Assembly: GCA_020137815.1 (NCBI GenBank) | Contig: CM035354.1 | Location: forward strand, 3,844,001 to 3,908,000 | Source: Hormiphora californensis | Lineage: Eukaryota > Animalia > Ctenophora | Direction: 5' to 3' | Length of the DNA stretch: 64,000 bases | Shown here: positions 1-64,000 of the stretch, in pieces | Layout: each line of letters begins with the position of its first letter | Position numbering within the stretch: the first letter of the stretch is position 1 | Translations under genes and position numbers: made by a program | The notes under the pieces: model-generated | The model's input: the letters and a program-made list of their open reading frames with translations, nothing else | What the model was told of the DNA's origin: nothing | Database searches by the model: none

Positions 1-3000
1 CGACTCCTCCTTGCCTAGCACTTTAGTGGTGAGTTTAGAACACAATGCAACCCCAAATACACGTGAGTCATGCAGCACTAGATGGGGGGGTTCCAACCTA
101 TTTTTTTGTACGGTTTTGTACGGTTTTGTACGGACCATACATAAAAGTATCCGAAATTCCTGTTTTTTTCCATACAAACAATACAAAAAATACAAAAAAA
201 TAATGCAGGATGTGGCTGCCTGATAAAAGTATAAATAATACATAGCTGGGTTCCGTTTATGTTCATGTACCATGGGGGGGTTCCAACCTATTTGTTGTAC
301 GTTTGTACGGAAAAAAACACGGGTTTCCTCAAACAAAAAATACAAAAAAATACAAAAAAGTACAAAAAAATACAAAAAAATACAAAAAAATAAAACGGGG
401 TATAAACGATTAAACAAAGCTTTTCTGATCGTTGAAACTTTAGTTTATGATCATAATTGTGTCATAAATTCCTATTAAACTGTGGTTTCATACAAAATTA
501 GCAACTTTTTCTTATAATTGGAAGATAAAAACATGTTTTAATCATGTTTTAATTGTTCTTTATCAAAACACAAGGAAATATTCTATTCAAAATTTTCGAA
601 ATCTGAATCAATGATGTTTACTTTTTCGAATTTCGAATGAAAGATAGTAATTACACGACAAACGTTCCTAGGTGGTACATTAGGACAAAAGGAACCCGTC
701 CATGAACTTTTACTAGGCACCCACCTCCATAATTTGTTGTGCTTTTTTTTGTACTGTTTGTACGAAAAATTGGAATTTCTAAGAGAGAAAATCTTTCCAA
801 ATCGAACTTTCTATCCAAGAAAGTATTATCGAATCGCAATTTCTAAGCGAGAGAAATTTTCCCGAATCGCAATTTCTTACCGAGAAACTTTTTCGAATCG
901 TATTTTCTAAGCGAGAAATTTCCCCAAATCGCAATTTCTTTACGAGAAAATTTTCTTGAATCGTATTTTCTAAGCGATATATTTCCCCGAATCCCAATTT
1001 CTTACCGAAAAAATTTCTCGAATCGTATTTTCTAAGCGAAAAATTTCCCCAAATCGCAATTTTTACCGAGAAAATTATCCCGAATCGAAATTAGTACCGA
1101 GAAAGTGATCTCCAACTGAGAAAATTTTCTCGTAATCGTAACGGTAATCTGAATCAATGATTTCGTTTTTTTAGAATTTCAAAAACGTGTACTTTTACAC
1201 ACTTTTTTAGCATGTAATTTTAGCAGGAAAATGGACGACAATGGAACTAAAAACGTTCATATATATGATAGATGGTACATGAACATAAACGGAACCCAGC
1301 TATGTATTATTTATACTTTTATCAGGCAGCCACATCCTGCATTATTTTTTTGTATTTTTTGTATTGTTTGTATGGAAAAAAACAGGAATTTCGGATACTT
1401 TTATGTATGGTCCGTACAAAACCGTACAAAACCGTACAAAAAAATAGGTTGGAACCCCCCCTGTACCATCTATCATATATATGAACGTTTTTAGTTCCAT
1501 TGTCGTCCATTTTCCTGCTAAAATTACATGCTAAAAAAGTGTGTAAAAGTACACGTTTTTGAAATTCTAAAAAAACGAAATCATTGATTCAGATTACCGT
1601 TACGATTACGAGAAAATTTTCTCAGTTGGAGATCACTTTCTCGGTACTAATTTCGATTCGGGATAATTTTCTCGGTAAAAATTGCGATTTGGGGAAATTT
1701 TTCGCTTAGAAAATACGATTCGAGAAATTTTTTCGGTAAGAAATTGGGATTCGGGGAAATATATCGCTTAGAAAATACGATTCAAGAAAATTTTCTCGTA
1801 AAGAAATTGCGATTTGGGGAAATTTCTCGCTTAGAAAATACGATTCGAAAAAGTTTCTCGGTAAGAAATTGCGATTCGGGAAAATTTCTCTCGCTTAGAA
1901 ATTGCGATTCGATAATACTTTCTTGGATAGAAAGTTCGATTTGGAAAGATTTTCTCTCTTAGAAATTCCAATTTTTCGTACAAACAGTACAAAAAAAAGC
2001 ACAACAAATTATGGAGGTGGGTGCCTAGTAAAAGTTCATGGACGGGTTCCTTTTGTCCTAATGTACCACCTAGGAACGTTTGTCGTGTAATTACTATCTT
2101 TCATTCGAAATTCGAAAAAGTAAACATCATTGATTCAGATTTCGAAAATTTTGAATAGAATATTTCCTTGTGTTTTGATAAAGAACAATTAAAACATGAT
2201 TAAAACATGTTTTTATCTTCCAATTATAAGAAAAAGTTGCTAATTTTGTATGAAACCACAGTTTAATAGGAATTTATGACACAATTATGATCATAAACTA
2301 AAGTTTCAACGATCAGAAAAGCTTTGTTTAATCGTTTATACCCCGTTTTATTTTTTTGTATTTTTTTGTATTTTTTTGTACTTTTTTGTATTTTTTTGTA
2401 TTTTTTGTTTGAGGAAACCCGTGTTTTTTTCCGTACAAACGTACAACAAATAGGTTGGAACCCCCCCCCACTAGATACATAGGTGATATTGTGTGAGCTT
2501 TCTTTCACTTTTTGGAAAAGTGAAGGAAAGCCCCTTTCTTTTTAGGGGGCCCCTGAATGACCTTGTGCCCATCACTATAATAGTTTTTATACCGGAAGAT
2601 AGTTTTAAGTAGGACGGGTTCCAGAATGGGGTCCAGTTCCTCGAACACGTTCTCAAGAAGGACAGGGTGGCCAAACTGGATACTATTCTCCAGAGTCCTC
2701 ACATAGTTCGGGTCAGACAATTTGATAACCTAGTGTTGGGAAGGTTTCCCACGTAATTTCCCGAAATGAAGTGGTCCAATATTGGCCTGTGTCAATAAAT
2801 TAATACAACGAGTTCATTAATTAATATGCTAATTAATCAATTAATTAATACCTTGAGCTGGTTGGGTTTCTCTAGGTTCTTAATCCACTTGTTGGCCTGT
2901 CCCTGGGGGTCAATGCAAAGGGGCCACCTGCTCGTATTGTCAACAATAATTCCATTATCAATAGAGAAAGTGTCCACGGGCAGTCCAGCGATGTTCCAGC

Positions 3001-5974
3001 TCCTGATCTTGACGGGCTGGCCGAGGGTGTTGGCTAGGGTCACCTTCGCAGAGCACGGGATCTCCAGGGCATGGCATCCCGCCACCCATTCTTGTAGTTG
3101 CTCCTGGTAAGGGGTATTGAGGTTAGTTAGCTAACTGAGCTGAGTAACTGTACCCTATACTACTTGGTGATGCAATCCCATCTAATGGTACCGCGGCTGG
3201 TAGTGTAGGCCGTCGGGGTGACTGCTTCACCATTCCCCAACTTTAACAATTTATATGTTAACCAACCTGTCTGAAGTCTGCGGTAAAAGGTCCAAGGTAG
3301 GCCACGAGACCAGCTGAAACCAGGATATCTCCTGCTACGTTATCAAACAGGTCGGTAAGATCAGCAGCAGATTGAGTCCACCTAGCCTTCTCACCACCAA
3401 GTCCACCTGGGAAAGTAAGGTGTGTTATGTGGGGGGAGGGAGAAGGGTGTTATTGATGGGTGTGAGATAGTATAATATTGGGTTCTAGTGATACTATACT
3501 AAGCGATCCAAACTGATTAAAAATAACAACTCACCTAGCAGTTTTTCAGCCCTGACCAGTTTTTTCTCGCACATTTCCTTAGCCTCTTCCAGCTCTTGAA
3601 GTTTGTTTTTCTTCATATCCAGATCGTCATTGAGTATCTGTAATCGATCCAGGACTGCCTTGAGTTCCGCCTGTTTCTCTGCCAGTGCACCCATTTGAAT
3701 CTTAAGTGCTGCCTCGGCCCCCTTCAGCTTCTCCTTCTTAGGGGCCACAACTTTAGCCACTCGATCATAGATGTCCATAGCGCTAACCCAACTGCACAAA
3801 CCCTGGGCCGCACTAGACACACTGGCAATGATCTTAGGGTTGAAATCAGGGTTGCTGGTGTATTTGTCCCTGATGACCTTCATGATTCGGGGCGGGATGT
3901 TATCCTTGTCGTACTGTTTGAGGGACTCCAGGAAGGACATGTCTGATAGCAGCTGAGGGATGGGATACGTGTTAGTAGAACTAATATTATTTTAGCTAGG
4001 AAGGAGGACTGGGCTCAAGGGGATAAGTGGGGGTCATTTCGGAATTCGGGTAACAGGTTTTGAAAGCTTGTTCCCCCGCGGTACCTTGATGGAAGGTCCC
4101 CAGAACTCCTCAACCATTTTACCAGTACCACTGGGGTCTGGTTTCCTCTCTGGTTTGATCCCCTTCATAACACAGATGGACTCCATCACCAGTTTCACCA
4201 GGTGAGGGGGGTTTTTCATACTCTTCATTAGAGAGATATCCTGGGGGAGGTAATTTAGTGAGATAATTGAAATGTTCATACTTTATTTTTATGCGAAGCA
4301 CGGAAACAGTGTCAAGCGACTGGGGTGAGGGGAGGTAATTTAGCCTTCAAATTGAGGACGAGTGTTTGTAATGGGTTGTTAGTCAGAACATGGTCGGCAA
4401 AATGATCTACCAACTTCTTACCGATGGTTTGAGTGTGTTGAGGGCCTTGATCGCCTCTCTCAGAGCAGGAAGTGCCTCTGCCAAATCCGCCTCACATTCA
4501 TCTTTAATTCCCTTACTCTCGGCTGCGGCAGCGTTAGCAACCTTCTCATCTGCCTCCACCACCGTCTTCTTCGCCTCAACCTCCACGGTCTCGGCCTCGA
4601 TCCTCACCATCAGCTCCGCAGTTTCTTGTGACGTCACTTCTAGCTGTGGTTGGAGGGCCTCCAACTCGACCTGCATGGTAGCCACCTCACTACTGGCACT
4701 CTCTAACTTCTCCAACCCTACCACGTATCTGTTCTTCATGTCCAGCAACTCCTTCTGTTTTGAACCCAGGAGTCTCTTGAAGGTCTTGATGAGCTCCAGG
4801 TAACTTGTCGGCGTGACGTAGTTGATACGCTGTAGGATGGACTGGAATCTATCTGAGAGATCCAAGACGGAGGTATGGAAATTCTTGCACATCTTCACTA
4901 CCGAGTTTTTGACATCAAAATCGAGGTTGCATTCTTCAAGGAACTTGTTAGCTACCATCTCAAGGGCATCCTCGGGCCACGGCTGGAACCAATCAATAGT
5001 ACAACAGTTGATCAAGGAGGGGAATTTCCTGGAGGAGGGGGGTAAGTTACTATGACAACAATATCAGCAGTATACAGAGTGAATCAGCAGGAAAGAGGGT
5101 GAATATCAGGGTGAACGTTCCAACTAGCTCTTACCTGAGTCTTGTTCGGAAGGCATCTCCAATGGGACTAAACGCCAGGCAGATATGGAGGTTAGCCTTC
5201 ACTTGATCGATGAAATAGTTGTACAGAGCAAATGGGGTGAACTCAATCTTAGCTTTGTTCTCTGTTGCCACCTGTCAGGAGATAGGCAAGCTAGAGGTGG
5301 TGCAAACTACATTACGTTATAATCGATGTTGTTGCCATAGTTACCATGCTCACCACCATTACCAAGGTTACCATATTATATATGGGCAGTGGTTACCATG
5401 GTAACCGGGGGGTAACCGCCATTACCTGCTGCATTCTCTCCAGGATTTCGCCCCTATCATCAGGTTCATATAGATTTGGAATATCACCCGAGTTCAAGAT
5501 CATGTTGATGTCCTCGAGGAAACTTTCTGACTTGATCTGGTTATCGTTCATCATAAACACAGTAGGTTTACCCTCAAAGCCGGCCTTTTTTAGCAGCCTT
5601 CTGATGTCATCTCGCCACTCAGCCATTCCATACTGTCGTGAAATCTCAATCTACGGGAGGGAAGGGTAAAACTCGGGGCTAATAAAGAGATGGAGAAAAA
5701 AGTGGAGAAAGAGATATAGAGTCAGTGCTGAGAAGATAAATTCAATCTATGGGATCTCAATTAACTGTCCGTCTGTCTGTCTGTCTCTGTCTCTGTCGCG
5801 CAGAGACAGTACGAACAGTTCAACCTCTTGTACAGCATTTTTTGTCTGGTTCGTATATATCTTTTTCTAGGTAGAGTCTGTCGCAGTAATGCTATTCATT
5901 GCAGGCATCATCTATGATGGGAGAGAGAGAGAGAGAGAGAGATGATAGAGGTGATAGAGAGAGATACATCTCTC

Positions 5975-6066
<92 letters not shown>

Positions 6067-6088
6067 TCTCTCTCTATCATCTCTATCA

Positions 6089-6181
<93 letters not shown>

Positions 6182-9100
6182 CCTCTGCCAAGTCTTTTTG
6201 GGATAAATGGCATTACATCAAATCACTAGACGCGCCCAGCACGAGTTTTAGCATACGCGTCTGAGTTGTTATAACCCGTCTTGAGTGGATCGATCAGCCT
6301 AGTGTTTGCCTAGCTAGACTCTGTTACACACGCCCCGCCCGCGAAACACATTTAACCTTATTTACAAATGTAAAGGAGGGTTAGAACATAACAATCTAAT
6401 GTTTGGGGTAATACCAATAAGAGCCAGAGTTCAGATCAATTTGCATTTAGGAATATAGGGCGGGCCTGGAATTTTATATCGCCCTCATCATCATGAGAGC
6501 TGGGACACGCTTTGCCCAATGTGATCAGATTATATTGTATAAATTTTAGTACAATCCTTTACTATTTGTGCTCCATTTGTTTCTGATTGAGCAGGTTTTG
6601 ACGTTGATGCTGTCTTCTACACCTTTTTCCTAACCCTTGATCTAAACTGCCAGGTCTAAAAGCATGTTGAAATTTCTTATCTTCATTTTATTCCTTCCTG
6701 GTGACGAGTCAGGAAGTGGTACAACCATCAAAACAGGTGTCAGTTCGATTACAGCGCGATCGGTCAAGGATGGAAAAGTACCAGAAAAAGCTATTGATGG
6801 AGACACCAGCAGCTACTACTTGGCACATTATAAAGGGGAGCCAGAGTGGCTAAAATTACAACTTGCAAGACCATCAATGGTAGACAAAGTGGTCATCATA
6901 AGTAGGTTAGTTCGAAAATTAAACCTCTTGAATTCTTGGCTATGCAGCAGTAAACCGATTCTTATTTTCAGATTAAGTGAAAAAGAAGTTGTTATACTTC
7001 GACTACTAGGGACACAAGTATCTCTCATCGGGGCAACAACCAACACGACATGTGGAACTATTGACTCCGTTAACGAAACTGAGGGTGAATCTGTAGAAGC
7101 CCAGACCTACACAGTACCTTGTCCTGCTACTAACGGACCTACACTTGCTGTATTCCTGTACGATGATGAGAAGACTGATGCGGATTTAAGTAAAGATTAT
7201 AATTATATGCACATAGCTGAGGTTATGGTGTATTCTCAAATAAACGGTAAGGCATTAGGAAGGGAGAAGAGATAGAGGGAGGGGGACCTGACGAACTAAT
7301 CCATAATTACTTAGTACGACGACTGCTGACTATCAATATACGACAGAATCACCATTCACCCCAGACATGATAGCACCTAAAACACCGTGAACCCAACTCA
7401 AGATGTAACATCTACTCCCCACCCCGAATCAGTGGTCTTATATACCTATAATATATTAACGACTTAACAAAGATATATATACGGAATAAAGTAGGGAGGG
7501 GTGATAAGAGAAGGGGGGTCCCTTACCTGGAATAGCTCATAGTCTGCCATGTGGGTAGCTAATCTTGCACAGCTCTGTCTCCCACTACCACCCACTCCCA
7601 CCAGCACACAATGGCTGTTGGGCTGTTTTAGAATCCTGGATATCCTGGATACATGCTCAATGGCATAACGGAACATTACAAGCTTCATGGGTGCCTTGCT
7701 CATGGCATCGTGATCGTCTAGCTGGGACTCCATTACCTGTAATTAGAAGGTTATTATATGTGCCCAATTAGTGATTAGGTATTAACTATTAGCAAGGTGA
7801 ATAGTGGTAGTATCCGCATAGCTAGAGTCCAGAGAATAAAGTGAGCATTCATCATGTGATGATCAATGTTGTTTTCTGCTCCAATGATAAGATGAGTCAA
7901 GGTAGTGTGTTTATTGACATTTGGAGATACACTTACATCTTTGAGAGCATCAAAATCAGTGATTTCATCATACTGCTTATTAGGATCAGTGGGGTTGATG
8001 TAATCGCCGAAGAAGAGCGATCGAAGGTCATTGTCAGTGACTTCCTTTCCTATTTGTCCCAGATGGGAGAACAACTTTCCAAAGTTCTGCTTGAACCGAT
8101 CCGTTACATTACTCTGTAAAGGAGGGATATTTGATCAGGGATCATGAATCAAGATTGCATTGGAGGTGGTAAAACAATTTTTACTTCATGGTATATTATG
8201 CTCCACGTGCATGCACCTAACTGAGTTATGGTGATTGGTGGTATGGGGGACCTAGGTGTATCTGGACAACCACCTAACAACCACCTGACAACCACCTGAC
8301 AACCACCTGACAACCACCCACCTTGACGAAGGTGAAGAACTGTTTCCGATCCTCTGCATCGACTAAACGATCATAGAACACCCGATAAACCTCGTGAACC
8401 CACAACCGGTACATTTTAGCTGGGGAATCAGCACTGGGTCCCTTCAACAGCAACATACCCTGCGAGGGAGGATACATTTAGTACACTCTCTCTCTTTGAA
8501 ACTATCTCACTTTGCAGTCATGGGCTAAAATGAGTTCCAACCACTCTTGAGAAAATGAGTCCTATCATGGGCGTACCTGAACGACACGTGAGAAATCTCG
8601 AAGATTGAAGACGTAGTGAGATTTAGTTGGAGTTGGTAGGAAGGTGTCCATCGCAAAGTTATACATGGCCAGGGTAGACTCAATGAAGACCTTGAACCAT
8701 CTGTTTGAAGGAGCCCTCAAAACCATTAGTTGAAATGCCACTCCATGATAGAAGTAAAGATATTCTTCATTGTCTGTTCAGAGAAACTGTCAATACCAAT
8801 TACCACCATGTGCCGGACAAGTCGTGCTGTAATCTCATTCCTGCCTCCACCTGGGGTACCCATGGCAGTCACAAGGGTCTGATCTATCATCTCTATCTTA
8901 CTGGTGTCCTTCCTGTCGTACCAGTGGCCATTATCTAGCCACTGACGGAGCAACTCGATGGGTGGCTGGGCTCCGTACTGCTCTTTCTGGGGCATGTTCA
9001 AGTCGTCCACAAAGAGGACGCATTTCTTGCCAACTGGAGGTCCCAGGAGACCCTTTCGTCGCTTGTCCAGCTTGGACAGAATAACATCTTGGGTTTGGTT

Positions 9101-9433
9101 GGCGCTTGTTTGGGCGGAGAAACTCATAAAGTTAGGCATAAACCTGAGGGAGGTGAGAAAGGGAGGTAAGAAAACACTTGGTAACTATGGCAACGTCTCA
9201 CACACTCTCGACTCTATCTCTCTCTGACACACTCTTTCCTTCTATTTTCTAACAAACCTATCACTCGGAAGTCCCAAGATGAAGTTATTGGATATGGCAG
9301 ACTTGCCAGTTCCAGTTGGCCCGATAATTAGGCAGGAACAGTTGTTGTTAATGAACTTTTCGAGTAGGTACTCCTGCCTTCGAGTTTCCACAGTCGGAAT
9401 TATCAGCTGGTTCACCTGAAGAGAGATAGATGG

Positions 9434-9489
<56 letters not shown>

Positions 9490-12400
9490 GAGAGATAGAG
9501 AGTGAGAGAGATATAGATGGATAGTGTATAACAAGATGGATGCTTGTCATGCTATTCACTGACTACCAAGCACACAAATTATCCAACGTTGATAACCACG
9601 AGACCATGTGCGCGCGCCACTATCCAAATGGTAACAACACCTGTCTTTCAGTTGCCCGCGCGTTCCGTCACCATGACAACAGGCTATCACACCTCCACCT
9701 GCTGCCACAGGGAGCGGGATGGAGCAGTTATCAATACCACATCCATTCTCTCACACGGGCCCTTACCAAGAGCTGCTCATACCTGGACATTATCGGGGAT
9801 AGTAAACCGCTCCATGGTGGATTCCCAGGTTACAAACGCGTTGGTTTCAGGGTTATACACGTGGTCGAAGACAAGGCCTTTTTGGGGGATTTGCACGTTC
9901 TTGGGCATCTTCAAGTCAGGGGGACGGGGGAATTCAACTTTGGTTCCGGAACAGAGGGTTCGGAAGAAATCATCGAATGCGGGCCTGCTTGCCGTCTTCA
10001 TGATTGATCCTGAATGGAGTTATTGATGTATGCATGTCTAGTGACAGATTTAACTTGATTGTCATGCAGCTGCTGCAGCGGAACACATTGCGCTGTTACA
10101 GCTGCTCATGGAGTTGTAATGTTTAGAAACTTAAAATATGCTAGGTAGCACAAATATTGGTGAAGGAGCAAAATACATTTTGATGAAGGAGCAAACTATG
10201 TTTTGATAAAGGAGTAAAAATATTTTGATGAAGGAGCAAAATATTTTGATGAAGGAGCAAAATATATCTTGATAAAGGAGCACTAAAAGTAGTTGTATTT
10301 TACCTGCAGCCCAAACAACAGAGAACTGGAAGAGCATCTGCAGTTTGTGTGAGTTCCTGTCTGAGTGAAGCTCATTCGGCTTATCATCCTCGTCATCTGA
10401 CCTCAACTTAACTTTACCTGAGAGACAATCATTGTATCAAGATTACTGTTATAGCAGCGAAATATCAAACTACTCTTGCGTTTGACCAGCTGCCAATAAT
10501 CTGGGGAGGGGGGCAATAATTTGGGAGTTGGCTACTTACTGTTGGATTCATCGACCCAGAAATCTTCCAGGAAACACTCGTATAGGGAGAGAACCGACCG
10601 GGTGATGTGTAGGTCTGACATAGCCACGAAGAAAGAGCAATTCCTCCTGGTGAGGGAACATTTTGTTTAGTTATATTAATTGTTCATCAATTGCAACTAG
10701 TAGCGATCGAACAACTTGGTTTTCCCCCTTTTTATTAGCACTTACTGGATCGTAAAACATGGTTTCCCCCTTTTTTATTGGCACTTACTGGATGAAATCA
10801 AGGATGGGAGGCATCAGCCAGTTAACAAGATCAGTTAGCATTTGACCCTGGGCGGCACTGCACCCGTTAGGTACACGGTACTCCAACCAACTGTCAATTA
10901 TGGGTTTAATACCCAACTGGGCAGGCTCCATATATATCATACCTAAGGGGGGGGGGAGTGAAATTAGTTACTTCTCCAACATATGTATTTACTCTCCCAA
11001 AACTAACTGGCCCAAATTTCGATCTCCCAAGAACTAAATAGTTGAAAATGACTGGTTCCTCTGTCTTACCACATCGACTGACAGTAGCAGGGGAGGCAGC
11101 CTCTAGATCAGCGGGTTCAAAAATCAGGTTCTGGTTGTGATGCATCTGAATGATTTCACCGCTCATCAGGCACAATTTTCGGTTATCATCTGAATAAGAA
11201 AGTAGAAATTAAAACAGGAGATTAAAGAAAATGCTCTATTTAAAAAAAAGGATCAGTCTACCAACCCAAAACAGTGTTCATGTTTTCAATCCAAATGGCG
11301 TCTACAGGTCCATCGAAGATCAGCCACTGTCGATCGTTACTCGGGTTACTGGCCTGTTTCCTGAAACTAACAGCCAGCACTCCATCGGACCATTCGTGGG
11401 ATACGGGATCAAAGTTACCGTACAGCTGACCTGAGATTAATAAGCGCAGGATTAGGACCTGAAAGATCTAATAAGCGCAATAGTGCAGGAATAGATGGGT
11501 AACTATGGAAACTCTGAGACTCACCAAGAGTAACAGATTTGGGGTTGATAACTTTGTGTATCACTTTCTCCTCATCCATAAGCCCCTTGGCATTGAGATC
11601 ACAGATGGCACCTGCCAGAGCTTGGTATGCAGATGTTTTGCCTGCCATGGTCGCACCAACTATCATGAAACCGTGCCGGACCAACATCATCTCGTACACC
11701 TGTACAAGAGGGGTTATCTCTAGTGAAATGTGGGATATGATCAGGTATAATACTGACACGAACAATGAAGATGAGAGTTTACCTTGCAAATGGAACGTGA
11801 GTGATCTGGAACCCGAATTGATGAGTCACTTCTTTGATCCGGTGGAAATGATAAGCTGTGACATCCAGCTTCTTTGGTGATGGTGAAGTGTGTGAGCATG
11901 GGCCCTCTCTCTCTCTGTTAGAATACCTGGATGATCTTGTCAATAAACCACGGATGAGACTGTAGTTTCAAGTTCTTCATACTCAGGTGCAGACTCTCAA
12001 GCAGTACTGTGTAGTCAGGTGTGGGCAGCGTGACACCCGGGAACAGATCTGGGGGTTAAAATGAGTCAGCGGTGGCGGAACAGGGGAAGGGGGGTTGCAG
12101 ATTCTTCAGCAGCACCAGCTGTTACAGTAGTACCTGACAAAAGCCCAAACACATGTAAGTTCACCTGATAAGATTCCCTGGAAGAGAGGCAGATCATGAG
12201 CGAGGAATTTGGGCAGGTTGACATCACTGATTGACCTCAACATAATGATATCCTCGCTAACATCCGGGAACTTTAGTTTCAGGTTACCGGCTGCTGTCAG
12301 CACTGACTTGACAGCCCTCATCCCGTAATCGTAGTGGTGCTGTGAGGACAGCTGTTCTGAGCAGAGTTTGTAGACTGCGACGATCTTGTGAGCGAGAGAC

Positions 12401-15400
12401 CGGGCATCGACAAAGCCCACAGAGTATAGGACGATCTCACCAATAAGTGCGTAATCTGGCACCATCATCGCCACAGTCCTGTGGAAGGAAACAGGATGTC
12501 AATTAACATAAAATCATCATCGTGATTGTCTATCTCCTTGTTTTATTTTAACAGAAAGCTATCTCTTTCTCCCCCCCCCCCCCCGCTCAGTTATACCAAG
12601 TACCAACCTGAATAACACTTTGAGATTATCAGGAAGTTCAGATCGACCAGCATAACCAGGGTTCATGGTGATGAAGATAGCACAAGATGCATCCAGGGTC
12701 AACTCAGTTCCTGACATAATTAAATTTGATAATGGAAGCGATAAATAATTGGAAAATACTAATATTTTAATCGAAACTTCAATTAAGCTGAAAACAGAGA
12801 TGAGAGCCACGTACCTTCGAATAAGAACCGCTTTGCTTTGGTCTGGATGGCTCGCTGAATGGAGAGGATCTGTTGGGCAACCACCGACAGGACCTCAAGC
12901 TCAATCCTGTTAAACTCATCAAAACAGGCCCATGCTCCAGCCTGGAAGGGAAGCGGGAGGTAAGGAGGGATGAAGAGAAGGGAGTGAGTGAGATAGGGAT
13001 GTAGGGAGAGAAGGGATGTAGGGATGTAATGAGAGAATTCAAAAGGAGTGATGTAGGGAGAGAAAGGATGGAAAGAGAGAAGAAAAGTGACTGAAGAGGT
13101 TAGGAAAGACGGTTCCTCTGCAGGATGCCTCCAATCGACGAGCCAGTATATTCCAATGGCGTGATGTTGTGCAGATCTCTACCTGAGCGAGCCCCTTGAA
13201 GAATTTCCCCATTGCTTTGAAGTCCAACCCATCAGAGCAGTTGAACACAACACACTGTTTTGCCACTGCCTTGGCCAGATCCTTGGTGGTTTCTGTTTTG
13301 CCAGTTCCTGCTGGACCCTCAGGTGCACCACCCAGGTTTAGGAGAAGGGCACCCATTAGGGTTCGATAACATCTGTCAGTTAGGGGGGTGATGACCAACC
13401 TTCCACTGTTACCTGAACATGGGTGTTAGTTAATTAATTAATTAACTATTTAATTAACTGTTTAATTATCTCTCTTTTCAGTGATCAAATTAGGAATATA
13501 TTACGCTCTCTTGACACATACCGAGATATTCATATCCGTATTTTACTGTTGTAGTGATCATCTTAACATCCACTTCCTGATTGGTTGGGTTTACGTAGTA
13601 CCGCAGCTGGGAGATCCAATCAAAATCGTTTATACTCTTCAAATTGGGCATCTTGGAGAGCTCCTCGACCACGTCTCGAGCGTGGACATCAATAGTTGTT
13701 AGAGCTGAGAGGGTAACCCGGGCTCCCTTGCTCAGCTCACCACGCACCAAATCGACAATATCGTTAATTTGGGCGTTACATACTTGAAGGTATTCCTTCA
13801 GACCGCCCTCTTTTTCAATCGCCTAACGGGGTAATAATCGGTTATACTGGCTGTCGATTCACTCACGAGCATTCATACTGTCGACATATCGCATTGACGA
13901 AAGTCGCGATTGCCAATCGACGATTGGGTTTTCCAAACCCGACACTCTCAGAAGAAGAAGCATGCAAGGCAAACCCAACACTGGCGGAATTCCATGAAAC
14001 TCACCTCTTCAACCTCAGTGGTCCAATAAATCTGGGAGCCTGCCAGGACAACTTGACCAGGCCAGTCAAGAACCCAATCCTTCCTGTGTGTTGTCTTGTA
14101 TGCCACCACACTCTCCTTTAGGATGGAGATCAGAGAGGACTTCATCACTTCCAAAACCTGATGGGTTATATAGGGTTAGGTAAATGGTGAAATGTATTGT
14201 TGTTCTGAAGAAGGGTCAATCTTTTTTTTTGAAGTCCGATCTTCTCTTTTTTATCTCTCGCTTTTATCTCACTCTCTTATTTATAATATAGCTTTCGATA
14301 TTGTAGCACAATGGACATGCATGCGATACTGCACCTGCACGTGTAAAATAAGAGAGACTGGTGGCAATCTAACATGCTTATTGCTCTCTCTATCTCTATC
14401 TCTCTTTCTCCCCTCTCTCTCCATCTCTCTCCCCACTCTCTCTCTCCCCACTGTCTCTCTCTCTCCCCACTGTCTCTCTCTTCTTTCTAACCTGGATGAG
14501 CCACTTTTCAACCATTCCCTTGGCATCAGCGGGTATGATGGTGGTAGAAAAGGGTACAGTTTCAGCCTCGCTACTGATCATGCCAACCACCTCCTTCTTT
14601 TCTGTGAACTCAAGTTTTGCAATACCTGATAAAAAGAATGATTTGAATCATTGGAAAATTCTCATGTGTGTGTGATTTTAATGCTCAAAAGTACCAATAA
14701 ATATGAAACAACCACTTATTGAAGAGATCAAATAAACATTTATCACTCACCTTCAAAGCACTTCTTCAGATGGGGCTGGACTCTCAGTGGATCCTTTGTC
14801 TCTGACAGGATCTCCAACAACTCATCGTTAGAAAGGAAGAAGAACCGAGGAAAGAAGAGCCGCTTCTTCTCGAGATAATTATTAAGGCCCTTCTGGATAT
14901 CGTCTAGATACTGATTACTTTGTTGTAGTTTGGTTAACATGTTCTTGATGCTTGTCACAGTGAGTGCCTTGGTATCTGTCACAGCCTCTCCCATGATATC
15001 CTTCCAGTATCCGTCAACTACTGTGAACTTCTTACCTGATGGGGGGATGGTGGTCAGGATTTTGTATATAGTGGTGACTGGTGTGGTCAGGGGAAGAGGT
15101 TTTTGGGATGCTTGCTTTGCTTATATAAGGAGGAAATGGGGTGGGTTTACTTCCAGATATAAGAGAGACTCAAAGTTTAGATCAAAATGACCAACACCAA
15201 CATCTACTCTAAAGTCTAAACAATTTCTATCTTTCCGGCTGTACTCACCCTCCTCTGGCATCTGCTGCATGATGTCCTCACTACTAAAGATGGGCTCCAG
15301 GTACAACCAGGTGGCCTGGACCTTCAACCACTCATCAATAATATCCTGCATAGTCTGCAGCTTTGCTTCCCAAGTCTTGAACTCTGTTTCAAAGGGCCCA

Positions 15401-18400
15401 ATGAAGGGCGATGAACGCATCGTTTGCACCTTTACAATGTGATCGTCTAGAAGCATTTGGATGTCCTCAACAGATGACAGGATGGAGACACCTGAGGGAA
15501 ACCGGGTTAAACTTTGGAGCACTGTTTTTGTAACGATTGGCGCTGTTTCGTAAAATTTTGGTTACAATTGGTGTTTTTAGACTGCTTCAAGAAGTAATTT
15601 TGGGAGCTACCTCACCTGTATCTCGGTAGGGTATAAATACAAACTGAACATCGCTCCATTCTCCCTTCATTTTCTGCATCGCCTTCTCCAGGGCATACTC
15701 CTTACTAGCTACACCCGATATCTCCTCCAGCTGCTCAAGGTTCTTCTCCAACCCATATCCCAGCATCTCAGCCAGGGGAGTTTCCTCAGTTGGGGTGATA
15801 TCATAGCCCACTGCCTCGCACATCTGCTCCCAGTGCCGGGGTCTCAAACCAGGGTTGCAGAGTGTAGCCAAGAGGGGCAGGTGAACCTTGAATTTCTCAA
15901 GACGATTCTTCACCGTAGTTGCGACCCTCATGGGCCCGGGTAGGTCACCAAAAGACCGGACAAGTTTGTACATTACCCTCCAGAGGTTTCCAACCTCCTC
16001 GGCCACTTCCTCCGCGTTCAGGCCCAAAATGGGACCCTTCGTCCAGGAGTCGTATTTGTCCTGGAACCGTACTGCGGTAGTCCACAGCTTGTCAAAGGGT
16101 TCTTTCATTTGTACGGATGCTGCGATTTGTGGGTATTGCGTTGGTTCTGGTATCTCGAGTAGTTCCTGAGGGGAGAGATATTCAGTATTTGAGTAAGTAC
16201 TATCACGGAATGTATTCAAGATGAATTCCAAATGAACTAGTTGCACATCCACAACCACGAACTGGTATTCAAGATTGCGTTACCTCTTCTCGGTTGATGG
16301 TGTCCCTTTCCGTGGCATACGCTGCCAGTCTATCACCTAACTCCTGAAGTTGCTCGCAATACGTGTTAGCCTCTGTCAACCTGTCTTTGGTCTTGAATGC
16401 ATCCGTGTCTTCCACTGCCTTATTCACCCTCTCAAGGAATTCCTTCTTCCATCCAGAGAGGTTATCTGTTGCCTGAAATAGTTGGGAAGTGAAAGAGCGA
16501 AACCGCAGTTAGGGGCGATTCAAAAAGGACGTCCGTGATTTTTGGTCATTTTTTACCCCCCCCCTTCCTCCCCCTGTCCAGGCCTGTCCGAATCTACCAG
16601 ACCCCCTCCCTCCCCCTTGTCCGAGTTTCGTCCACATATATATCTAGTAAAATCAATAAACTTTTTCTTCAAAACCTGGAACAGTCCGAATTGCGTCAAC
16701 CCCCCCCCCCCTATCCAGAGATGTCCGAAATTGGCTACCTCCCCCTCCCCCTCCCCCTGGACGTCCTTGTTGAATCGCCCCTAATTAGTATACCCGAATC
16801 CGATATACCCGTGATCAGGTCGCATGCCACATACCGAAGTGATTGGTCTGCTAATAGGGTTACTATACTAAGTGGGCTTATGTAGCAAATTGGTTTGAAA
16901 TTAGACCCGGTGTTATTGATCCCTGTGTAATACTGGACAACAACTTCTCAAATCACACACGGGACCTTTTTAAACCACAGCCTCGCCTTCTAAAATCATC
17001 AGTTACTTGTATCATATCTTCTTTGACATCCAAGGTGCCTTCGACAACGTGGACCCAGTAATACAGTGCCTCAAACTTCACAACTGTCCTCCTCCTGTCC
17101 TCGAACTTCTGGACTACTATCTACATCATTGGAACAACATCGCCTGACGACTGGACTACAACCAGATTCGACCTGGACGGCGTTCCCCAAGGAGATACTC
17201 TAGCACCGGATGAATGGGACGTCACCACTACAGAAATCCTTCACATCGTTAACACCAAAGAATACCTTCAAGCAGACTGTGACGACTTTCTCGGGCTAAC
17301 ATGTGGCCACGATCTCCTCAACCTGATCCCGCGAGCACAATGGATCCTCGACTGTATCATAGAGTGGTGTACTAAGATGGGCCTATCAGTCAGTCCGGTC
17401 AAAATAAAAGCCATCATCTTTACTCATCGAATCCCCGATCCCTCCTCTCCTCATCAACGGGTCTCCAGTTCCCGTTGTTTGGAAATGTATTGCAGTAATC
17501 AGGTTCGATCCATCATTGGCAGTGCCCGGCCAGACTGATAACCACCGGGGACCTTATGCAGTGATAAGATAACCGGAGCATATACACCAAGAGGACATCG
17601 TCGGTGTGAAAGTTGCAGGCCTAAAATCCTCCGTCAGATCAGCAGCACTAACTTGCAACGAACCAACACTGAATGTCGTCCTCAGTGTGACCAACACAGC
17701 AGATGACGAAACTATCTACAAATGTCCAGCGGAGGCGAACCTGAAAAGGACTGTCAGACGAGTGAGGAAGGGAGCTATGAAAAACCCAGCAACTCCTGAT
17801 ACCCCGACATTTTATATCCCGGAGGAAAGCAGTTCTTTCAGGTCTACATAGAAAATCCCGTTGTTTGGAAATGTATTGCTAAACTCTACTCTAGCATCAA
17901 GTTGAACTGGAGGATAGAGCATGGAGATACTTTTCGTCCGACAACACCTTGCCAAGGAGTATGCCGACGTGATAACTACGTGGAAGTATAATTGGACACA
18001 CGGGTAAAGTTCATCTGATACAGGAGCCGCCAATGGTGAAAGACAAGGATCTGACTCAATACCTACCCAATTTCCCTCTTCATAGGGCCGTCTGAGTTTC
18101 CAGTTTTAGGGCATTGTTTGAAAAATTGGATGGTCCGAAACAAGGGCCAGATGACTATCCTGGGCCTATTGGACAGCTCATCCATAACAAAGCAGAAACA
18201 GATATTTGGGGAGTTCCACCGCGTCCTGACTGGGAGGCACTCCCATTTGATTTCCCGCTGCTCCCATTTGATTTCCCGCTGGTTGGCATGAACAAAGATG
18301 CACAATATATGTACCGTCTTTGTCATTATGCTACAAAAGGTAGGTTTTTCCGTTCAATTCAGAACTGCAGTTTCATTTCTGTGTTTCTAATAATGACTAC

Positions 18401-21400
18401 AATTCAATCAATTAATCCCAATTTTCCTCTTCATAGGGCCATCAGAGTTTCCTGAAAAACTGGGAAAACAGGTTATCGGGGACCTACATGGTGCTAGGTG
18501 GATAAACCTGGGGGCAAGAGTCATCCGTCTGTACATTACACTTCGCCCATCAGACGCCATCTACCCAACAGTGAGACAGTTGACTGATATAATTGTAGGA
18601 ATACATTTCAAGGTAAAAAAGTTCTTTCAGGTCGATGATGCCTACATACTGAAAATCCAGCTGTTTGGAAATGTATTGCATACTCGACATATCACTGGAT
18701 GTGGTACACCACGAATAACTCCAGAGGAGATTGAAGATGCTCAATCTATTTTGGACCTGGATATGAGCTTGGTGACACTATCCCGTGGACCTCAGGAAAA
18801 TCCCGTTGTTTGGAAATGTATTGCTAAACTAAAGAATTTTGAAAGACATTGGATTAATCCTGGCTCGTATCCTCTCGATCTGTGGAACTCTGAGGGGTCA
18901 AACAACGCTCTAGGATCTCTTTTTGGAGCAAAGAAACCTATCATTTGGATCAGGACAATGAAGATCCACCAGGAGAAGACAGAGCTAGTGCTGGCACAAA
19001 GTCTTGTCGGTCGAACAAATGTTTCCAGAAAAAAAGAAGAAATACGTTTCCAGAAAAAAAGAAGAAATACGTTGATGAAATTAGACCCGAGTAAGCTTCT
19101 CCCAGCTTTAAAGCAACTACACACTGTACCAAATGTTGCCAAGGTGTGGGAGGCCTTTTCCTTTTAAGCTCGATATCTCTGTAAAAACTGCCTAAGAACT
19201 TCTAAGTCCCTAGCAACTCCCTTGCAACTCCCTAGCAACACCCTGTCAACTCCCTAGCAACATCCTATCAACTCCCTAACAAAACCCTAACAACTATCTA
19301 TCAACTCCCTATCAGATCCCTGCCAACTCCCTAGCAACTCCCTAGCAACACCTTGTCAACCCCTATCAACTCCCTGTCAACTCCCTGTCAACACCCTAAC
19401 AACACCCTAACATTTACCTGCTCATTCTTCTTCCTCAGCCTCATCTCACTGTAACTGATGATGGGGAGGATCCTATCTGGCCAGGAGAAAGTCGTATCAT
19501 TCAGTTTGATATCCTCTTCAGGGAGGGTCGCGTAGTCCAGCAGGAATATGAGATTCTCCGCAGCTGGCACAGCTTGGTTCTGAGGGTGCATTAATTTAAA
19601 CTGGGTCTACTGAATGTATTCAGTTGAAGATCTAGTGATATATTCTCTCCGTTCCCACTGCCCATTGCCGTCTTAAGGGTACGCTAACCAAAATTTTTTT
19701 TCGAGTGCAGGGAAATCTCTCACCGCAGAGTTGTAGGCCATGCCAAGGAGACCTCAAATATGCAATTTTAGCCCTCAAGTCGAATTCATATTTTTGCTAC
19801 AGCCGTTTTAAAATCGTCTTGAAAATTTCTGAAAAGACGTTTTTGACACCCTAAAAATACATTTTCAGGGCTAGAAGCTTAAAATTATGGGGATTTGAAG
19901 GGGATAGGAAGGTTTATCGACACAAAAATTTTTATTAAAATCGGTGATGATTTTCGGTCGTGAGATTGATTTACTTTTTTCCCTCTTAAAGGCCCTATTT
20001 AGCAAAGTTCCGAAAGTTTGTGAAGGCTGTAAATTGGTGAAAAGTTGCGTCTAACGATTATCTAAGTGGCCACAAATTTTTGGCGTGTCCTTATTTGAGA
20101 CAAGTTCTACAGAGCTTTTTTTGTGAAAGCCGTTTTTTTTAGAAATAAAGAAATAGCCTGTATCTCAAAAACGACTAATTTTAGAGACCTGAGACCAAGC
20201 TTAAACGATTCAGAAGGTCCGATTTTGGGGGGGTCTTCTGAGAGACATTTTTCTCCTACTTCAACGGTTTTCGCTGTAATTGCGAAAAAGGATTTTGCAA
20301 GAAGGTGGAAAAGCAGCACGAAGCAGGCTGTCGGAACTCCTCTTTTGCCCTCTTCAAAGGATTTGTTTTTCGCAATTACAGCGAAAACCGTTGAAGTAGG
20401 AGAAAAATGTCTCTCAGAAGACCCCCCCAAAATCGGACCTTCTGAATCGTTTAAGCTTGGTCTCAGGTCTCTAAAATTAGTCGTTTTTGAGATACAGGCT
20501 GTTTCTTTATTTCTAAAAAAACGGCTTTCACAAAAAAAGCTCTGTAGAACTTGTCTCAAATAAGGACACGCCAAAAATTTGTGGCCACTTAGATAATCGT
20601 TAGACGCAACTTTTCACCAATTTACAGCCTTCACAAACTTTCGGAACTTTGCTAAATAGGGCCTTTAAGAGGGAAAAAAGTAAATCAATCTCACGACCGA
20701 AAATCATCACCGATTTTAATAAAAATTTTTGTGTCGATAAACCTTCCTATCCCCTTCAAATCCCCATAATTTTAAGCTTCTAGCCCTGAAAATGTATTTT
20801 TAGGGTGTCAAAAACGTCTTTTCAGAAATTTTCAAGACGATTTTAAAACGGCTGTAGCAAAAATATGAATTCGACTTGAGGGCTAAAATTGCATATTTGA
20901 GGTCTCCTTGGCATGGCCTACAACCCTGCGGTGAGAGATTTCCCTGCACTCGAAAAAAATTTTTGGTTAGCGTACCCTTAATATCAAATTAGAGACGAAA
21001 AACGTTTTTTGATTACCCAGATATTATTTCTCTCAAATTCCCATACTGTCTCCTATTTCCTACCTTCAAATCCTGAAGCTCCTTCGTTTCCAGCTTATCA
21101 AGGAACTTCATCAGCGTCACCAAATCATCAGTATTATCGGGGATAGTGGTGATCTTTGTCACTATCGCATCGTACTGCTCACAAATGCTCTTGTTGGTGG
21201 CCCGGGATCGGAACACAATATCCCGGAGGATCATGTTGGATAGCATGTTGCTTCGATCACACAGGAACCGGTTCATCTTGTTACAGTTTAGTTCGAACAG
21301 GTGCATGGGAACAATCACTATCCTCTCCATGACCTCGTCTGTGAGCATTTTGTGCTTTTCTATCGCCTGGTGATTGGGGGAGGGGGTCCCGGGTCAGCTC

Positions 21401-23949
21401 ATTAGAGTCGAGAAGATTTTGCCCAACCCCGGACTCATGTACCAAGACATGTGCCCTCGATACATACCTTCTGGTACTCGAGAAGATCATGTTCACCACG
21501 AAGGAACTGATCGGTACTGTTCTCCGCTTCCTGGGTTAGGAGGTGCTGGTACTGCTTGTAGACACTTCGGTAACTCATTGGACCGGGGGTGTTTGCCTCC
21601 ACGATCGCTTCCACCCTCTTTACTATCTCCAACACACAATCATCTTGGGTGCCCGTGGAGCTGAGGAACCTGGAGAGAAAAGAGAGAGTGGTTAGAGGAC
21701 CTCAGGAACCTGGAGAGAAAAGAGAGAGTGGTTAGTATGAAGTTAAGCAGTACATGAGTATTGGGCAGGCCGCAGAAGAGAGGTTATTGGAGCTTCGGGT
21801 AACAATTGGGTCGTAGTCTAGGTTAGATTTGGTACACATCAAATGACTAATTAGCATCAATTAATACTCACTCCTCGGAATCTTTGTCCATGAACAGTTT
21901 GCTCTCTACCCTGGGTATCTTCTCTACACTCATTACAATGATAGCTAGACAATTCACCAGGGCCCCGGCAACATCCGGGAAGCTCGGCTCAAACTGAACG
22001 GTTGCTGAACCTTGATTGGGCTCCTGAAAGGGGTTGAAAGAAATGGTTGGACTTGTGTTTAACAAGGGGGTCGGGGGAGATAACAAACAATTTAGGGGAT
22101 CGCTGTAACCACATTCATAATTCAAATTAAATTTTAAATTTTACAAGATGGGAGCTACACTCACCAATCCAATTACGATGGCATTCTTCACTGTCGGTAG
22201 ACCCCTCACATACTCTCCGGTATAATTGTTTCCGTTATTGTACACTTCCAGCATGTCTATAAACTCGGTCAGGGCTTTCTGAACCGCACCTCGCAGCTGG
22301 TTAGACATGACCGTTGCTATGGCATCGAAAAAGCGCTCCATAGCAACCCTTCTACCGTTCTGAGGGAATAAGATGGTGATGGTGTTTCATTCTTAGAGGT
22401 ACGAAATCATCTCACTTCATCATTTTATCATCTTAATCTTAATTATAATTAGTTAATTATTACCTCATCAATTGGCACGATTGCCTCAATGGCGCTCTGT
22501 CGTTCCTTGATCATGTTGACACACTCCATCACCCATTCACCCTCAAGAAGCCTGGCTCCGGCCTTGCTCTGCTCCGCTATCATACCCTGGATCTCATCTA
22601 ACGATGGGTGAAATTAATCAATACGTTAATTACCATAATAGTTACTAAAATAACCAAGCTGTTATGATTAGGAGAGTTAGTTTAACATACCAATGGTAAG
22701 AGGAAGTGCAGCACGAATCTCATCGACCTGGATCAGGTTGAAATCTCCCATCCTGCAGCTCCAATACTCCAGCAAATCCAACATGACAGGGTGGGTTGTA
22801 TAGAGGTGTCGATCCAGGTACACCCTGGCACCCTCTACAGCGTTGTGCCAGGGGAAGTGCTCCCGACCTGCGCTCTGGAGGAACTGCTCAGGGAGGGTGA
22901 CACCCAGCCGGGCTTGTTCGTTGGTATCCAGGAGAATGTAGTCGAGGATGGCCTGTTTCAGACTCTCCACATAACCCTCGTTCATCTCATGATTTAGCTT
23001 CCTCACCGTCTGTTGTAAAATATAAAGTTAGATGGCCGTGAATCGTGATAGATAGATTCCAAGCAAAACAGAGGAAATAGAGTAAGAGATTAGAAACTAC
23101 CGGCAATGTCATGGCAATTTCAAACTATTACTTACATCAGGGTAATTGATAAGTAGATCCTCAGGAAGCATCGTGTAGGCATTCTGGACCCATTCCCTAG
23201 CCAGGGGCGCCACCATCTCCTTAGGTAGACCTATCTCAATCAGATGATAGTACCTCTCCAAACACGGCTCAATAGGACTTGCAGCCCGGGGAAGGCCAAA
23301 TGTGGGGGTTGTGAAGGGTGGAAACTCAACTGCAAGGGACTCCAAAGTTTCTTTATCATGAACTCTATGGTCGGCTTCCTCCCCTTCACCCTTGGATTTG
23401 TAGAAACGGGCACCTGCTGTCTTGCTCCGGGAGATCTTTTGTCTCTTCCGGGGAGACGATGGAGCCCGTTCTGGTACGTATGGCTGCTTTAGGTTGTGAA
23501 TACGGAGACCCTTGGACGATGGTGTGTAGTTGTTTCCAATTCGGTTACTGAAACGGGGATAAATGGATGTGTATACCTACTCCTACAAAGTATGAGCCAC
23601 CATCAAGAGTCAACAATGCACACATTTAGCTACCTGGTTCCTCGGGAATGCTTCCCCTCCTTAAAGGGGGCTGCCTGGGTCCAGGAACTTGCATGTAGTA
23701 TGTTGGGTAAAAACCTCTTCGACTGAGAAGGCTAGGAGGGTCAGTTTAATACGAGTACGAGTATAAAACACATGCGGATTAAAAAAAAGGAAACTTCTAG
23801 GCTACAACGACAAAGGTTTTGGTGTAACTGACCTCATCATTATCAAGTGGGGGTAGTTTCTGAAGGTCTTCTGGCTTAACAAGATCGTTAAATTGGTAGT
23901 CATCCTGTCCGCCACGGTATAACCAAGGTGGCATCGCCCGTAACGACAT
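1..23949 (-). CDS. DNAH3: Axonemal inner-arm dynein heavy chain, DNAH3-like; multi-exon, 5' two-thirds only (continues off the left edge)
   Basis: AAA1 [37 protein letters not shown] (13183-13412); AAA2 GATMAGKT; AAA3 [58 protein letters not shown], which matches DNAH3 best from memory; AAA4 GVGGSGRQS; stalk (3400-5015); AAA5 start [22 protein letters not shown] joins keep frame, e.g. 2593^14 gives ..IFR|QGGV. Probable ATG at 23949 ([11 protein letters not shown]). Confidence 0.93.
84..2468. mobile_element. Non-autonomous TIR DNA transposon (outer copy, about 1.19 kb, interrupted by an inverted copy of itself)
   Basis: TIR GGGGGGGTTCCAACCTATTT..AAATAGGTTGGAACCCCCCC; 8-bp TSD CACTAGAT at 76-83 and 2469-2476; lies in dynein intron 15-2592. 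Confidence 0.9.
274..1461. mobile_element. Inner copy of the same TIR element, inserted in the opposite orientation
   Basis: Same TIRs; 8-bp TSD TGTACCAT at 266-273 and 1462-1469; internal ~21-22-bp tandem array (aatcgcaatttc..cgagaaaa) at about 780-1100, mirrored at about 1640-1960. Confidence 0.9.
5920..6182. repeat. (GA)n/(CT)n microsatellite (further long CT/GA tracts at about 9420-9510, 29240-29330, 40450-40540, 41545-41625)
   Basis: Dinucleotide runs seen directly; they explain the RERE/SLSL ORFs. Confidence 0.95.
6664..7390 (+). CDS. Nested intronic gene: secreted F5/8 type C / fucolectin-like (galactose-binding fold) protein; exons 6664-6905, 6972-7246, 7365-7390
   Basis: Hydrophobic N-terminus [13 protein letters not shown]; motifs [39 protein letters not shown]; 66-nt GT-AG intron 6906-6971; last exon DMIAPKTP*; AATAAA at 7485; antisense within dynein intron of about 5652-7526. 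Confidence 0.75.
16512..16781. mobile_element. MITE with ~24-bp TIRs, TA-flanked
   Basis: GGGGCGATTCAAAAAGGACGTCC ... GGACGTCCTTGTTGAATCGCCCC, with TA on both sides. Confidence 0.8.
17012..17478 (+). pseudogene. Degenerate non-LTR reverse transcriptase fragment
   Basis: Broken frames give [28 protein letters not shown] (Y/FADD equivalent), [22 protein letters not shown]. Confidence 0.75.
17480..17950 (+). pseudogene. MULE/FLYWCH transposase fragment (N-terminal to start of catalytic core)
   Basis: [16 protein letters not shown] (FLYWCH-like), [26 protein letters not shown], then KIPLFG..LASS..W..GDTF..P; contains stops and frameshifts. Confidence 0.65.
17950..18640 (+). pseudogene. hATm-like transposase fragments, out of order, with a retained intron (about 18340-18436)
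   Basis: [14 protein letters not shown] (C-terminal piece) precedes [25 protein letters not shown] and [20 protein letters not shown]; family assignment is from memory of motifs. Confidence 0.55.
18830..19167 (+). pseudogene. MULE transposase C-terminal fragment
   Basis: NFERHWI..YPLDLWN..EG.NN.L..G.KKPIIW..EKTE..LAQ..G resembles the YFE.TW..P..WN..EG.HN..HP.IW pattern. Confidence 0.65.
19205..19412. repeat. 11-bp minisatellite (CAACTCCCTAG variants) at the 5' end of a dynein intron
   Basis: About 18 degenerate tandem units. Confidence 0.85.
19677..20977. mobile_element. 1.3-kb palindromic (foldback) non-autonomous transposon, Kolobok-like
   Basis: About 610-bp near-perfect arms around an ~80-bp spacer; TTAA TSD at 19673-19676 and 20978-20981; termini GGGTACGC..GCGTACCC (purine start, not piggyBac CCC). 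Confidence 0.85.
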
Positions 23950-23961
23950 GGTTCATACCTC

Positions 23962-24632
23962 TAAAACAGCGATAATTTCGACGGGTATTGGATGGCTCTT
24001 TTGAAGCAAAATTAAGTCAACACTAAAGCTCTTTCCAGCCTTTAAAACGCTAAAACGACTGAAACTCGAAAGAAAAAAGACAAAAAACTAAAAAGACTAA
24101 AAAGAAGAAGATTGAGATCTGGCCTGGATTTGCAAATATTTGATTAGCGCGAGCGCGCGGGAGGGCTGCAGCGCTTTCGCTTGGCTTGCGCTGCCATGCC
24201 GGCTCCGGGTGCGCGTGTTGGGGTTGAGTTATCGTTTTTTTAAAAACTCCGTCCCCAAAATCTTTCCATTTTTCAGTTGTTGTGTTTGACTTTTGAGCAT
24301 GCACTGTACCGCATTGGTTGCAGCCCCTAGGTGCTTGCGTTTTTGACGACCTGGTACGGGGGACTGCAGCGTAGGCCAATGCCTTGTCGGGGTGTGTTTT
24401 CGACAAAAATCTCCGAAATTAACGCCACTAGTGGTGCCTAGTAAAGATTTGTCCTCTCCCCGTGTGGACACCAATCACAGCACAGATGACAGAACTTGTG
24501 TCTAGCACGTAGCAAGCGATAAAACGTGCAAATAAATACATGGGGCCTTCAGAATGTCCATTGCAGAGCCGAGGGCCGTTTAAAATTGAATTTGAAACTG
24601 CATGCCATCGAATTAACAACTTACACCTTTGC
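23962..24632. promoter_or_regulatory. Probable bidirectional promoter between head-to-head DNAH3 and HACD
   Basis: About 690 bp between divergent ATGs; CpG-rich core at about 24145-24230; CCAAT motifs on both strands. Confidence 0.5.
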
Positions 24633-24636
24633 AGCC

Positions 24637-25447
24637 ATGTTGTCTAAGGTTTACCTACTCTTGTACAACTGTTGCCTCGCCTGCGGATGGAGCATTGTCC
24701 TTTACCAGGCAATCCTGGAGCTGGCGACCGCCCAAAATCCAACCTACGTCTATGAAAGATGCCAAGTAGCCCTCAAAATCTCCCAAACTCTAGCCCTACT
24801 TGAGATTTTCCATGCGGTTGTCGGTCTTGTGCGATCTTCCCCCTTTACTACGTTCGTCCAGGTATGTAAGATTTATGTACAGGGTTTAAAATCTGCAGAG
24901 TATAATGATTATTTGTGTAATTATGGTTCCCATTGGTGTAGATATTGTTTGGTTTTGCTGATTTTCCCATTTGTTACAATTATAAACCCCCTTCTTCTGC
25001 CTCTCAGGTCCAGTCACGTCTAGTTGTCCTATGGCTCGTCCTTGACCCAGTCTCTGAGGTACATGGTTACAGTAATGTGCCTATGATGATCATAGCGTGG
25101 TGTGTGGCTGAGATAGTTCGATACTGGTACTATGCCCTGTCCCTGGTGGACAAGGTACCATACTTCCTAACCTGGTGCCGGTACTCCTTCTTCACCTTCC
25201 TATATCCCATTGGAGTGTCGGGTGAGCTCCTGACTATCTTAGTATCCTACCCATGGTTACTGCTACCGGAATGTTCTCTTTGGCCCTCCCCAACAAGTGG
25301 AATTTCTCATTCAACTATCCTATCTTCCTGATGATCTATATGATGGGATATGTTCCGTACCTGCCCAAGCTTTATATGCATATGTTGAAGCAACGATCTA
25401 AGATGTTGGGTAAAGCTGCTGTGGAAGGAGAGAAGAAATCCAACTAA
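24637..25447 (+). CDS. HACD: Very-long-chain 3-hydroxyacyl-CoA dehydratase (HACD1/2, PTPLA family); exons 24637-24861 and 25008-25447; 1-nt frameshift at about 25247
   Basis: YLLLYN..GW, QTLALLEIFHAVVGLVRS..QVQSRL, IAW..AEIVRY.YY, WCRYSFFTFLYPIGVSGE, LPN.WNFSF.Y, YMHMLKQRSK, C-terminal KKSN (KKxx ER signal). Confidence 0.9.
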
Positions 25448-25735
25448 TAGTTAAATTAGTAGATTGTGTTGATTGTATTGTACAATGTATAATTGTACAT
25501 GAAGAAGCTATTAGAAGTGTGGATTATTGACGTGTGTGTGTCATAGTAATTATTCCCTAGACACAATTATTATGCAACGTTATTTGGTGTGCCTTTTGTT
25601 TGATACTTATCTTTTTGTTTCGGGTGAATTATAAAAACGATTTTTTAGTTCTTCCCTCCTTCCTTCCATGGCGATTATACCATCTCCCCGTCATCCACCA
25701 TGTACCTGTTATTGTAGTATGGCCATGGGAGTCAC

Positions 25736-28700
25736 ATGTTAGCAGACGGAACAGTGAACGGTAGAAACGAAGGTATTAGAAATGGACACTATGGCGTGGC
25801 ACCACCACCACACGATTATACACGGATTAGCGATGAAAATATCCATCGGATTGAATTCATAGAATCGGGTAAGTGGGGATGCTGTGTGGTAACTATAGTA
25901 ACCACTATCTAGCCTAGATTCTAGGGATTAAGTATTGTTGAACTGAGTAACCAAGTTTTATAAGTTTGAACCTTTGATACTTCCTAATTACGAACACACT
26001 CCTACGGCCCATGACATCTTATTTCAGGAGGTCAAGGTTCAGTTTACAGAGGAACATGGAACAATGGTGAAAAGGTGGTGGAGGTCGCCATCAAGATCGC
26101 AACTCATAACACCCCGGAACTGAAAGTTTTACAGAGGGTTAGACACAAGAATATTGTGCACTTCTATGGAGCGATAGAGAAAGTTGGGCATCAGCCCCAA
26201 ATTGTCATGGGTGAGTGATCATGCCAAAATTACACTCATGTGTTCAGTGTTGGTAATGAAATTACTCCTCCGCGAAAGCAATAATAGGGGTGACTTCGTA
26301 ACCAACTAGATGTGGCATAGACCTTTTTTTCGTAAAATTTCCGTAAACAAAGTAAAGATTGAGTTTTCTCCCCGTTGTGCTCACTGCAATGTAACCCGAT
26401 ATAGGTAGTAGTACGTCCCAAATATTAAATATTACACCATGGAATCCTTCCCTGGAATCCTTATCCTTATGATCATTCCATATTGTTCCACATCTAGCCC
26501 GGTGGAAGCACATAAGTACTAATTACTCCATCCTCTGTATTTCAGAGTTGGCGGAGTACGGGTCTTTGTTCAAGGTTATCAAATCTGAGGAGCTGTGTTT
26601 CGAGAAGATTCTAAAGTTTTCCCGGAATATTGCCGATGGGTTGAACTACCTACATACTGGCATGGTAGAGAAAATAATCCACAGGTAAATCTAAATTGAT
26701 TTAGCGCCAAATCTGTCCATATACATTCCACTCCAGTGTCTGTTATATGTTAGGTTAACCCCATGGTTCTAGAATTATAAAACTCCCCCCTAGATCCGAA
26801 CAGGGGATATTTAACTTAACTTCCCCATTTCTAGAGATTTGAAGAGTAAGAACGTGCTGATTACTCACCAGTGGATCGCCAAGATTTGTGATTTCGGATC
26901 CAGTAAAGTGACCGCAGTAGAGGCTACCCATTGCTCCATGACCACTCGACAGGGAACACCTAGTTGGATGGCACCTGAGGTCAGTTAAGAGATGGGAGTT
27001 TTCTTGGGTAAGAATAACAGGGCTGGCTCCAGTAGAGGGTGTGGGGGGGGGGCGGGGTCAGTTTTTAAGATGGGAGTTTTCTTGGGTAAGAATAACAGGG
27101 CTGGCTCCAGTAGGGGGTGTGGGAGGCGGGGTCAGTTAAGAGATGGGAGTTTTCTTGGGTAGAAATAACAGGGCTGGCTCCAGTAGGGGGTGTGGGGGGC
27201 GGGGTCAGTTAAGAGATGGGAGTTTTCTTGGGTAGAAATAACAGGGCTGGCTCCAGTAGAGGGTGGGGGGCGGGGTCAGTTTTTGAGGTGGGAGTTTTCT
27301 TGGGTAAGAATAACAGGGCTGGCTCCAGTAGGTTTGGGTGGGGTGCGTGGGGGTGGGGGAGTGTCATGTCTGTTTTTGAGACTGGGACTTTTCTTTGGGG
27401 AATTGGGTAGGAAGAAGAAGGTTGTGACAGTTTTGGAAGGGAGAAGAAGAGTTTATCTTGGGGGTATAATTGTAATTGCCCCCATTCCTCCGGCTAGTCT
27501 CTACTCCTACAATGTATAGGAAGAAAGTGGCAGGTAGTTGGTGTTGTCGGGCATGTTAGGGCATGCCCACTGTACTAGAGGGAGATCGAGGGAGGGTAAT
27601 TATTTACTGCCCCTCGCCACTGTCGGCTCCCTTTCTTTTCACAGTGTAGAGAGAGAGAGAGAGACAATCAGCTGTGAGCTGTGAATAGAGTTTATGTAGC
27701 TTGAATAATATGCAATGATGCAAAATATTCGACAGTTAGAGTAATGAGTAATGAGTAATGACTACTGTGAACTAGAGTGGAGGTATCATATCTTTAAAAG
27801 CTGTCTCATGAGTACCCCACCTTCACACTTGAATTGCTCACAGCATAAAAAATGTTGTCTCATATGAGACCCTCCTCTCCGCACCGGGCCTTCGGCCCGG
27901 TGCGGCTACGCGAGGCCGTGCGGTGTACAGTCAGTGTAGGACAAAAAAAATGCGACTCAACACTCCTTATATTAGGGGAGTCCCTAACTATATAATACTT
28001 CTCTATGTCTCTGACTTTCCAAATTACTACTTCACAGGTGATCCAACAAAAGAACATCACGGAGAAATGTGACACCTACTCCTTCGGATGCCTGCTGTGG
28101 GAGATGGTCACTAGAGAGATACCCTGGAGGGGTATGGAGTCCCAAGCTATTATGATGGCAGTTGCATTTCACAAAAAGCGACCACCCATTCCTGATGAGT
28201 GTCCTGGACACTTTGCTGATCTTATACGGTATAAACTTGGAGAATTTCAATCTCTGAATATAGATTAAAAAGAAGAGGTCTTTTTAAATCGAATAAGTTT
28301 GTATGAACAACTCAAAGTATAATCCACGTAATACCCGCAGGAACTGTTGGCAGCACGACCCCGAGAAGCGGAACACCATAGAGCAGATATCCTACCAGTT
28401 AAATGGCATGATAAGTAACAAAGAACTGTCCAACCAGGTCGATCACTTCTTTACAATGAGGGAACAGTGGATGAAGATCGTTGATGAGCAGATGGAGGTA
28501 ACCGTTTTAATTAGCCCAATTAACACAATTGTAATAATTTTAGTTAGCTCAATTAACTCGATTGTTAAAGAATATTTGAATCAATTCAAAAGTGTATGAC
28601 ACCTTGTTATAGGAGCTAAAACAAAAAGAATACCGATTGGGTGCTCGGGAGCAGCGAATGGACGAGATTTGGAGTGCTATCTTGTTGAGAAAGGATAATC

Positions 28701-29244
28701 CTGTAGGAGATCTTGAATTTGAAAGTTGGAAGTCAACCCAAATTGTATCTTGGCTGTTTGATGCTCTTAATTTAAAGGTAGGTTAACATTGAGGCACCAT
28801 GTTGCTAAGTTGCTGGTATGTATCTGTAATGTAGTTTCTTGTTACGGTGTCACCTCTTATCTTCTTTATGTACCTTTACAAAACAAACGGCACATGAATG
28901 AAGAAGGGGATGAAGGGGAGGGATCCTCCGATCCCCTATCAATTATTTTAAAAGAATTGACCTCAATCAATTCCTTTTTCCAGGAAGAAGAGAATTACAT
29001 TTTGGATATATTCGACCGAGAAAACATTACAGGGGAGAGGTTTCTCAATTTGACGCACGAGAACCTGATCAATCTGGGTGTAAAAGAGTTCGGACCACGC
29101 TCCGAGATACTCAAAGGGGTAAATTATTGCAGATTGCGACATGATGTGCTGCATTGTGCAGTGTTCGTGTGTTATTGTTTATCAATTTGTGTGTGAAGAC
29201 TCAGTGTACAATGTATACGCTAGCCTACTATCCTCACTTCTCTC

Positions 29245-29314
<70 letters not shown>

Positions 29315-31289
29315 TCTCTCTCCCTCTCTCTTCAGATTAAAGATCTGAAGGATCAACTCAAGGCATCCCAGGACTACCCACCACTTCCCAGCACCGTCAA
29401 GAAAAGAGAGCCTTCAGGGGCGGGGATACATTTCAGGATTAAGTTCCAGCTGGCATGCCATTACTATAGTGACGCAACTCCGGGTCCGGCGTGGAACCTC
29501 GCACTTTACCCCAACGTTAGTTGAACCTCTTCGAATCCCTCATGTTCTAATTTCCAAACTATATGACGTATATCGATAGACCCACTTACGGTCTCTAGCC
29601 AGACCTCAAACAACTAAATCTAATACTTCATCAGGGAGATAGTGTGGTGCTGAGAGCGATAACTTATGTCGAGTTCAGGATATCTCCTAATGACACAGTC
29701 AGGAAGAAACCCTACCCTGATTGCCCATTTGTTATGGACCGTTTCAGGTAGCTGCCAAAACTTATTGATCTGTGCGATTATTATGTGTGTTTTATCAGTT
29801 TGGAAATGACAACCCGATCCCAAAAATCGATGACCCATTCCCAACCCCCAATTCTAATTCTAATTCCAGGTTGGAAGCCCCAAAGGACGATGTTGAGGTG
29901 GTGGTGAAATTCAACGAGAATGTCCTGACTCCTGCTAACCGCTGCTGGAAGATCACCATACCCGTTGTCATGGAGAAGGGCGGGAGTTTTGCGGAGGAGG
30001 AAATCGAGGTGAAATAGAGCCAGGGATTAGAAATAGTTAGGTGATATAGGGAAGGTCGTAGAGGGGATATTTCGTAACCAATGCGTTTCTTTACCGCCCG
30101 CATCTTCCATTAAATGTAAACCCCCCACCCACCCCAGGTGTGTCTGAGTGAGCCGACCCCTGAAGTCCTCACCGTACATTCCTCAATCGGATCCTCTATA
30201 GCGACCTATGATGGTGCTGTCAAGGGTGCCTGGTCACAAGGACCACCACAATGTTACCAATCTCCCCATCAATCTCCCATGACGAGTCGTCGAGGTAATG
30301 AGAGGTTTCAATGTGTACCTTTTTTCTAATTGGACTTCTTGTACCCTCGGGAAAAGAAGATCTCTCTCTTTTCGATAAAACTTTTCACCTTCTTCAACTC
30401 CCTTTTCCCCCTGCTAATCACCGTTTTTCTCAGCAAGTGTGGCGAAGGTATCTCCCAACAACAACAATAAAACCAAGTTCCACAAGTCATCTTCCAGTCC
30501 ATTATTGGCCCACCAAAACAGTACCATGGGCCTGAGGAATGGACATAGGAGCTCCCTCACGGCCCCCGGTCCACCCATACCTGTTGCAAGGAGCCAATCC
30601 AGGTTAGTCATGAGGGTGAGAGAGAGAGAGGGAAGAGGGAGGGAGAGGGAAAGAAAGAGATCCAGTAACTACCACGCACCTCCTAAATCACGTGTAAACT
30701 CTCACGTGATATATGTACACTCATGTAATATGCAAGATCTTGCTAACTGATAAACTGCCCACTGCACAGTATACTGCACAGTATACTGCTAAATACTGCA
30801 GTATTTAGTTACACATACACAAGCTTGCTGCGGCTCTAAACAGCCAAACAATTCTCTTCCTATCCTGCTACGTCTGTAGGGCGTGTAGAGAGGATGCGAT
30901 AGCTCCATCTTTCCCAGTCTTGCGCTACATTCTGTTAAATCTCGACCAATATAATGGGTGAAGTAAAATAAACACTCGTTCCACATATCTAACTTAACTA
31001 ACACCTTGTATTTTCCTGTAGTGTTCGACCAGTGTTTCCTCCAGAAACGACAATTTCACCTGACCAATTCAACTCCGCTACATACCAAATACCTACCGTA
31101 ACTCCTTCATCGAATGAAGTGCCATCCTTCGCTGAAATCCTTTCAGTTCCTGCCCGGACCCCGCCTGCACAGAGAAAACAGCAAACTGATGCCAATAAGA
31201 CTCCTACTAATAGGGCAGTAGGTCGGAGCAGGTCGAACACTGTCCGGCACAGAGCGGAAACTTTTAAACCATTTCACAATAACAAGTGA
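25736..31289 (+). CDS. MAP3K20: ZAK/MLTK-like MAP3K (kinase, coiled coil, SAM domain, low-complexity tail), about 14 exons
   Basis: GGQGSVYRG, VAIK, IIHRDLKSKNVL, KICDFG, GTPSWMAPEVIQ, EKCDTYSFG..LWEM.TREIP; SAM (W..TQIVSWL..F..ENITG.RFL.LT.E.L..LGV..GPR) followed by DYPPL, like HFPPL in ZAK. Confidence 0.8.
26978..27331. repeat. ~66-75-bp tandem repeat, 5 units, starting at the kinase 5' splice site
   Basis: ggtcagtt..gatgggagttttcttgggtaagaataacagggctggctccagtag repeated, with G-rich spacers. Confidence 0.9.
27855..27937 (+). repeat. Short dispersed hairpin repeat (second, partly deleted copy inverted at 57858-57927)
   Basis: Shared ttgt.tcatat.agacc.tcc..t.cgcaccgggcc..gtgcggtgtaca..gtcagtgt; perfect 12-bp stem at 27879-27905. 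Confidence 0.65.
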
Positions 31290-31913
31290 TCACCCCGCAA
31301 CCCCACATGACACCCCCCCCCCCCCCCCCCCGCTGCCCTGGTTTGAGAAGAACTGTGTATTTTTCGGGACGCCAATCATTGGAATAATATTGGGCAGTTC
31401 CATGTGTATTATAATAGACCATTCTGATTGGGATATTAGGATATTTCTTATTGTGAGGACTGGGAGATGTTTAGTTTTTTACTTCTAGATGTTTTATTCT
31501 TTACAGAGATGTTTCGATACGGGTTTATTATCACTGTTATAATAGTTTTTTATGGCTTAACAGTTTAACAGCAAATCAAATGTCACAGTTTATCTTGTCC
31601 GAACAGCCAACTTGGAATAACTAGGTATGGGATGGCTCACTTGATGAGAAGGAAGTTTCCAGAACAATGTCGTTTCTGTAGCGCGCCGAGACGTAGTTAC
31701 TGCAGTAAGTAAGCCACGCGCAGTCAGTAAGCCACGCGCACAAAAATTGTAACGCGCAAATGCAAATCCGCGCACAAATGATTGGGGAACAGCGCGTGCG
31801 AAGCTTTTATTTGCAAACGAGATTTCAGAAAGACATCAAATTTCAATTTGACTTTTTATTTTATTTATAATATTTATTGTTTATTTGAGTGAGTGATTTT
31901 AAGATTTATTTAT

Positions 31914-32075
31914 TACTAACCCCAACACCGGGGGCAAATGATCGAACCCAATGTGAATGAGACTCATCGCGATTAACTCTTCATACGGTTACCCCCTTTC
32001 TCTCTTCGGCAGCTTCTCTTCGGCTGTTGGAATTTCCAACTTGGAAAGTGATGCCAATCGGTGTTGGGGTTAGTG
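31914..32075. mobile_element. Small MITE with 16-bp TIRs, CACTA-like termini
   Basis: (t)ACTAACCCCAACACCG ... CGGTGTTGGGGTTAGT(g); no clean TSD. Confidence 0.55.
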
Positions 32076-32077
32076 AA

Positions 32078-32871
32078 TCCATATAATAATTTCCAAAATG
32101 TTAGTCCGATAATTGTTTTCTCCCTACTCCTCCTACAGTTTTTGAGCTAGACCCCTGAAAATTTGTACACTGGTACTTTGGACCAAGGCGGGTGTAAGTA
32201 CGGGCTCAGATTTTTGATCCGATCTTTACAACAGTGACGTCACGGGGTGACGTCATTGCGACAAAAAGACTTACATTTTTCAAACGCTTCTAAGACCCTG
32301 AAAACGGCTCTAAATCAAAAAACTAACGCAATAGTGGGGAAAGAGAATCGTTTGAACTTCATTTTACCTGATAGCGATTTCCCGTAACTCAATGTTTAAG
32401 AGTCGTAAATCGCGTCGGGAAAGTTAAAAATGCCAAAAATGCGATATTTTTCACCGTAGCCACCCAAAATCTTATCCAATCGATATGAAACTTGGTCGGT
32501 ATGTGAATTTTAATGTCCTTTGGCCAGGGGTTCCCGGAAAACGGGTTGGCAAGATGAGAACTGACCGGAGTTCTTATAATTCACGAATTTGAAATTTTTC
32601 GTCGACTTTTTTTTGCGACATAAAACGCGAGGAAATTTTCAATGAATTTTAAAATTTTACACTGCGCGCGTAATTTTAGGTTCCGCGCGGCGTAAAAAAG
32701 CAGCGCTTTTTTGGGAAAATTCGCGTGTTACAGTAAATGATTTACCCGCCTCGCCATTTTTTTCAAAAACCCAATGTGTATGATAGTAGGAGCGGTTAGA
32801 TCACCACGTGGTTAAAGTCACGTGCCACCCCTTTTTGCGCATTGTCATAGGCCATAGCTCGGGTACTCTAG
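32078..32871 (+). mobile_element. Non-autonomous Helitron-like element
   Basis: A|TCCATATAATAA 5' end, CGGGTACTCTAG|T 3' end, no TSD; the subterminal hairpin is degenerate. Confidence 0.55.
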
Positions 32872-32959
32872 TTTTCAAAAAAAAAAAAAAAAATCAAATT
32901 TCAAAATTTTTTCTCTTCAGAAAAACTCGAATGTTTCTTCACTGTTAGTCACTTGTTTC

Positions 32960-33207
32960 GGCCAGCGTTAAAATCTGGGTGTTTTGGGAGTGCTGACAAA
33001 CGGTTTTTTAGGGTTAGGGCTAAAGTAGGGTTAGGGTTAGGGTTGGGGTTTGGGTTGGGGTTAGGCCTTGACATTCGCTACCAGATAAAATTTGAATCAG
33101 CCAAAACGGTTGAGTGGTTTGGCGGTTAGAGCCATTTTAGTGAATCAACTTTTTTGGCAGCGCGCACCTGTAAACAGGCCTCCAAACACCCAGATCGTAA
33201 CGGCGCC
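32960..33207. mobile_element. MULE-like MITE with internal (TTAGGG)-like repeats
   Basis: Imperfect TIRs GGCCAGCGTTAAAATCTGGGTGTTT / AAACACCCAGATCGTAACGGCGCC; 10-bp TSD CACTTGTTTC at 32950-32959 and 33208-33217. Confidence 0.75.
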
Positions 33208-33419
33208 CACTTGTTTCGACCTCTCTGTGTAGGACGTATGCTTATTTACTATCAATTATCGTTTACGAAAGTATAATGCCAGAAAATACGCCAATTTTAA
33301 CGGCTAAAATAAAAATCAGTAGCGAGGCCGCCCGATAATAAATCGGCAATATTCTGGATATTTCAGTTTGACCACCTTTTAAATATGTTACAGGTCATGT
33401 AAAAAGTAGCGAAACAGAG

Positions 33420-36400
33420 ATGATGTTGTTTATTTTGTTCATCTCGACTTTCCTAGATCCCTCGAGCGGCCTCCTCTTCGAACCTGAACCCAATGAAAAA
33501 CTCTCGGACTTTTCTCTGGAGAATGGTCAGCTATACGTGTCCTCCCCCAAACGGACGATGATCCTGGACAACTCATTTTCCGTCCTCAGCGAGCACCGTA
33601 AAAACTATTCATCTGTAGTGCTGCTCTACACGCACCAAAATGCGGTGTTAGAGTGTGGGGAGAGGATCGTTGATTCACAGGGTCCATGCTGCTACCTATT
33701 CCACCCTGACAACCTGACCACTCCAATTGCACAAAACAGCTCCTCGAGAATGTGCGATACCATCTTCAAATCGCTGTACAACTTTTATGCATCTTACAGG
33801 ATTACTACTGATAATCAGGGGAAGATTGATAAAAGGTTCACAGTTTACCATTCATTTTTCACAAATCATGGCGTGGGTGAGCCCAATGAGATGTTTTACA
33901 CGAATATCTTCAATGAAGCAGCCGACCCCGATACACGACTGCTGTTCACTAACGTCAAGTTTGATGGGCTGAGAATCCTCGGTGCCAGGCCACTCTTCAT
34001 CAGTCCCTCTCAGTATGCGTCTAGCAAGTTTCTGGTGTATTTGAAAAGTAAAAACGAAAAAATCGCCTATGCAATTGATCCAAATTATGCGAAATCAAAA
34101 GAACGGGTTCCGATTCAACTTTTATGCAATGGCCAAGAAAAAAAGTTCCTGAATGGTACAGGAGTTGATCTTACAGATGCAGATAGAACCTCGGATTCGT
34201 TCGGTACAGGATTTACCCATTTCATATTTTGTAAATACAGCAGTGATATCTACATCTGCCCCTACCCAGAAGAGGGAATTACTGCAGCCATCGATTCGGC
34301 CAATAATCAAGGAAGTAGGACTGGATCTCTTGACTCGACCAGCATCTATTCATCAGCTTTACTTGATGAGTACTCGATTATGAAAGGAATGATAGTAAAT
34401 GGAGCCCTGATGCTGTTTTATACCTCTCAGAAGACAATTCACAAGGTAAAGTACTTCATTGTGATAGCTGTAAAGTACAATTGTTTTTTGCCTAATAATA
34501 TTCTCGTAATTTGAATATATAAAATCCATTCCAGCTGTTTGTTCAAGATAAAACAATGAAGATTGACAGCTTCCAATTCACAGCTAAATCTCGCATCACG
34601 AATCTTGAATTTAGTAACGAAAACTTGGGATATGCTCTCACCGAAGACTCTGTAAGTTATGACATCTGTAGCAGGCGGTCTGCTACGTTTCACTGCCACA
34701 CACTTATTATATTACTTCTGTAGAAACAGTGGTCAAGTGACTCCAGTTTAAAAAGTGTGAGATCAAATAGCATGACAATCCAGGTTGAAAGAATTTATCA
34801 TTCTTCAGGAGCTTCAGATTATAATCCTGAACTCCCCTTTTTTGTAGGTCGAGAGTTTCCTGCTCCACAATTGTGCCAGTGTTAGTACCTGTGATGAATG
34901 CCATGGCCTCAACGACCCGCACTGTGGCTGGTGTACTCTGGAAAGCAAGTGAGTGGACAATATGACGGTCACCTCGCCACAATCATCATAGTTTGTTTAA
35001 AATTATGAATCAGTACAATAATATTTTGAGAAATCTAATCATTTTCCTCCAGGTGCTCGGACAAGTCAAATTGTACGATCCATCCTGAGTATTGGTACCA
35101 GGATTCCAATAAGTGTCTCGACATTACCTTACAGCCATCTGATCTTGATGTTATCGCTCATAGTCAGGTGAGTGATAGAAAGAAGGAGAGAGTGAGAAAT
35201 AAGGAGAGATAGTGAGAGATGGAAAGATAGAGAGATAGAGGGATGGAGACAATAATGTATCGAGACAGATAGAGAGTTGTAAGATATTGAGAGTTGAACT
35301 GCAGCCGGTAGACACGATATCAATCTACTCATGCAGCAGCTTCAGAGCACGCAGAGCATTCGGCAATGCGTTCTTATTTCGAAAAGAGAAAGAGAGAAAG
35401 ATATAGAAAAAGAGAGAGAGAGAGATTAGAGAGAGAAAACAATATAGGAAGTTAGTGTGAGTGGACTTGAAGCCTAAAGATGGAGAAAAATAGATAGAGA
35501 ATAGAGATACACGGAGAGATATTGATCAGTTTAGCCTGACAAAAGAGCTCTTTGTCTCTGTCTAGACAATAGCAAGTTTACCCTACTGCTTTCTTCCGTC
35601 TCATTCTTTTCTCTCCCATTTTCCATATATCGCCCGACACTTTTTCTAGTCGCACTCTGAATGATGTGTGTGTGTGGTTGGTGTAATTCGATATAGGGAC
35701 GAGATAGTCGATAAACAAAGTGTGGGAGTGCAAGTAAGATGAGAATCTCAGAGAGAGAAAAAGAGGGCAACCAAGTGAGAGAAGTGAGTTATGGTGGAGA
35801 GATAGAAGGAGAGAAAAATAAAAATGAGATTTCAGGGGAAAGTGAGGGGAGAGAAGGAGAGGGAGAACTTCTTGATCGAAAAAGAGATCAATTTGTCAGG
35901 ATTCAAAGAGTGTTTCAGGAAAGTCAGAGAAAGAGAGTGAGAGTGGGAGAGAGAGATAGAGTGGATGAGAGAGAGAGAGAGAGAGAGAGACAGTGAAGGA
36001 GAGAGAGAGAGAGAGTGGATAAGAGACATGGAGAGAGACAGTGAAGGAGAGAGAGAAAGTGGATGAAAGATAGAAGCACAATTTTAACAGATAACATACA
36101 CCTATCATCACACGTCACACAGCACCTTCTCTCTCTCAATATGCCCCTCTGGTAGAGCTGTACCCAAGTACTGCTGCAGTACTACACACGGCCCGATCAA
36201 ATATCAATCAGCGTTCTTTACTGCAGGTCTATACTATAAGATTCTTACTTTTTCTCCCCTCTATCTCTCTCCTGTGCTCTCTTATTTATTTCAAATCAAA
36301 TATCTCTCCCTCCCTCCCTCCCTCCCTCTATCTCTCTCAATAGCAATCTATCTCTCTCTCAATCTCAAATCTTTGAATATGGTATTACGCCGTAACCAGT

Positions 36401-38256
36401 GTTACACATAATAATATACTGGATCGCATATTCTCACACCTCTCTCGAATGTTACAAGAGAGGGCTTGTGAACCCCCCGCAATTGATGTTGACATGTATA
36501 ACTCTGATTATGACATTCACCCATGACAAGACCTCTGGGTTTCCTTCAAGTGTAGCTCACTATTCATGAGGGTTCAGAGCAAGGTTTTCCCACTTCAATA
36601 AACTGAACTATAATTTCCCTATGTAAAAAGGATAGCTCCTTCCGTTACTGATACTATTTTCCCTCAGTTGAGTTTGACGGTTAGCACGCCACTGCCCAAC
36701 CAGAGCTATAATTGTGTGTTCCAAAGCAGCTCTGGCTCCCAGACCAAGGCTGCGGTGTATCGAGACCAAAAGATCAACTGTTCCGTACCCGAGATAAACA
36801 CCAAGACAACAGGTATGTATAATAAATGCTTGGAAATGCGAGACGAACCAACGGGAGAGATTGTTGGGATCTAGTCTGACGATGGATATTGGTTTCTTCC
36901 AAATTTAATAACCCAGTCTTTTCCTCCACAGCAATGTTACCTGTGGAGCTGCAGATAAAATACGGGGATGCAGTGCTGAGTTCAATTGACCTGAGCTATC
37001 ACCAGTGTAACCTTTACAAAGCGTAAGTTGCCCCTCTTGCTGTTGGATTCGTCTTATTCTCATGGCCCTTTTTTAGAACCAGAGAGAGATACAGGGACAG
37101 AGAAAGAGACAGAGACAGAGACAGAGAGGGCTGTCAGACGGGGGATCATAAACCCATTTTTTGTGAATTTAGAAGAGTGTAATAAGACCATACTAGGAAG
37201 AATAGTGATCTCTCTATTTTTGTTCTCCCTCTCTCGATCTCCGTTTTTTCTTCATCTCTCTGCATCATATTCGGAGAGACCTGTTTTGTCTCTCCTTCCT
37301 CTTAAACCCTCTCTCTAACCTCTGAAAATCGGAATAGTAATTATTGATTTAACATGCCGGTATGGCTCTTTGCTTCAGCAAGATCTCTTTAAAACTATGC
37401 CTCATTTTCTCTCTTCCCCTCCCTCCCACCGATAAAGTCATTGAGGCTTTGAAACAAGGCCTGGTCTAGCTTATTGCATTACACTGTCTCAACTCCCACA
37501 GAATGATCCCTGGTGTCCATAAAACCTTATAGTTAAACTTTGAAAAATAGGTTATGATATTTACAGAGAGAGCGTCTGTTCGTGTCACAGGCCTTATCTC
37601 GTTTTTCTCTCCCCTCTCTTTCTCACCCTGTCTCACCATCTTTCTTATACTGAGACGTCGCATAAATATCTAATGACACTCAAACATATATCCACACAAA
37701 CAAACTTCCGATAAATTAATTCTGCAGACACCGGTTCAAAAGTCAGTTTTATGAAGGAGCACAAGTTAGTTTTATGAAGGAGTCAACATCAAGGTTGTAC
37801 CACTTTGTGTACAAGTTAGAAGATCATTTGCTAATGGTCATTTACCCAAAAGTATTTACCTACACATTACATTTCACACACACACGTAATGATCATGCAC
37901 TATTATAATCAGAATGTGTAAGTAGAAAAGTATAGCAGTTTTACCGGCCCCCCGTTTAACGGACCCGTTTCCCGGGGTCCGATTGTAGTTGCAATTCTGG
38001 CTGCAGGTTTATCTTTGGGAGCAGTTGATATCTTCTTTGATGCCGCCAGTTAATAAACCCAGCACTTGTAATAAACCGCATTCCTCCACTGCTGGATGTA
38101 TGTCCCTTTCCGTCGCTCCCCTATATCGCTTTCCGCCGTCTTCTGAGCTCACCGCCCCGCCGTTTTAGGGGGAGTGTGTGTATTTTGGATTTATGCAAAT
38201 TTGTATAACCTTCTCACCCTCCCCCCTCAACAAATATACACACACATCCTCCTTTC

Positions 38257-38308
<52 letters not shown>

Positions 38309-39065
38309 CGTGAGAAAGGTATTTCACCCGAAATTGCCCACTCCAATATACAACAAGTGTTATAAGGAGCTGCTTCTCTCACACACAATTACTATTATGT
38401 TTGAAGCAGGAAATAAAGGGGGAATATTTATTGCTCTGAAATGGGTATTGGCTAATGGTTCCATATGGGTGCCAACATTAAATAGGTCTACATTACCTTC
38501 TATTCTTCTACGTCTGGCCTCGAGTTACAGTTTACACCTTCTTTCTGTATTCTCCAAATTCATCTTCTTGCTTCCAAATTATTTCTCAAGTTAAATGCTA
38601 ATTATTTTGAATTCCAAGTAATAATTTTCACTTCTACCTCGCCCTACTTAAATTCTGCCCTACTGATAATTGACATTCCCCTAGCTGTCTGTAATTCCCG
38701 CTAAATGTGAATCTTATTCCCTTCCTCTCATTATATCTCTCCCTATCTCCCCTATCACTATCTCTCTAGTTCTCCTTCTCTCTTCATTCCTCGTCTTTCT
38801 ATCAGAATTCTGAACTTCTGATTTAGAAGCGAGAAAGTACGGTTATTTTTAAACCTACGAAGTTCCACTGTACTGTTATTGTACCATTCTGTCTATCACT
38901 CATTCAACCATTCCTCTCTCCCTCTTTCTCTCAACTATTATTCCCCCTCTCTCTCCTACTATTTTGTCCAGCTGCAGCTGTAGGGCGGGTGGGGCAGAGA
39001 GGTTTCAACTAATGGAGAGTCCATGCATATTTAGGTGGGTAACATAATAGAACATATGCGGACAA

Positions 39066-39116
<51 letters not shown>

Positions 39117-40447
39117 TCTTGTTTTCCAATTAGTTGGCCAATAGGGTATGCCTGTCAGACAGGGGGACGCACAATATATGTGCACCCTAGCCCTTGTAAT
39201 TGGTTATTTACCCTACGATGCAGGGTACCCTGTACTGCTTGGCAGTATTACAAATTCACTGAGGGATGAACCTTCATAGTAACAGAAATGCTGAAATGAA
39301 CCTTCATAGTAACAGAAATACCGAAGGGCTGTGATCATATCTAAGTTTGGTAACTGTGACACGTTAACACGCAAAACGGGTCTCCTGTGTGTTTCCAAGG
39401 TGGGATCACTGTGAATCCAGTATATTAGAAGAGGGGGTTGGAGACTGAATCCAGTATCATTATTTCAATGTGGGGCTATCTGAGTGTAGAAGCATCTTTT
39501 AAAGTGAGTGATACTGTGATAGGTATATTGAGAATGTTATGTGAAGAGGGTTCCCTAGAGGGAGCTGGAGGGTTCCGTACAGTCTCGTACACTAGTTGGT
39601 ATAGTAACGAGATGTAGCCGTCAACCCCATTCTGATAGTGGTAGGCCTGATCGTTATAGGAACTAGAGTGATCCACCCTGGACTGGGGAGTATACTTATC
39701 ATATCTGAGAGAGATGGATCGGGAGAAAATACAGAGATAGAAAGAAGAAATCCATTACTATTCATCATAAGTTATGAAGCAGCACATATATCCCACACTG
39801 TCAGGCTTCCCCCGATATCTTATTGTGCTTCTTCTCCCTCCCCCGACTAGTCAGACTAACTCTATATCCACTAAAAAGGGAGTGTGTCAGCACACACACA
39901 CATGTCATGTGCTATCATGTTACTATCATCTCACAACTGTGTATCATGTGTGTATACCCTATCAGCTGTACGCTGAGCGGTACTGTTTATATTGGGGGAT
40001 TCAAAGAGGCGTGTAACACACGTTCTGTAACTGTACGTTATGTCCCATACTCCAGGTGATCATGTGTGATGTCAGTGGTCTTGTTTTTGGGTGGATGTAA
40101 GAGGGTAAGCTAGGAAACAAGCCGTTTCTGAACTCGTTCATGCAAATGTGTGGTCCAGATGGGTGTCAGTCCAGTTTGCCGGTGTTAGTATACACGTCAT
40201 GCTTTCGCCTCTCTCCGAATGATGAAAGCAGGTTAGATTAGATCAAGCTACCTAGCCGGTCTAAGCTTATCTCGCCGCGTTTTCTCTCTTTCTTCCTCGA
40301 ATAGCTTTGTCAATCAGTTCTTCTAGAGCTAGTGCATGCGCCTCGGATGACAATCTTCTCTCTCGTCTCTACTTTCTCTCTTCTCTCTATCTCTCTTCTG
40401 CAATTGCTCTCTTACTCGATAACAGTCAGCTGCAGTCTCTAACTCTG

Positions 40448-40481
<34 letters not shown>

Positions 40482-40482
40482 C

Positions 40483-40546
<64 letters not shown>

Positions 40547-40943
40547 TAACAGGACCATGCTAAACATACACTGCAGCAACCAGCATGAGGGTGAGACGGA
40601 GCTAAAACACAGCCCTATGATAACAGGGCTGAAATAGGGCGCAAATGTGCGAATAAATGCAAACCTTCTAGCTTAGGAAGATGGGAAGATTTGAAGATGT
40701 ACCCGGGCCGAGGTAGTACCTAATTGAACTATAGAATTTGAAAGCGACCTGCGAATTCTATGACCCCGATCTGGAAAGTTTGTAGCAAGCTGTAATAGTG
40801 GATTTGAAAGTTGCGACTAATGATGCGGTTTGGAACTCTCTGTGTATCTATTGTGTTCTCAATGTGCACTCAGAATTTGAAAGATACACTTTTGTTATTG
40901 TGCATACTGAATAGCTGAATGTATCCTAATTCACGTGCTGTCT

Positions 40944-40982
<39 letters not shown>

Positions 40983-41557
40983 TCTCTCTATCTCTCTATC
41001 TTCCATTCTCTCTCCCTTTATCTCTCTCCTCGTTGGTGCTGGGGTCATTTGCGCCTTGTTAAGCCGAGGGCATCAGCCTGTCAAATACCTGATATGTGGA
41101 AATTCCGACCCTTCGTGACTCCTCTCTATCTTTTTCTCCCTGTACTTATATTATATTTCTCTCTCTTTTTCGTCTCCTGTAAAATATTCTCTCTATCTCT
41201 CTCACACATTGTACATGGTGTACCCAAATTGTGTAGAGTGCAATTTAGGTTAGAGTTGGACTGTGGGGAGTCACTACCCAACAGCCTAATTACCCCTACC
41301 TAGTAGGCTAACTACCTACTTAGGTAGCTCTAATGAATTTATGTAAAATGTACACTCTGAAATATACATGAGTATTTTAAAACGGTAACCGCTGCTGCTG
41401 CTGTAGATTCGGCGTCCCCTTTCTACCAAGGTGTCCCATGTAAACAGAGCTGCTGGGACCTGAGGAGAGCATCTGTAGCTACTAGTCTTCTTTGCATGTC
41501 AAATCCAATCAGATCCCTTCTTTTTGAGGAGTAGCTATCTTTCCCTATCTCTCTCTC

Positions 41558-41626
<69 letters not shown>

Positions 41627-42251
41627 CTCTATTTATTTCTTGCGATCTTCTGAGTTCTGATAGGACAATATGACGTCATCATGATGGCATTTTTACATCG
41701 CAATGCGTGTGGAAAGGGGGAGATGAGAAATGAGAAAAAGGGAGTTAAATAAGAGGAAAGGGAGTCATTGAAAAACAACTTTCGAGAGATAAAAGTAAGA
41801 AGGAGGGAGAGTCACTCAAAACATACTGTGAGAGAGATGTGAAACTGTATACTCTCGTGACGCTGTTTCTTAATATCTGACATCCCACATCACGCTATCC
41901 CATTTTTACTGGAAATTCAATTTCTAGATATTCCAATACTCAAATCTTTCTTTCGCATTAATTTCATTAACTTCTATCTGACAGATGAAGGCTAATGATA
42001 GAATCTATCATTAGCCTTACATTCACCATTGACGTATTATGTGAATTTTAAAAACTTTAACATTTCTCCTCTTTCTCTTTCCATCATTCTATCTCGCCAG
42101 TATAATTAGAAATCAAGAGCTATAAATCAAATCCGCCAGAGTCTTTGGTGATTTGTGCGTGTAGTGGGGGAGACCATAATTATAGAGGGGACGTTTTGCA
42201 AGCAGCAGTGTGAACTTTAGAGAGAGGTGTAGGCTATACTTTAGTAGGGGA

Positions 42252-42282
<31 letters not shown>

Positions 42283-45200
42283 GATAGAGAAAGATGGATA
42301 GATAGAGAGAGACGTTTAACTTTGTGTATGGCGGCAATTTAGCATGCTGTTGGTTCGACCACCCTCCTCCAAATTTGCAAGGTGTTGTGGTCAAATATTA
42401 TAGTGACAGCAAGAAGTGTTATCAGCTGTAGACAAATAATATATCATCATTCAGTCATCACATAATATTATGTGTAAAATGTGAGAAACGAACAAACAAA
42501 TTGTCTCTCTATCTCCCTCGATCTCCTTCTTTCTCTCTCTCCTCACATGACAGTTACCCTCTCTTTTCAACTTCCCATTTTTTCCCTAAAAGTTTCTAAC
42601 CAGTGGTTAGGAACAAATCCTTGAATTTATTCCCAACTGACCCATAACGACTCCTTGTTTTCAGGTGTGGTGCGTGCAGCTCAGTAACAAGATATTGTAC
42701 TTGGTGCCCGCTAGAGGGCTCATGTAACAACCACCAACTTGCTCCCTGCCATGAGTACAAAGTCACGGTAAGTTTGGGTTCTTTTGCGGGAATATTGCAG
42801 ATAGGTTGCGGCAATGCGGGAATATTGCAGAGAATGAGCTCGTCCCGAGAGCGAAACCACTGTGTTGCTTTTCTTTGAGAATTGTTTAGAAAGAGATCCT
42901 TAGATGGGTGAGAATAGTACAACTTTGCTTTCCATTTTACTGTTCTGTTGCTACACCCAATTACAACACACGTCATATAAAACACTAGGTCCTATACAAG
43001 GTTTCCCCTTTTTTCTACTATTTACATTACGTAACGTACAACTAAAGTCGGTCCAGTGATTTAGTTCTACATGACAGCCATGAGTAACAACTAGACAATG
43101 TTTGTCTCGGAATATATTATAAAAGTCTCGTAATATTTTACGCCCTTCCGAAATACAAAATAGAAATCTTTTGTTCTACTCAAAATGTTATTATCAAATC
43201 TCTGCAATAAGCATTTTTTAGAAATCCGAAATTCGCTCAGAGAAAAGAAAATATTTCAGTGGAGATTATGCATTGTCTAATATCAATAATCATCTCTGTT
43301 CTTGACCACACTCTTCCACCTCAGGATTCTGCCCAATGTCCGAGTGATAACACTACCCTCCTCTCCCCCAGGACTCCGCCCAATGTCCCAGTGTTAACAC
43401 TACCCCCTCTCTCCCTCAGGATTCCGCCCAATGTCCCAGTGTTACTTCGATTGAACCCAGTAAGATACCGCGGGATACAATTGACAATGAAGTGGTTGTG
43501 ACTGTGAAGAATCTTCAAGCTGTCACGGTGAGTGGTATATCGAGTTTTACTACTCCTAATTTTGGAGATGAACATTGAACAAGATTTCTGATGATAATTT
43601 TATGGGGTCCAGTCATGGATTCGAGAGTTCAGGGTGGGTGGGTAAAATTTTAGAAATATGTTATAAACATGTTATAAAGGGGCGGTACAAAAAAAACATG
43701 TAATTTGTGGTAGGCAGCCGTATTACTACGACAGAAAGGTGCACTATTAGAATACATGTGTGTGACAGCAGCAGTTCTTTTCTCTCTGTTACAGCTAGCT
43801 AGCAGCCCCCTCTCCATGCAGTAGTAGTAGTGGGACAGTGCGGTGTGTGAAGAACCCGTGAATTAGCAATTCTGCACACGGGAAACAGAGTTTTTGAATT
43901 GAAGAAAAGGACAGGAGAGAAGGAGAATAAGGATAGAGCAGAAAAAGAGGGACCGTTGTGTGGTAAGACTGAGAGGACAAGAAGAGTAGAAAAAGGGCAA
44001 TTCAAGACAGAATAAGGAGCAGGAGAGTTGTGATTAAAGTGGGGGGGGGCTGGTATATGAACAAGGAAGCGCCTAACTAATTACCACCCTGTACTTCCCA
44101 GGTTTCTGGCGTGTTTCAGTGTAAATTGAGCAGCAGGAAAAACCGAACTCTCAGTCGAAAATACGAAATATCCCCGGAGTCCACGAATACGACGATACGT
44201 TGTAAAGATGTCCAGGTTCGTAGGGGGCATGGCGGCATGAACTCAATAGGATTTTGTGTAAACCTAGTGGGTGGGGGAGCACATTTTTTATGTCCCCCCT
44301 CTTTCTCTCCGTCATACTTCCTCCTGCCCACTCCTCCATGGAGTGTGTGTCGGAGTGTGACATTTCCAGAGAAAGAGAGAGAGATGATGAAATGTTGACA
44401 TTTGGGGGGAGAGAGAGGGGATCGACAATCAATATTGCTACGGTTTCACGTCTTGCTCGATAGACGAGACTTCTCCCCCTGACTTGACGTAACGCGCGGC
44501 GACATTCAACTGCAACTTCTCTTGCTTTCCGCGTCACAGGGCGCGCGCCAGGTTTCACACACTGCAGCAGCTCCAAGCGTGTGTGAGGGTCTGTTTACAC
44601 TCAAGTTCCTTATTAATCCAGGTGTCTCACATTCTAACTATATTTAACAGGTGGACGATTCATTCCCGGAGTACTACGGAGGGGAGGCTGAGTTGGAGCT
44701 GAGTGTGGTGTACAAGGCTGGCTCTGATGGCCAGGGTGTGGATGTAGGGAGTGGGAAAAGTAAGTTTGTTTGTTTTAGAAGAAGAGAGAGAAGGTAGGAA
44801 AAAGTGAGCTGAGAGGGCGAGATGAGTGCTGGACACCAACGCCCTTTATTTCTCTCTCTCCCTCTCTCCCCCTTCCCTCTCTCTCTTACACACTGCTTAG
44901 TGTGAATGAGTACTATTACGCCCCTTATCCAATGTTGCTTTCCCATCTCACCTACAGCTCCCCACCCATATTTACCTTTCTTACACAACATAGATTCAAC
45001 CCTCCCGACTCCCAAATAATAATCTCACCGCCTAGCCTCTACCCCATCTCTCCCCTTGATCCCCTCTCCCCTGGATCTCACCCCTCTCCCCTGAATCTCA
45101 CCCCTCTCCCCTGGATCTCACCCCTCTCTCCCCCGCAGTTAATGTGTACGGCTGTGAGATGCTGGCAAGTGACTGTGTTACCTGTCTCTCCTCCTACTCT

Positions 45201-48200
45201 ATTGCCGCCTACAGCTGCCGATTCTGCGGGGACAAGTGTCGATACAAGAACCACGGAGAGTGTGAGGGTGGAAATGTTATCAGTGGAAACTCAACTGTGT
45301 GCCTGGAGAAGAATACTAAAATTGAAAAGGTTAAATCCCCCTCTGTTCAGCTAATGTACTTCGTTAAATCCCCCCTCCTCTGGTTTCTGAACGTGCCTTG
45401 TTCGTGTGAAGAATATAAACAACTCAGAACACAACCATATTCAGCATTTGGTTCAGTGTTTAGTGCGTAACTGGACGCTTTATAGTGATTATACCGCCCT
45501 CACCTTCTGGGCAACATTCCTCAGCACATTCCATGTGACATTCTCACGGAACACGGGCCGACAAATGTATCTATCTCCCCCTATTCTATCTCTCTTCTAT
45601 CTCTCTCCCCCTCTCTGTATATTTCTCTCCCTCTTCTATCTCTCTCGCTCTTCTATCTCTCTCTTCTATCTCTCTCTCTCTCCCTCTTCTTCCTCTCTCC
45701 CTCTATTTTTCTCTCCCTTTCTCTCTTAACTCCTCAGTTAACCCCTCCTCCCCCTCCTCCACGCAATTAACCCTCCTCTTACTCAATTAACCTCCCACAT
45801 CCCAGGTGTTACCCTCGTGGAGTCCCGGTGAGGGCGGGGTAGAAATAACCCTCTTTGGAAAGAGTCTCTCGGTGAATGGGCTGACCGTACAGGTTGAATT
45901 CCTGTTCGAGGATTCCAAATCTAAGTCTGTGGAAACCATTGCCTGTCAAGATACAACTTACACCAACTCAACTAGGTACAGCCCTATTTTCCAACCCCGA
46001 TATAGGGAATCAACAACCTTGTTTACGAAATAACCCCTCGCACACTGGCAAGGAAGGGGTAACTTCGTTACCAATAGTTGACCCCGGCCCGATATACTGG
46101 GCATACCGATTTCTGTAACACTACTCTCTTCTGTAGGGTAACGTGCAAGACGCCCAGTATTATGGAGGCTCATTCCTTCAAAGAGATGCACAGAGAGGTA
46201 ACGGCTAACATGAGCCTGAGGTACATCGGGGGAACAACAGCTCGACATGTGTCTAACTACCAGTTCCACTTTACGGTAGGTCCTGTACTAGATCTCTATC
46301 TATCTATCTACGGAGTGCCTGGGCTTGCCAACGGCAAGCCCACAGGGGACTATCGCAAAGCGATATCGCCGGCACTAGGAGAATAGCCCCCCTCCCCTCC
46401 CCCACCATCAGGAACTGCCCACAGGACAGGTTCGCATTATAGGTGGCTTCGGGTTGGGGAGACTAAACTCCTTCGAGAGTCGCAGAATCTTGATTCTTCT
46501 TCCCTATTAGTCTTGGAACTTTGGCTCAATCTCCCTGCGACAGGTGGTTCTTGAGTTTATTTGCTTTCTCGATTAGCTTGATGGCTACCGTGGTGTGATA
46601 TATTATCGTTTTGCCTAGATCTTTGTACGAAGTTTTGCCGCTGAGTCTCATTCTCTCCGTTTCTAGGATTTCACATTCACAGATTAGGTGTTTCGCATTT
46701 TCTTTTGTTTTAGAGCATAGACTACATATGTCTGTATTCGATTTTCCAATCTTCTTGAGGTAGTAGTTGAACGGCCCTATATTTGTGATGAGATGTAGTA
46801 TGGTTCTATACTTTTTCCTTTGGTTTGCGTACAGTGTCATTTTTTTTGATAGTGAGTTCCATGTTGATTCATTCGTTACTATGGTTCTTGTGTGTTTCCC
46901 TCCATTTATTAGAAATTGGTTCATGGTTTTTGTTTTGGCTATTTTCGCCGTAGAATTTTTAATATAGCTGTGTGGGATTGGTATTTGTCTGGTTTCACTG
47001 ATTGATTTGCTGCATCCTTCTTTGGCGAGTTGGTCAGCTATCTCATTACCTTGGATGCCGATATGTGCTTTGACCCATTTTATTTTCACCGTATTGTTTT
47101 GTGCTAGTTGGTTGAGTTCCGCGTTGCATTCCTTAATTGTTAAGGAGTCGGAGGTCAGTTTACTTAGTGCACTTATGCTGGCGGCTGAATCTGATCTGAT
47201 GTGGATGTGGTGATTTCGTGTCCCATTGTTGTTTAGTTCCTCTGCTGCTCTTTTAATTGCTGTTACTTCGGCTTGGAAGACTGTGCTATAATTTGGTAAT
47301 CTTTCTGAGATATCGATTTCTTGTGTAAGCACTGTGGATTTTGAGTGTGCTCCTAGCCCCGTTTGGTTAGCTTCGTTTTTCGATCCATCCGTGTATACTG
47401 TTAGTGCATTTCTGTCCTCCTCATCTAGTGTACCTGTTTCCCAGTCTATTGTTGTCTCGTAGTTTTTCATAAGGGTTTCTTTGGTTGTTTTGTCTAGTGG
47501 GCGTACTGGTAGCTCTAGTTCTTCCCACAACCTGTTGCATGTATGAGCATGGGTATAGTTGGTTAACATACCTTTTTCTTTAGTCCATTTCCCATTTGCT
47601 TTTAGGCGCCCAGTGGTTTCAGTAGCTGTTTTCTCTACGTGGTGTATTATGTCTGTAGTGTTCGTTATGATGTTTAGGTCAGCCCCTGCAGTGTTAGGGA
47701 AGGCACCGGTTGCTATTCTGAGAGCTAACCTTTGCACCGCTCTCAGTTTCTTGGCATTATGTTGTTTATAAATCGCATTTATCCATATTGGTGCTGCGTA
47801 CGTTATGAGGGGTCTGATGGTTTGTCTGTAGAGCCATATCGCTACTTTGGGGGATAGTCCCCATGTAGGTCCGATGGCGATGTTGGCTCTCATCAGGTTC
47901 CTTTTGGCTTTTTTTGTGATGTTATCAATGTGTTTGTTGAAGTTTAGTCTGTTGTCTATCGTAACTCCAAGGAATTTTGTTGTGGTGCTTAGTTTTATTT
48001 CTGTACCTTCAATGAAGATTGGTTTAAGTGCCCATTTCCTTTTTGTGGTAAACATTATCATAGTAGTTTTTATTGCGCTGAGCGAAAGGCCTTGGTCTTT
48101 ACACCAGTTGTTTATGTGGTTGAGAGTTGTTTGTGTTCTGTGTCTTATTATCTCTATATCGTCTCCTTCGGCCAGTGATATGAGGTCATCTGCAAATGCT

Positions 48201-51200
48201 TGTAGGTATGCTGGTGTGTCTTTGGCTGTGCTTTGTAGTAGGCTATCTAATACAATATTCCATATTAGCGGCGAGAGAATCCCTCCTTGAGCTACGCCTC
48301 TCTTTATTTGGAAGGTAATGTTCTCATTTTTATGTTCAACGTATAGTGACCTTGTTGTTGTCATATCCATTATCCAGTTTATTGTCTTTGTGTTTATCCC
48401 TTTGTTTATGAGGCCCCGTTGGATTGCTTCGAATGATATCTTGTCGAAGGCACCCTCGACATCTAGGAATACACCTAATGCAAACTGTTTCCTTTTCATC
48501 CTTTTTTCAATCTTGTGAACGATTTTGTGTAATGCGGCTTCTGTGGAGTTAGATTTTCTGAACCCGAATTGTTTATCGTTAAGCTGTGAGTCTATCTTGT
48601 TTTTTTCCAGGTTCCAGTATATTAGTCTTTCTTGTATCTTAAGGATGATTGGAGCGAGTGTGATGGTGCGGTACGCCTTTGGGTTGTTGTAATCGTCTTT
48701 TCCTGGTTTCGGTAAGAATATACCCTTGCTAGTCTTCCAGTTATTCGGTGTTTGGCCGATGTCGTACGAACATTGAAATAGTTTCAGTAACGGTTCTGCC
48801 ACGGTGTCTATGGCGTTTTGTAGCATGTTGGCTGTAATTTTGTCTGGGCCTGGGGCTTTGTTTGGTTTCATTGAGTTGATTGCATCTTTGACTTCCGTTA
48901 GTTCAAATTTTAAGGTATCTCTTTCTTCCGCTGTTTGGATTTGGCTTATATTGTCGATTGTTGTCGAACCAAAGTGTCTGTCTCTCATTATTTCAAGGGT
49001 TTCTTTTGCGTTTGTTGTGATTGAGTCGTCAGCCCTATATATACAGTCCAGGTTCCTGCTTGAGTTATCTCTGTTCTTGCATATTTTATTAAGTCTAGAT
49101 ATGGCTGGGGTATTTGCTATATTTTCCGTGAACTTCTCCCATGCTTCTTTCTTGTGTGTTCTTTGTAGTCTGTTAAGAATGTTGTTCGCATTTTGTAATT
49201 CTTGTTGTGTCTGTAGTGTTTTGTTTTTTCTGTGTTTTTTCAGTTTTTTCTTCGTTTTATTTATTTGCGCCCTTATTTCTTTGTTGTACCAGGGTGGTGG
49301 TTTGATCTTGTTTGTACTATATGTGTATTCTGTTGTTAGGTCCCATGCCTTTTTGATTTTCTCGTTTATGACTTCAGATGCTCTGTCCATTTCAGACTTA
49401 TTGGTTGGTGGATTGTTTATTATTGTTTCCAGATCTTTGTCCTCGGCTAGGATTTGCTTGAATTTCGGCCAGTCCGTGTTTTTGTCTGTTTTTGTTTTCT
49501 GGAACTTGTTTGTCATGACTTTTAGTTTAGCCCTTAAGTACTTGTGATCTGAGTTTGTAAATTCTTGACTGACCGTCCAGTTGCAGATTAGCTCTCTTCC
49601 TTGTTCGTTGGTTATCGTGAGGTCAATAATTGATTTTTGAAGTCTTGAATTTTCGAAGGTGGCCTTGTTGCCTGTGTTCATGAGAGATAGGTTATTGTTT
49701 GCTAGCGAGATTTGTATCTCATCCCCTCTTTTGTCAGTTTTCTTATCTCCCCAAATGGTGCTGTGTGCGTTGGTGTCGCTGTTGATTATTAATGATGCAT
49801 GTTGTTTTTTGGCATATTTTGCCAGTTTGTGTATGATGTTTATATATTGTAGGGTGTCTTCGTCACCATCCATGTAAATTGCTGCAAGTATAATTTTTTG
49901 TTGTCTCCTGTTTATCTGTATGGCTATGCTGTCTCTGGTTGTAAATTCGTGCAAGGTGATGGCCTTGGAGGAGTGGTTCTTGTGTAACGCTATAGCTACC
50001 CTTGGGTTGTGTTCTGTTGTTTCTGGTTTTATTATTGCTATATCTTTGTGGATATTGGGTATTTTTTTGTTCTTGTCGCAGTAAGGTTCGCATATAAAGA
50101 TGATGGGGGCGTGGTTGTTGATTATGTTTGCTGAAAGTGTTGTTAGTGCAGCTTTCTTGTGCTGTTGGTTCGTGTATATCATGGAGATTGGTACTAGATG
50201 GTCATCGGTTTTTTCTTTTGCTTCTTCCTCGGTTCTTGCGTGGTTTATTTGCGTTGTGAAGATTGGAGAGGTAGCGTTTGTTCTATTTATTCTTTTGTTT
50301 AGTTTCATTTCAGCCGTCGACGTTGCAATCGGCTGGGATCTAGTGTTATTGGTTGAGATGTCTTTTGTTGATTTGAAGTAGTTTGTGATTAAGTTATTTT
50401 TAGTCGTTTGTTTTGGTAAGTGTGGTTTTGTCATTTGGTTGGTGTTGCTTGTTGCGGTCATGGTTTTGCCCTTTTTGGCCTTGTTGCTGGTTCGTTTCGA
50501 GTCTGGTGTTTGCCTTTTTTTCGTGGTTGGAACTGTTGGGCTATTTGTCATTACTTTTCTGCATTTGGCCCTACATGTAAAGTTGTCGTTGCGTGTTCTT
50601 TTTCTCTTAATGGGGCTAGAGGAGATAAGATGGGAGTTGTTCGAGGAAACTTTGCCGGAAGGCTTGTTCGTGGCTCTTATGCCTGTTCGTTGCGCTGTGT
50701 CATGGTCGTTGATCTTGGGTATCGTTGCTTGGTTGTCGATAAGGTTATCGTGTAATTGGGTCAAATTAGGAATCGGTGATGATTGCTTAGTCGTGGCACT
50801 TGGGCCAATACGAGGCTCGAGGGCCTTTACGTTGCTCTTTGGCATTATAGGTGATCGAGGCTCTTGGGCCTTTACGAGGCACGTAGGCCTATTAGTTGCG
50901 CTTGGGCAATTGTACTTACCGATCCTTGGTGGTTGTTGTCTACATTGCTAGTCTGCAGGGTGAGAGGTTAATTAGTGTCAGAATGGTGAATAGAAGGAGT
51001 TTCGCATCATGTAACCACGCGCTTGGAACTGATGTCTGGTGGGCTAGCGGACGTTTCTCAGAGCAAGATGACATACGCTGCAGCTACCTCTTCGTATTGA
51101 GGCGCGCGGCGAGGGGATTGCAGCGCATTCGAAAACAAAAGGGAAAATGTACAAACAGAATTTATTTGTTTTTTTATTTTATGCTCGCCCTGGGGTGCAG

Positions 51201-54200
51201 TGAAGCTTCGCGCGCCGCTAGTCAGTTTGCTCGCGCGGTTGTGTTTTAGCGCGTGACAGGGACGGCAGTCTTGCTTTCCGGAGATATTTCCCGTGGTAAA
51301 AGTCTGATTTTTGAAGATGTCACCCCCTGGGTGACGCGCGATGTTTTATTTGCGCGTCGTAAACATTTATGCTAGTTTTTTGGCTCTCCCACCTTAGTTT
51401 CTTGACCACGCGTGGGAGGGGAGGAGACAACTTCAAAAAAATCCGACTTTAGGCTATTAAGAGTCGTTTGTTAGGTTTGGAGTTAGAAAATTTAAAGTTT
51501 AAAATTTAAATGGATATTAAAAAGAATAGTTCATCGATTACAGTTCAACACAATGGCCAAAGGATTGTCTGTTGGTCAAGGGGGTGTTAGTCATCCATGG
51601 GATGGCTGATGTCCAACACGGATACCCCCTTGACCAACATTCCACTAGCATCTTTGAGTTGGAACGGTTTGAGTCCAGGGTCCTTGGTCTTGGGGCTTGA
51701 GGTTCCAGTCTGTCCCTGTGGTGAGGATGTGTTGTTAGGGGATGGTTTGGGAGAAAACCAGATTTTCTCAGACGTGTGAAATGTTATTTGGGTAAAGTGA
51801 CTGGTTCTCAGCCAATCGGTAAGTAATATTTCCTGGTTCGGTCGGTTGCTAATTACATAAGTCTAGTTATAGTACCTGCTTCTTGTCCTTGTTCTTGTTC
51901 CTCTTATCCTTTTCTTGTCTGAGTTGGTTCTGTGCTTCTTGTAGTGCTGCTTGTTGTTGCTGGAGTTGCTCCGCCTGTTGCTGCATCAATAGTTGCTGCT
52001 GTGTGATGAATTCTTGCTGCTCCATCTGTTGTCGGGCCAGAGTTTGTATCTCCTGTTGTTGTGCTAACAGAGCCTGTAGGTGGAGTTGTTAGCCTTGCTG
52101 TAGGAGGGGTTAGTTGGGTGGGGTGTGGAGATGGGGGTGGAGGTTATGGGGGGGGGGGGGATGATGGTGTGTATTGTTGAGTTGTACCTGGTTTGTGTTG
52201 GCGTTCTGGTCTAGCATCTGTTGGTTAGCTTGGTCATTCTGGTCCATACGTTCATCCGCTGGTTCATTGTTACCGGGTACTATTCCATTACCTGGTACTA
52301 CTCCGTGTCCGGGTACAGCTCCATGTCCAGGTACAGCTCCGTTTCCTGGTGTCATTCCGTTGACTCCAGCAACATTTCGGTTTCGGTTCTGTATGGGGGG
52401 AGGGGTTGTTAGTAGGGATTGTTATACTTCATCTTCATAATTTGATAGTTAGAGGGGGGAGTGGTAATTTGTTTACCAGTCTTATATAAGTTAGGGGGTG
52501 GGGGTTGGTAGTGGATTTGTACTGAATTCGGTAGTTTTGAAGGAAGGGATTATGGGAGGAGGGGAGGTGTATTTCACTTGCCTGTCTTATGTAGGGAGGT
52601 GGGGGCCTAGCTGTTCCCTCTCGTCTTCTTACATTGACTATTCTGAAACCAGGAACTGGTACGATCAAATCTTGCGCTATATCTCCCATTACATAGAGTA
52701 GATGATGGCCCTTTACACTGAGTTGGACTGGAGGTCTGGTCAGAATTGCAGGTTCTAACCACCCGAGAATCCTGGACATTGTCTCCCTCGATTGTAAATG
52801 ATTAAATGTATCAACGACCCGTAGCGAGTGGGTATGGAGGTCATCCTCTTCACATACGTATTGAGCAGGTACACCTGGAATGTTATCTGCAGTCAACATC
52901 AGCGATCTGCCTCGGTAGTCCCGGTTCGTTAACAAGGGAATGTTTTGTTGCAGGAGGAAAGTCTCCAGATCCTTAAAATCCGCGTCTTCAAGCGCCAGCA
53001 TCTCGGTACTATAAATCCTAAGTTGGCGGCCTCTCGGGGCACGCATTATCTTCTGTTGTGGGGTCAGTCTCCTTGCCATGGTTGCTACATGAGAGAATAT
53101 TGGTTATTTGCTGCTGTCGATAGGGGTGTGAGGGTGGTGGGTTGGGTGTAGAGGGGGTGAGAAGGGAGGGGCGGCGTAATTACAAGTGGTATTTGGATAA
53201 TAAGGGACGAGGGGAAGGGGATACTGATATTACACTACTACAGTTGTGTTGGAATGGGGGCAGTAGAGAGCAATATTATTAACAATGTCAGATTTTGAGG
53301 GAGGGAGGCTAAGGGTGATGCGTTGCAATTATACTATCAAGAGCTTAGGATATTGACAATTGAGACTTGAGATGATGGGGAGAGAGGTAAGACTGGTGTC
53401 ATCTAATTAGCGGCAGTCGAGAATTGAGATATTATTATACTACAGCATTTAGGAGTTGTGAGGCTACAATATTGCTAACAACATTAGTGAAATGCGATAG
53501 TTGTAGAGGAATACTGTTGCTGCAGTGACTATAGTGGTATGCTATAGAGGAACAACTGTACTACTGTCAACAGGCAATGAAAGAGGAGGTCAGGGAAGAG
53601 CGGCGTAACTGCAGGCTACGTTTGAGAAATGAGGTGATGAGAGAGAGAAAGAGATTGCGCGCGCGCTGTTTGTTGGTTAGTGGAGTTGTGTATCTGTTGT
53701 AGTCGGCGCAGCTGTCGGTACTCGCGCGTTACGTCTTTGGTTTGGGTCTGTATAGAGTGCGGGGTAAAGGTCGGTTGGAAGAAGGAGAAGGGGGGGTTGT
53801 TGTAAGTGTGTAGATCGTGGTGTCGACGGCGAGCCGTTATCGTCGGTAATACCGAAGGTCGGATAGGTCCGAAGGTTGGGGGGTGAAGAAGATTGGTTGG
53901 CTCTCAGTCAAGACTGAGAGCCTTAAGCCACTGCGCCGCGGCAAGGCTCTTCTTCGTGCAGTGGTCCTGTACTAGATAATCAATAGTTGTGATTGAAAAA
54001 TTCGTTTCCAGTTTCCATTAAAAATAGTTTCGTACAACGAGCTTGGAGTCAGTTCAGTCGCGGCTGCACTTCTTGTGTATTCCATTACCACCATGGACGA
54101 TTTAGTATTCCCCAATGTAACACCGCCCTCCCCCTTCCAGCCACTAGATATCGATGAAGTGTTCCCTGATCAAGGGCCCGTTTCTGGGGGCACCAGGATC

Positions 54201-57200
54201 AAGGTGAATGGAACACGGCTCTGTGTCCACGAACAAACCGGAGTTACAATCAACGGGAAAACGTGCACCAACGTCACGTGAGTAAACCAGATCAGGAGAA
54301 TTTAAATTGAGAGAGTGAAACTGTTAGCTGCAGCTTTTTACTCCTACCCAGTATCCATGGTAACCCCCATGGTAACCCCCATGGTATCCCCCATGGCTAA
54401 CCCCATGGTAACCTCATGGTAACCAAAAGCTATGTTAACACCCCCATTGTTCAGGTGTAACACCGCTACTCAGGAGCTGCACTGCACAACCCCAGCTAAC
54501 CCGATGGGAACACCCCGACAACCAATTGCAGTCTCCCTGGGAGGGGCTACAGTGGAGAAGGATGTCTTCCAGTACGGAGCAGATCCAGTTGTTACTAAGG
54601 TCACACCCAACTGTACTCTTGCACAAGGTAAGTAGTTCAAAACAACCCTTTACTACTACTTCGAAACTGATACCATCGCGCTTTAAAACTATATTTTATC
54701 TCCTCCCCAAGTAAAGTGGAACGAATTTAACACATCCCCCCTCTCTCACTAAAGAAACATCCCTCCCCTCTCCCAGGTGGAACCAATATCACGGTAACGG
54801 GCAAGGATTTCTACCGTATCCAGAATCCCAGACTGGTCCTAACAGATGAAACATGCTCTGATCCTGGGATTGTGATGGTTCCTGCAATGGTTAAATCAAA
54901 TGAACGGTTGATATTCACCATCCCCCAAGACACGACCCGCACCAAACTAGGATTCAAAATGGACAATGTGAGTTTGGCAGCAAGTCAGAGGGGGAGGGGG
55001 TGCAGGAATCGTCTGTGAATACCATGTATTTTACTGTTTATTGATATTCATTTCTCCATTCCAATGCCTTGTTTTAGGTTGAGTCAGTGTGTGAGACAAA
55101 CAAACTATGGGCCTTAGAAGTTCTCCCACGACCGACTGTGATCACCTCTGCCTTTATGGACGGCACCAACAAGTCCATGAGATGCTTTATTGGGGAGAAT
55201 TGCACCATCTCTGTTCAGATGACACAAATACACAGGTAAAGTGATCCAGTTACCATGGTTACCGTCAGTTTGATGCCGTTACCATGGTTACCGTGTTAAC
55301 CGTGGATTTTGGGTGTTTCAGGGAATTGGACTTGCTCCAAAAAATGTGAAACCCAAGTTGTGTGAACAGAATCTGTCAGCACAAGTTTTTCACTTTCACA
55401 ACGTCCTGTGTAACCCTACCCTTTCTCTCCACAGGCTGCCAGATCAAGTGACGGTTCTGATAGGTAGCTCAGCTCTCTGTGCCAACATGTCCATTACACA
55501 GATGCAGACTGACCCTGCGGAGGGGATCTTGTACGCTTTCGGACAACTCAAGTGTTCCTCTCCATCTCTTGATAAAGTGAAAGGTATATTGATCGTTGTC
55601 TAGCCCCCCCCTCCCCCTCCCCCCGATCACCGGAACCCCGACTTACCGGGCGAATAAATTTGGCCCCAATTTGGGCAAATCGGGGTTCAACTGTATGCAT
55701 GTTATCATCCAATCATTCATCCTCAATATTCCAGGTAGTGTATATCAGCTAGGAGGCCGGACTAAGAGGGCCCTGTTGGGGGACCAGGAGACGGACAAGT
55801 TCTCTGTGGTGGTCCAGATAGGACACTATGAGGAGGAGCTGGGTACCATCGTGTTCGTAGAACGGGGCTTCAAGTGGATCTACGCGTACATTGCTGCAGG
55901 TATTGTAATTGTTCAGCAGTATTTTCCAATCTCTTCTTCGTATAGTATCCTTCATTCCCCCATCCCTCCCCCTAGAGGTTCTTAACTCCAACGGTCCAAC
56001 ACCAACACATTACAACACATTTCTACCTATTCGACACCCCCTCCCTTCTACAGGTGCTATTGGTATGGTGTTGATGGTGTTTATGCTGGTGATCGTAGTG
56101 AAAACAAGGAACGAGCAACACAAGAGGAGCCTTCTTCAGCAGAACCATGAGAAAGAACTAACAGCCATTGAAGTGCGATGGCAGGGAGAGGCAAAGAAAC
56201 GTAATTAGACTCAGTCATAAAAGCGAAACTCGCCATGAAACTTTCTTCTTTAATATCCAGTATATCCCCTATTTTCACCACGAATTAACTCTCCCTTTGA
56301 ATGAATTACTAGTGATTAGAATTCCTCACTTACTTTTTACTTTCCCTTGTTAAGTACCTAATCCACCCCTAACTCCCCATCCCTAACTCCCCACCCCCTC
56401 CCCACACAGAGTTTGTTATGAACATGATAGACCGAGATGAGGGATTAGAAAGTTTCAAAGTGGATCCTCGAGATATCCCATTCAGAGTGTTTAGAGACTA
56501 CCTAATCCACTGTATCTTCCCAAGTGTTGATACACGGAAAATACTCAATAACTTACAGGTAAGTTGACTAATTTTATGCTCTCATTTCTTCCCTGTTCTG
56601 AGCACAAAATTGAGTTTATTTTTCTTTTATTTTTCCTTTATTTATAGTAAGGGAATTAAGGGCCGTGAATGGGAAAAAATTCGCAACAAGCTAATTCCTT
56701 CACCAATGTGTCCCTAAGGGTCTCCACTAAGCCCCCAGAAAAGTGTAACACGCTGCCGGGTGTGCAACATGGTCATTTCCGGGTAGGCGTGGTACCTGTA
56801 TTTTCAGCCTGTAGCCAAAAACATAAATCCTCTTAGAATAGGAGTAGAGACAAAATCAAGGACACTAAAATGTTCAGCGTCCTCGCATTAGTGGGGGTAG
56901 GTGCTGGAATTAAGTCTCTATCTCATCTGGTTAATTAGATAATTGGATAATTAGGTTTGCGCATAACCGTTTTTTGGCTGTATGGCTATAGCCACTTAGG
57001 AATGGTTTAGAGATTTTTCATACATGCCATTTTGTTCAGAAAAAAATTTTAAACTAAGAATTGTGTAAAAATTTAGGGCCTATCTCGTACCGTTTTGGCG
57101 TTATTTGCGGTCAAAGTAGGCCAATTAACTCATTATTGGGCATTTTCGGCTGATTTGGCCTACTTTGACAGCTAATAACGCCAAAACGGTAAGAGATAGG

Positions 57201-58306
57201 CCCTTAATTTTTGCACAACTCTTAGTTTAAAATTTTTTTCTGAACAAAATGGCATGTATGAAAAGTCTCTAAACCATTCCTAAGTGGCTATAGCCATACA
57301 GCCAAAAAACGGTTATGCGCAAACCTAATTATCCAATTATCTAATTAACCAGATGAGATAGAGACTTAATTCCAGCACCTACCCCCACTAATGCGAGGAC
57401 GCTGAACATTTTAGTGTCCTTGATTTCGTCTCTACTCCTTTTCTAAAGGTATTTACGTTTTTAGTCTTAGCCTCAAAACACAGGTACCACGCCTACCCGG
57501 AAATGACCATGTTGCACCCCCGGCAGAGTGGTACACTTTTCTGGGGGCTTAGTGGAGACCCTTAGAGACACATTGGTGAAGGAATTAGCTTGTTGCGAAT
57601 TTTTTCCCAATCAGGGCCGAAATCTGCCTATAATTCCCTTACTATTACCCCAGTAAATGGCGATAGTTCAAGATGTTAATCCCTTTCTATTTCCTCAGCT
57701 CGAGCACACAGAATATCCAGATGAGCAACTGGGCCGGTTCAAACAGTTTTTGAACGATGAGCATTTCGTTCAGACATTCATCTCTGTGATAGAAGCTCAA
57801 CGTGATTTCCTGGTACGTTGAACAATATCCTAGTTACAACTTTAGTTACCTTGTCAGACACTGACTGTACAGTGTACACCGCACAACCTCGGCCCGGTGC
57901 GAAGTGGACGGTCTTATATGATACAATAGTTACCATGGTTACTATAATTCTAGTTACCTTGGTAACCATGACAATTCCGTAGGTGCCCCAGCGGTGTGAC
58001 GTGGCTAGTTACCTAACGATAGCACTCTACAGTGATTTCAATTACCTCTCCAGAATCCTCTTCCTCCTACTCGACAAGTAAGGGATCTTTTTTGATATTT
58101 TGATATTTTCCTTCTGGGAACGGTCGGTAATTTTCTATGAGTGAATTTATGTGAATCATTCTTGAATTGTATATGAATCAAACATTTAATCCCTCATTAT
58201 TTCCCAGAGTGATTGATACGGATATCCAGAAGAATGCCAAGCTACTGCTGAGACAAACTAAATCTGTTGCGGAGAAACTCCTTACTAACTGGCTCTCTCT
58301 CGCACT
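33420..58306 (+). CDS. Plexin (signal peptide, divergent Sema, 3 PSI, IPT/TIG repeats, TM, start of RasGAP domain); about 23 exons, 3' end beyond the window
   Basis: PSI motifs CDECHGLNDPHCGWC (34847-34949), CGACS..CTWCP (42665-42767), CVTCL..CRFC (45138-45329); IPT P..GP.SGGT.I.V.G..L; TM WIYAYIAA|GAIGMVLMVFMLVIVV; cytoplasmic PFRVFRDY..CIFP, F..TFI.VIE.Q.DF, VASYLTIAL, KLLLRQTKSVAEKLLTNWLS. Confidence 0.9.
46526..50845 (-). CDS. LINE ORF2: AP endonuclease, reverse transcriptase, RNase H, CCHC finger (1439 aa, uninterrupted)
   Basis: CEPY, SDTNAHS, IIDLT, SDHKY; KAPGPD, YRTITL, QFGFR, FLDVEGAFD, GVAQGGILSP, AFADD, KFLGV; YTDGS, STVFQAE, SDS, WVKAH.GI.GNE.AD; CSLC..E..KHLICEC. Confidence 0.97.
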   Translation of the reverse strand: MPKSNVKALEPRIGPSATTKQSSPIPNLTQLHDNLIDNQATIPKINDHDTAQRTGIRATNKPSGKVSSNNSHLISSSPIKRKRTRNDNFTCRAKCRKVMTNSPTVPTTKKRQTPDSKRTSNKAKKGKTMTATSNTNQMTKPHLPKQTTKNNLITNYFKSTKDISTNNTRSQPIATSTAEMKLNKRINRTNATSPIFTTQINHARTEEEAKEKTDDHLVPISMIYTNQQHKKAALTTLSANIINNHAPIIFICEPYCDKNKKIPNIHKDIAIIKPETTEHNPRVAIALHKNHSSKAITLHEFTTRDSIAIQINRRQQKIILAAIYMDGDEDTLQYINIIHKLAKYAKKQHASLIINSDTNAHSTIWGDKKTDKRGDEIQISLANNNLSLMNTGNKATFENSRLQKSIIDLTITNEQGRELICNWTVSQEFTNSDHKYLRAKLKVMTNKFQKTKTDKNTDWPKFKQILAEDKDLETIINNPPTNKSEMDRASEVINEKIKKAWDLTTEYTYSTNKIKPPPWYNKEIRAQINKTKKKLKKHRKNKTLQTQQELQNANNILNRLQRTHKKEAWEKFTENIANTPAISRLNKICKNRDNSSRNLDCIYRADDSITTNAKETLEIMRDRHFGSTTIDNISQIQTAEERDTLKFELTEVKDAINSMKPNKAPGPDKITANMLQNAIDTVAEPLLKLFQCSYDIGQTPNNWKTSKGIFLPKPGKDDYNNPKAYRTITLAPIILKIQERLIYWNLEKNKIDSQLNDKQFGFRKSNSTEAALHKIVHKIEKRMKRKQFALGVFLDVEGAFDKISFEAIQRGLINKGINTKTINWIMDMTTTRSLYVEHKNENITFQIKRGVAQGGILSPLIWNIVLDSLLQSTAKDTPAYLQAFADDLISLAEGDDIEIIRHRTQTTLNHINNWCKDQGLSLSAIKTTMIMFTTKRKWALKPIFIEGTEIKLSTTTKFLGVTIDNRLNFNKHIDNITKKAKRNLMRANIAIGPTWGLSPKVAIWLYRQTIRPLITYAAPIWINAIYKQHNAKKLRAVQRLALRIATGAFPNTAGADLNIITNTTDIIHHVEKTATETTGRLKANGKWTKEKGMLTNYTHAHTCNRLWEELELPVRPLDKTTKETLMKNYETTIDWETGTLDEEDRNALTVYTDGSKNEANQTGLGAHSKSTVLTQEIDISERLPNYSTVFQAEVTAIKRAAEELNNNGTRNHHIHIRSDSAASISALSKLTSDSLTIKECNAELNQLAQNNTVKIKWVKAHIGIQGNEIADQLAKEGCSKSISETRQIPIPHSYIKNSTAKIAKTKTMNQFLINGGKHTRTIVTNESTWNSLSKKMTLYANQRKKYRTILHLITNIGPFNYYLKKIGKSNTDICSLCSKTKENAKHLICECEILETERMRLSGKTSYKDLGKTIIYHTTVAIKLIEKANKLKNHLSQGD
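51587..53079 (-). CDS. Putative spliced LINE ORF1 (341 aa): exons 53079-52582, 52388-52188, 52073-51876, 51715-51587
   Basis: Three phase-0 introns with CTAAC branch points and C-rich tracts ending in CAG; donors CAG|GCAAGT (or in-frame GT at 52476), CAG|GTACAA, CAG|GTACTA; exon lengths 498, 201, 198 and 129 nt join into one open frame. Confidence 0.7.
53885..53964 (-). ncRNA. HDV-like self-cleaving ribozyme fold at the 5' end of the LINE
   Basis: P1 CCACUGC/GCAGUGG; P2 GAAGAAGA/UCUUCUUC; P3 GCC/GGC; L3 UUGCCGC; single G-C P1.1 pair; P4 GGCUCUCAGUC/GACUGAGAGCC; J4/2 C-C-A-A. Confidence 0.8.
56645..57644. mobile_element. 1.0-kb palindromic non-autonomous element, Academ-like
   Basis: TAGTAAGGGAATTA..TAATTCCCTTACTA termini; ~480-bp arms; 3-bp TSD TTA. 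Confidence 0.8.
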
Positions 58307-58714
58307 GTAAGTAAAACTGTGGTAGTCAGTAGATTGGTAGGATGTTAGGGGGGAGGGGGGGGGGGGTTACCATGATGAGTAGACTGGAGTCAGTTGTCTA
58401 TTAGAAAAAGTAGGAATCCTTCAATAGCTCGTCCATATATATTACTGCACCAAGATGAGTAGAGAGAAAATGTAGAACGCAGGAAAAGATCTCAGTTATG
58501 GTTTGGGAAAGTAAAATAAATCAAGCAATTCATCATCACACTTTAGAGCTTCATTCTAAAACATAAACTTTCCAGGAACTTATACGTCATGCTATCTAAT
58601 AATCATAATATTACATGCCATCTAATAATCGTAATATTACTCAGTCTTAAAACGCTAAAAATTGTTCTCTTTCGCTTTCCCACCACCATTGTCCCTATTA
58701 GTGTTCCTAGTCAC

Positions 58715-58865
58715 ACAGACTCCTTCCCTTAGTTAATCCATAGTAACAGACTCTCATCGCTTAGTTAATCCATAGTAACCGACTCTCCTCGCTTAGTTAC
58801 TCCATGACAACAGGATCTCCTCTCTCTCTCTCTCTTGCTTAGTTACTCCATAGTAACCGACTCCC
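58715..58865. repeat. ~31-bp tandem repeat overlapping the stop codon and 3'UTR of the thyroglobulin-repeat gene
   Basis: gactc..cttagtta(a/c)tccatagtaac, 4 units. Confidence 0.75.
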
Positions 58866-61101
58866 CATTGTTGAGTTGTTCACACAGCTCTCCAGTGACA
58901 TCCCAATTTGGCCCATAGAGTACCCTCCCGGAGGTGACATCCACACACCAGCATCTCTCTTCATCACACTGAACAGGCAGGAACTTATCCTTGTCATCTT
59001 CCTGACACACCGTCATATCCTGAAATTTGGGTGGTTACCATGGTGATAAAATATCCTGTATTTGGGTGGAGTGGTGGTTACCATGGTGATATTTGCTGAA
59101 TTTGAAGTGGTTACCATGGTGACACGAGAGTTGTGGTAGTCATGGTAACGACTAACTAGTTATTATTGGTTACTGCACTGACCTCAATACCAGCGTGTGC
59201 GGTCCTCATCTGGTGACTGAGACACCCCGTACATGACGTCAGACCCTTACTGGCCAGCGTAGTTGGTTCTCCTGTGTCTTTATCTACACACCAGCAGGCT
59301 GACTGGGTGTCAGCACTTAGTTGTCCGCTACACTGAACCTCCTCCCAGTCACCCACGTTGGTACACGTCGGCACCGTTATCTGCTCCACCATGGCACCTG
59401 GAATGTGGTTACCATGGTTACTGGGAGTGGGTGGTTACTGGTTACCATGGTTACTGGGAGTGGTTACCGTTATAGATGGGGGAGTGTAATAGTTTAACTT
59501 TAATTTCCATGGTTATCACTTACTACCTGCTAAGATGAACTCATAATATGTCTTGAATTGTGCTTCCCTCGTCTCTCGACATCGATTCCACGCGGAGAAC
59601 CTCTTGTTCCTACCCCCTTCCTTGCAGTTTTCTATCAGACCTGTCTTGTGATCCACACACCAACACACGTCTGGAGAGAGAGAGGGAGATTTGTTATGTT
59701 CATAACCTTCTTTACAATATTTGTCGTTCAAGGCAAGGGGAGATATCGTCGAGGAATAATATTATTACAGGCAGGCAAGATAAAAAGTGATGGGTGACTC
59801 AATGATGCAATGAGATAGCCGGAAAACTCCTCTTTATTATGATCTCAACTCGAGGAAGAATTCTCTGTGTAATTATTACCCCCCTCTAATATGATCAACT
59901 CCTAATATTCCCCGCTACCCACCCTGTATACACTGGTGTGTCTGAAAGTATCCCTGTTGGTCACACTGAAGGTGAATCCTCACATCGGCGGGTCTACCCG
60001 AGATGGCCAGGTAGTTGTCGTAGTAGTCGTTAGTTAGGGACTCCAGAAGAGAGCACTTGGGTATGGGGTAGTCAACTATAGTCGCACAATTCACCTGGAA
60101 TTTGGGAGTAAAATGCTGAAAACATGGGGTATAAAACTTTTGAGGGACTCTGCTAGCTAGAGAACAGAAAGCCCTGTAAAACCCACCCCTAATTTACCTC
60201 ATTGGCATGTGTAGGATGGGTCAGGGGATCCCCAGAGACTGGATCAACACACCAACACGCCTCAAAGTACCCCTGCCAGCACTGCTTCAGATCAAACAAA
60301 TCAGAGTCTTCGTCCTGCGAGGAAATATTTGCAAAAAGTTTACGGTAAAACAAGATGTTCTAAATTCCTTTTTTCTAACCGTTCATCCCCCCTTTTTAGT
60401 GTGCGGAACATAAAATAGTCGATGTTTGTCAAGATAGAACGGCTGGTTTGGTTGTAAAGCACCAGCCCGGCCCTGACAATTGACATTGTCCCCATCTCTA
60501 CAATACCTGACAGTCAGGGATGTAGATATTGTTAATCCTAGCCCTGGACTCCTCAGCCCTCTGGATGTTCTGAAGTGCAACTAACTGTTTAGCCAGACAC
60601 CCTGTACAGGATACCAACCGATCCGAACTAATGGAGATCTCCTCGCCTGAAAGAGATACATTAGGGGCTAGGAGCGGGTTTTGTAGGGAGATGATGTCGA
60701 GCAAGGCAAGGCAAGGAGGGGGCAAGGCAAGGAGGGGGGTAAATTCTACACCAAGTTTGTTTAGGAATGCAGCTGATGTTTCCTAACCTGTTGTCTCGTC
60801 CACGCACCACCTTTGATTGGCACTGTCAACCTGAAGTGCCTGCCAGGTATCTCCGTCACACTGGGGCACGTAGAAGTATTCCAACAAATCGTCCTTTATC
60901 CTCTCACTATATTCCCGCTCTGCCTTTGCCTGAAGAAATCGTTATCAAGTGGTCGTTAGCACAGCTTGTATTCACCATCATAATTCCCAAAGTAACTATG
61001 GTAACTATGGTAACCAAATGGTAACGTACCTGTTCCTGCTGGCATGACCTTCCGGCAGCGGATACAGTAAGAAGTAGTAGAGATATGCAAACAGCAAACA
61101 T
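58843..61101 (-). CDS. Nested gene: secreted protein with 5 thyroglobulin type-1 repeats (thyropin/equistatin-like), about 8 exons
   Basis: Signal peptide MFAVCISLLLLTVSAA; five (C)WCVD motifs with P.C and QC motifs; GT-AG exons at about 61101-61030, 60930-60788, 60648-60508, 60320-60198, 60096-59923, 59670-59527, 59397-59182, 59020-58843. Confidence 0.85.
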
Positions 61102-61227
61102 CAACAAAAGAAAATAGAAATGCTGTGATCGCCTCTTTCCTTTTCTCGTAGGAAGAAAAATGAATATACGGGCGAGCTGTGTTCTGTAATTTGATTCACT
61201 CCATGTTCTGCTATGGAAGTTCTTTAT

Positions 61228-62231
61228 TAGTAGGGACGAATCTCTTATAAAAAGAAGTGGCTGACTCACTATTTGGTGGAAAGCAAATTCCGGTTGTAAC
61301 CCACCTATTTTGACCCGCTGAACACGATCCCGTTCATAGGTAAGGTCGCAAAAGTGAAGAACATGCCCAAATCGGCCACGCCCTTTTACCTGTATTTTCA
61401 GCCTGTAGCCAAAAACATAAATCTTCTTAGAATAGGAGTAGAGACAAATCTGAGGGCACTAAAGTGATCAGCGCCCTCGCATTAGTGGGGGTAGGTGCTG
61501 GAATTAAGTCTCTATCTCATCTGGTTAATTAGATAATTGGATAATTAGGTTTGCGCATAACCGTTTTTTGGCTATATGGCTATAGCCACTTAGGAATGGT
61601 TTAGAGACTTTTCACTGGCGCCATTTTGTAGGCAATAGCCAAGTTATGGGGGGTCGACGTCGGACTTTTAAGCTCTATCTCCAACCGTTTAGCCGTTATT
61701 GGGCTAAATCGATGCTCAAAATGAGCGAAAAACGGTAAAAAGCCCGTTTTTGAGCATCGTTTAAGCCAAATAACGGCTAAACGGTTGAAGATAGAGCTTA
61801 AAAGTCCGACGTCGACCCCCCATAACTTGGCTATTGCCTACAAAATGGCGCCGGTGAAAAGTCTCTAAACCATTCCTTAGTGGCTATAGCCATATAGCCA
61901 AAAAACGGTTATGCGCAAACCTAATTATCCAATTATCTAATTAACTAGATGAGATAGAGACTTAATTCCAGCACCTACCCCCACTAATGCGAGGGCGCTG
62001 ATCACTTTAGTGCCCTCAGATTTGTCTCTACTCCTATTCTAAGAGGATTTATGTTTTTGGCTACAGGCTGAAAATACAGGTAAAAGGGCGTGGCCGGTTT
62101 GGGCATGTTCTTCACTTTTGCGACCTTACCTATGAACGGGATCGTGTTCAGCGGGTCAAAATAGGTGGGTTACAACCGGAATTTGCTTTCCACCAAATAG
62201 TGAGTCAAAAAATTAAGATTCGTCCCTACTA
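61228..62231. mobile_element. 1.0-kb palindromic non-autonomous element, Academ-like, related to 56645-57644
   Basis: TAGTAGGGACGAATCT..AGATTCGTCCCTACTA termini; 3-bp TSD TAT; shares an ~230-bp arm block with the first element. Confidence 0.8.
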
Positions 62232-62343
62232 TATTCATACTGCAAAGAGGGATAGTTAGAGATGGGAGGACAGAAAACACTATGTTCTGAGAAAAATGCA
62301 GAACGCGGATAACTACCTACTCCAACTAAAATCTGAATCTTAC

Positions 62344-63827
62344 CTTACTCGTTGATCGTCGTGCCCGGGATGTTTTGTTAAACCTGAGACTATTTAGTTA
62401 GCACACAGTTCACAGTTCACACTTGGACAATGAACAATAAGACTGAAAAGCCCTACACTTTTCAGCCTTATTTTTCAGACAACTAACAGAATGAACATGA
62501 CAATGAACAATAAGACTGAAAAGCCCTACACTTTTCAGCCTTATTTTTTAGACAACTAACAGAATGAACATGACAATGAACAATGAACAATAAGACTGAA
62601 AAGCCCTACACTTTTCAGCCTTATTTTCAGACAACTAACAGAATGAACATATAATCATTGCTTACTCATTTCAATACATGTCGTTTTTCTATCGTCTACT
62701 GGAGATTTGGTAGAGATCCACTGTCCTCCGCTACAGGTCCAGCGACTTGTACCGATGAGAACACCGTTTATGGGTGTTATGCAGTTGACCGTAACATTTG
62801 AGCCTTCTAATTTCACACTATCTGAACCATCGGCATAGCGGTATACCAATTCAGTCGTTGTTTTGTTGTAGTTACTGAACGCACTGCAAACTGTGTGGGT
62901 TTTGGTAGTTTAGCAATACTTAAAATATAAATTGGAAAAAGCCGACTGAACTACCTTTTGGTATTTCCATCAGGCTTGCTACATGTGGAATTGTTTTGCC
63001 CAACCAAATGGTGACCACTACCGAACGTCAAATTTAGGGTTGTGCTATAGAAGTTTGGATTACTTACACTTATCACAATGCGGTACATCACTTGACCACG
63101 ATCCGTCCTGCTGACAAGTCAGTTCTGAACTTCCCACAAGGCTGTGAGTGTCAGCACATTCGATGGTGGCAGTTGTCCCCGTTGGTGAAGCAGCCCAGTT
63201 TCCTTTTGTCGATCCCTCAACAGTAAAGGCGGGACACTGTTGTTCTGAATAGAAATAGTAATTAGTGTGAGTTCATTGCAATTTATAGGGGATATATGTT
63301 ATATGAAGCTTGGGTATAACACTTGATATAAGCACATTGTCCATGCAGTACTATTTAAAGTGGTATAGGTAAATAAAATTTAGACCCTTACCTGCTCTGT
63401 AGAAGTCAGATGCTGTGTCAATGGTACTGTCAAACTGAATCTCATCCACAGCATCACCACCCAACTGTGTAACACAGGTGCTCTTTGAACTATCTGCGAA
63501 CAAGTAGTTCAGCACCTCCACATTATTACATGTGATGATTAGGGCAGCCTTTGTTTTGGTGAAAGTCCAGATTTTCTCCACCTCAACTGGTGGTTGCACT
63601 GGCAGGACTGTCCAGTCGCTAGTGCAGAAGTCTACCCAATACTCCCAATACTGCATTGTGGAGGAGAACTTCACATCCACCCCGCCGATCAAGCTACTGT
63701 CCTCGTCATACATATCCACCGATATAATTTCCTCATAACTGCCCAGTGTAGAGTTTGTCTTTATCTGGAGAGGTGTTCCCTCCAGGTCCCAGGGTATTTC
63801 CACATTCCGCTCTACAGCTGTCCACTC
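62344..63827 (-). CDS. 3' exons of an extracellular protein: 'WDLEGTPLQIKT' lineage-expanded domain plus two sushi/CCP domains (5' end beyond the window; last exon uncertain)
   Basis: Exons at about 63827-63452, 63245-63067 (C..GTTATIECADTHSLVGSSELTCQQDGSWSSDVPHC), 62895-62665 (VTVNC..LIG..WTCSGGQW..C) and 62383-62344. Confidence 0.75.
62427..62650. repeat. ~73-80-bp tandem repeat, 3 units, with an internal hairpin
   Basis: caatgaacaataaga-CTGAAAAG-ccctaca-CTTTTCAG-ccttatttt..cagaatgaacat. Confidence 0.9.
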
Positions 63828-64000
63828 TGAAATTATACAATAAAGATACTATCCACTAAAAGTAAACTAAAAGAGCTATTAAAAGATAATTAAATGTTAA
63901 GTAATGGCTCTAATTGACCCCAAAAAAGTTTAACATATTTGGAGGTACACTGATACTAGTGGGTGGTCAAATTTAGGCTGGTTCCCGGTCTGGTGACGTG

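Follow-up and report, generated by a model that had tools for sequence, protein, structure and literature searches.

LINEs normally lack introns, and a single bicistronic RNA serves them both as mRNA and as template; how ORF2 is translated from such an RNA is a long-standing question. Several described systems share features with the locus considered here. In Cer1, a Gypsy/Ty3 LTR element of C. elegans, the spliced leader (SL) SL1 is carried by a spliced subgenomic mRNA, and the genome-length RNA of 8 kb passes over strong splice sites and escapes trans-splicing; however, Cer1 is an LTR element and expresses gag-pol from the unspliced RNA (PMC3315495), whereas the present element is a LINE, its ORF1 needs splicing, and an SL on its ORF2 is what we propose. 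Among LINEs, human L1 generates by splicing and internal polyadenylation an ORF2-only mRNA, SpORF2, but the L1 ORFs are uninterrupted and their splicing is optional and occurs in cis (PMC2896524); here phase-0 introns interrupt ORF1, and the two ORFs lie on either side of a 741-nt spacer. Penelope-like elements also keep introns through retrotransposition, and their internal promoter overlaps a 5' intron, yet they form another class, with a GIY-YIG endonuclease and pseudo-LTRs, and the introns described for them lie mostly in the 5' UTR (PMC8557442).

The trypanosome LINEs L1Tc/ingi likewise combine a 5' HDV-like ribozyme, an internal promoter, and a trans-splicing host, but the transcripts from Pr77 of L1Tc/ingi are described as unspliced, devoid of SL, and thought to be translated cap-free (PMC3383444). 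Drosophila TART is a non-LTR element with subgenomic RNAs and introns in its transcripts, although these introns belong to antisense, non-coding RNA; introns of Tad and L1 are cited in the same source (PMC1636488). Finally, in SL-resolved operons of the nematode type the cistrons share one orientation, and an unpaired acceptor comes after the 3'-end signal (PMC5832876), whereas here about 195 nt lie between the putative cleavage site and the AG, with a promoter-like island between them, and a mobile element is involved, which must also produce uncut RNA. In the openly accessible literature, we found no report of a LINE whose ORF1 introns are spliced or whose ORF2 carries an SL.

The locus lies in a stretch of 64,000 nucleotides of Hormiphora californensis DNA, hereafter the window, and its features are collected in the table below. 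The spacer is located inside an intact LINE of 7.67 kb on the minus strand. The ORF2 domains (Pfam PF14529, 9e-18; PF00078, 1e-31; PF00075, 4e-16), the target-site duplication, the simple-repeat tail, and a search of the element and the window that returned no long terminal repeats identify it as a non-LTR retrotransposon of the APE-RT-RNase H type (I group); its RT motifs suggest that it may belong to the Loa/R1 clades. No second copy was found elsewhere in the window.

Features of the element, listed from its 5' end; coordinates are those of the window
Feature	Coordinates	Strand	Remark
Target-site duplication, 5' copy, 15 bp	53963..53977	-	sequence
Putative HDV-like ribozyme fold: P1 7 bp, P2 8 bp, P3 3 bp, L3 7 nt, long P4, C in J4/2	53885..53963	-	structure descriptor
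CGCG cluster, probably an internal promoter of ORF1 RNA	53650..53730	-	by inference from host gene starts
ORF1 acceptors AG 53114, 53111, 53085, likely SL acceptors	53085..53114	-	no good donor upstream
ORF1 exon 1, 166 aa, two predicted ferredoxin/RRM-like domains	52582..53079	-	Pleurobrachia relatives; weak fold matches
ORF1 intron 1, 193 nt, GC..AG, phase 0	52389..52581	-	absent from one contig, run X2
ORF1 exon 2, G/N-rich	52188..52388	-	
ORF1 intron 2, 114 nt, GT..AG, phase 0	52074..52187	-	absent from one contig, run X2
ORF1 exon 3, Q-rich, likely coiled coil	51876..52073	-	contig coverage to 51916
Predicted ORF1 intron 3, 160 nt, phase 0	51716..51875	-	acceptor rank 2/498, donor rank 8/204
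Predicted ORF1 exon 4 and stop; ORF1 = 341 aa	51587..51715	-	
AT/U-rich tract	51487..51526	-	
Long imperfect inverted repeat / three-way stem, AATAAA 51350 in loop	51295..51450	.	z -5.2
CGCG-rich island, likely internal promoter for ORF2	51040..51430	.	11 CGCG, CpG o/e 1.29
Candidate cis donor aag/GTGGGA, 7.4 bits	51386..51392	-	all three spacer AATAAA lie downstream
Candidate poly(A) site: AATAAA 51178 and 51166, CA 51149-51148, U-rich tract 51147-51132	51132..51178	-	
Branch-point motifs, pyrimidine tract, strong acceptor AG (50953)	50953..50981	-	
AUG-UAG start-stop micro-ORF	50940..50945	-	
Consensus donor GTAAGT, 33 nt past acceptor	50914..50919	-	next strong AG 50616
ORF2, 1439 aa from AUG: APE endonuclease, RT, RNase H, C-terminal CCHC	46526..50845	-	
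3' tail (TAGA)n	46294..46311	-	
Target-site duplication, 3' copy	46279..46293	-	

Introns 1 and 2 of ORF1 are spliced out in RNA and kept in the inserted DNA copy: a public contig of run X2 lacks 52581-52389 and 52187-52074 at 99+% identity (one contig of one run, its status as RNA being a database guess). The element is therefore spliced yet inserted unspliced and, since the inserted copy keeps coding introns that the RNA splices out, mRNA and template must be separate. At intron 2 the AG used is the downstream and lower-scoring of the candidates, and the ORF1 stop, TAA at 51589-51587, presupposes splicing of the predicted intron 3 (51875-51716). The contigs come from three runs, and their coverage leaves out 50004-51915, which includes 50953, and 53087-53960; the X2 contig ends 40 nt before the exon-3 donor, and the control at host gene starts (21000-26900) returned five short pieces, none at 95% likeness. 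The contigs contain no SL junction, no cis junction at 50953 or 50919, and no poly(A) end, and their gaps in coverage count as evidence neither way. Regarding the protein, ORF1 has no Pfam match, and its structure model (pLDDT 79) shows two ferredoxin-like domains with weak similarities, the best being tandem RRMs in Foldseek (E 0.008) and a Z of 7.2 in VIA (rmsd 2.7 over 62 residues).

Ahead of ORF1, the acceptor noted in a preliminary description 5 nt before the AUG (53079) is present and moderate (AG 53085, 5.9 bits, rank 15), and is surpassed by AG 53114 (11.2 bits, rank 5). The donors upstream of these acceptors within the element reach 2.9 bits for GT (host 10th percentile 4.3) and 4.4 for GC, and the acceptors, being without a good donor in the element, are outron-like. 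A loose contig end at 53086 resembled an SL and was rejected as such: it is the NuGEN SPIA library adaptor, whose 12-mer also occurs at 49217 on the other strand. Identity of the adaptor to genomic DNA is 5/12 at the 53086 site and 8/12 at the X1 site, and mis-priming on the last letters of a leader could place an adaptor end at the ORF1 acceptor, a mere hint from one contig end.

At the 5' end of the element, beginning at 53963, stands the only match of the structure descriptor over both strands of the window (128 kb). It is predicted to form a nested double pseudoknot, P1-P4, with a putative catalytic C in J4/2, as in HDV-like ribozymes, and has a folding z of -3.9; its L3 and position 1 deviate from the HDV-like consensus, and the 13 Rfam matches with E<=5 include no HDV-like family. 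It had been proposed that an SL supplies the cap that the ribozyme removes. This does not apply to the full-length template: an SL cannot re-cap the ribozyme-cut RNA, because the first bases of the copy are the ribozyme fold and not a leader. The SL would instead cap new subgenomic mRNAs. Four upstream AUGs in the 881-nt 5' UTR and seven in the spacer make it unlikely that ORF2 is reached by scanning from the full-length RNA.

Just upstream of ORF2, CTAATTAACCTCTCACCCTGCAG has its end at 50953 on the minus strand. Splice sites were scored with a matrix of 49 host acceptors and 50 host donors, and with 1000 dinucleotide shuffles of the spacer as background. AG 50953 is a host-grade acceptor, with 11.8 bits against a host leave-one-out median of 11.6, and ranks 4 among the 498 AGs of the element, those that outscore it all being from ORF1 introns. 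A site equal to it arises in 5.5% of shuffles anywhere in the spacer and in 0.8% within the last 150 nt, a position chosen post hoc. The ORF2 AUG, at 50845, lies 107 nt past 50952; donor 50919 ranks 2 of 204 GTs and is equalled in 5% of shuffles, and its use would excise this AUG. At five host gene starts, the AG is 2-26 nt ahead of the AUG; 50953 is 107 nt away, and both the micro-ORF and the strong donor come after it. The motif ATGTAG occurs four times against 1.5 expected, a weak excess.

The motifs of the spacer and its flanks listed in the preliminary description are real: the strong acceptor, the micro-ORF with the ORF2 AUG 107 nt downstream, the donor G/GTAAGT, the AT-rich tract, and the AATAAA motifs are all in place, and the distance of about 630 nt from the ORF1 stop measures 634 nt to AG 50954-50953. 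The second AG (50948, exon start 50947) is indeed in phase 0, but this carries no meaning of its own, because the AG is part of an in-frame TAG codon bounding the ORF2 reading frame; it is also weak (1.0 bit, rank 58).

Within the spacer, the T-richest 40-mer of the element begins at 51526, and AATAAA occurs at 51350-51345, 51178-51173, and 51166-51161, three times against 0.64 expected (P=0.026, dinucleotide shuffles), at a density similar to that of ORF2 (4.0 vs 3.2 per kb). AATAAA 51178/51166 has the best downstream T fraction among the 17 in the element; none occurs in two host 3' regions inspected. Past 51148 the GT donors are weak (3.9 and 2.6 bits), and the inverted repeat folds equally on either strand. 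The preliminary description had missed the CGCG island, which contains the densest 300-nt CGCG window in the 64 kb and also folds as RNA. The 900 nt upstream of the AUG hold 12 CGCG for ORF2 and 6 for ORF1; at least four are found at 4/5 host gene starts versus 9% of the 1091 windows of 900 nt outside LINEs (at most 8 in any), a binomial P of about 3e-4 for a motif picked post hoc and for five host gene starts placed from ORFs. Clusters also occur inside two introns (44401, 9601). Since a CGCG cluster marks the upstream DNA of four of the five host genes, an internal promoter for ORF2 appears no less likely than the operon mode. A sigma-70 promoter scan was disregarded, the element being eukaryotic.

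We tentatively favor, at somewhat short of an even chance, a separate ORF2 mRNA, probably SL-capped at AG 50953, with the spacer serving as the end of the ORF1 mRNA and the start of the ORF2 mRNA. The template for insertion would be the unspliced full-length RNA, its 5' end cut by the HDV-like fold, and the ORF1 mRNA would be spliced and have its 3' end in the spacer, most plausibly near 51148. The ORF2 RNA would begin at a host-type CGCG promoter in the spacer or, somewhat less likely, would be the downstream product of 3'-end cleavage there, in the operon mode. In either mode donors 51875 and 51392 would probably be left behind, so that 50953 would be unpaired and accept the leader, and the AUG-UAG together with donor 50919 would probably hold ORF2 output low.

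The earlier proposal that SL trans-splicing resolves separate mRNAs gains from the outron-like ORF1 acceptors, from the use of ORF1 splice signals, from the HDV-like fold at the 5' end, and from the fact that ctenophores perform trans-splicing, the SL being on 56% of Iso-Seq reads (PMC8527503); its operon picture is incomplete because of the CGCG cluster in the spacer, the cis donor 51392 upstream of the AATAAA motifs, and the two host 3' regions without AATAAA. Points against an SL at 50953 are the upstream cis donors 51875 (6.5 bits) and 51392 (7.4), a cis donor being said to outcompete the SL (PMC4558846), as well as the 107-nt distance to the AUG, the start-stop ORF, and the strong donor, unlike the five host starts. 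The CGCG clusters in introns, the folding of the island as RNA, and the host 3' regions without AATAAA speak against the SL or promoter reading too.

If ORF2 has its own SL-capped mRNA, both its translation and the loss of the cap would be solved via host trans-splicing, while the unspliced RNA would need export or protection, with assembly in trans. More guardedly, we consider it possible that the element divides its tasks among three RNAs. The template would be unspliced, cut by the ribozyme and without a cap, ORF1 would be translated from a spliced mRNA capped by the SL, and ORF2 from an SL-capped mRNA of its own. With equal reserve, this may be a retrovirus-like strategy that a ctenophore LINE family has assembled from host machinery, the ORF2 mRNA arising either at an internal promoter or through cleavage as in an operon. 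The ORF1 and ORF2 proteins would in that case have to reach the template in trans, against the cis preference of LINEs.

The main rival, which we regard as rather unlikely, is that 50953 is a cis acceptor yielding a bicistronic mRNA, with splicing in competition with polyadenylation. Exon 3 (donor 51875) would bypass the poly(A) signals along with exon 4, so that a 325-aa ORF1 variant is made and ORF2 is reached by termination-reinitiation, or a 440-nt intron, 51392-50953, would excise all three AATAAA. The ORF1 introns are all phase 0, and the skip gives a short ORF1-ORF2 gap, as is typical for LINEs. Likewise, 50953 resembles host cis acceptors, the join of exon 3 to it passes the AUG-UAG in another frame, and human L1 is described as yielding spliced and prematurely polyadenylated RNAs (PMC2896524); however, the CGCG island is left unexplained, and exon 4 offers a closer acceptor of higher score (15.6 bits). 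Nor would this splicing fuse ORF1 to ORF2, as had been suggested, the strong AG being out of frame: the 325-aa variant ends 26 nt short of the AUG of ORF2. A fusion, of 1772 aa, would have exon 3 joined to the second AG, a join that is in frame and open, and the choice of the lower-scoring downstream AG in intron 2 shows that scores leave AG choice unsettled. It is nevertheless very unlikely, as this AG scores 1.0 bit, follows at 5 nt a strong one with which it shares the branch point, and is in phase merely as the TAG that bounds the ORF2 frame; moreover, P0002 begins at the same Met (17/27 residues identical), no relative matches the preceding 34 codons, and a weak search of candidates of 596-2000 aa found no long ORF1-containing protein.

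An acceptor unused for ORF2, with the structured spacer acting as an IRES or as an export or packaging element of the unspliced RNA, seems improbable: spacer folding beats 20/20 shuffles (z -3.3; 51445-51300, z -5.2) and an equally strong AG arises by chance in the fraction of shuffled spacers given above, yet the opposite strand folds as well, the fold stops about 150 nt short of the AUG and leaves the acceptor unpaired, and no Rfam family matches. Least credible is a true 33-nt cis exon at 50952-50920 followed by an intron at 50919-50616, which would yield a 312-aa isoform of ORF1 or be a splice by which the host silences ORF2; its acceptor, donor, and next acceptor rank 4, 2, and 6, and its 11 codons run from phase 0 to phase 0, but it adds 13 residues only and abolishes ORF2 initiation.

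As for relatives, ORF1 word searches returned none, the Atlas gave no usable match, and no SL gene was found in the 64-kb window. Two of six HMMER matches, P0125 and P0126, were dropped as repeat proteins. A first metagenome scan confirmed 0 of 98 stretches, and a second gave 75 loci, three of them at 37-40% over most of ORF2; the other loci, 79 genomic and 19 viral, are all distant or partial. ORF1 and the spacer had no significant match at any of the 173 loci, upstream DNA being examined at 17. The nearest named relatives, all ctenophores, are from Mnemiopsis for ORF2 (43%) and Pleurobrachia for ORF1 (56% and 33%). The three loci at 37-40% give no sign that the acceptor is conserved: L001 is 5'-truncated, L003 has an ORF1-like frame that overlaps ORF2 without a spacer, and L002 carries GTAAGT about 20 nt ahead of its AUG, with an AG under 2.2 bits.

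The LINE lies antisense within an intron of a host gene which we take, from its domain order, to be a plexin, with 24 exons (23 introns) and 1384 codons that are stop-free when joined; the insertion is a few bases past the donor at 46276, and the intron now measures 7865 nt. The inserted DNA copy bears the marks of target-primed insertion and has kept its introns. Among the contigs, which come from three runs, a contig of sequencing run X2 (99+% to ORF1), whose reach ends at 51916, skips two segments of ORF1; no contig spans AG 50953. The element is an intron-retaining LINE that is spliced in RNA, and, since the inserted copy carries introns that RNA loses, the template and the ORF1 mRNA must differ. 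The splicing is seen in one contig, from a run called RNA by a database guess and bearing an RNA-amplification adaptor, and this contig may instead be a processed DNA copy.

Features of the LINE and of the surrounding window (window positions)
Feature	Position	Strand	Remarks
LINE	53962-46294	-	7.67 kb; flanked by 15-bp duplication copies; (TAGA)n at end
Segments skipped in X2 contig	52581-52389; 52187-52074		GC..AG; GT..AG; both phase 0
Inverted repeat	51570-51639	-	perfect, 16 bp; spans ORF1 stop codon; z about -4
ORF2	50845-46526	-	open frame; APE, RT and RNase H domains
GGCCC-containing repeat units; 12-mer at ORF2 AUG	50800-50900; about 46445	-	GGCCC units on both sides of ORF2 AUG
Start-stop AUG-UAG	53090; 50945	-	ahead of ORF1; ahead of ORF2
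Plexin-like host gene	33420-58306	+	
F5/8-type-C domain gene	6664-7275	+	antisense inside dynein intron; own CGCG cluster
Dynein heavy chain gene, frameshift	about 8730	-	one frameshift; frames open either side
Reverse-transcriptase fragment	17062-17538	+	dynein gene region; Pfam RVT_1, E 4e-6
PTPLA/HACD gene, then kinase gene	24637-25720	+	no AATAAA in between; AG 7 nt before kinase AUG
Large palindromic MITE-like insertions	274-2467; 19673-20981; 56644-57645; 61262-62207		last two related to each other

The closest named relative of ORF2 is from Mnemiopsis leidyi (43%), and Pleurobrachia bachei holds relatives of ORF1 exon 1 (56% and 33%), which makes a ctenophore the likely host. An HDV-like fold is predicted at the first bases of the element, the single match of a descriptor search over both window strands, and it is without an Rfam match. 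A 12-mer across the ORF2 AUG is found again in the 3′ UTR. The peptide R-x-G-P, which matches the GGCCC units, reappears at the N-termini of P0002 and P0005, two relatives known as proteins, hinting at an RNA-level signal; P0002 has the same ORF2 start. The AG of the AUG-UAG ahead of ORF1 is the acceptor 53085, near which AG 53114 is a stronger acceptor, and the element upstream of ORF1 is without a good donor.

The preliminary description held that ORF1 and ORF2 may be resolved into separate mRNAs by spliced-leader (SL) trans-splicing, an interpretation that finds partial support; trans-splicing at ORF2 would be a plausible step in it. The motifs it listed are all where it placed them. Two host genes supplied 49 acceptors and 50 donors for splice matrices; their frames are open across these sites except for one dynein frameshift. 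By these matrices AG 50953 equals the host median and is 4th of 498 in the element, outranked there by ORF1 intron acceptors alone; an equal acceptor arises in 5.5% of shuffled spacers, and in 0.8% inside the last 150 nt. The second acceptor, AG 50948, is indeed in phase with ORF2, but it ranks 58th, and the phase follows from its being the TAG that bounds the ORF2 frame. The AATAAA motifs are likewise present, but their density is near that of ORF2 (4.0 vs 3.2 per kb); those at 51178 and 51166 are the top two of 17 by downstream U-rich tract, with a CA at 51149.

As seven AUGs lie within the spacer, scanning to ORF2 is unlikely, and the acceptor at 50953 therefore probably matters. Should RNA start in the CGCG island of the spacer, or be cut near 51148, donor 51875 and probably donor 51392, which lies upstream of all three spacer AATAAA, would be lost, and AG 50953 would be left unpaired; unpaired acceptors are described as the usual SL substrate (PMC5832876, PMC4558846). 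Regarding the leader itself, 56% of Hormiphora Iso-Seq reads are reported to carry one ending AATTTGAG (PMC8527503). A separate SL-capped ORF2 mRNA is our tentative preference, at a little under even chances, with its origin from a promoter somewhat ahead of an operon mode. Cis-splicing into a bicistronic mRNA is a less probable but serious alternative, and if exon 3 were spliced to the strong AG, the product would be a 325-aa ORF1 variant whose stop falls 26 nt before the ORF2 AUG. The same join yields no ORF1-ORF2 fusion, the other outcome envisaged earlier, which could be made through the weak AG alone and is quite improbable. The acceptor could also go unused, with a structured RNA element acting instead; the CGCG-rich region has a strong predicted fold, of equal strength on either strand, and we regard this reading as unlikely. 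The GTAAGT consensus donor reported at 50919 is confirmed, ranking 2nd of 204, and a 33-nt exon is the least probable outcome of all. A second contig breaks off at the ORF1 acceptor, and the 11 unaligned letters it carries there resemble the leader end; these were rejected as SL, as identical letters occur in run X1 at 49217 on the other strand, and they match the NuGEN SPIA adaptor as described (PMC4733280, PMC4322613).

The preliminary description overlooked that CGCG reaches its highest density per 300 nt anywhere in the window midway along the spacer (10 of 70). At least four CGCG occur in the 900 nt upstream of four of the five placeable host gene starts, and of ORF1 too, versus 9% of 1091 non-LINE windows. 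The fifth start, that of the kinase gene, is about 280 nt behind its neighbour and has no CGCG cluster; the PTPLA/HACD-kinase pair may be a host operon. Ctenophore promoters and enhancers are reported to carry a CpG-containing GC-rich motif (PMC12221973), to which CGCG may correspond. An AG stands 2-26 nt ahead of the AUG at all five host starts, an arrangement common by chance.

No second copy of the element was found within the window. Relatives at 37-40% comprise three loci. One is truncated; another, L003, has an ORF1-like upstream open frame overlapping ORF2 (1-207); the third, L002, has a long non-coding leader (1-434), in which GTAAGT precedes the ORF2 AUG by about 20 nt, and a poor acceptor score. 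At several remoter loci (24-29%) coding sequence appears, by eye, continuous up to ORF2, and the spacer may be confined to the subfamily of the protein relatives P0001-P0006 (55-75%).

Every ingredient of the proposed scheme has precedent: the LTR element Cer1 has a spliced subgenomic RNA bearing SL1 (PMC3315495), L1 has a spliced ORF2-only RNA (PMC2896524), Penelope-like elements retain introns (PMC8557442), TART, Tad and L1 have transcripts with introns (PMC1636488), and L1Tc combines ribozyme and promoter, its RNA being described without SL (PMC3383444). A LINE with spliced ORF1 coding introns, or with SL on ORF2, was not reported in the openly accessible literature searched. Elsewhere in the window, the dynein frameshift is likely an assembly error.

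Follow-up and report, generated by a model that had tools for sequence, protein, structure and literature searches.

Each round of copying should strip a LINE of its sense introns, an expectation on which the standard retrotransposition reporter rests; introns are carried by some green-algal retroelement models. Retroelements with spliced transcripts or retained introns are described in the following papers: in the Arabidopsis Ty1/Copia element EVD a spliced RNA (shGAG) gives the structural protein and the unspliced full-length RNA serves replication, with splicing coupled to premature termination (PMC5580714); Penelope-like elements keep introns after retrotransposition, a property called highly unusual among retroelements (PMC8557442); splicing of human L1 RNA damages the promoter or ORF1p and results in dead-end copies, the SpIREs (PMC5860796); the introns of TART are antisense and restore no open reading frame, and transcript introns are cited for L1, Tad, kangaroo-1, Penelope and Athena (PMC1636488). 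A search of open-access papers yielded no LINE whose ORF1 needs sense introns to be removed, and the accessible parts of PMC5718144, PMC9977147, PMC2911113 and bioRxiv 10.64898/2026.05.21.726589 contain nothing on LINE introns.

Here we describe a LINE of the ctenophore Hormiphora californensis whose ORF1 appears to be interrupted by three sense-oriented introns. It lies in a stretch of 64,000 nucleotides (contig CM035354.1, positions 3,844,001 to 3,908,000), which as a whole is termed the window. By analogy, the element would resemble the Copia shGAG system in setting a spliced message for the structural protein against an unspliced template, along with an early termination that is here proposed. 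Copia, however, is an LTR element whose single alternative splice lies near the protease; the LINE has no LTRs, and its ORF1 holds three phase-0 introns, the removal of which is needed for the full protein. With Penelope-like elements it shares sense introns kept after retrotransposition; those elements have a GIY-YIG endonuclease, pseudo-LTRs and, in two studied elements, a 5′ UTR intron, whereas the LINE has an APE-RT-RNase H protein, a target-site duplication (TSD) with a tail, and coding introns. Like the RNA of human L1, its RNA can be spliced in the sense direction, and unlike in L1 this splicing builds the full ORF1. TART and Tad are likewise non-LTR elements with spliced transcripts, the introns being antisense in TART and sense here; finally, ORF1 plus APE-RT-RNase H is the organization of I-group LINEs, from which the element differs by its ORF1 introns. 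The initial annotation had proposed a retrovirus-like split of roles between spliced and unspliced RNA: splicing of introns 1 and 2 and the retention of introns are both seen, whereas the closest analogy is plant Copia GAG rather than retroviral env, and the split itself is something that we infer.

Table 1. Features of the element, its ORF1 introns and its insertion site (positions in the window)
Feature	Position	Strand	Remarks
Host intron of IPT/TIG-domain (plexin-like) gene	46276..54140	plus	empty-site reading; phase-0 flanking exons
LINE element	46293-53962	minus	between two TSD copies; tail and intact ORF2
5′ leader	53080..53962	minus	883 nt; four upstream ATGs; acceptor-like AGs at 53114 and 53085
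ORF1 exon 1	52582..53079	minus	498 nt
Intron 1	52389..52581	minus	193 nt, GC-AG, phase 0; skipped in X9 contig, spanned by X5 contig 7
ORF1 exon 2	52188..52388	minus	201 nt; present in spliced X9 contig
Intron 2	52074..52187	minus	114 nt, GT-AG, phase 0; skipped in X9 contig
ORF1 exon 3	51876..52073	minus	198 nt
Intron 3	51716..51875	minus	160 nt, GT-AG, phase 0; predicted; spanned by X5 contig 6
ORF1 exon 4	51587..51715	minus	129 nt; 42 aa plus stop
MITE-like insert with terminal inverted repeats	51297..51452 (bounds approximate)		inter-ORF spacer
Branch point and 3′ splice site (candidate)	50953..50980	minus	acceptor rank 4/499, score 11.4
ORF2	46526..50845	minus	1439 aa from first ATG at 50845
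3′ UTR	46311..46525	minus	DNA run X5 depth 1.6-2.1e5 in two end bins
(TAGA)n tail	46293..46310	minus	3′ end of element

The element is inserted antisense in the intron of a host gene with a TIG domain (PF01833, E 1e-6), right after the donor of that intron. It had been annotated as a TSD-bounded, tailed copy with an intact ORF2, and all of these are found: a perfect 14-bp duplication (46279-46292 at the 3′ end of the element and 53963-53976 at its 5′ end), the (TAGA)n tail, and an ORF2 frame that is open from 50947 (1473 codons). ORF2 has the order APE endonuclease, RT, RNase H and C-terminal zinc-binding motif, with Pfam matches above the cut-off to PF14529 (E 9e-18), PF00078 (E 1e-31) and PF00075 (E 4e-16), and one below it to zf-RVT (PF13966); its start, MPKSNVK, recurs in the related protein P0001. 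Long terminal repeats are absent from the element ends among the 20 largest direct repeat families and the 25 longest inverted pairs, and Pfam finds no GIY-YIG endonuclease, the APE being present instead. The element thus combines the APE and RT of ORF2 with a TSD, a simple-repeat tail, a 5′-truncation pattern and no long terminal repeats, as in APE-type LINEs, and an RNase H after the RT with an ORF1, as in the I group (superclass I) defined in PMC8969392: it is a young APE-RT-RNase H, I-group-like LINE. Named proteins among the 120 ORF2 matches listed are three from Mnemiopsis leidyi (P0048, P0067 and P0077), 35-37% identical over the searched ORF2 stretch; in a tree whose named references come from Mnemiopsis only, these proteins and the RT of the element share a clade (FastTree support 0.95). 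A search of viral and prokaryotic contigs gave no relatives.

Splice sites were scored with matrices trained on 31 introns, picked by eye, of the dynein gene of the host in the window; for the first 20 of these, as far as a 1-nt break in the gene, the exons were checked to join into an open frame. Under this host-trained model the acceptors of introns 1, 2 and 3 rank 2, 5 and 1 among the 499 AGs of the element, their donors rank 4, 12 and 9 among its 542 GT/GC dinucleotides, and all six scores fall within the leave-one-out range of the host. Each intron sits between a CAG and the next exon, has an in-frame stop and is poor in G (4-12%, against 22-26% in the exons). The host-like branch points claimed for these introns are borne out by a branch motif 16-21 nt from each 3′ end; the dynein introns have YTRAY in 18 of 31 cases and CTAAC in 4 of 31. 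With GT/GC-AG ends, a branch point and host-like scores, the three are assigned to the U2 spliceosomal introns. An alternative acceptor of intron 2 at 52098 (rank 3/499) would, if used, add a stop. Host-like sites permit 124 open-frame models, and among the 53 with three introns the one that had been proposed at the outset, with the coordinates of Table 1, phase 0 throughout, a stop in each intron and a 341-aa frame, is reproduced as the top-scoring (62.0 vs 58.9 for the runner-up). Joining its exons (498+201+198+129 nt) gives 341 aa plus a stop, whereas read-through into intron 1 stops the unspliced ORF1 at 214 aa.

Alignment covered four of the 13 listed sequencing runs (X5, X8, X9 and X13), of which X13 contributed no aligned contig. 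X9 is a seawater run labelled RNA-Seq, a label that is the guess of the tool; its contig record 12 (728 nt, depth 12.6) aligns in three pieces, 51916-52072, 52187-52388 and 52582-52945, omitting 114 nt (GT-AG) and 193 nt (GC-AG), which are exactly introns 2 and 1, with 157-202 letters on the short side of the junctions. RNA across the ORF1 junctions had been put forward as a check of the intron model, and both introns are indeed absent at the predicted sites, this support coming from one contig of one run. The contig ends at 51916, 40 nt short of intron 3; among the aligned X9 contigs there is no intron-containing ORF1, only the spliced form having been assembled. X8 covers only a part of ORF2 (49217-50003). 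Contigs of both runs carry a loose end that was tried as a spliced leader and rejected, as it is the NuGEN amplification adapter; a matching sequence is reported from NuGEN-amplified cDNA in PMC4322613, and the adapter therefore fits RNA-derived (cDNA) libraries.

Retention in DNA can be seen in run X5, which stems from a different sample and study from the four best holders, X1-X4, and of which 1222 contigs were aligned. None of these is listed with a joint at any of the three introns: contig 6 (51657-52139, depth 737) runs through intron 3 and across the intron 2 acceptor, and contig 7 (52343-52715, depth 220) spans the whole of intron 1. As assembled contigs drop rare variants, some intronless DNA copies may still exist. 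Intron retention in genomic copies, another check that the initial annotation had named, is accordingly observed both in the TSD-bounded copy and in the X5 contigs, few copies having been examined. We consider it highly probable that introns 1 and 2 are real, spliced and retained in the LINE ORF1, and intron 3, with only slightly less confidence, is very probably so too.

The depth of X5 climbs toward the 3′ end of the element (Spearman -0.70 over 27 bins; medians from 5′ to 3′ of 654, 804 and 6176), and seven different loose flanks occur at that end. Given that 5′ truncation is the expected LINE pattern (PMC8969392), the gradient and the flanks indicate a 5′-truncated LINE family, depth being only a rough measure. 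The ORF1 region is as deep as the 5′ part of ORF2. A contig of a host exon has a depth of 590 and other contigs 220-290, which points to about 3-4 full-length haploid copies in the X5 sample, depth being no true copy number. With so few full-length copies, some of the X5 differences may be alleles of the window locus; three versions of the leader at 53776-53790 (544 and 284 out of a depth of 1081, the third making up the remainder) imply at least two loci if the sample is one diploid. Sequence differences were assessed for the 40 listed of 101 in the whole stretch. The 16 listed in the ORF1 region, relative to X5 and X9, comprise three in intron interiors and 13 in exons and hit no splice site; seven of the 13 exonic ones are synonymous, vs an expected fraction of 0.22-0.27 (P 0.013-0.035), and in exons 2-4 two of five are, too few to decide.

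Two segments of the element have much higher depths in X5. The MITE-like insert of the inter-ORF spacer (20-nt arms, 85% complementary) reaches 17,000-120,000 and is hence far commoner there than the LINE. The 3′ UTR (46293-46525) exceeds the 3′ part of ORF2 in depth about 30-fold, which suggests a SINE, or many very short 5′-truncated copies, with the same end. An imperfect direct repeat of 20 nt and hairpin-like GC stretches occur in this UTR, which has no Rfam match, two at E ~0.9 having been dismissed as chance.

Most of what can be said of the ORF1 protein concerns exon 1. Its AlphaFold2 model, from a five-sequence alignment, has a pLDDT of 81 and two small α/β domains, predicted to be tandem ferredoxin-like domains of the RRM/ACT type. 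The top PDB rows in Foldseek are tandem-RRM proteins and ACT domains (E 0.01-0.05, the best being UP1 at E 0.012), and the best VIA Z is 7.2 (rmsd 2.4, 61 aligned), RRM and ACT not being separated; the modelled fold fits an RRM-type ORF1p, short of proof. Exon 1 matches no Pfam family. It has four real homologues (33-80% identity), of which two are Pleurobrachia bachei entries (56% and 33%); P0125 and P0126 were rejected as repeat-rich chance matches, and the length of P0123, equal to that of the spliced ORF1, is due only to a duplicated exon 1. None of 335 candidates has an exon-1 match within a longer protein. P0128, 35-39% identical to exon 1, ends in Q-V-S-R just past the last strand, and read-through of a host phase-0 donor yields the same kind of ending, so that this C-terminus may hint at an old intron. 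Exon 2 encodes a Gly/Asn/Pro-rich linker with short repeats; exon 3 has Gln at 24 of 66 positions and a Lys/Arg-rich end, a composition that makes a coiled coil likely. As the unspliced frame stops at 214 aa, splicing would attach this likely Gln-rich coiled coil and a basic tail. CCHC knuckles in ORF1 are typical of the LOA or R1 clade; the pattern C-x2-C-x4-H-x4-C is absent from every ORF1 exon.

The full ORF1p needs the removal of three introns, yet these introns are passed on; message and template must hence be kept apart. From target-primed insertion we infer that the RNA reverse transcribed into this intron-bearing copy, with its TSD and tail, was unspliced. The element would accordingly make two RNAs, a spliced message and an unspliced template. 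The message would be translated into the complete 341-aa ORF1p, made up of the RRM-like pair, the linker, the Gln-rich coiled coil and the basic tail, and would likely terminate near 51166, where a poly(A)-like signal lies; lacking the 3′ end required by ORF2p, it would not be copied. The unspliced full-length RNA would keep the 3′ UTR and be reverse transcribed, and the introns would thereby be transmitted. The proposed signal is a pair of AATAAA sites at 51178 and 51166 (51125..51178, minus strand), the only two of 16 in the element that are followed by a U-rich run (44-56% T; 25% T or less downstream of the remaining sites), which makes the pair a candidate for an internal poly(A) site at which an mRNA with ORF1 alone would end. 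We consider this mechanism, with its ORF1-only message, the probable one.

The same data could be accommodated by one full-length dicistronic RNA that is slowly or partially spliced, its unspliced fraction being copied, perhaps in the nucleus, while spliced copies fail to spread. The RNA and DNA contigs, the TSD-bounded copy and the splice-site ranks fit this equally well; AATAAA is common in the A-rich strand (16 sites); spliced retrocopies of human L1 are dead ends (PMC5860796), and nuclear copying has been proposed for Penelope. However, X9 assembled only the spliced form and the 1222 X5 DNA contigs include no intronless one, and no AATAAA other than the internal pair is followed by a U-rich run. 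We regard a single RNA as unlikely. It is still less probable, to a marked degree, that the spliced RNA arose by exonisation, through transcription of a host gene running across some copy, while the element itself made do with the unspliced ORF1 of 214 aa. In favour of this, the X9 contig lacks a 5′ end that would point to its promoter, and all detected homology, like the predicted fold, is confined to exon 1. Against this, three top-ranked acceptors restore a single frame in phase 0, the exons are purine-rich and the introns G-poor, and in the window the element and its host gene lie on opposite strands; the differences in exons 2-4 are too few to weigh here.

Least probable of all, and in our view very nearly negligible, is that a fragment of a host gene, captured or adjacent and unique to this copy, makes up the ORF1 region, or that the copy acquired its introns in place once inserted. 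Few full-length copies exist, and exon 1 has no Pfam family, does not align to the ORF1 of related families and has no homologue that could be linked to an ORF2 of its own contig; all of this is compatible with capture. The region nevertheless lies inside the perfect TSD pair, the three X5 leader versions need at least two loci in one diploid, and the predicted pair of RRM-like domains fits an ORF1p. The initial annotation had itself named a captured fragment unique to this copy as what would overturn it, and here the equal X5 depths of ORF1 and the 5′ part of ORF2, together with the diverged homologues of exon 1, speak otherwise. For a copy with a divergence of about 1%, moreover, it is unlikely that three introns were gained in place.

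How ORF2 is translated is a more speculative part of the two-RNA mechanism. The acceptor at 50953 lies ~108 nt before the ORF2 ATG and about 200 nt past the AATAAA pair, and is a candidate for cis- or trans-splicing; ORF2 might be translated from an RNA cis-spliced, or trans-spliced with a spliced leader (SL), at this site, in an operon-like manner. In Hormiphora a leader is trans-spliced onto at least 56% of Iso-Seq reads (PMC8527503). With leader trans-splicing so frequent there, the free acceptors before ORF1 and ORF2 may be leader sites; these candidates score 5.5-11.4, and no leader sequence is seen at them. One adapter-ended X9 contig stops at 53086, exactly at the AG 5 nt before the ORF1 ATG, and the adapter and the leader share their final letters; this is no more than a weak hint of a leader site. 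The window has no match to a Hormiphora-type leader locus. X5 depth shows no step at 50953, which X5 contig 5 crosses, and ORF2-only retrocopies starting there are thus not evident. A 33-nt mini-exon (50952-50920) spliced into ORF2 was discarded by eye, its ATG meeting a stop at once. A complete operon, in which the ORF1 mRNA is cis-spliced, internally polyadenylated and SL-capped, the ORF2 RNA is trans-spliced, only the precursor is copied, and the optional introns of relatives may be ancestral, is a tentative reading that we rather doubt.

Among 80 retrieved loci of related families, the comparison took in four that have an ORF1 and lie in or beside this RT clade: L004, L006 and L007, within the clade of support 0.95, and L008, just outside. 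Their ORF1s are open, and profile alignment to exon 1 fails (probability 0.6%); their fold is of low confidence (pLDDT 55) with no PDB match at E<=0.001, and a DUF4780 match in L007 is sub-threshold (E 0.0014). Each ORF1 (L004:828-2219, L006:490-1983, L007:857-2224 and L008:344-1681) has in-frame, stop-free, phase-1 intron-like segments. Automatic donor-acceptor pairing finds six segments in these ORF1s, five of them of length 3n and phase 1, vs one of seven in the ORF2s (Fisher P 0.03), a statistic for a class picked post hoc, in which codon usage can bias phase and the pairing mis-paired intron 2 of the window; host introns are mostly phase 1 (11 of 20). An acceptor-like AG lies <=11 nt from the presumed ORF1 ATG in every one of the four (ranks 24/405, 33/467, 14/427 and 4/464; 20/499 in the window). 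Both the segments and the AGs are leads from sequence comparison. In L004, L006 and L007, moreover, >100 open codons precede the presumed ATG in its frame. Locus L009:566-6436 has a single 1957-codon ORF and no separate ORF1.

An element of this kind opens to test the choice of template RNA by a LINE, nuclear RNP formation, the ORF1:ORF2 ratio and an intron-based escape from silencing. Vertebrate work on HUSH indicates that introns may help retroelements to avoid the silencing of intronless RNA. Six-frame scans would call such active elements broken, and gene finders would mistake their ORF1 for a host gene, as may have happened with the two entries in the Pleurobrachia proteome.

Elsewhere in the window, the dynein gene, which encodes an axonemal heavy chain (16472-2592, minus strand), has at least 31 introns, protein matches of 45-56% to animal dyneins, no ctenophore being among the names returned, and its 1-nt frame break near 8730, which is either an assembly error or a real lesion. 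Its long introns hold, at 6400-7300 (plus strand) and 16500-19000, an ORF with an F5/8-type domain (a sub-threshold Pfam match) and opposite-strand ORFs, possibly nested intronic genes. Perfect inverted repeats with 100% complementary arms of 1006 nt and 467 nt occur at 84-2467, which includes 31-nt tandem units, and at 19673-20981; these are fold-back elements or assembly artefacts. Two related palindromes of ~950 bp with 460-nt arms (56661-57618 and 61262-62207; 94-98%) are probably one fold-back transposon family. A 380-codon open frame at 33372-34514 (plus strand) belongs to no Pfam family.

Follow-up and report, generated by a model that had tools for sequence, protein, structure and literature searches.

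A predicted HDV-like ribozyme located at the 5′ end of an intron-containing LINE in the comb jelly Hormiphora californensis

The element and its genomic surroundings

We analysed a stretch of 64,000 nt from contig CM035354.1 of Hormiphora californensis, here called the window, in which positions are counted from its first letter. Its minus strand contains a 7.67-kb APE-RT-RNase H LINE at 53964–46295, with all the features of an APE-type non-LTR retrotransposon (APE, RT, RNase H, target duplication and 3′ tail). Its motifs suggest that the element may belong to the LOA clade. ORF2 (46526–50845, minus strand) is intact and consists, according to domain matches, of an N-terminal extension, the APE endonuclease, RT, RNase H and a C-terminal zinc knuckle. 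The 3′ UTR (46295–46525, minus strand) contains hairpins and no AATAAA and ends in (TAGA)4; seven contigs of run X5 leave the element at 46295. Among the 120 ORF2 matches listed, all relatives that carry a name were from Mnemiopsis leidyi. In a quick tree built from 80 of the 121 RT rows, the element fell in a 58-row clade together with Mnemiopsis copies. Part of ORF2 (49217–50003) is covered with one difference by a 787-nt contig of the second seawater RNA-Seq run, X8. The N-terminus of ORF2 is otherwise unconserved and has a short LITNYF motif at about 50400–50370. At this site 11 of 121 relatives match a pattern like a PIP box, and the window protein matches it only loosely.

Contig depth was several hundredfold higher at the 3′ end of the element (46150–46677), reaching about 278,000 in X5 as compared with about 650 at the 5′ end. 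This is likely due to a very high-copy SINE or to truncated copies with a common 3′ end. The spacer between ORF1 and ORF2 (51166–51693) is also common to a high-copy repeat, with an X5 depth of over 100,000 at 51435 and no second copy in the window.

The copy lies antisense within an intron of a plus-strand plexin-like gene with TIG/IPT-domain exons (about 42600–56600), just behind a splice donor; the target duplication begins three bases into this intron. Insertion into a coding exon was rejected from the position of the site behind the plus-strand donor. Because the gene is antisense to the copy, it cannot supply a sense transcript. The first-pass annotation had proposed that the element cuts itself out of read-through transcripts, which is not established for the copy studied here, given the antisense gene around it.

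Elsewhere the window contains an axonemal dynein heavy chain gene (DNAH7-like, about 3500–23600, minus strand) with apparent nested plus-strand genes (e.g. 6646–7275), a PTPLA/HACD-like exon (24523–25023, plus strand) and a single open frame of 380 aa with no Pfam match (33372–34514, plus strand). Large near-perfect inverted repeats, foldback or MITE-like, were found at 274–2467, 19673–20981, 56661–57618 and 61262–62207, the last two being mutually related.

ORF1 introns and a foreign 5′ piece

ORF1 lies on the minus strand and has three introns, which were predicted from the sequence before RNA contigs were examined. All three are G-poor, lie in phase 0 and contain branch-point-like motifs. 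Exon 1 (52582–53079; 166 aa, ATG at 53079) is supported by prediction and homologues, and is followed by intron 1 (52389–52581; GC-AG, 193 nt), a Gly/Pro/Asn-rich exon 2 (52188–52388; 67 aa), intron 2 (52074–52187; GT-AG, 114 nt), a Gln-rich exon 3, coiled-coil-like by eye (51876–52073; 66 aa), the predicted intron 3 (51716–51875; GT-AG, 160 nt) and a predicted exon 4 with the stop codon (51587–51715). Since the joined ORF1 reaches 341 aa only after phase-0 splicing, splicing is needed for the full protein. Six matches to exon 1 included four credible homologues, two of them from Pleurobrachia bachei (56% and 33%). ORF1 had no match in a word-based search, Pfam or Atlas, and its AlphaFold model was unusable (pLDDT 40). 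Among the 40 differences listed of a total of 496, 27 fall in predicted coding parts; ORF1 exons account for 14 of these, eight of them synonymous.

Record 24 of X9, a seawater RNA-Seq run whose RNA status is the tool's guess, is a contig of 728 nt that is 99% identical to the window (5 differences). It skips introns 1 and 2 exactly as predicted, with joints at 52388/52582 and 52072/52187, supports exons 2 and 3, and stops at 51916. The introns presupposed by the first-pass annotation are thus real as far as introns 1 and 2 are concerned. Introns 1 and 3 are present in DNA contigs, namely record 13 of X5 and record 5 of X2, and no spliced joint was listed in the DNA runs X5 and X2, where the filtering of Logan contigs can cause DNA joints to be missed.

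The element between the ribozyme fold described below and ORF1 (53085–53884, minus strand) is a G-poor region, a predicted outron, that ends in an acceptor AG at 53086–53085. Record 27 of X9 matches 52932–53086 without difference and then continues into 11 letters that do not belong to the element, joined at this acceptor 5 nt before the ORF1 ATG. At least the final nine letters of the foreign piece occur nowhere on the minus strand of the window. A cis-intron beginning at a donor-like site at 53852 was rejected as the source of the piece because the letters differ. Splicing of ORF1 and the foreign piece are each seen in one contig of the single run X9.

The foreign piece ends in TTTGAG. According to PMC8527503, ctenophore leaders have AATTTGAG as a mostly conserved end, and spliced leaders were present on 56% of the Iso-Seq reads of one ctenophore species. 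Compared with one published ctenophore leader given there, the piece matches at 7 of 13 letters, the last six being contiguous. A text search of the literature for leader-like letters returned only unrelated-looking titles, and the accessible parts of PMC7986045, PMC4664967, PMC11184263 and PMC10879173 contained no matching leader or rule. We lean towards regarding the foreign piece as a spliced leader. It is best read as a variant ctenophore leader, the rival being a distant host exon. In that alternative the ribozyme is real and the piece comes from a normal exon of the host, joined by cis-splicing to a copy in sense orientation within a host intron, so that the splicing of ORF1 would be incidental host processing and no leader-based strategy. 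We regard this as unlikely: it agrees with a foreign piece of just 11 letters in one contig, whose letters before the last six depart from the published leader, whereas the TTTGAG end as in ctenophore leaders, the closeness of the acceptor to the ATG and the requirement of phase-0 splicing for the full ORF1 argue against it.

The spacer between ORF1 and ORF2 contains three AATAAA motifs (51350, 51178 and 51166) and a U-rich tract, which together form a predicted 3′ end of the ORF1 mRNA (51140–51350, minus strand). These are followed, at 50990–50870, by a predicted branch point, an acceptor (AG ending at 50953), a 33-nt mini-exon and a 50-nt intron (50919–50870). The acceptor at 50953 is predicted to be strong, and the ORF2 ATG at 50845, which comes after the predicted 50-nt intron, aligns with the start of the relative P0006. 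Judged from its sequence alone, the spacer looks like an operon spacer. The RNA contigs reached neither the ORF2 acceptor nor the ribozyme, such gaps in cover being no evidence either way.

The ribozyme fold and the 5′ end

The first 80 nt of the element (53964–53885, minus strand; 53964 is nt 1) show the complete set of pairings that make up an HDV-like nested double pseudoknot, with P1, P2, P3 and P4 in the right order. P1 (nt 1–7/31–37) has seven Watson-Crick pairs, the first of which is C1-G37. P2 (nt 10–17/73–80) has eight pairs and P3 (nt 18–20/28–30) has three G-C pairs, while J1/2 is 2 nt long, or 3 nt if the end of P2 opens. L3 (nt 21–27, 7 nt) carries U21 at its first and G26 at its sixth position, and P1.1 is formed by G23-C38 in reversed orientation, with U22·U39 as a possible addition. 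P4 (nt 43–53/56–66) has 10–11 pairs; since 11 pairs would leave a loop of 2 nt, 10 pairs with a 4-nt loop are more realistic. In J4/2, the catalytic C69 (window position 53896) is followed by C-A-A, which fits the C-N-R-A pattern. Watson-Crick pairing holds throughout the 28–29 helix pairs, and none of the catalytic positions is disrupted. The predicted cut lies between 53965 and 53964.

A general descriptor, drawn up with the candidate already known and open to any pair at P1.1, had a single match on the two strands of the window, namely 53964–53885. In 400 block-shuffled windows there were 11 loose matches in total, none of which had the geometry of the ribozyme, and shuffling the 80 nt 20,000 times produced no match. 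The complete nested double pseudoknot claimed by the first-pass annotation for the first 80 nt is therefore borne out by the pairings and the shuffles. Plain folding of the 80 nt gave a z-score of −4.1, mainly owing to P4 and P2. The minimum-energy fold contains a competing 5-bp helix between L3 and the 3′ strand of P1 (−34.1 kcal/mol versus −31.0 kcal/mol for P1+P3+P4) in a nested model that cannot score pseudoknots.

A covariance-model search against HDV-like families, which had been suggested along with the original claim, did not lend support: Rfam gave no HDV-type match even at E 10 and only chance hairpins, with models that cannot score the pseudoknot. The ribozyme falls in no curated Rfam subfamily. 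Among 76 related loci, which mostly lack their 5′ ends, no credible ribozyme was found upstream of ORF2; the strict descriptor gave one antisense, chance-like match, a relaxed version gave four poor matches, and Rfam gave none on 20 of the 76. A metagenome scan with a single protein as query found no relative, a 21-nt pattern of the ribozyme core had no match in viral contigs, and the 64-kb window contains no second copy of the ribozyme or the element.

The two ends of the element share a repeat of at most 15 bp (53977–53963 and 46293–46279), which reaches into the first two bases of P1, so that the 5′ boundary is ambiguous by 2 nt from the window alone. In public contigs of other copies, two each from X1, X4 (the sample of X1) and X6 (the other sample), the element gives way to different flanks immediately behind 53964. 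The breakpoint was seen in three of four runs, from two samples, and no contig of the fourth run, X7, aligned at the 5′ end; the longest 5′ contig of run X2 likewise ends at 53964. Because the contigs of other copies break at 53964, C1 and C2 are encoded by the element, a 15-bp duplication is rejected, and the target-site duplication is 13 bp (53965–53977 at the 5′ end and 46281–46293 at the 3′ end, minus strand) with a 2-nt microhomology to nt 1–2. The earlier statement that P1 begins exactly at the duplication boundary thus holds by the breakpoint of the other copies, but not by the repeat of the window alone. The common breakpoint indicates that the predicted scissile bond is the true 5′ end of the element. 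Anatomy, chance controls and the 5′ ends of the other copies all support the proposal that an HDV-like ribozyme fixes the 5′ end of the LINE, cleavage itself being predicted.

G at +1 is the usual, though not universal, norm in HDV-like ribozymes, and C-G is the normal P1.1 pair in R2-type ribozymes. The first-pass annotation had flagged two atypical positions of the element, C1-G37 in place of G at +1 and the G-C pair in P1.1. Both are present, but they are no real obstacle in view of precedents in the active L1Tc ribozyme or from mutagenesis, and by this analogy they are probably harmless. The L1Tc ribozyme of Trypanosoma cruzi (L1TcRz) is active and cuts at C1 (PMC3185411), and the +47 primer of that paper implies, by our derivation, G37 and U38 and hence a P1.1 other than C-G. 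The bases of P1.1 are reported to differ among active HDV-like ribozymes (PMC4035085). Compensatory swaps rescue the T1/P1.1 pair in CPEB3 and HDV, and the CPEB3 ribozyme has a U-U second pair (PMC9901934), which resembles the possible U22·U39 of the comb-jelly ribozyme. The importance of the G at the sixth position of L3 has been reported (PMC3774820). For L1Tc it has been described that a G at −1 may lengthen P1 while weakening P1.1 (PMC3185411). With C38, such a G could have the same effect here; position −1 of the copy in the window is A. By analogy with Agam-2, in which a J1/2 of 0 nt is described as dead, one of 1 nt as nearly dead and one of 3 nt as working (PMC4908430), the 2-nt J1/2 would count against activity, since it lies between the nearly dead and the working linker.

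The short J1/2, the competing helix and the lack of an Rfam match would also be expected if the fold were a slow or dead relic, with the 5′ end set by an internal promoter starting at nt 1 and the RNA capped. The absence of a sense host gene around the copy and the report that the first 77 nt of L1Tc double as a promoter (PMC3383444) point in the same direction. We consider such a relic improbable, because all 28–29 pairs are Watson-Crick, the catalytic positions are intact and one exact 5′ base is common to the copies. In addition, promoter and ribozyme coexist in L1Tc, so that a promoter would not exclude cleavage.

Proposed expression, known systems and other copies

We consider it likely that the first 80 bases are an HDV-like ribozyme cutting at the 5′ end, that unspliced full-length RNA is the template for copying, and that spliced messages make the proteins. 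The primary transcript would start upstream of nt 1, in the flank or at a nearby promoter, and cut itself in a Mg2+-dependent manner via C69. By analogy with the family (PMC3185411), cleavage would leave a 5′-OH RNA that always carries the ribozyme. Part of the cut RNA would stay unspliced and be reverse-transcribed at a new target. Another part would be processed at the acceptors, where the 880-nt 5′ region including the ribozyme would be replaced by a leader exon, likely capped, before ORF1. A separate ORF2 message would be made via the predicted AATAAA and acceptor between the ORFs. Since a copy with a target duplication and a tail still holds its introns, unspliced RNA must have been copied. 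It is very improbable that the spliced contig arose by chimeric assembly or from a processed DNA copy, with introns unused in vivo, despite the guessed RNA status of X9 and the DNA joints that filtered Logan contigs can miss, because the two joints coincide exactly with the GC-AG and GT-AG sites that had been predicted in advance and a processed DNA copy would itself have needed splicing.

The missing cap would be the simplest candidate for how a fraction of the RNA escapes splicing. The first-pass annotation suggested that RNA lacking a cap may keep its introns in this way, and the idea is plausible because the cap-binding complex helps the splicing of first introns. Since element RNA is spliced in X9 and has an apparent foreign 5′ piece, the question of the cap concerns the template fraction only. 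A fuller reading, which we put forward tentatively and with some doubt, is that this ctenophore LINE is a trans-spliced two-gene operon. The ribozyme would make an uncapped, intron-retaining genomic RNA, and the spliced-leader machinery of the host would discard the outron, cap the ORF1 and ORF2 messages separately and splice the four-exon ORF1.

L1TcRz of L1Tc/NARTc is similar in being a compact HDV-like fold of about 80 nt at nt +1 of an APE-type LINE (PMC3185411, PMC3383444, PMC4035085), with C1 at the cleavage site and the same helix numbering. The host lineage of L1Tc has spliced leaders, as the host of the present element likely does. However, L1Tc RNA is described as unspliced and leaderless with a proposed IRES (PMC3383444), whereas ORF1 of the present element has introns that are spliced out and a foreign 5′ piece at its acceptor. 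The ribozymes of R2, R4/Dong and Baggins likewise lie at the 5′ junction and have the U and G of L3 and the catalytic C (PMC3774820); the present element differs from them in its G-C rather than C-G P1.1, its varied flanks rather than rDNA and its two ORFs with introns. Penelope-like elements also keep introns through retrotransposition and carry self-cleaving ribozymes, but they are described as having a GIY-YIG endonuclease, hammerheads and pseudo-LTRs (PMC8557442), in contrast to an APE-RT-RNase H LINE with a target duplication and a tail. Cer1 of C. elegans resembles our proposal in that one element yields both a genomic RNA that stays unspliced and an mRNA that is spliced and bears SL1 (PMC3315495). 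Cer1 is an LTR element with a promoter-defined 5′ end, its spliced product is an accessory protein, and the accessible text of that paper mentions no ribozyme.

In open-access literature listings we found no prior APE-type LINE combining a ribozyme with introns or a spliced leader. By itself, the ribozyme adds one more member to a known class; new, as far as these listings show, is its pairing with a spliced ORF1 and a likely leader. Translation of uncapped LINE RNA has so far been explained by proposed IRES-like structures (PMC3383444). The present element suggests another route, in which a leader is spliced onto the message and the ribozyme-cut RNA is kept only for copying. The carriage of introns through an RNA intermediate has been called highly unusual and ascribed to Penelope-like elements in PMC8557442; here, it is an APE-type LINE that has kept spliceosomal introns while passing through an RNA stage. 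The element offers three introns and a single catalytic base to mutate, which makes the question whether an uncapped 5′ end protects introns directly testable.

Other copies were seen in the public contigs. In run X1, a core contig had a depth of 87.6 and three flank contigs had depths of 25.2, 28.2 and 30.7. These values agree with the presence of three full-length copies, depth not being copy number. The contigs of other copies had no listed difference inside the 80 nt, as against three substitution and three indel sites in 53560–53884, numbers too small for significance. Over 59 letters, record 20 of X6 (aligned to 53901–53959) has 10 differences; it is a diverged sister 5′ end in which the 5′ strand of P1 (7 nt) is identical and J1/2 is longer by 18 nt. 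Run X6 had no cover over 53978–54034, from which the insertion may be absent from sample S2, lack of cover being no proof. In two contigs of X4 the match to the 5′ part breaks off at 53813, where they leave the element; they may come from a derivative reduced to the ribozyme-bearing 150 nt.
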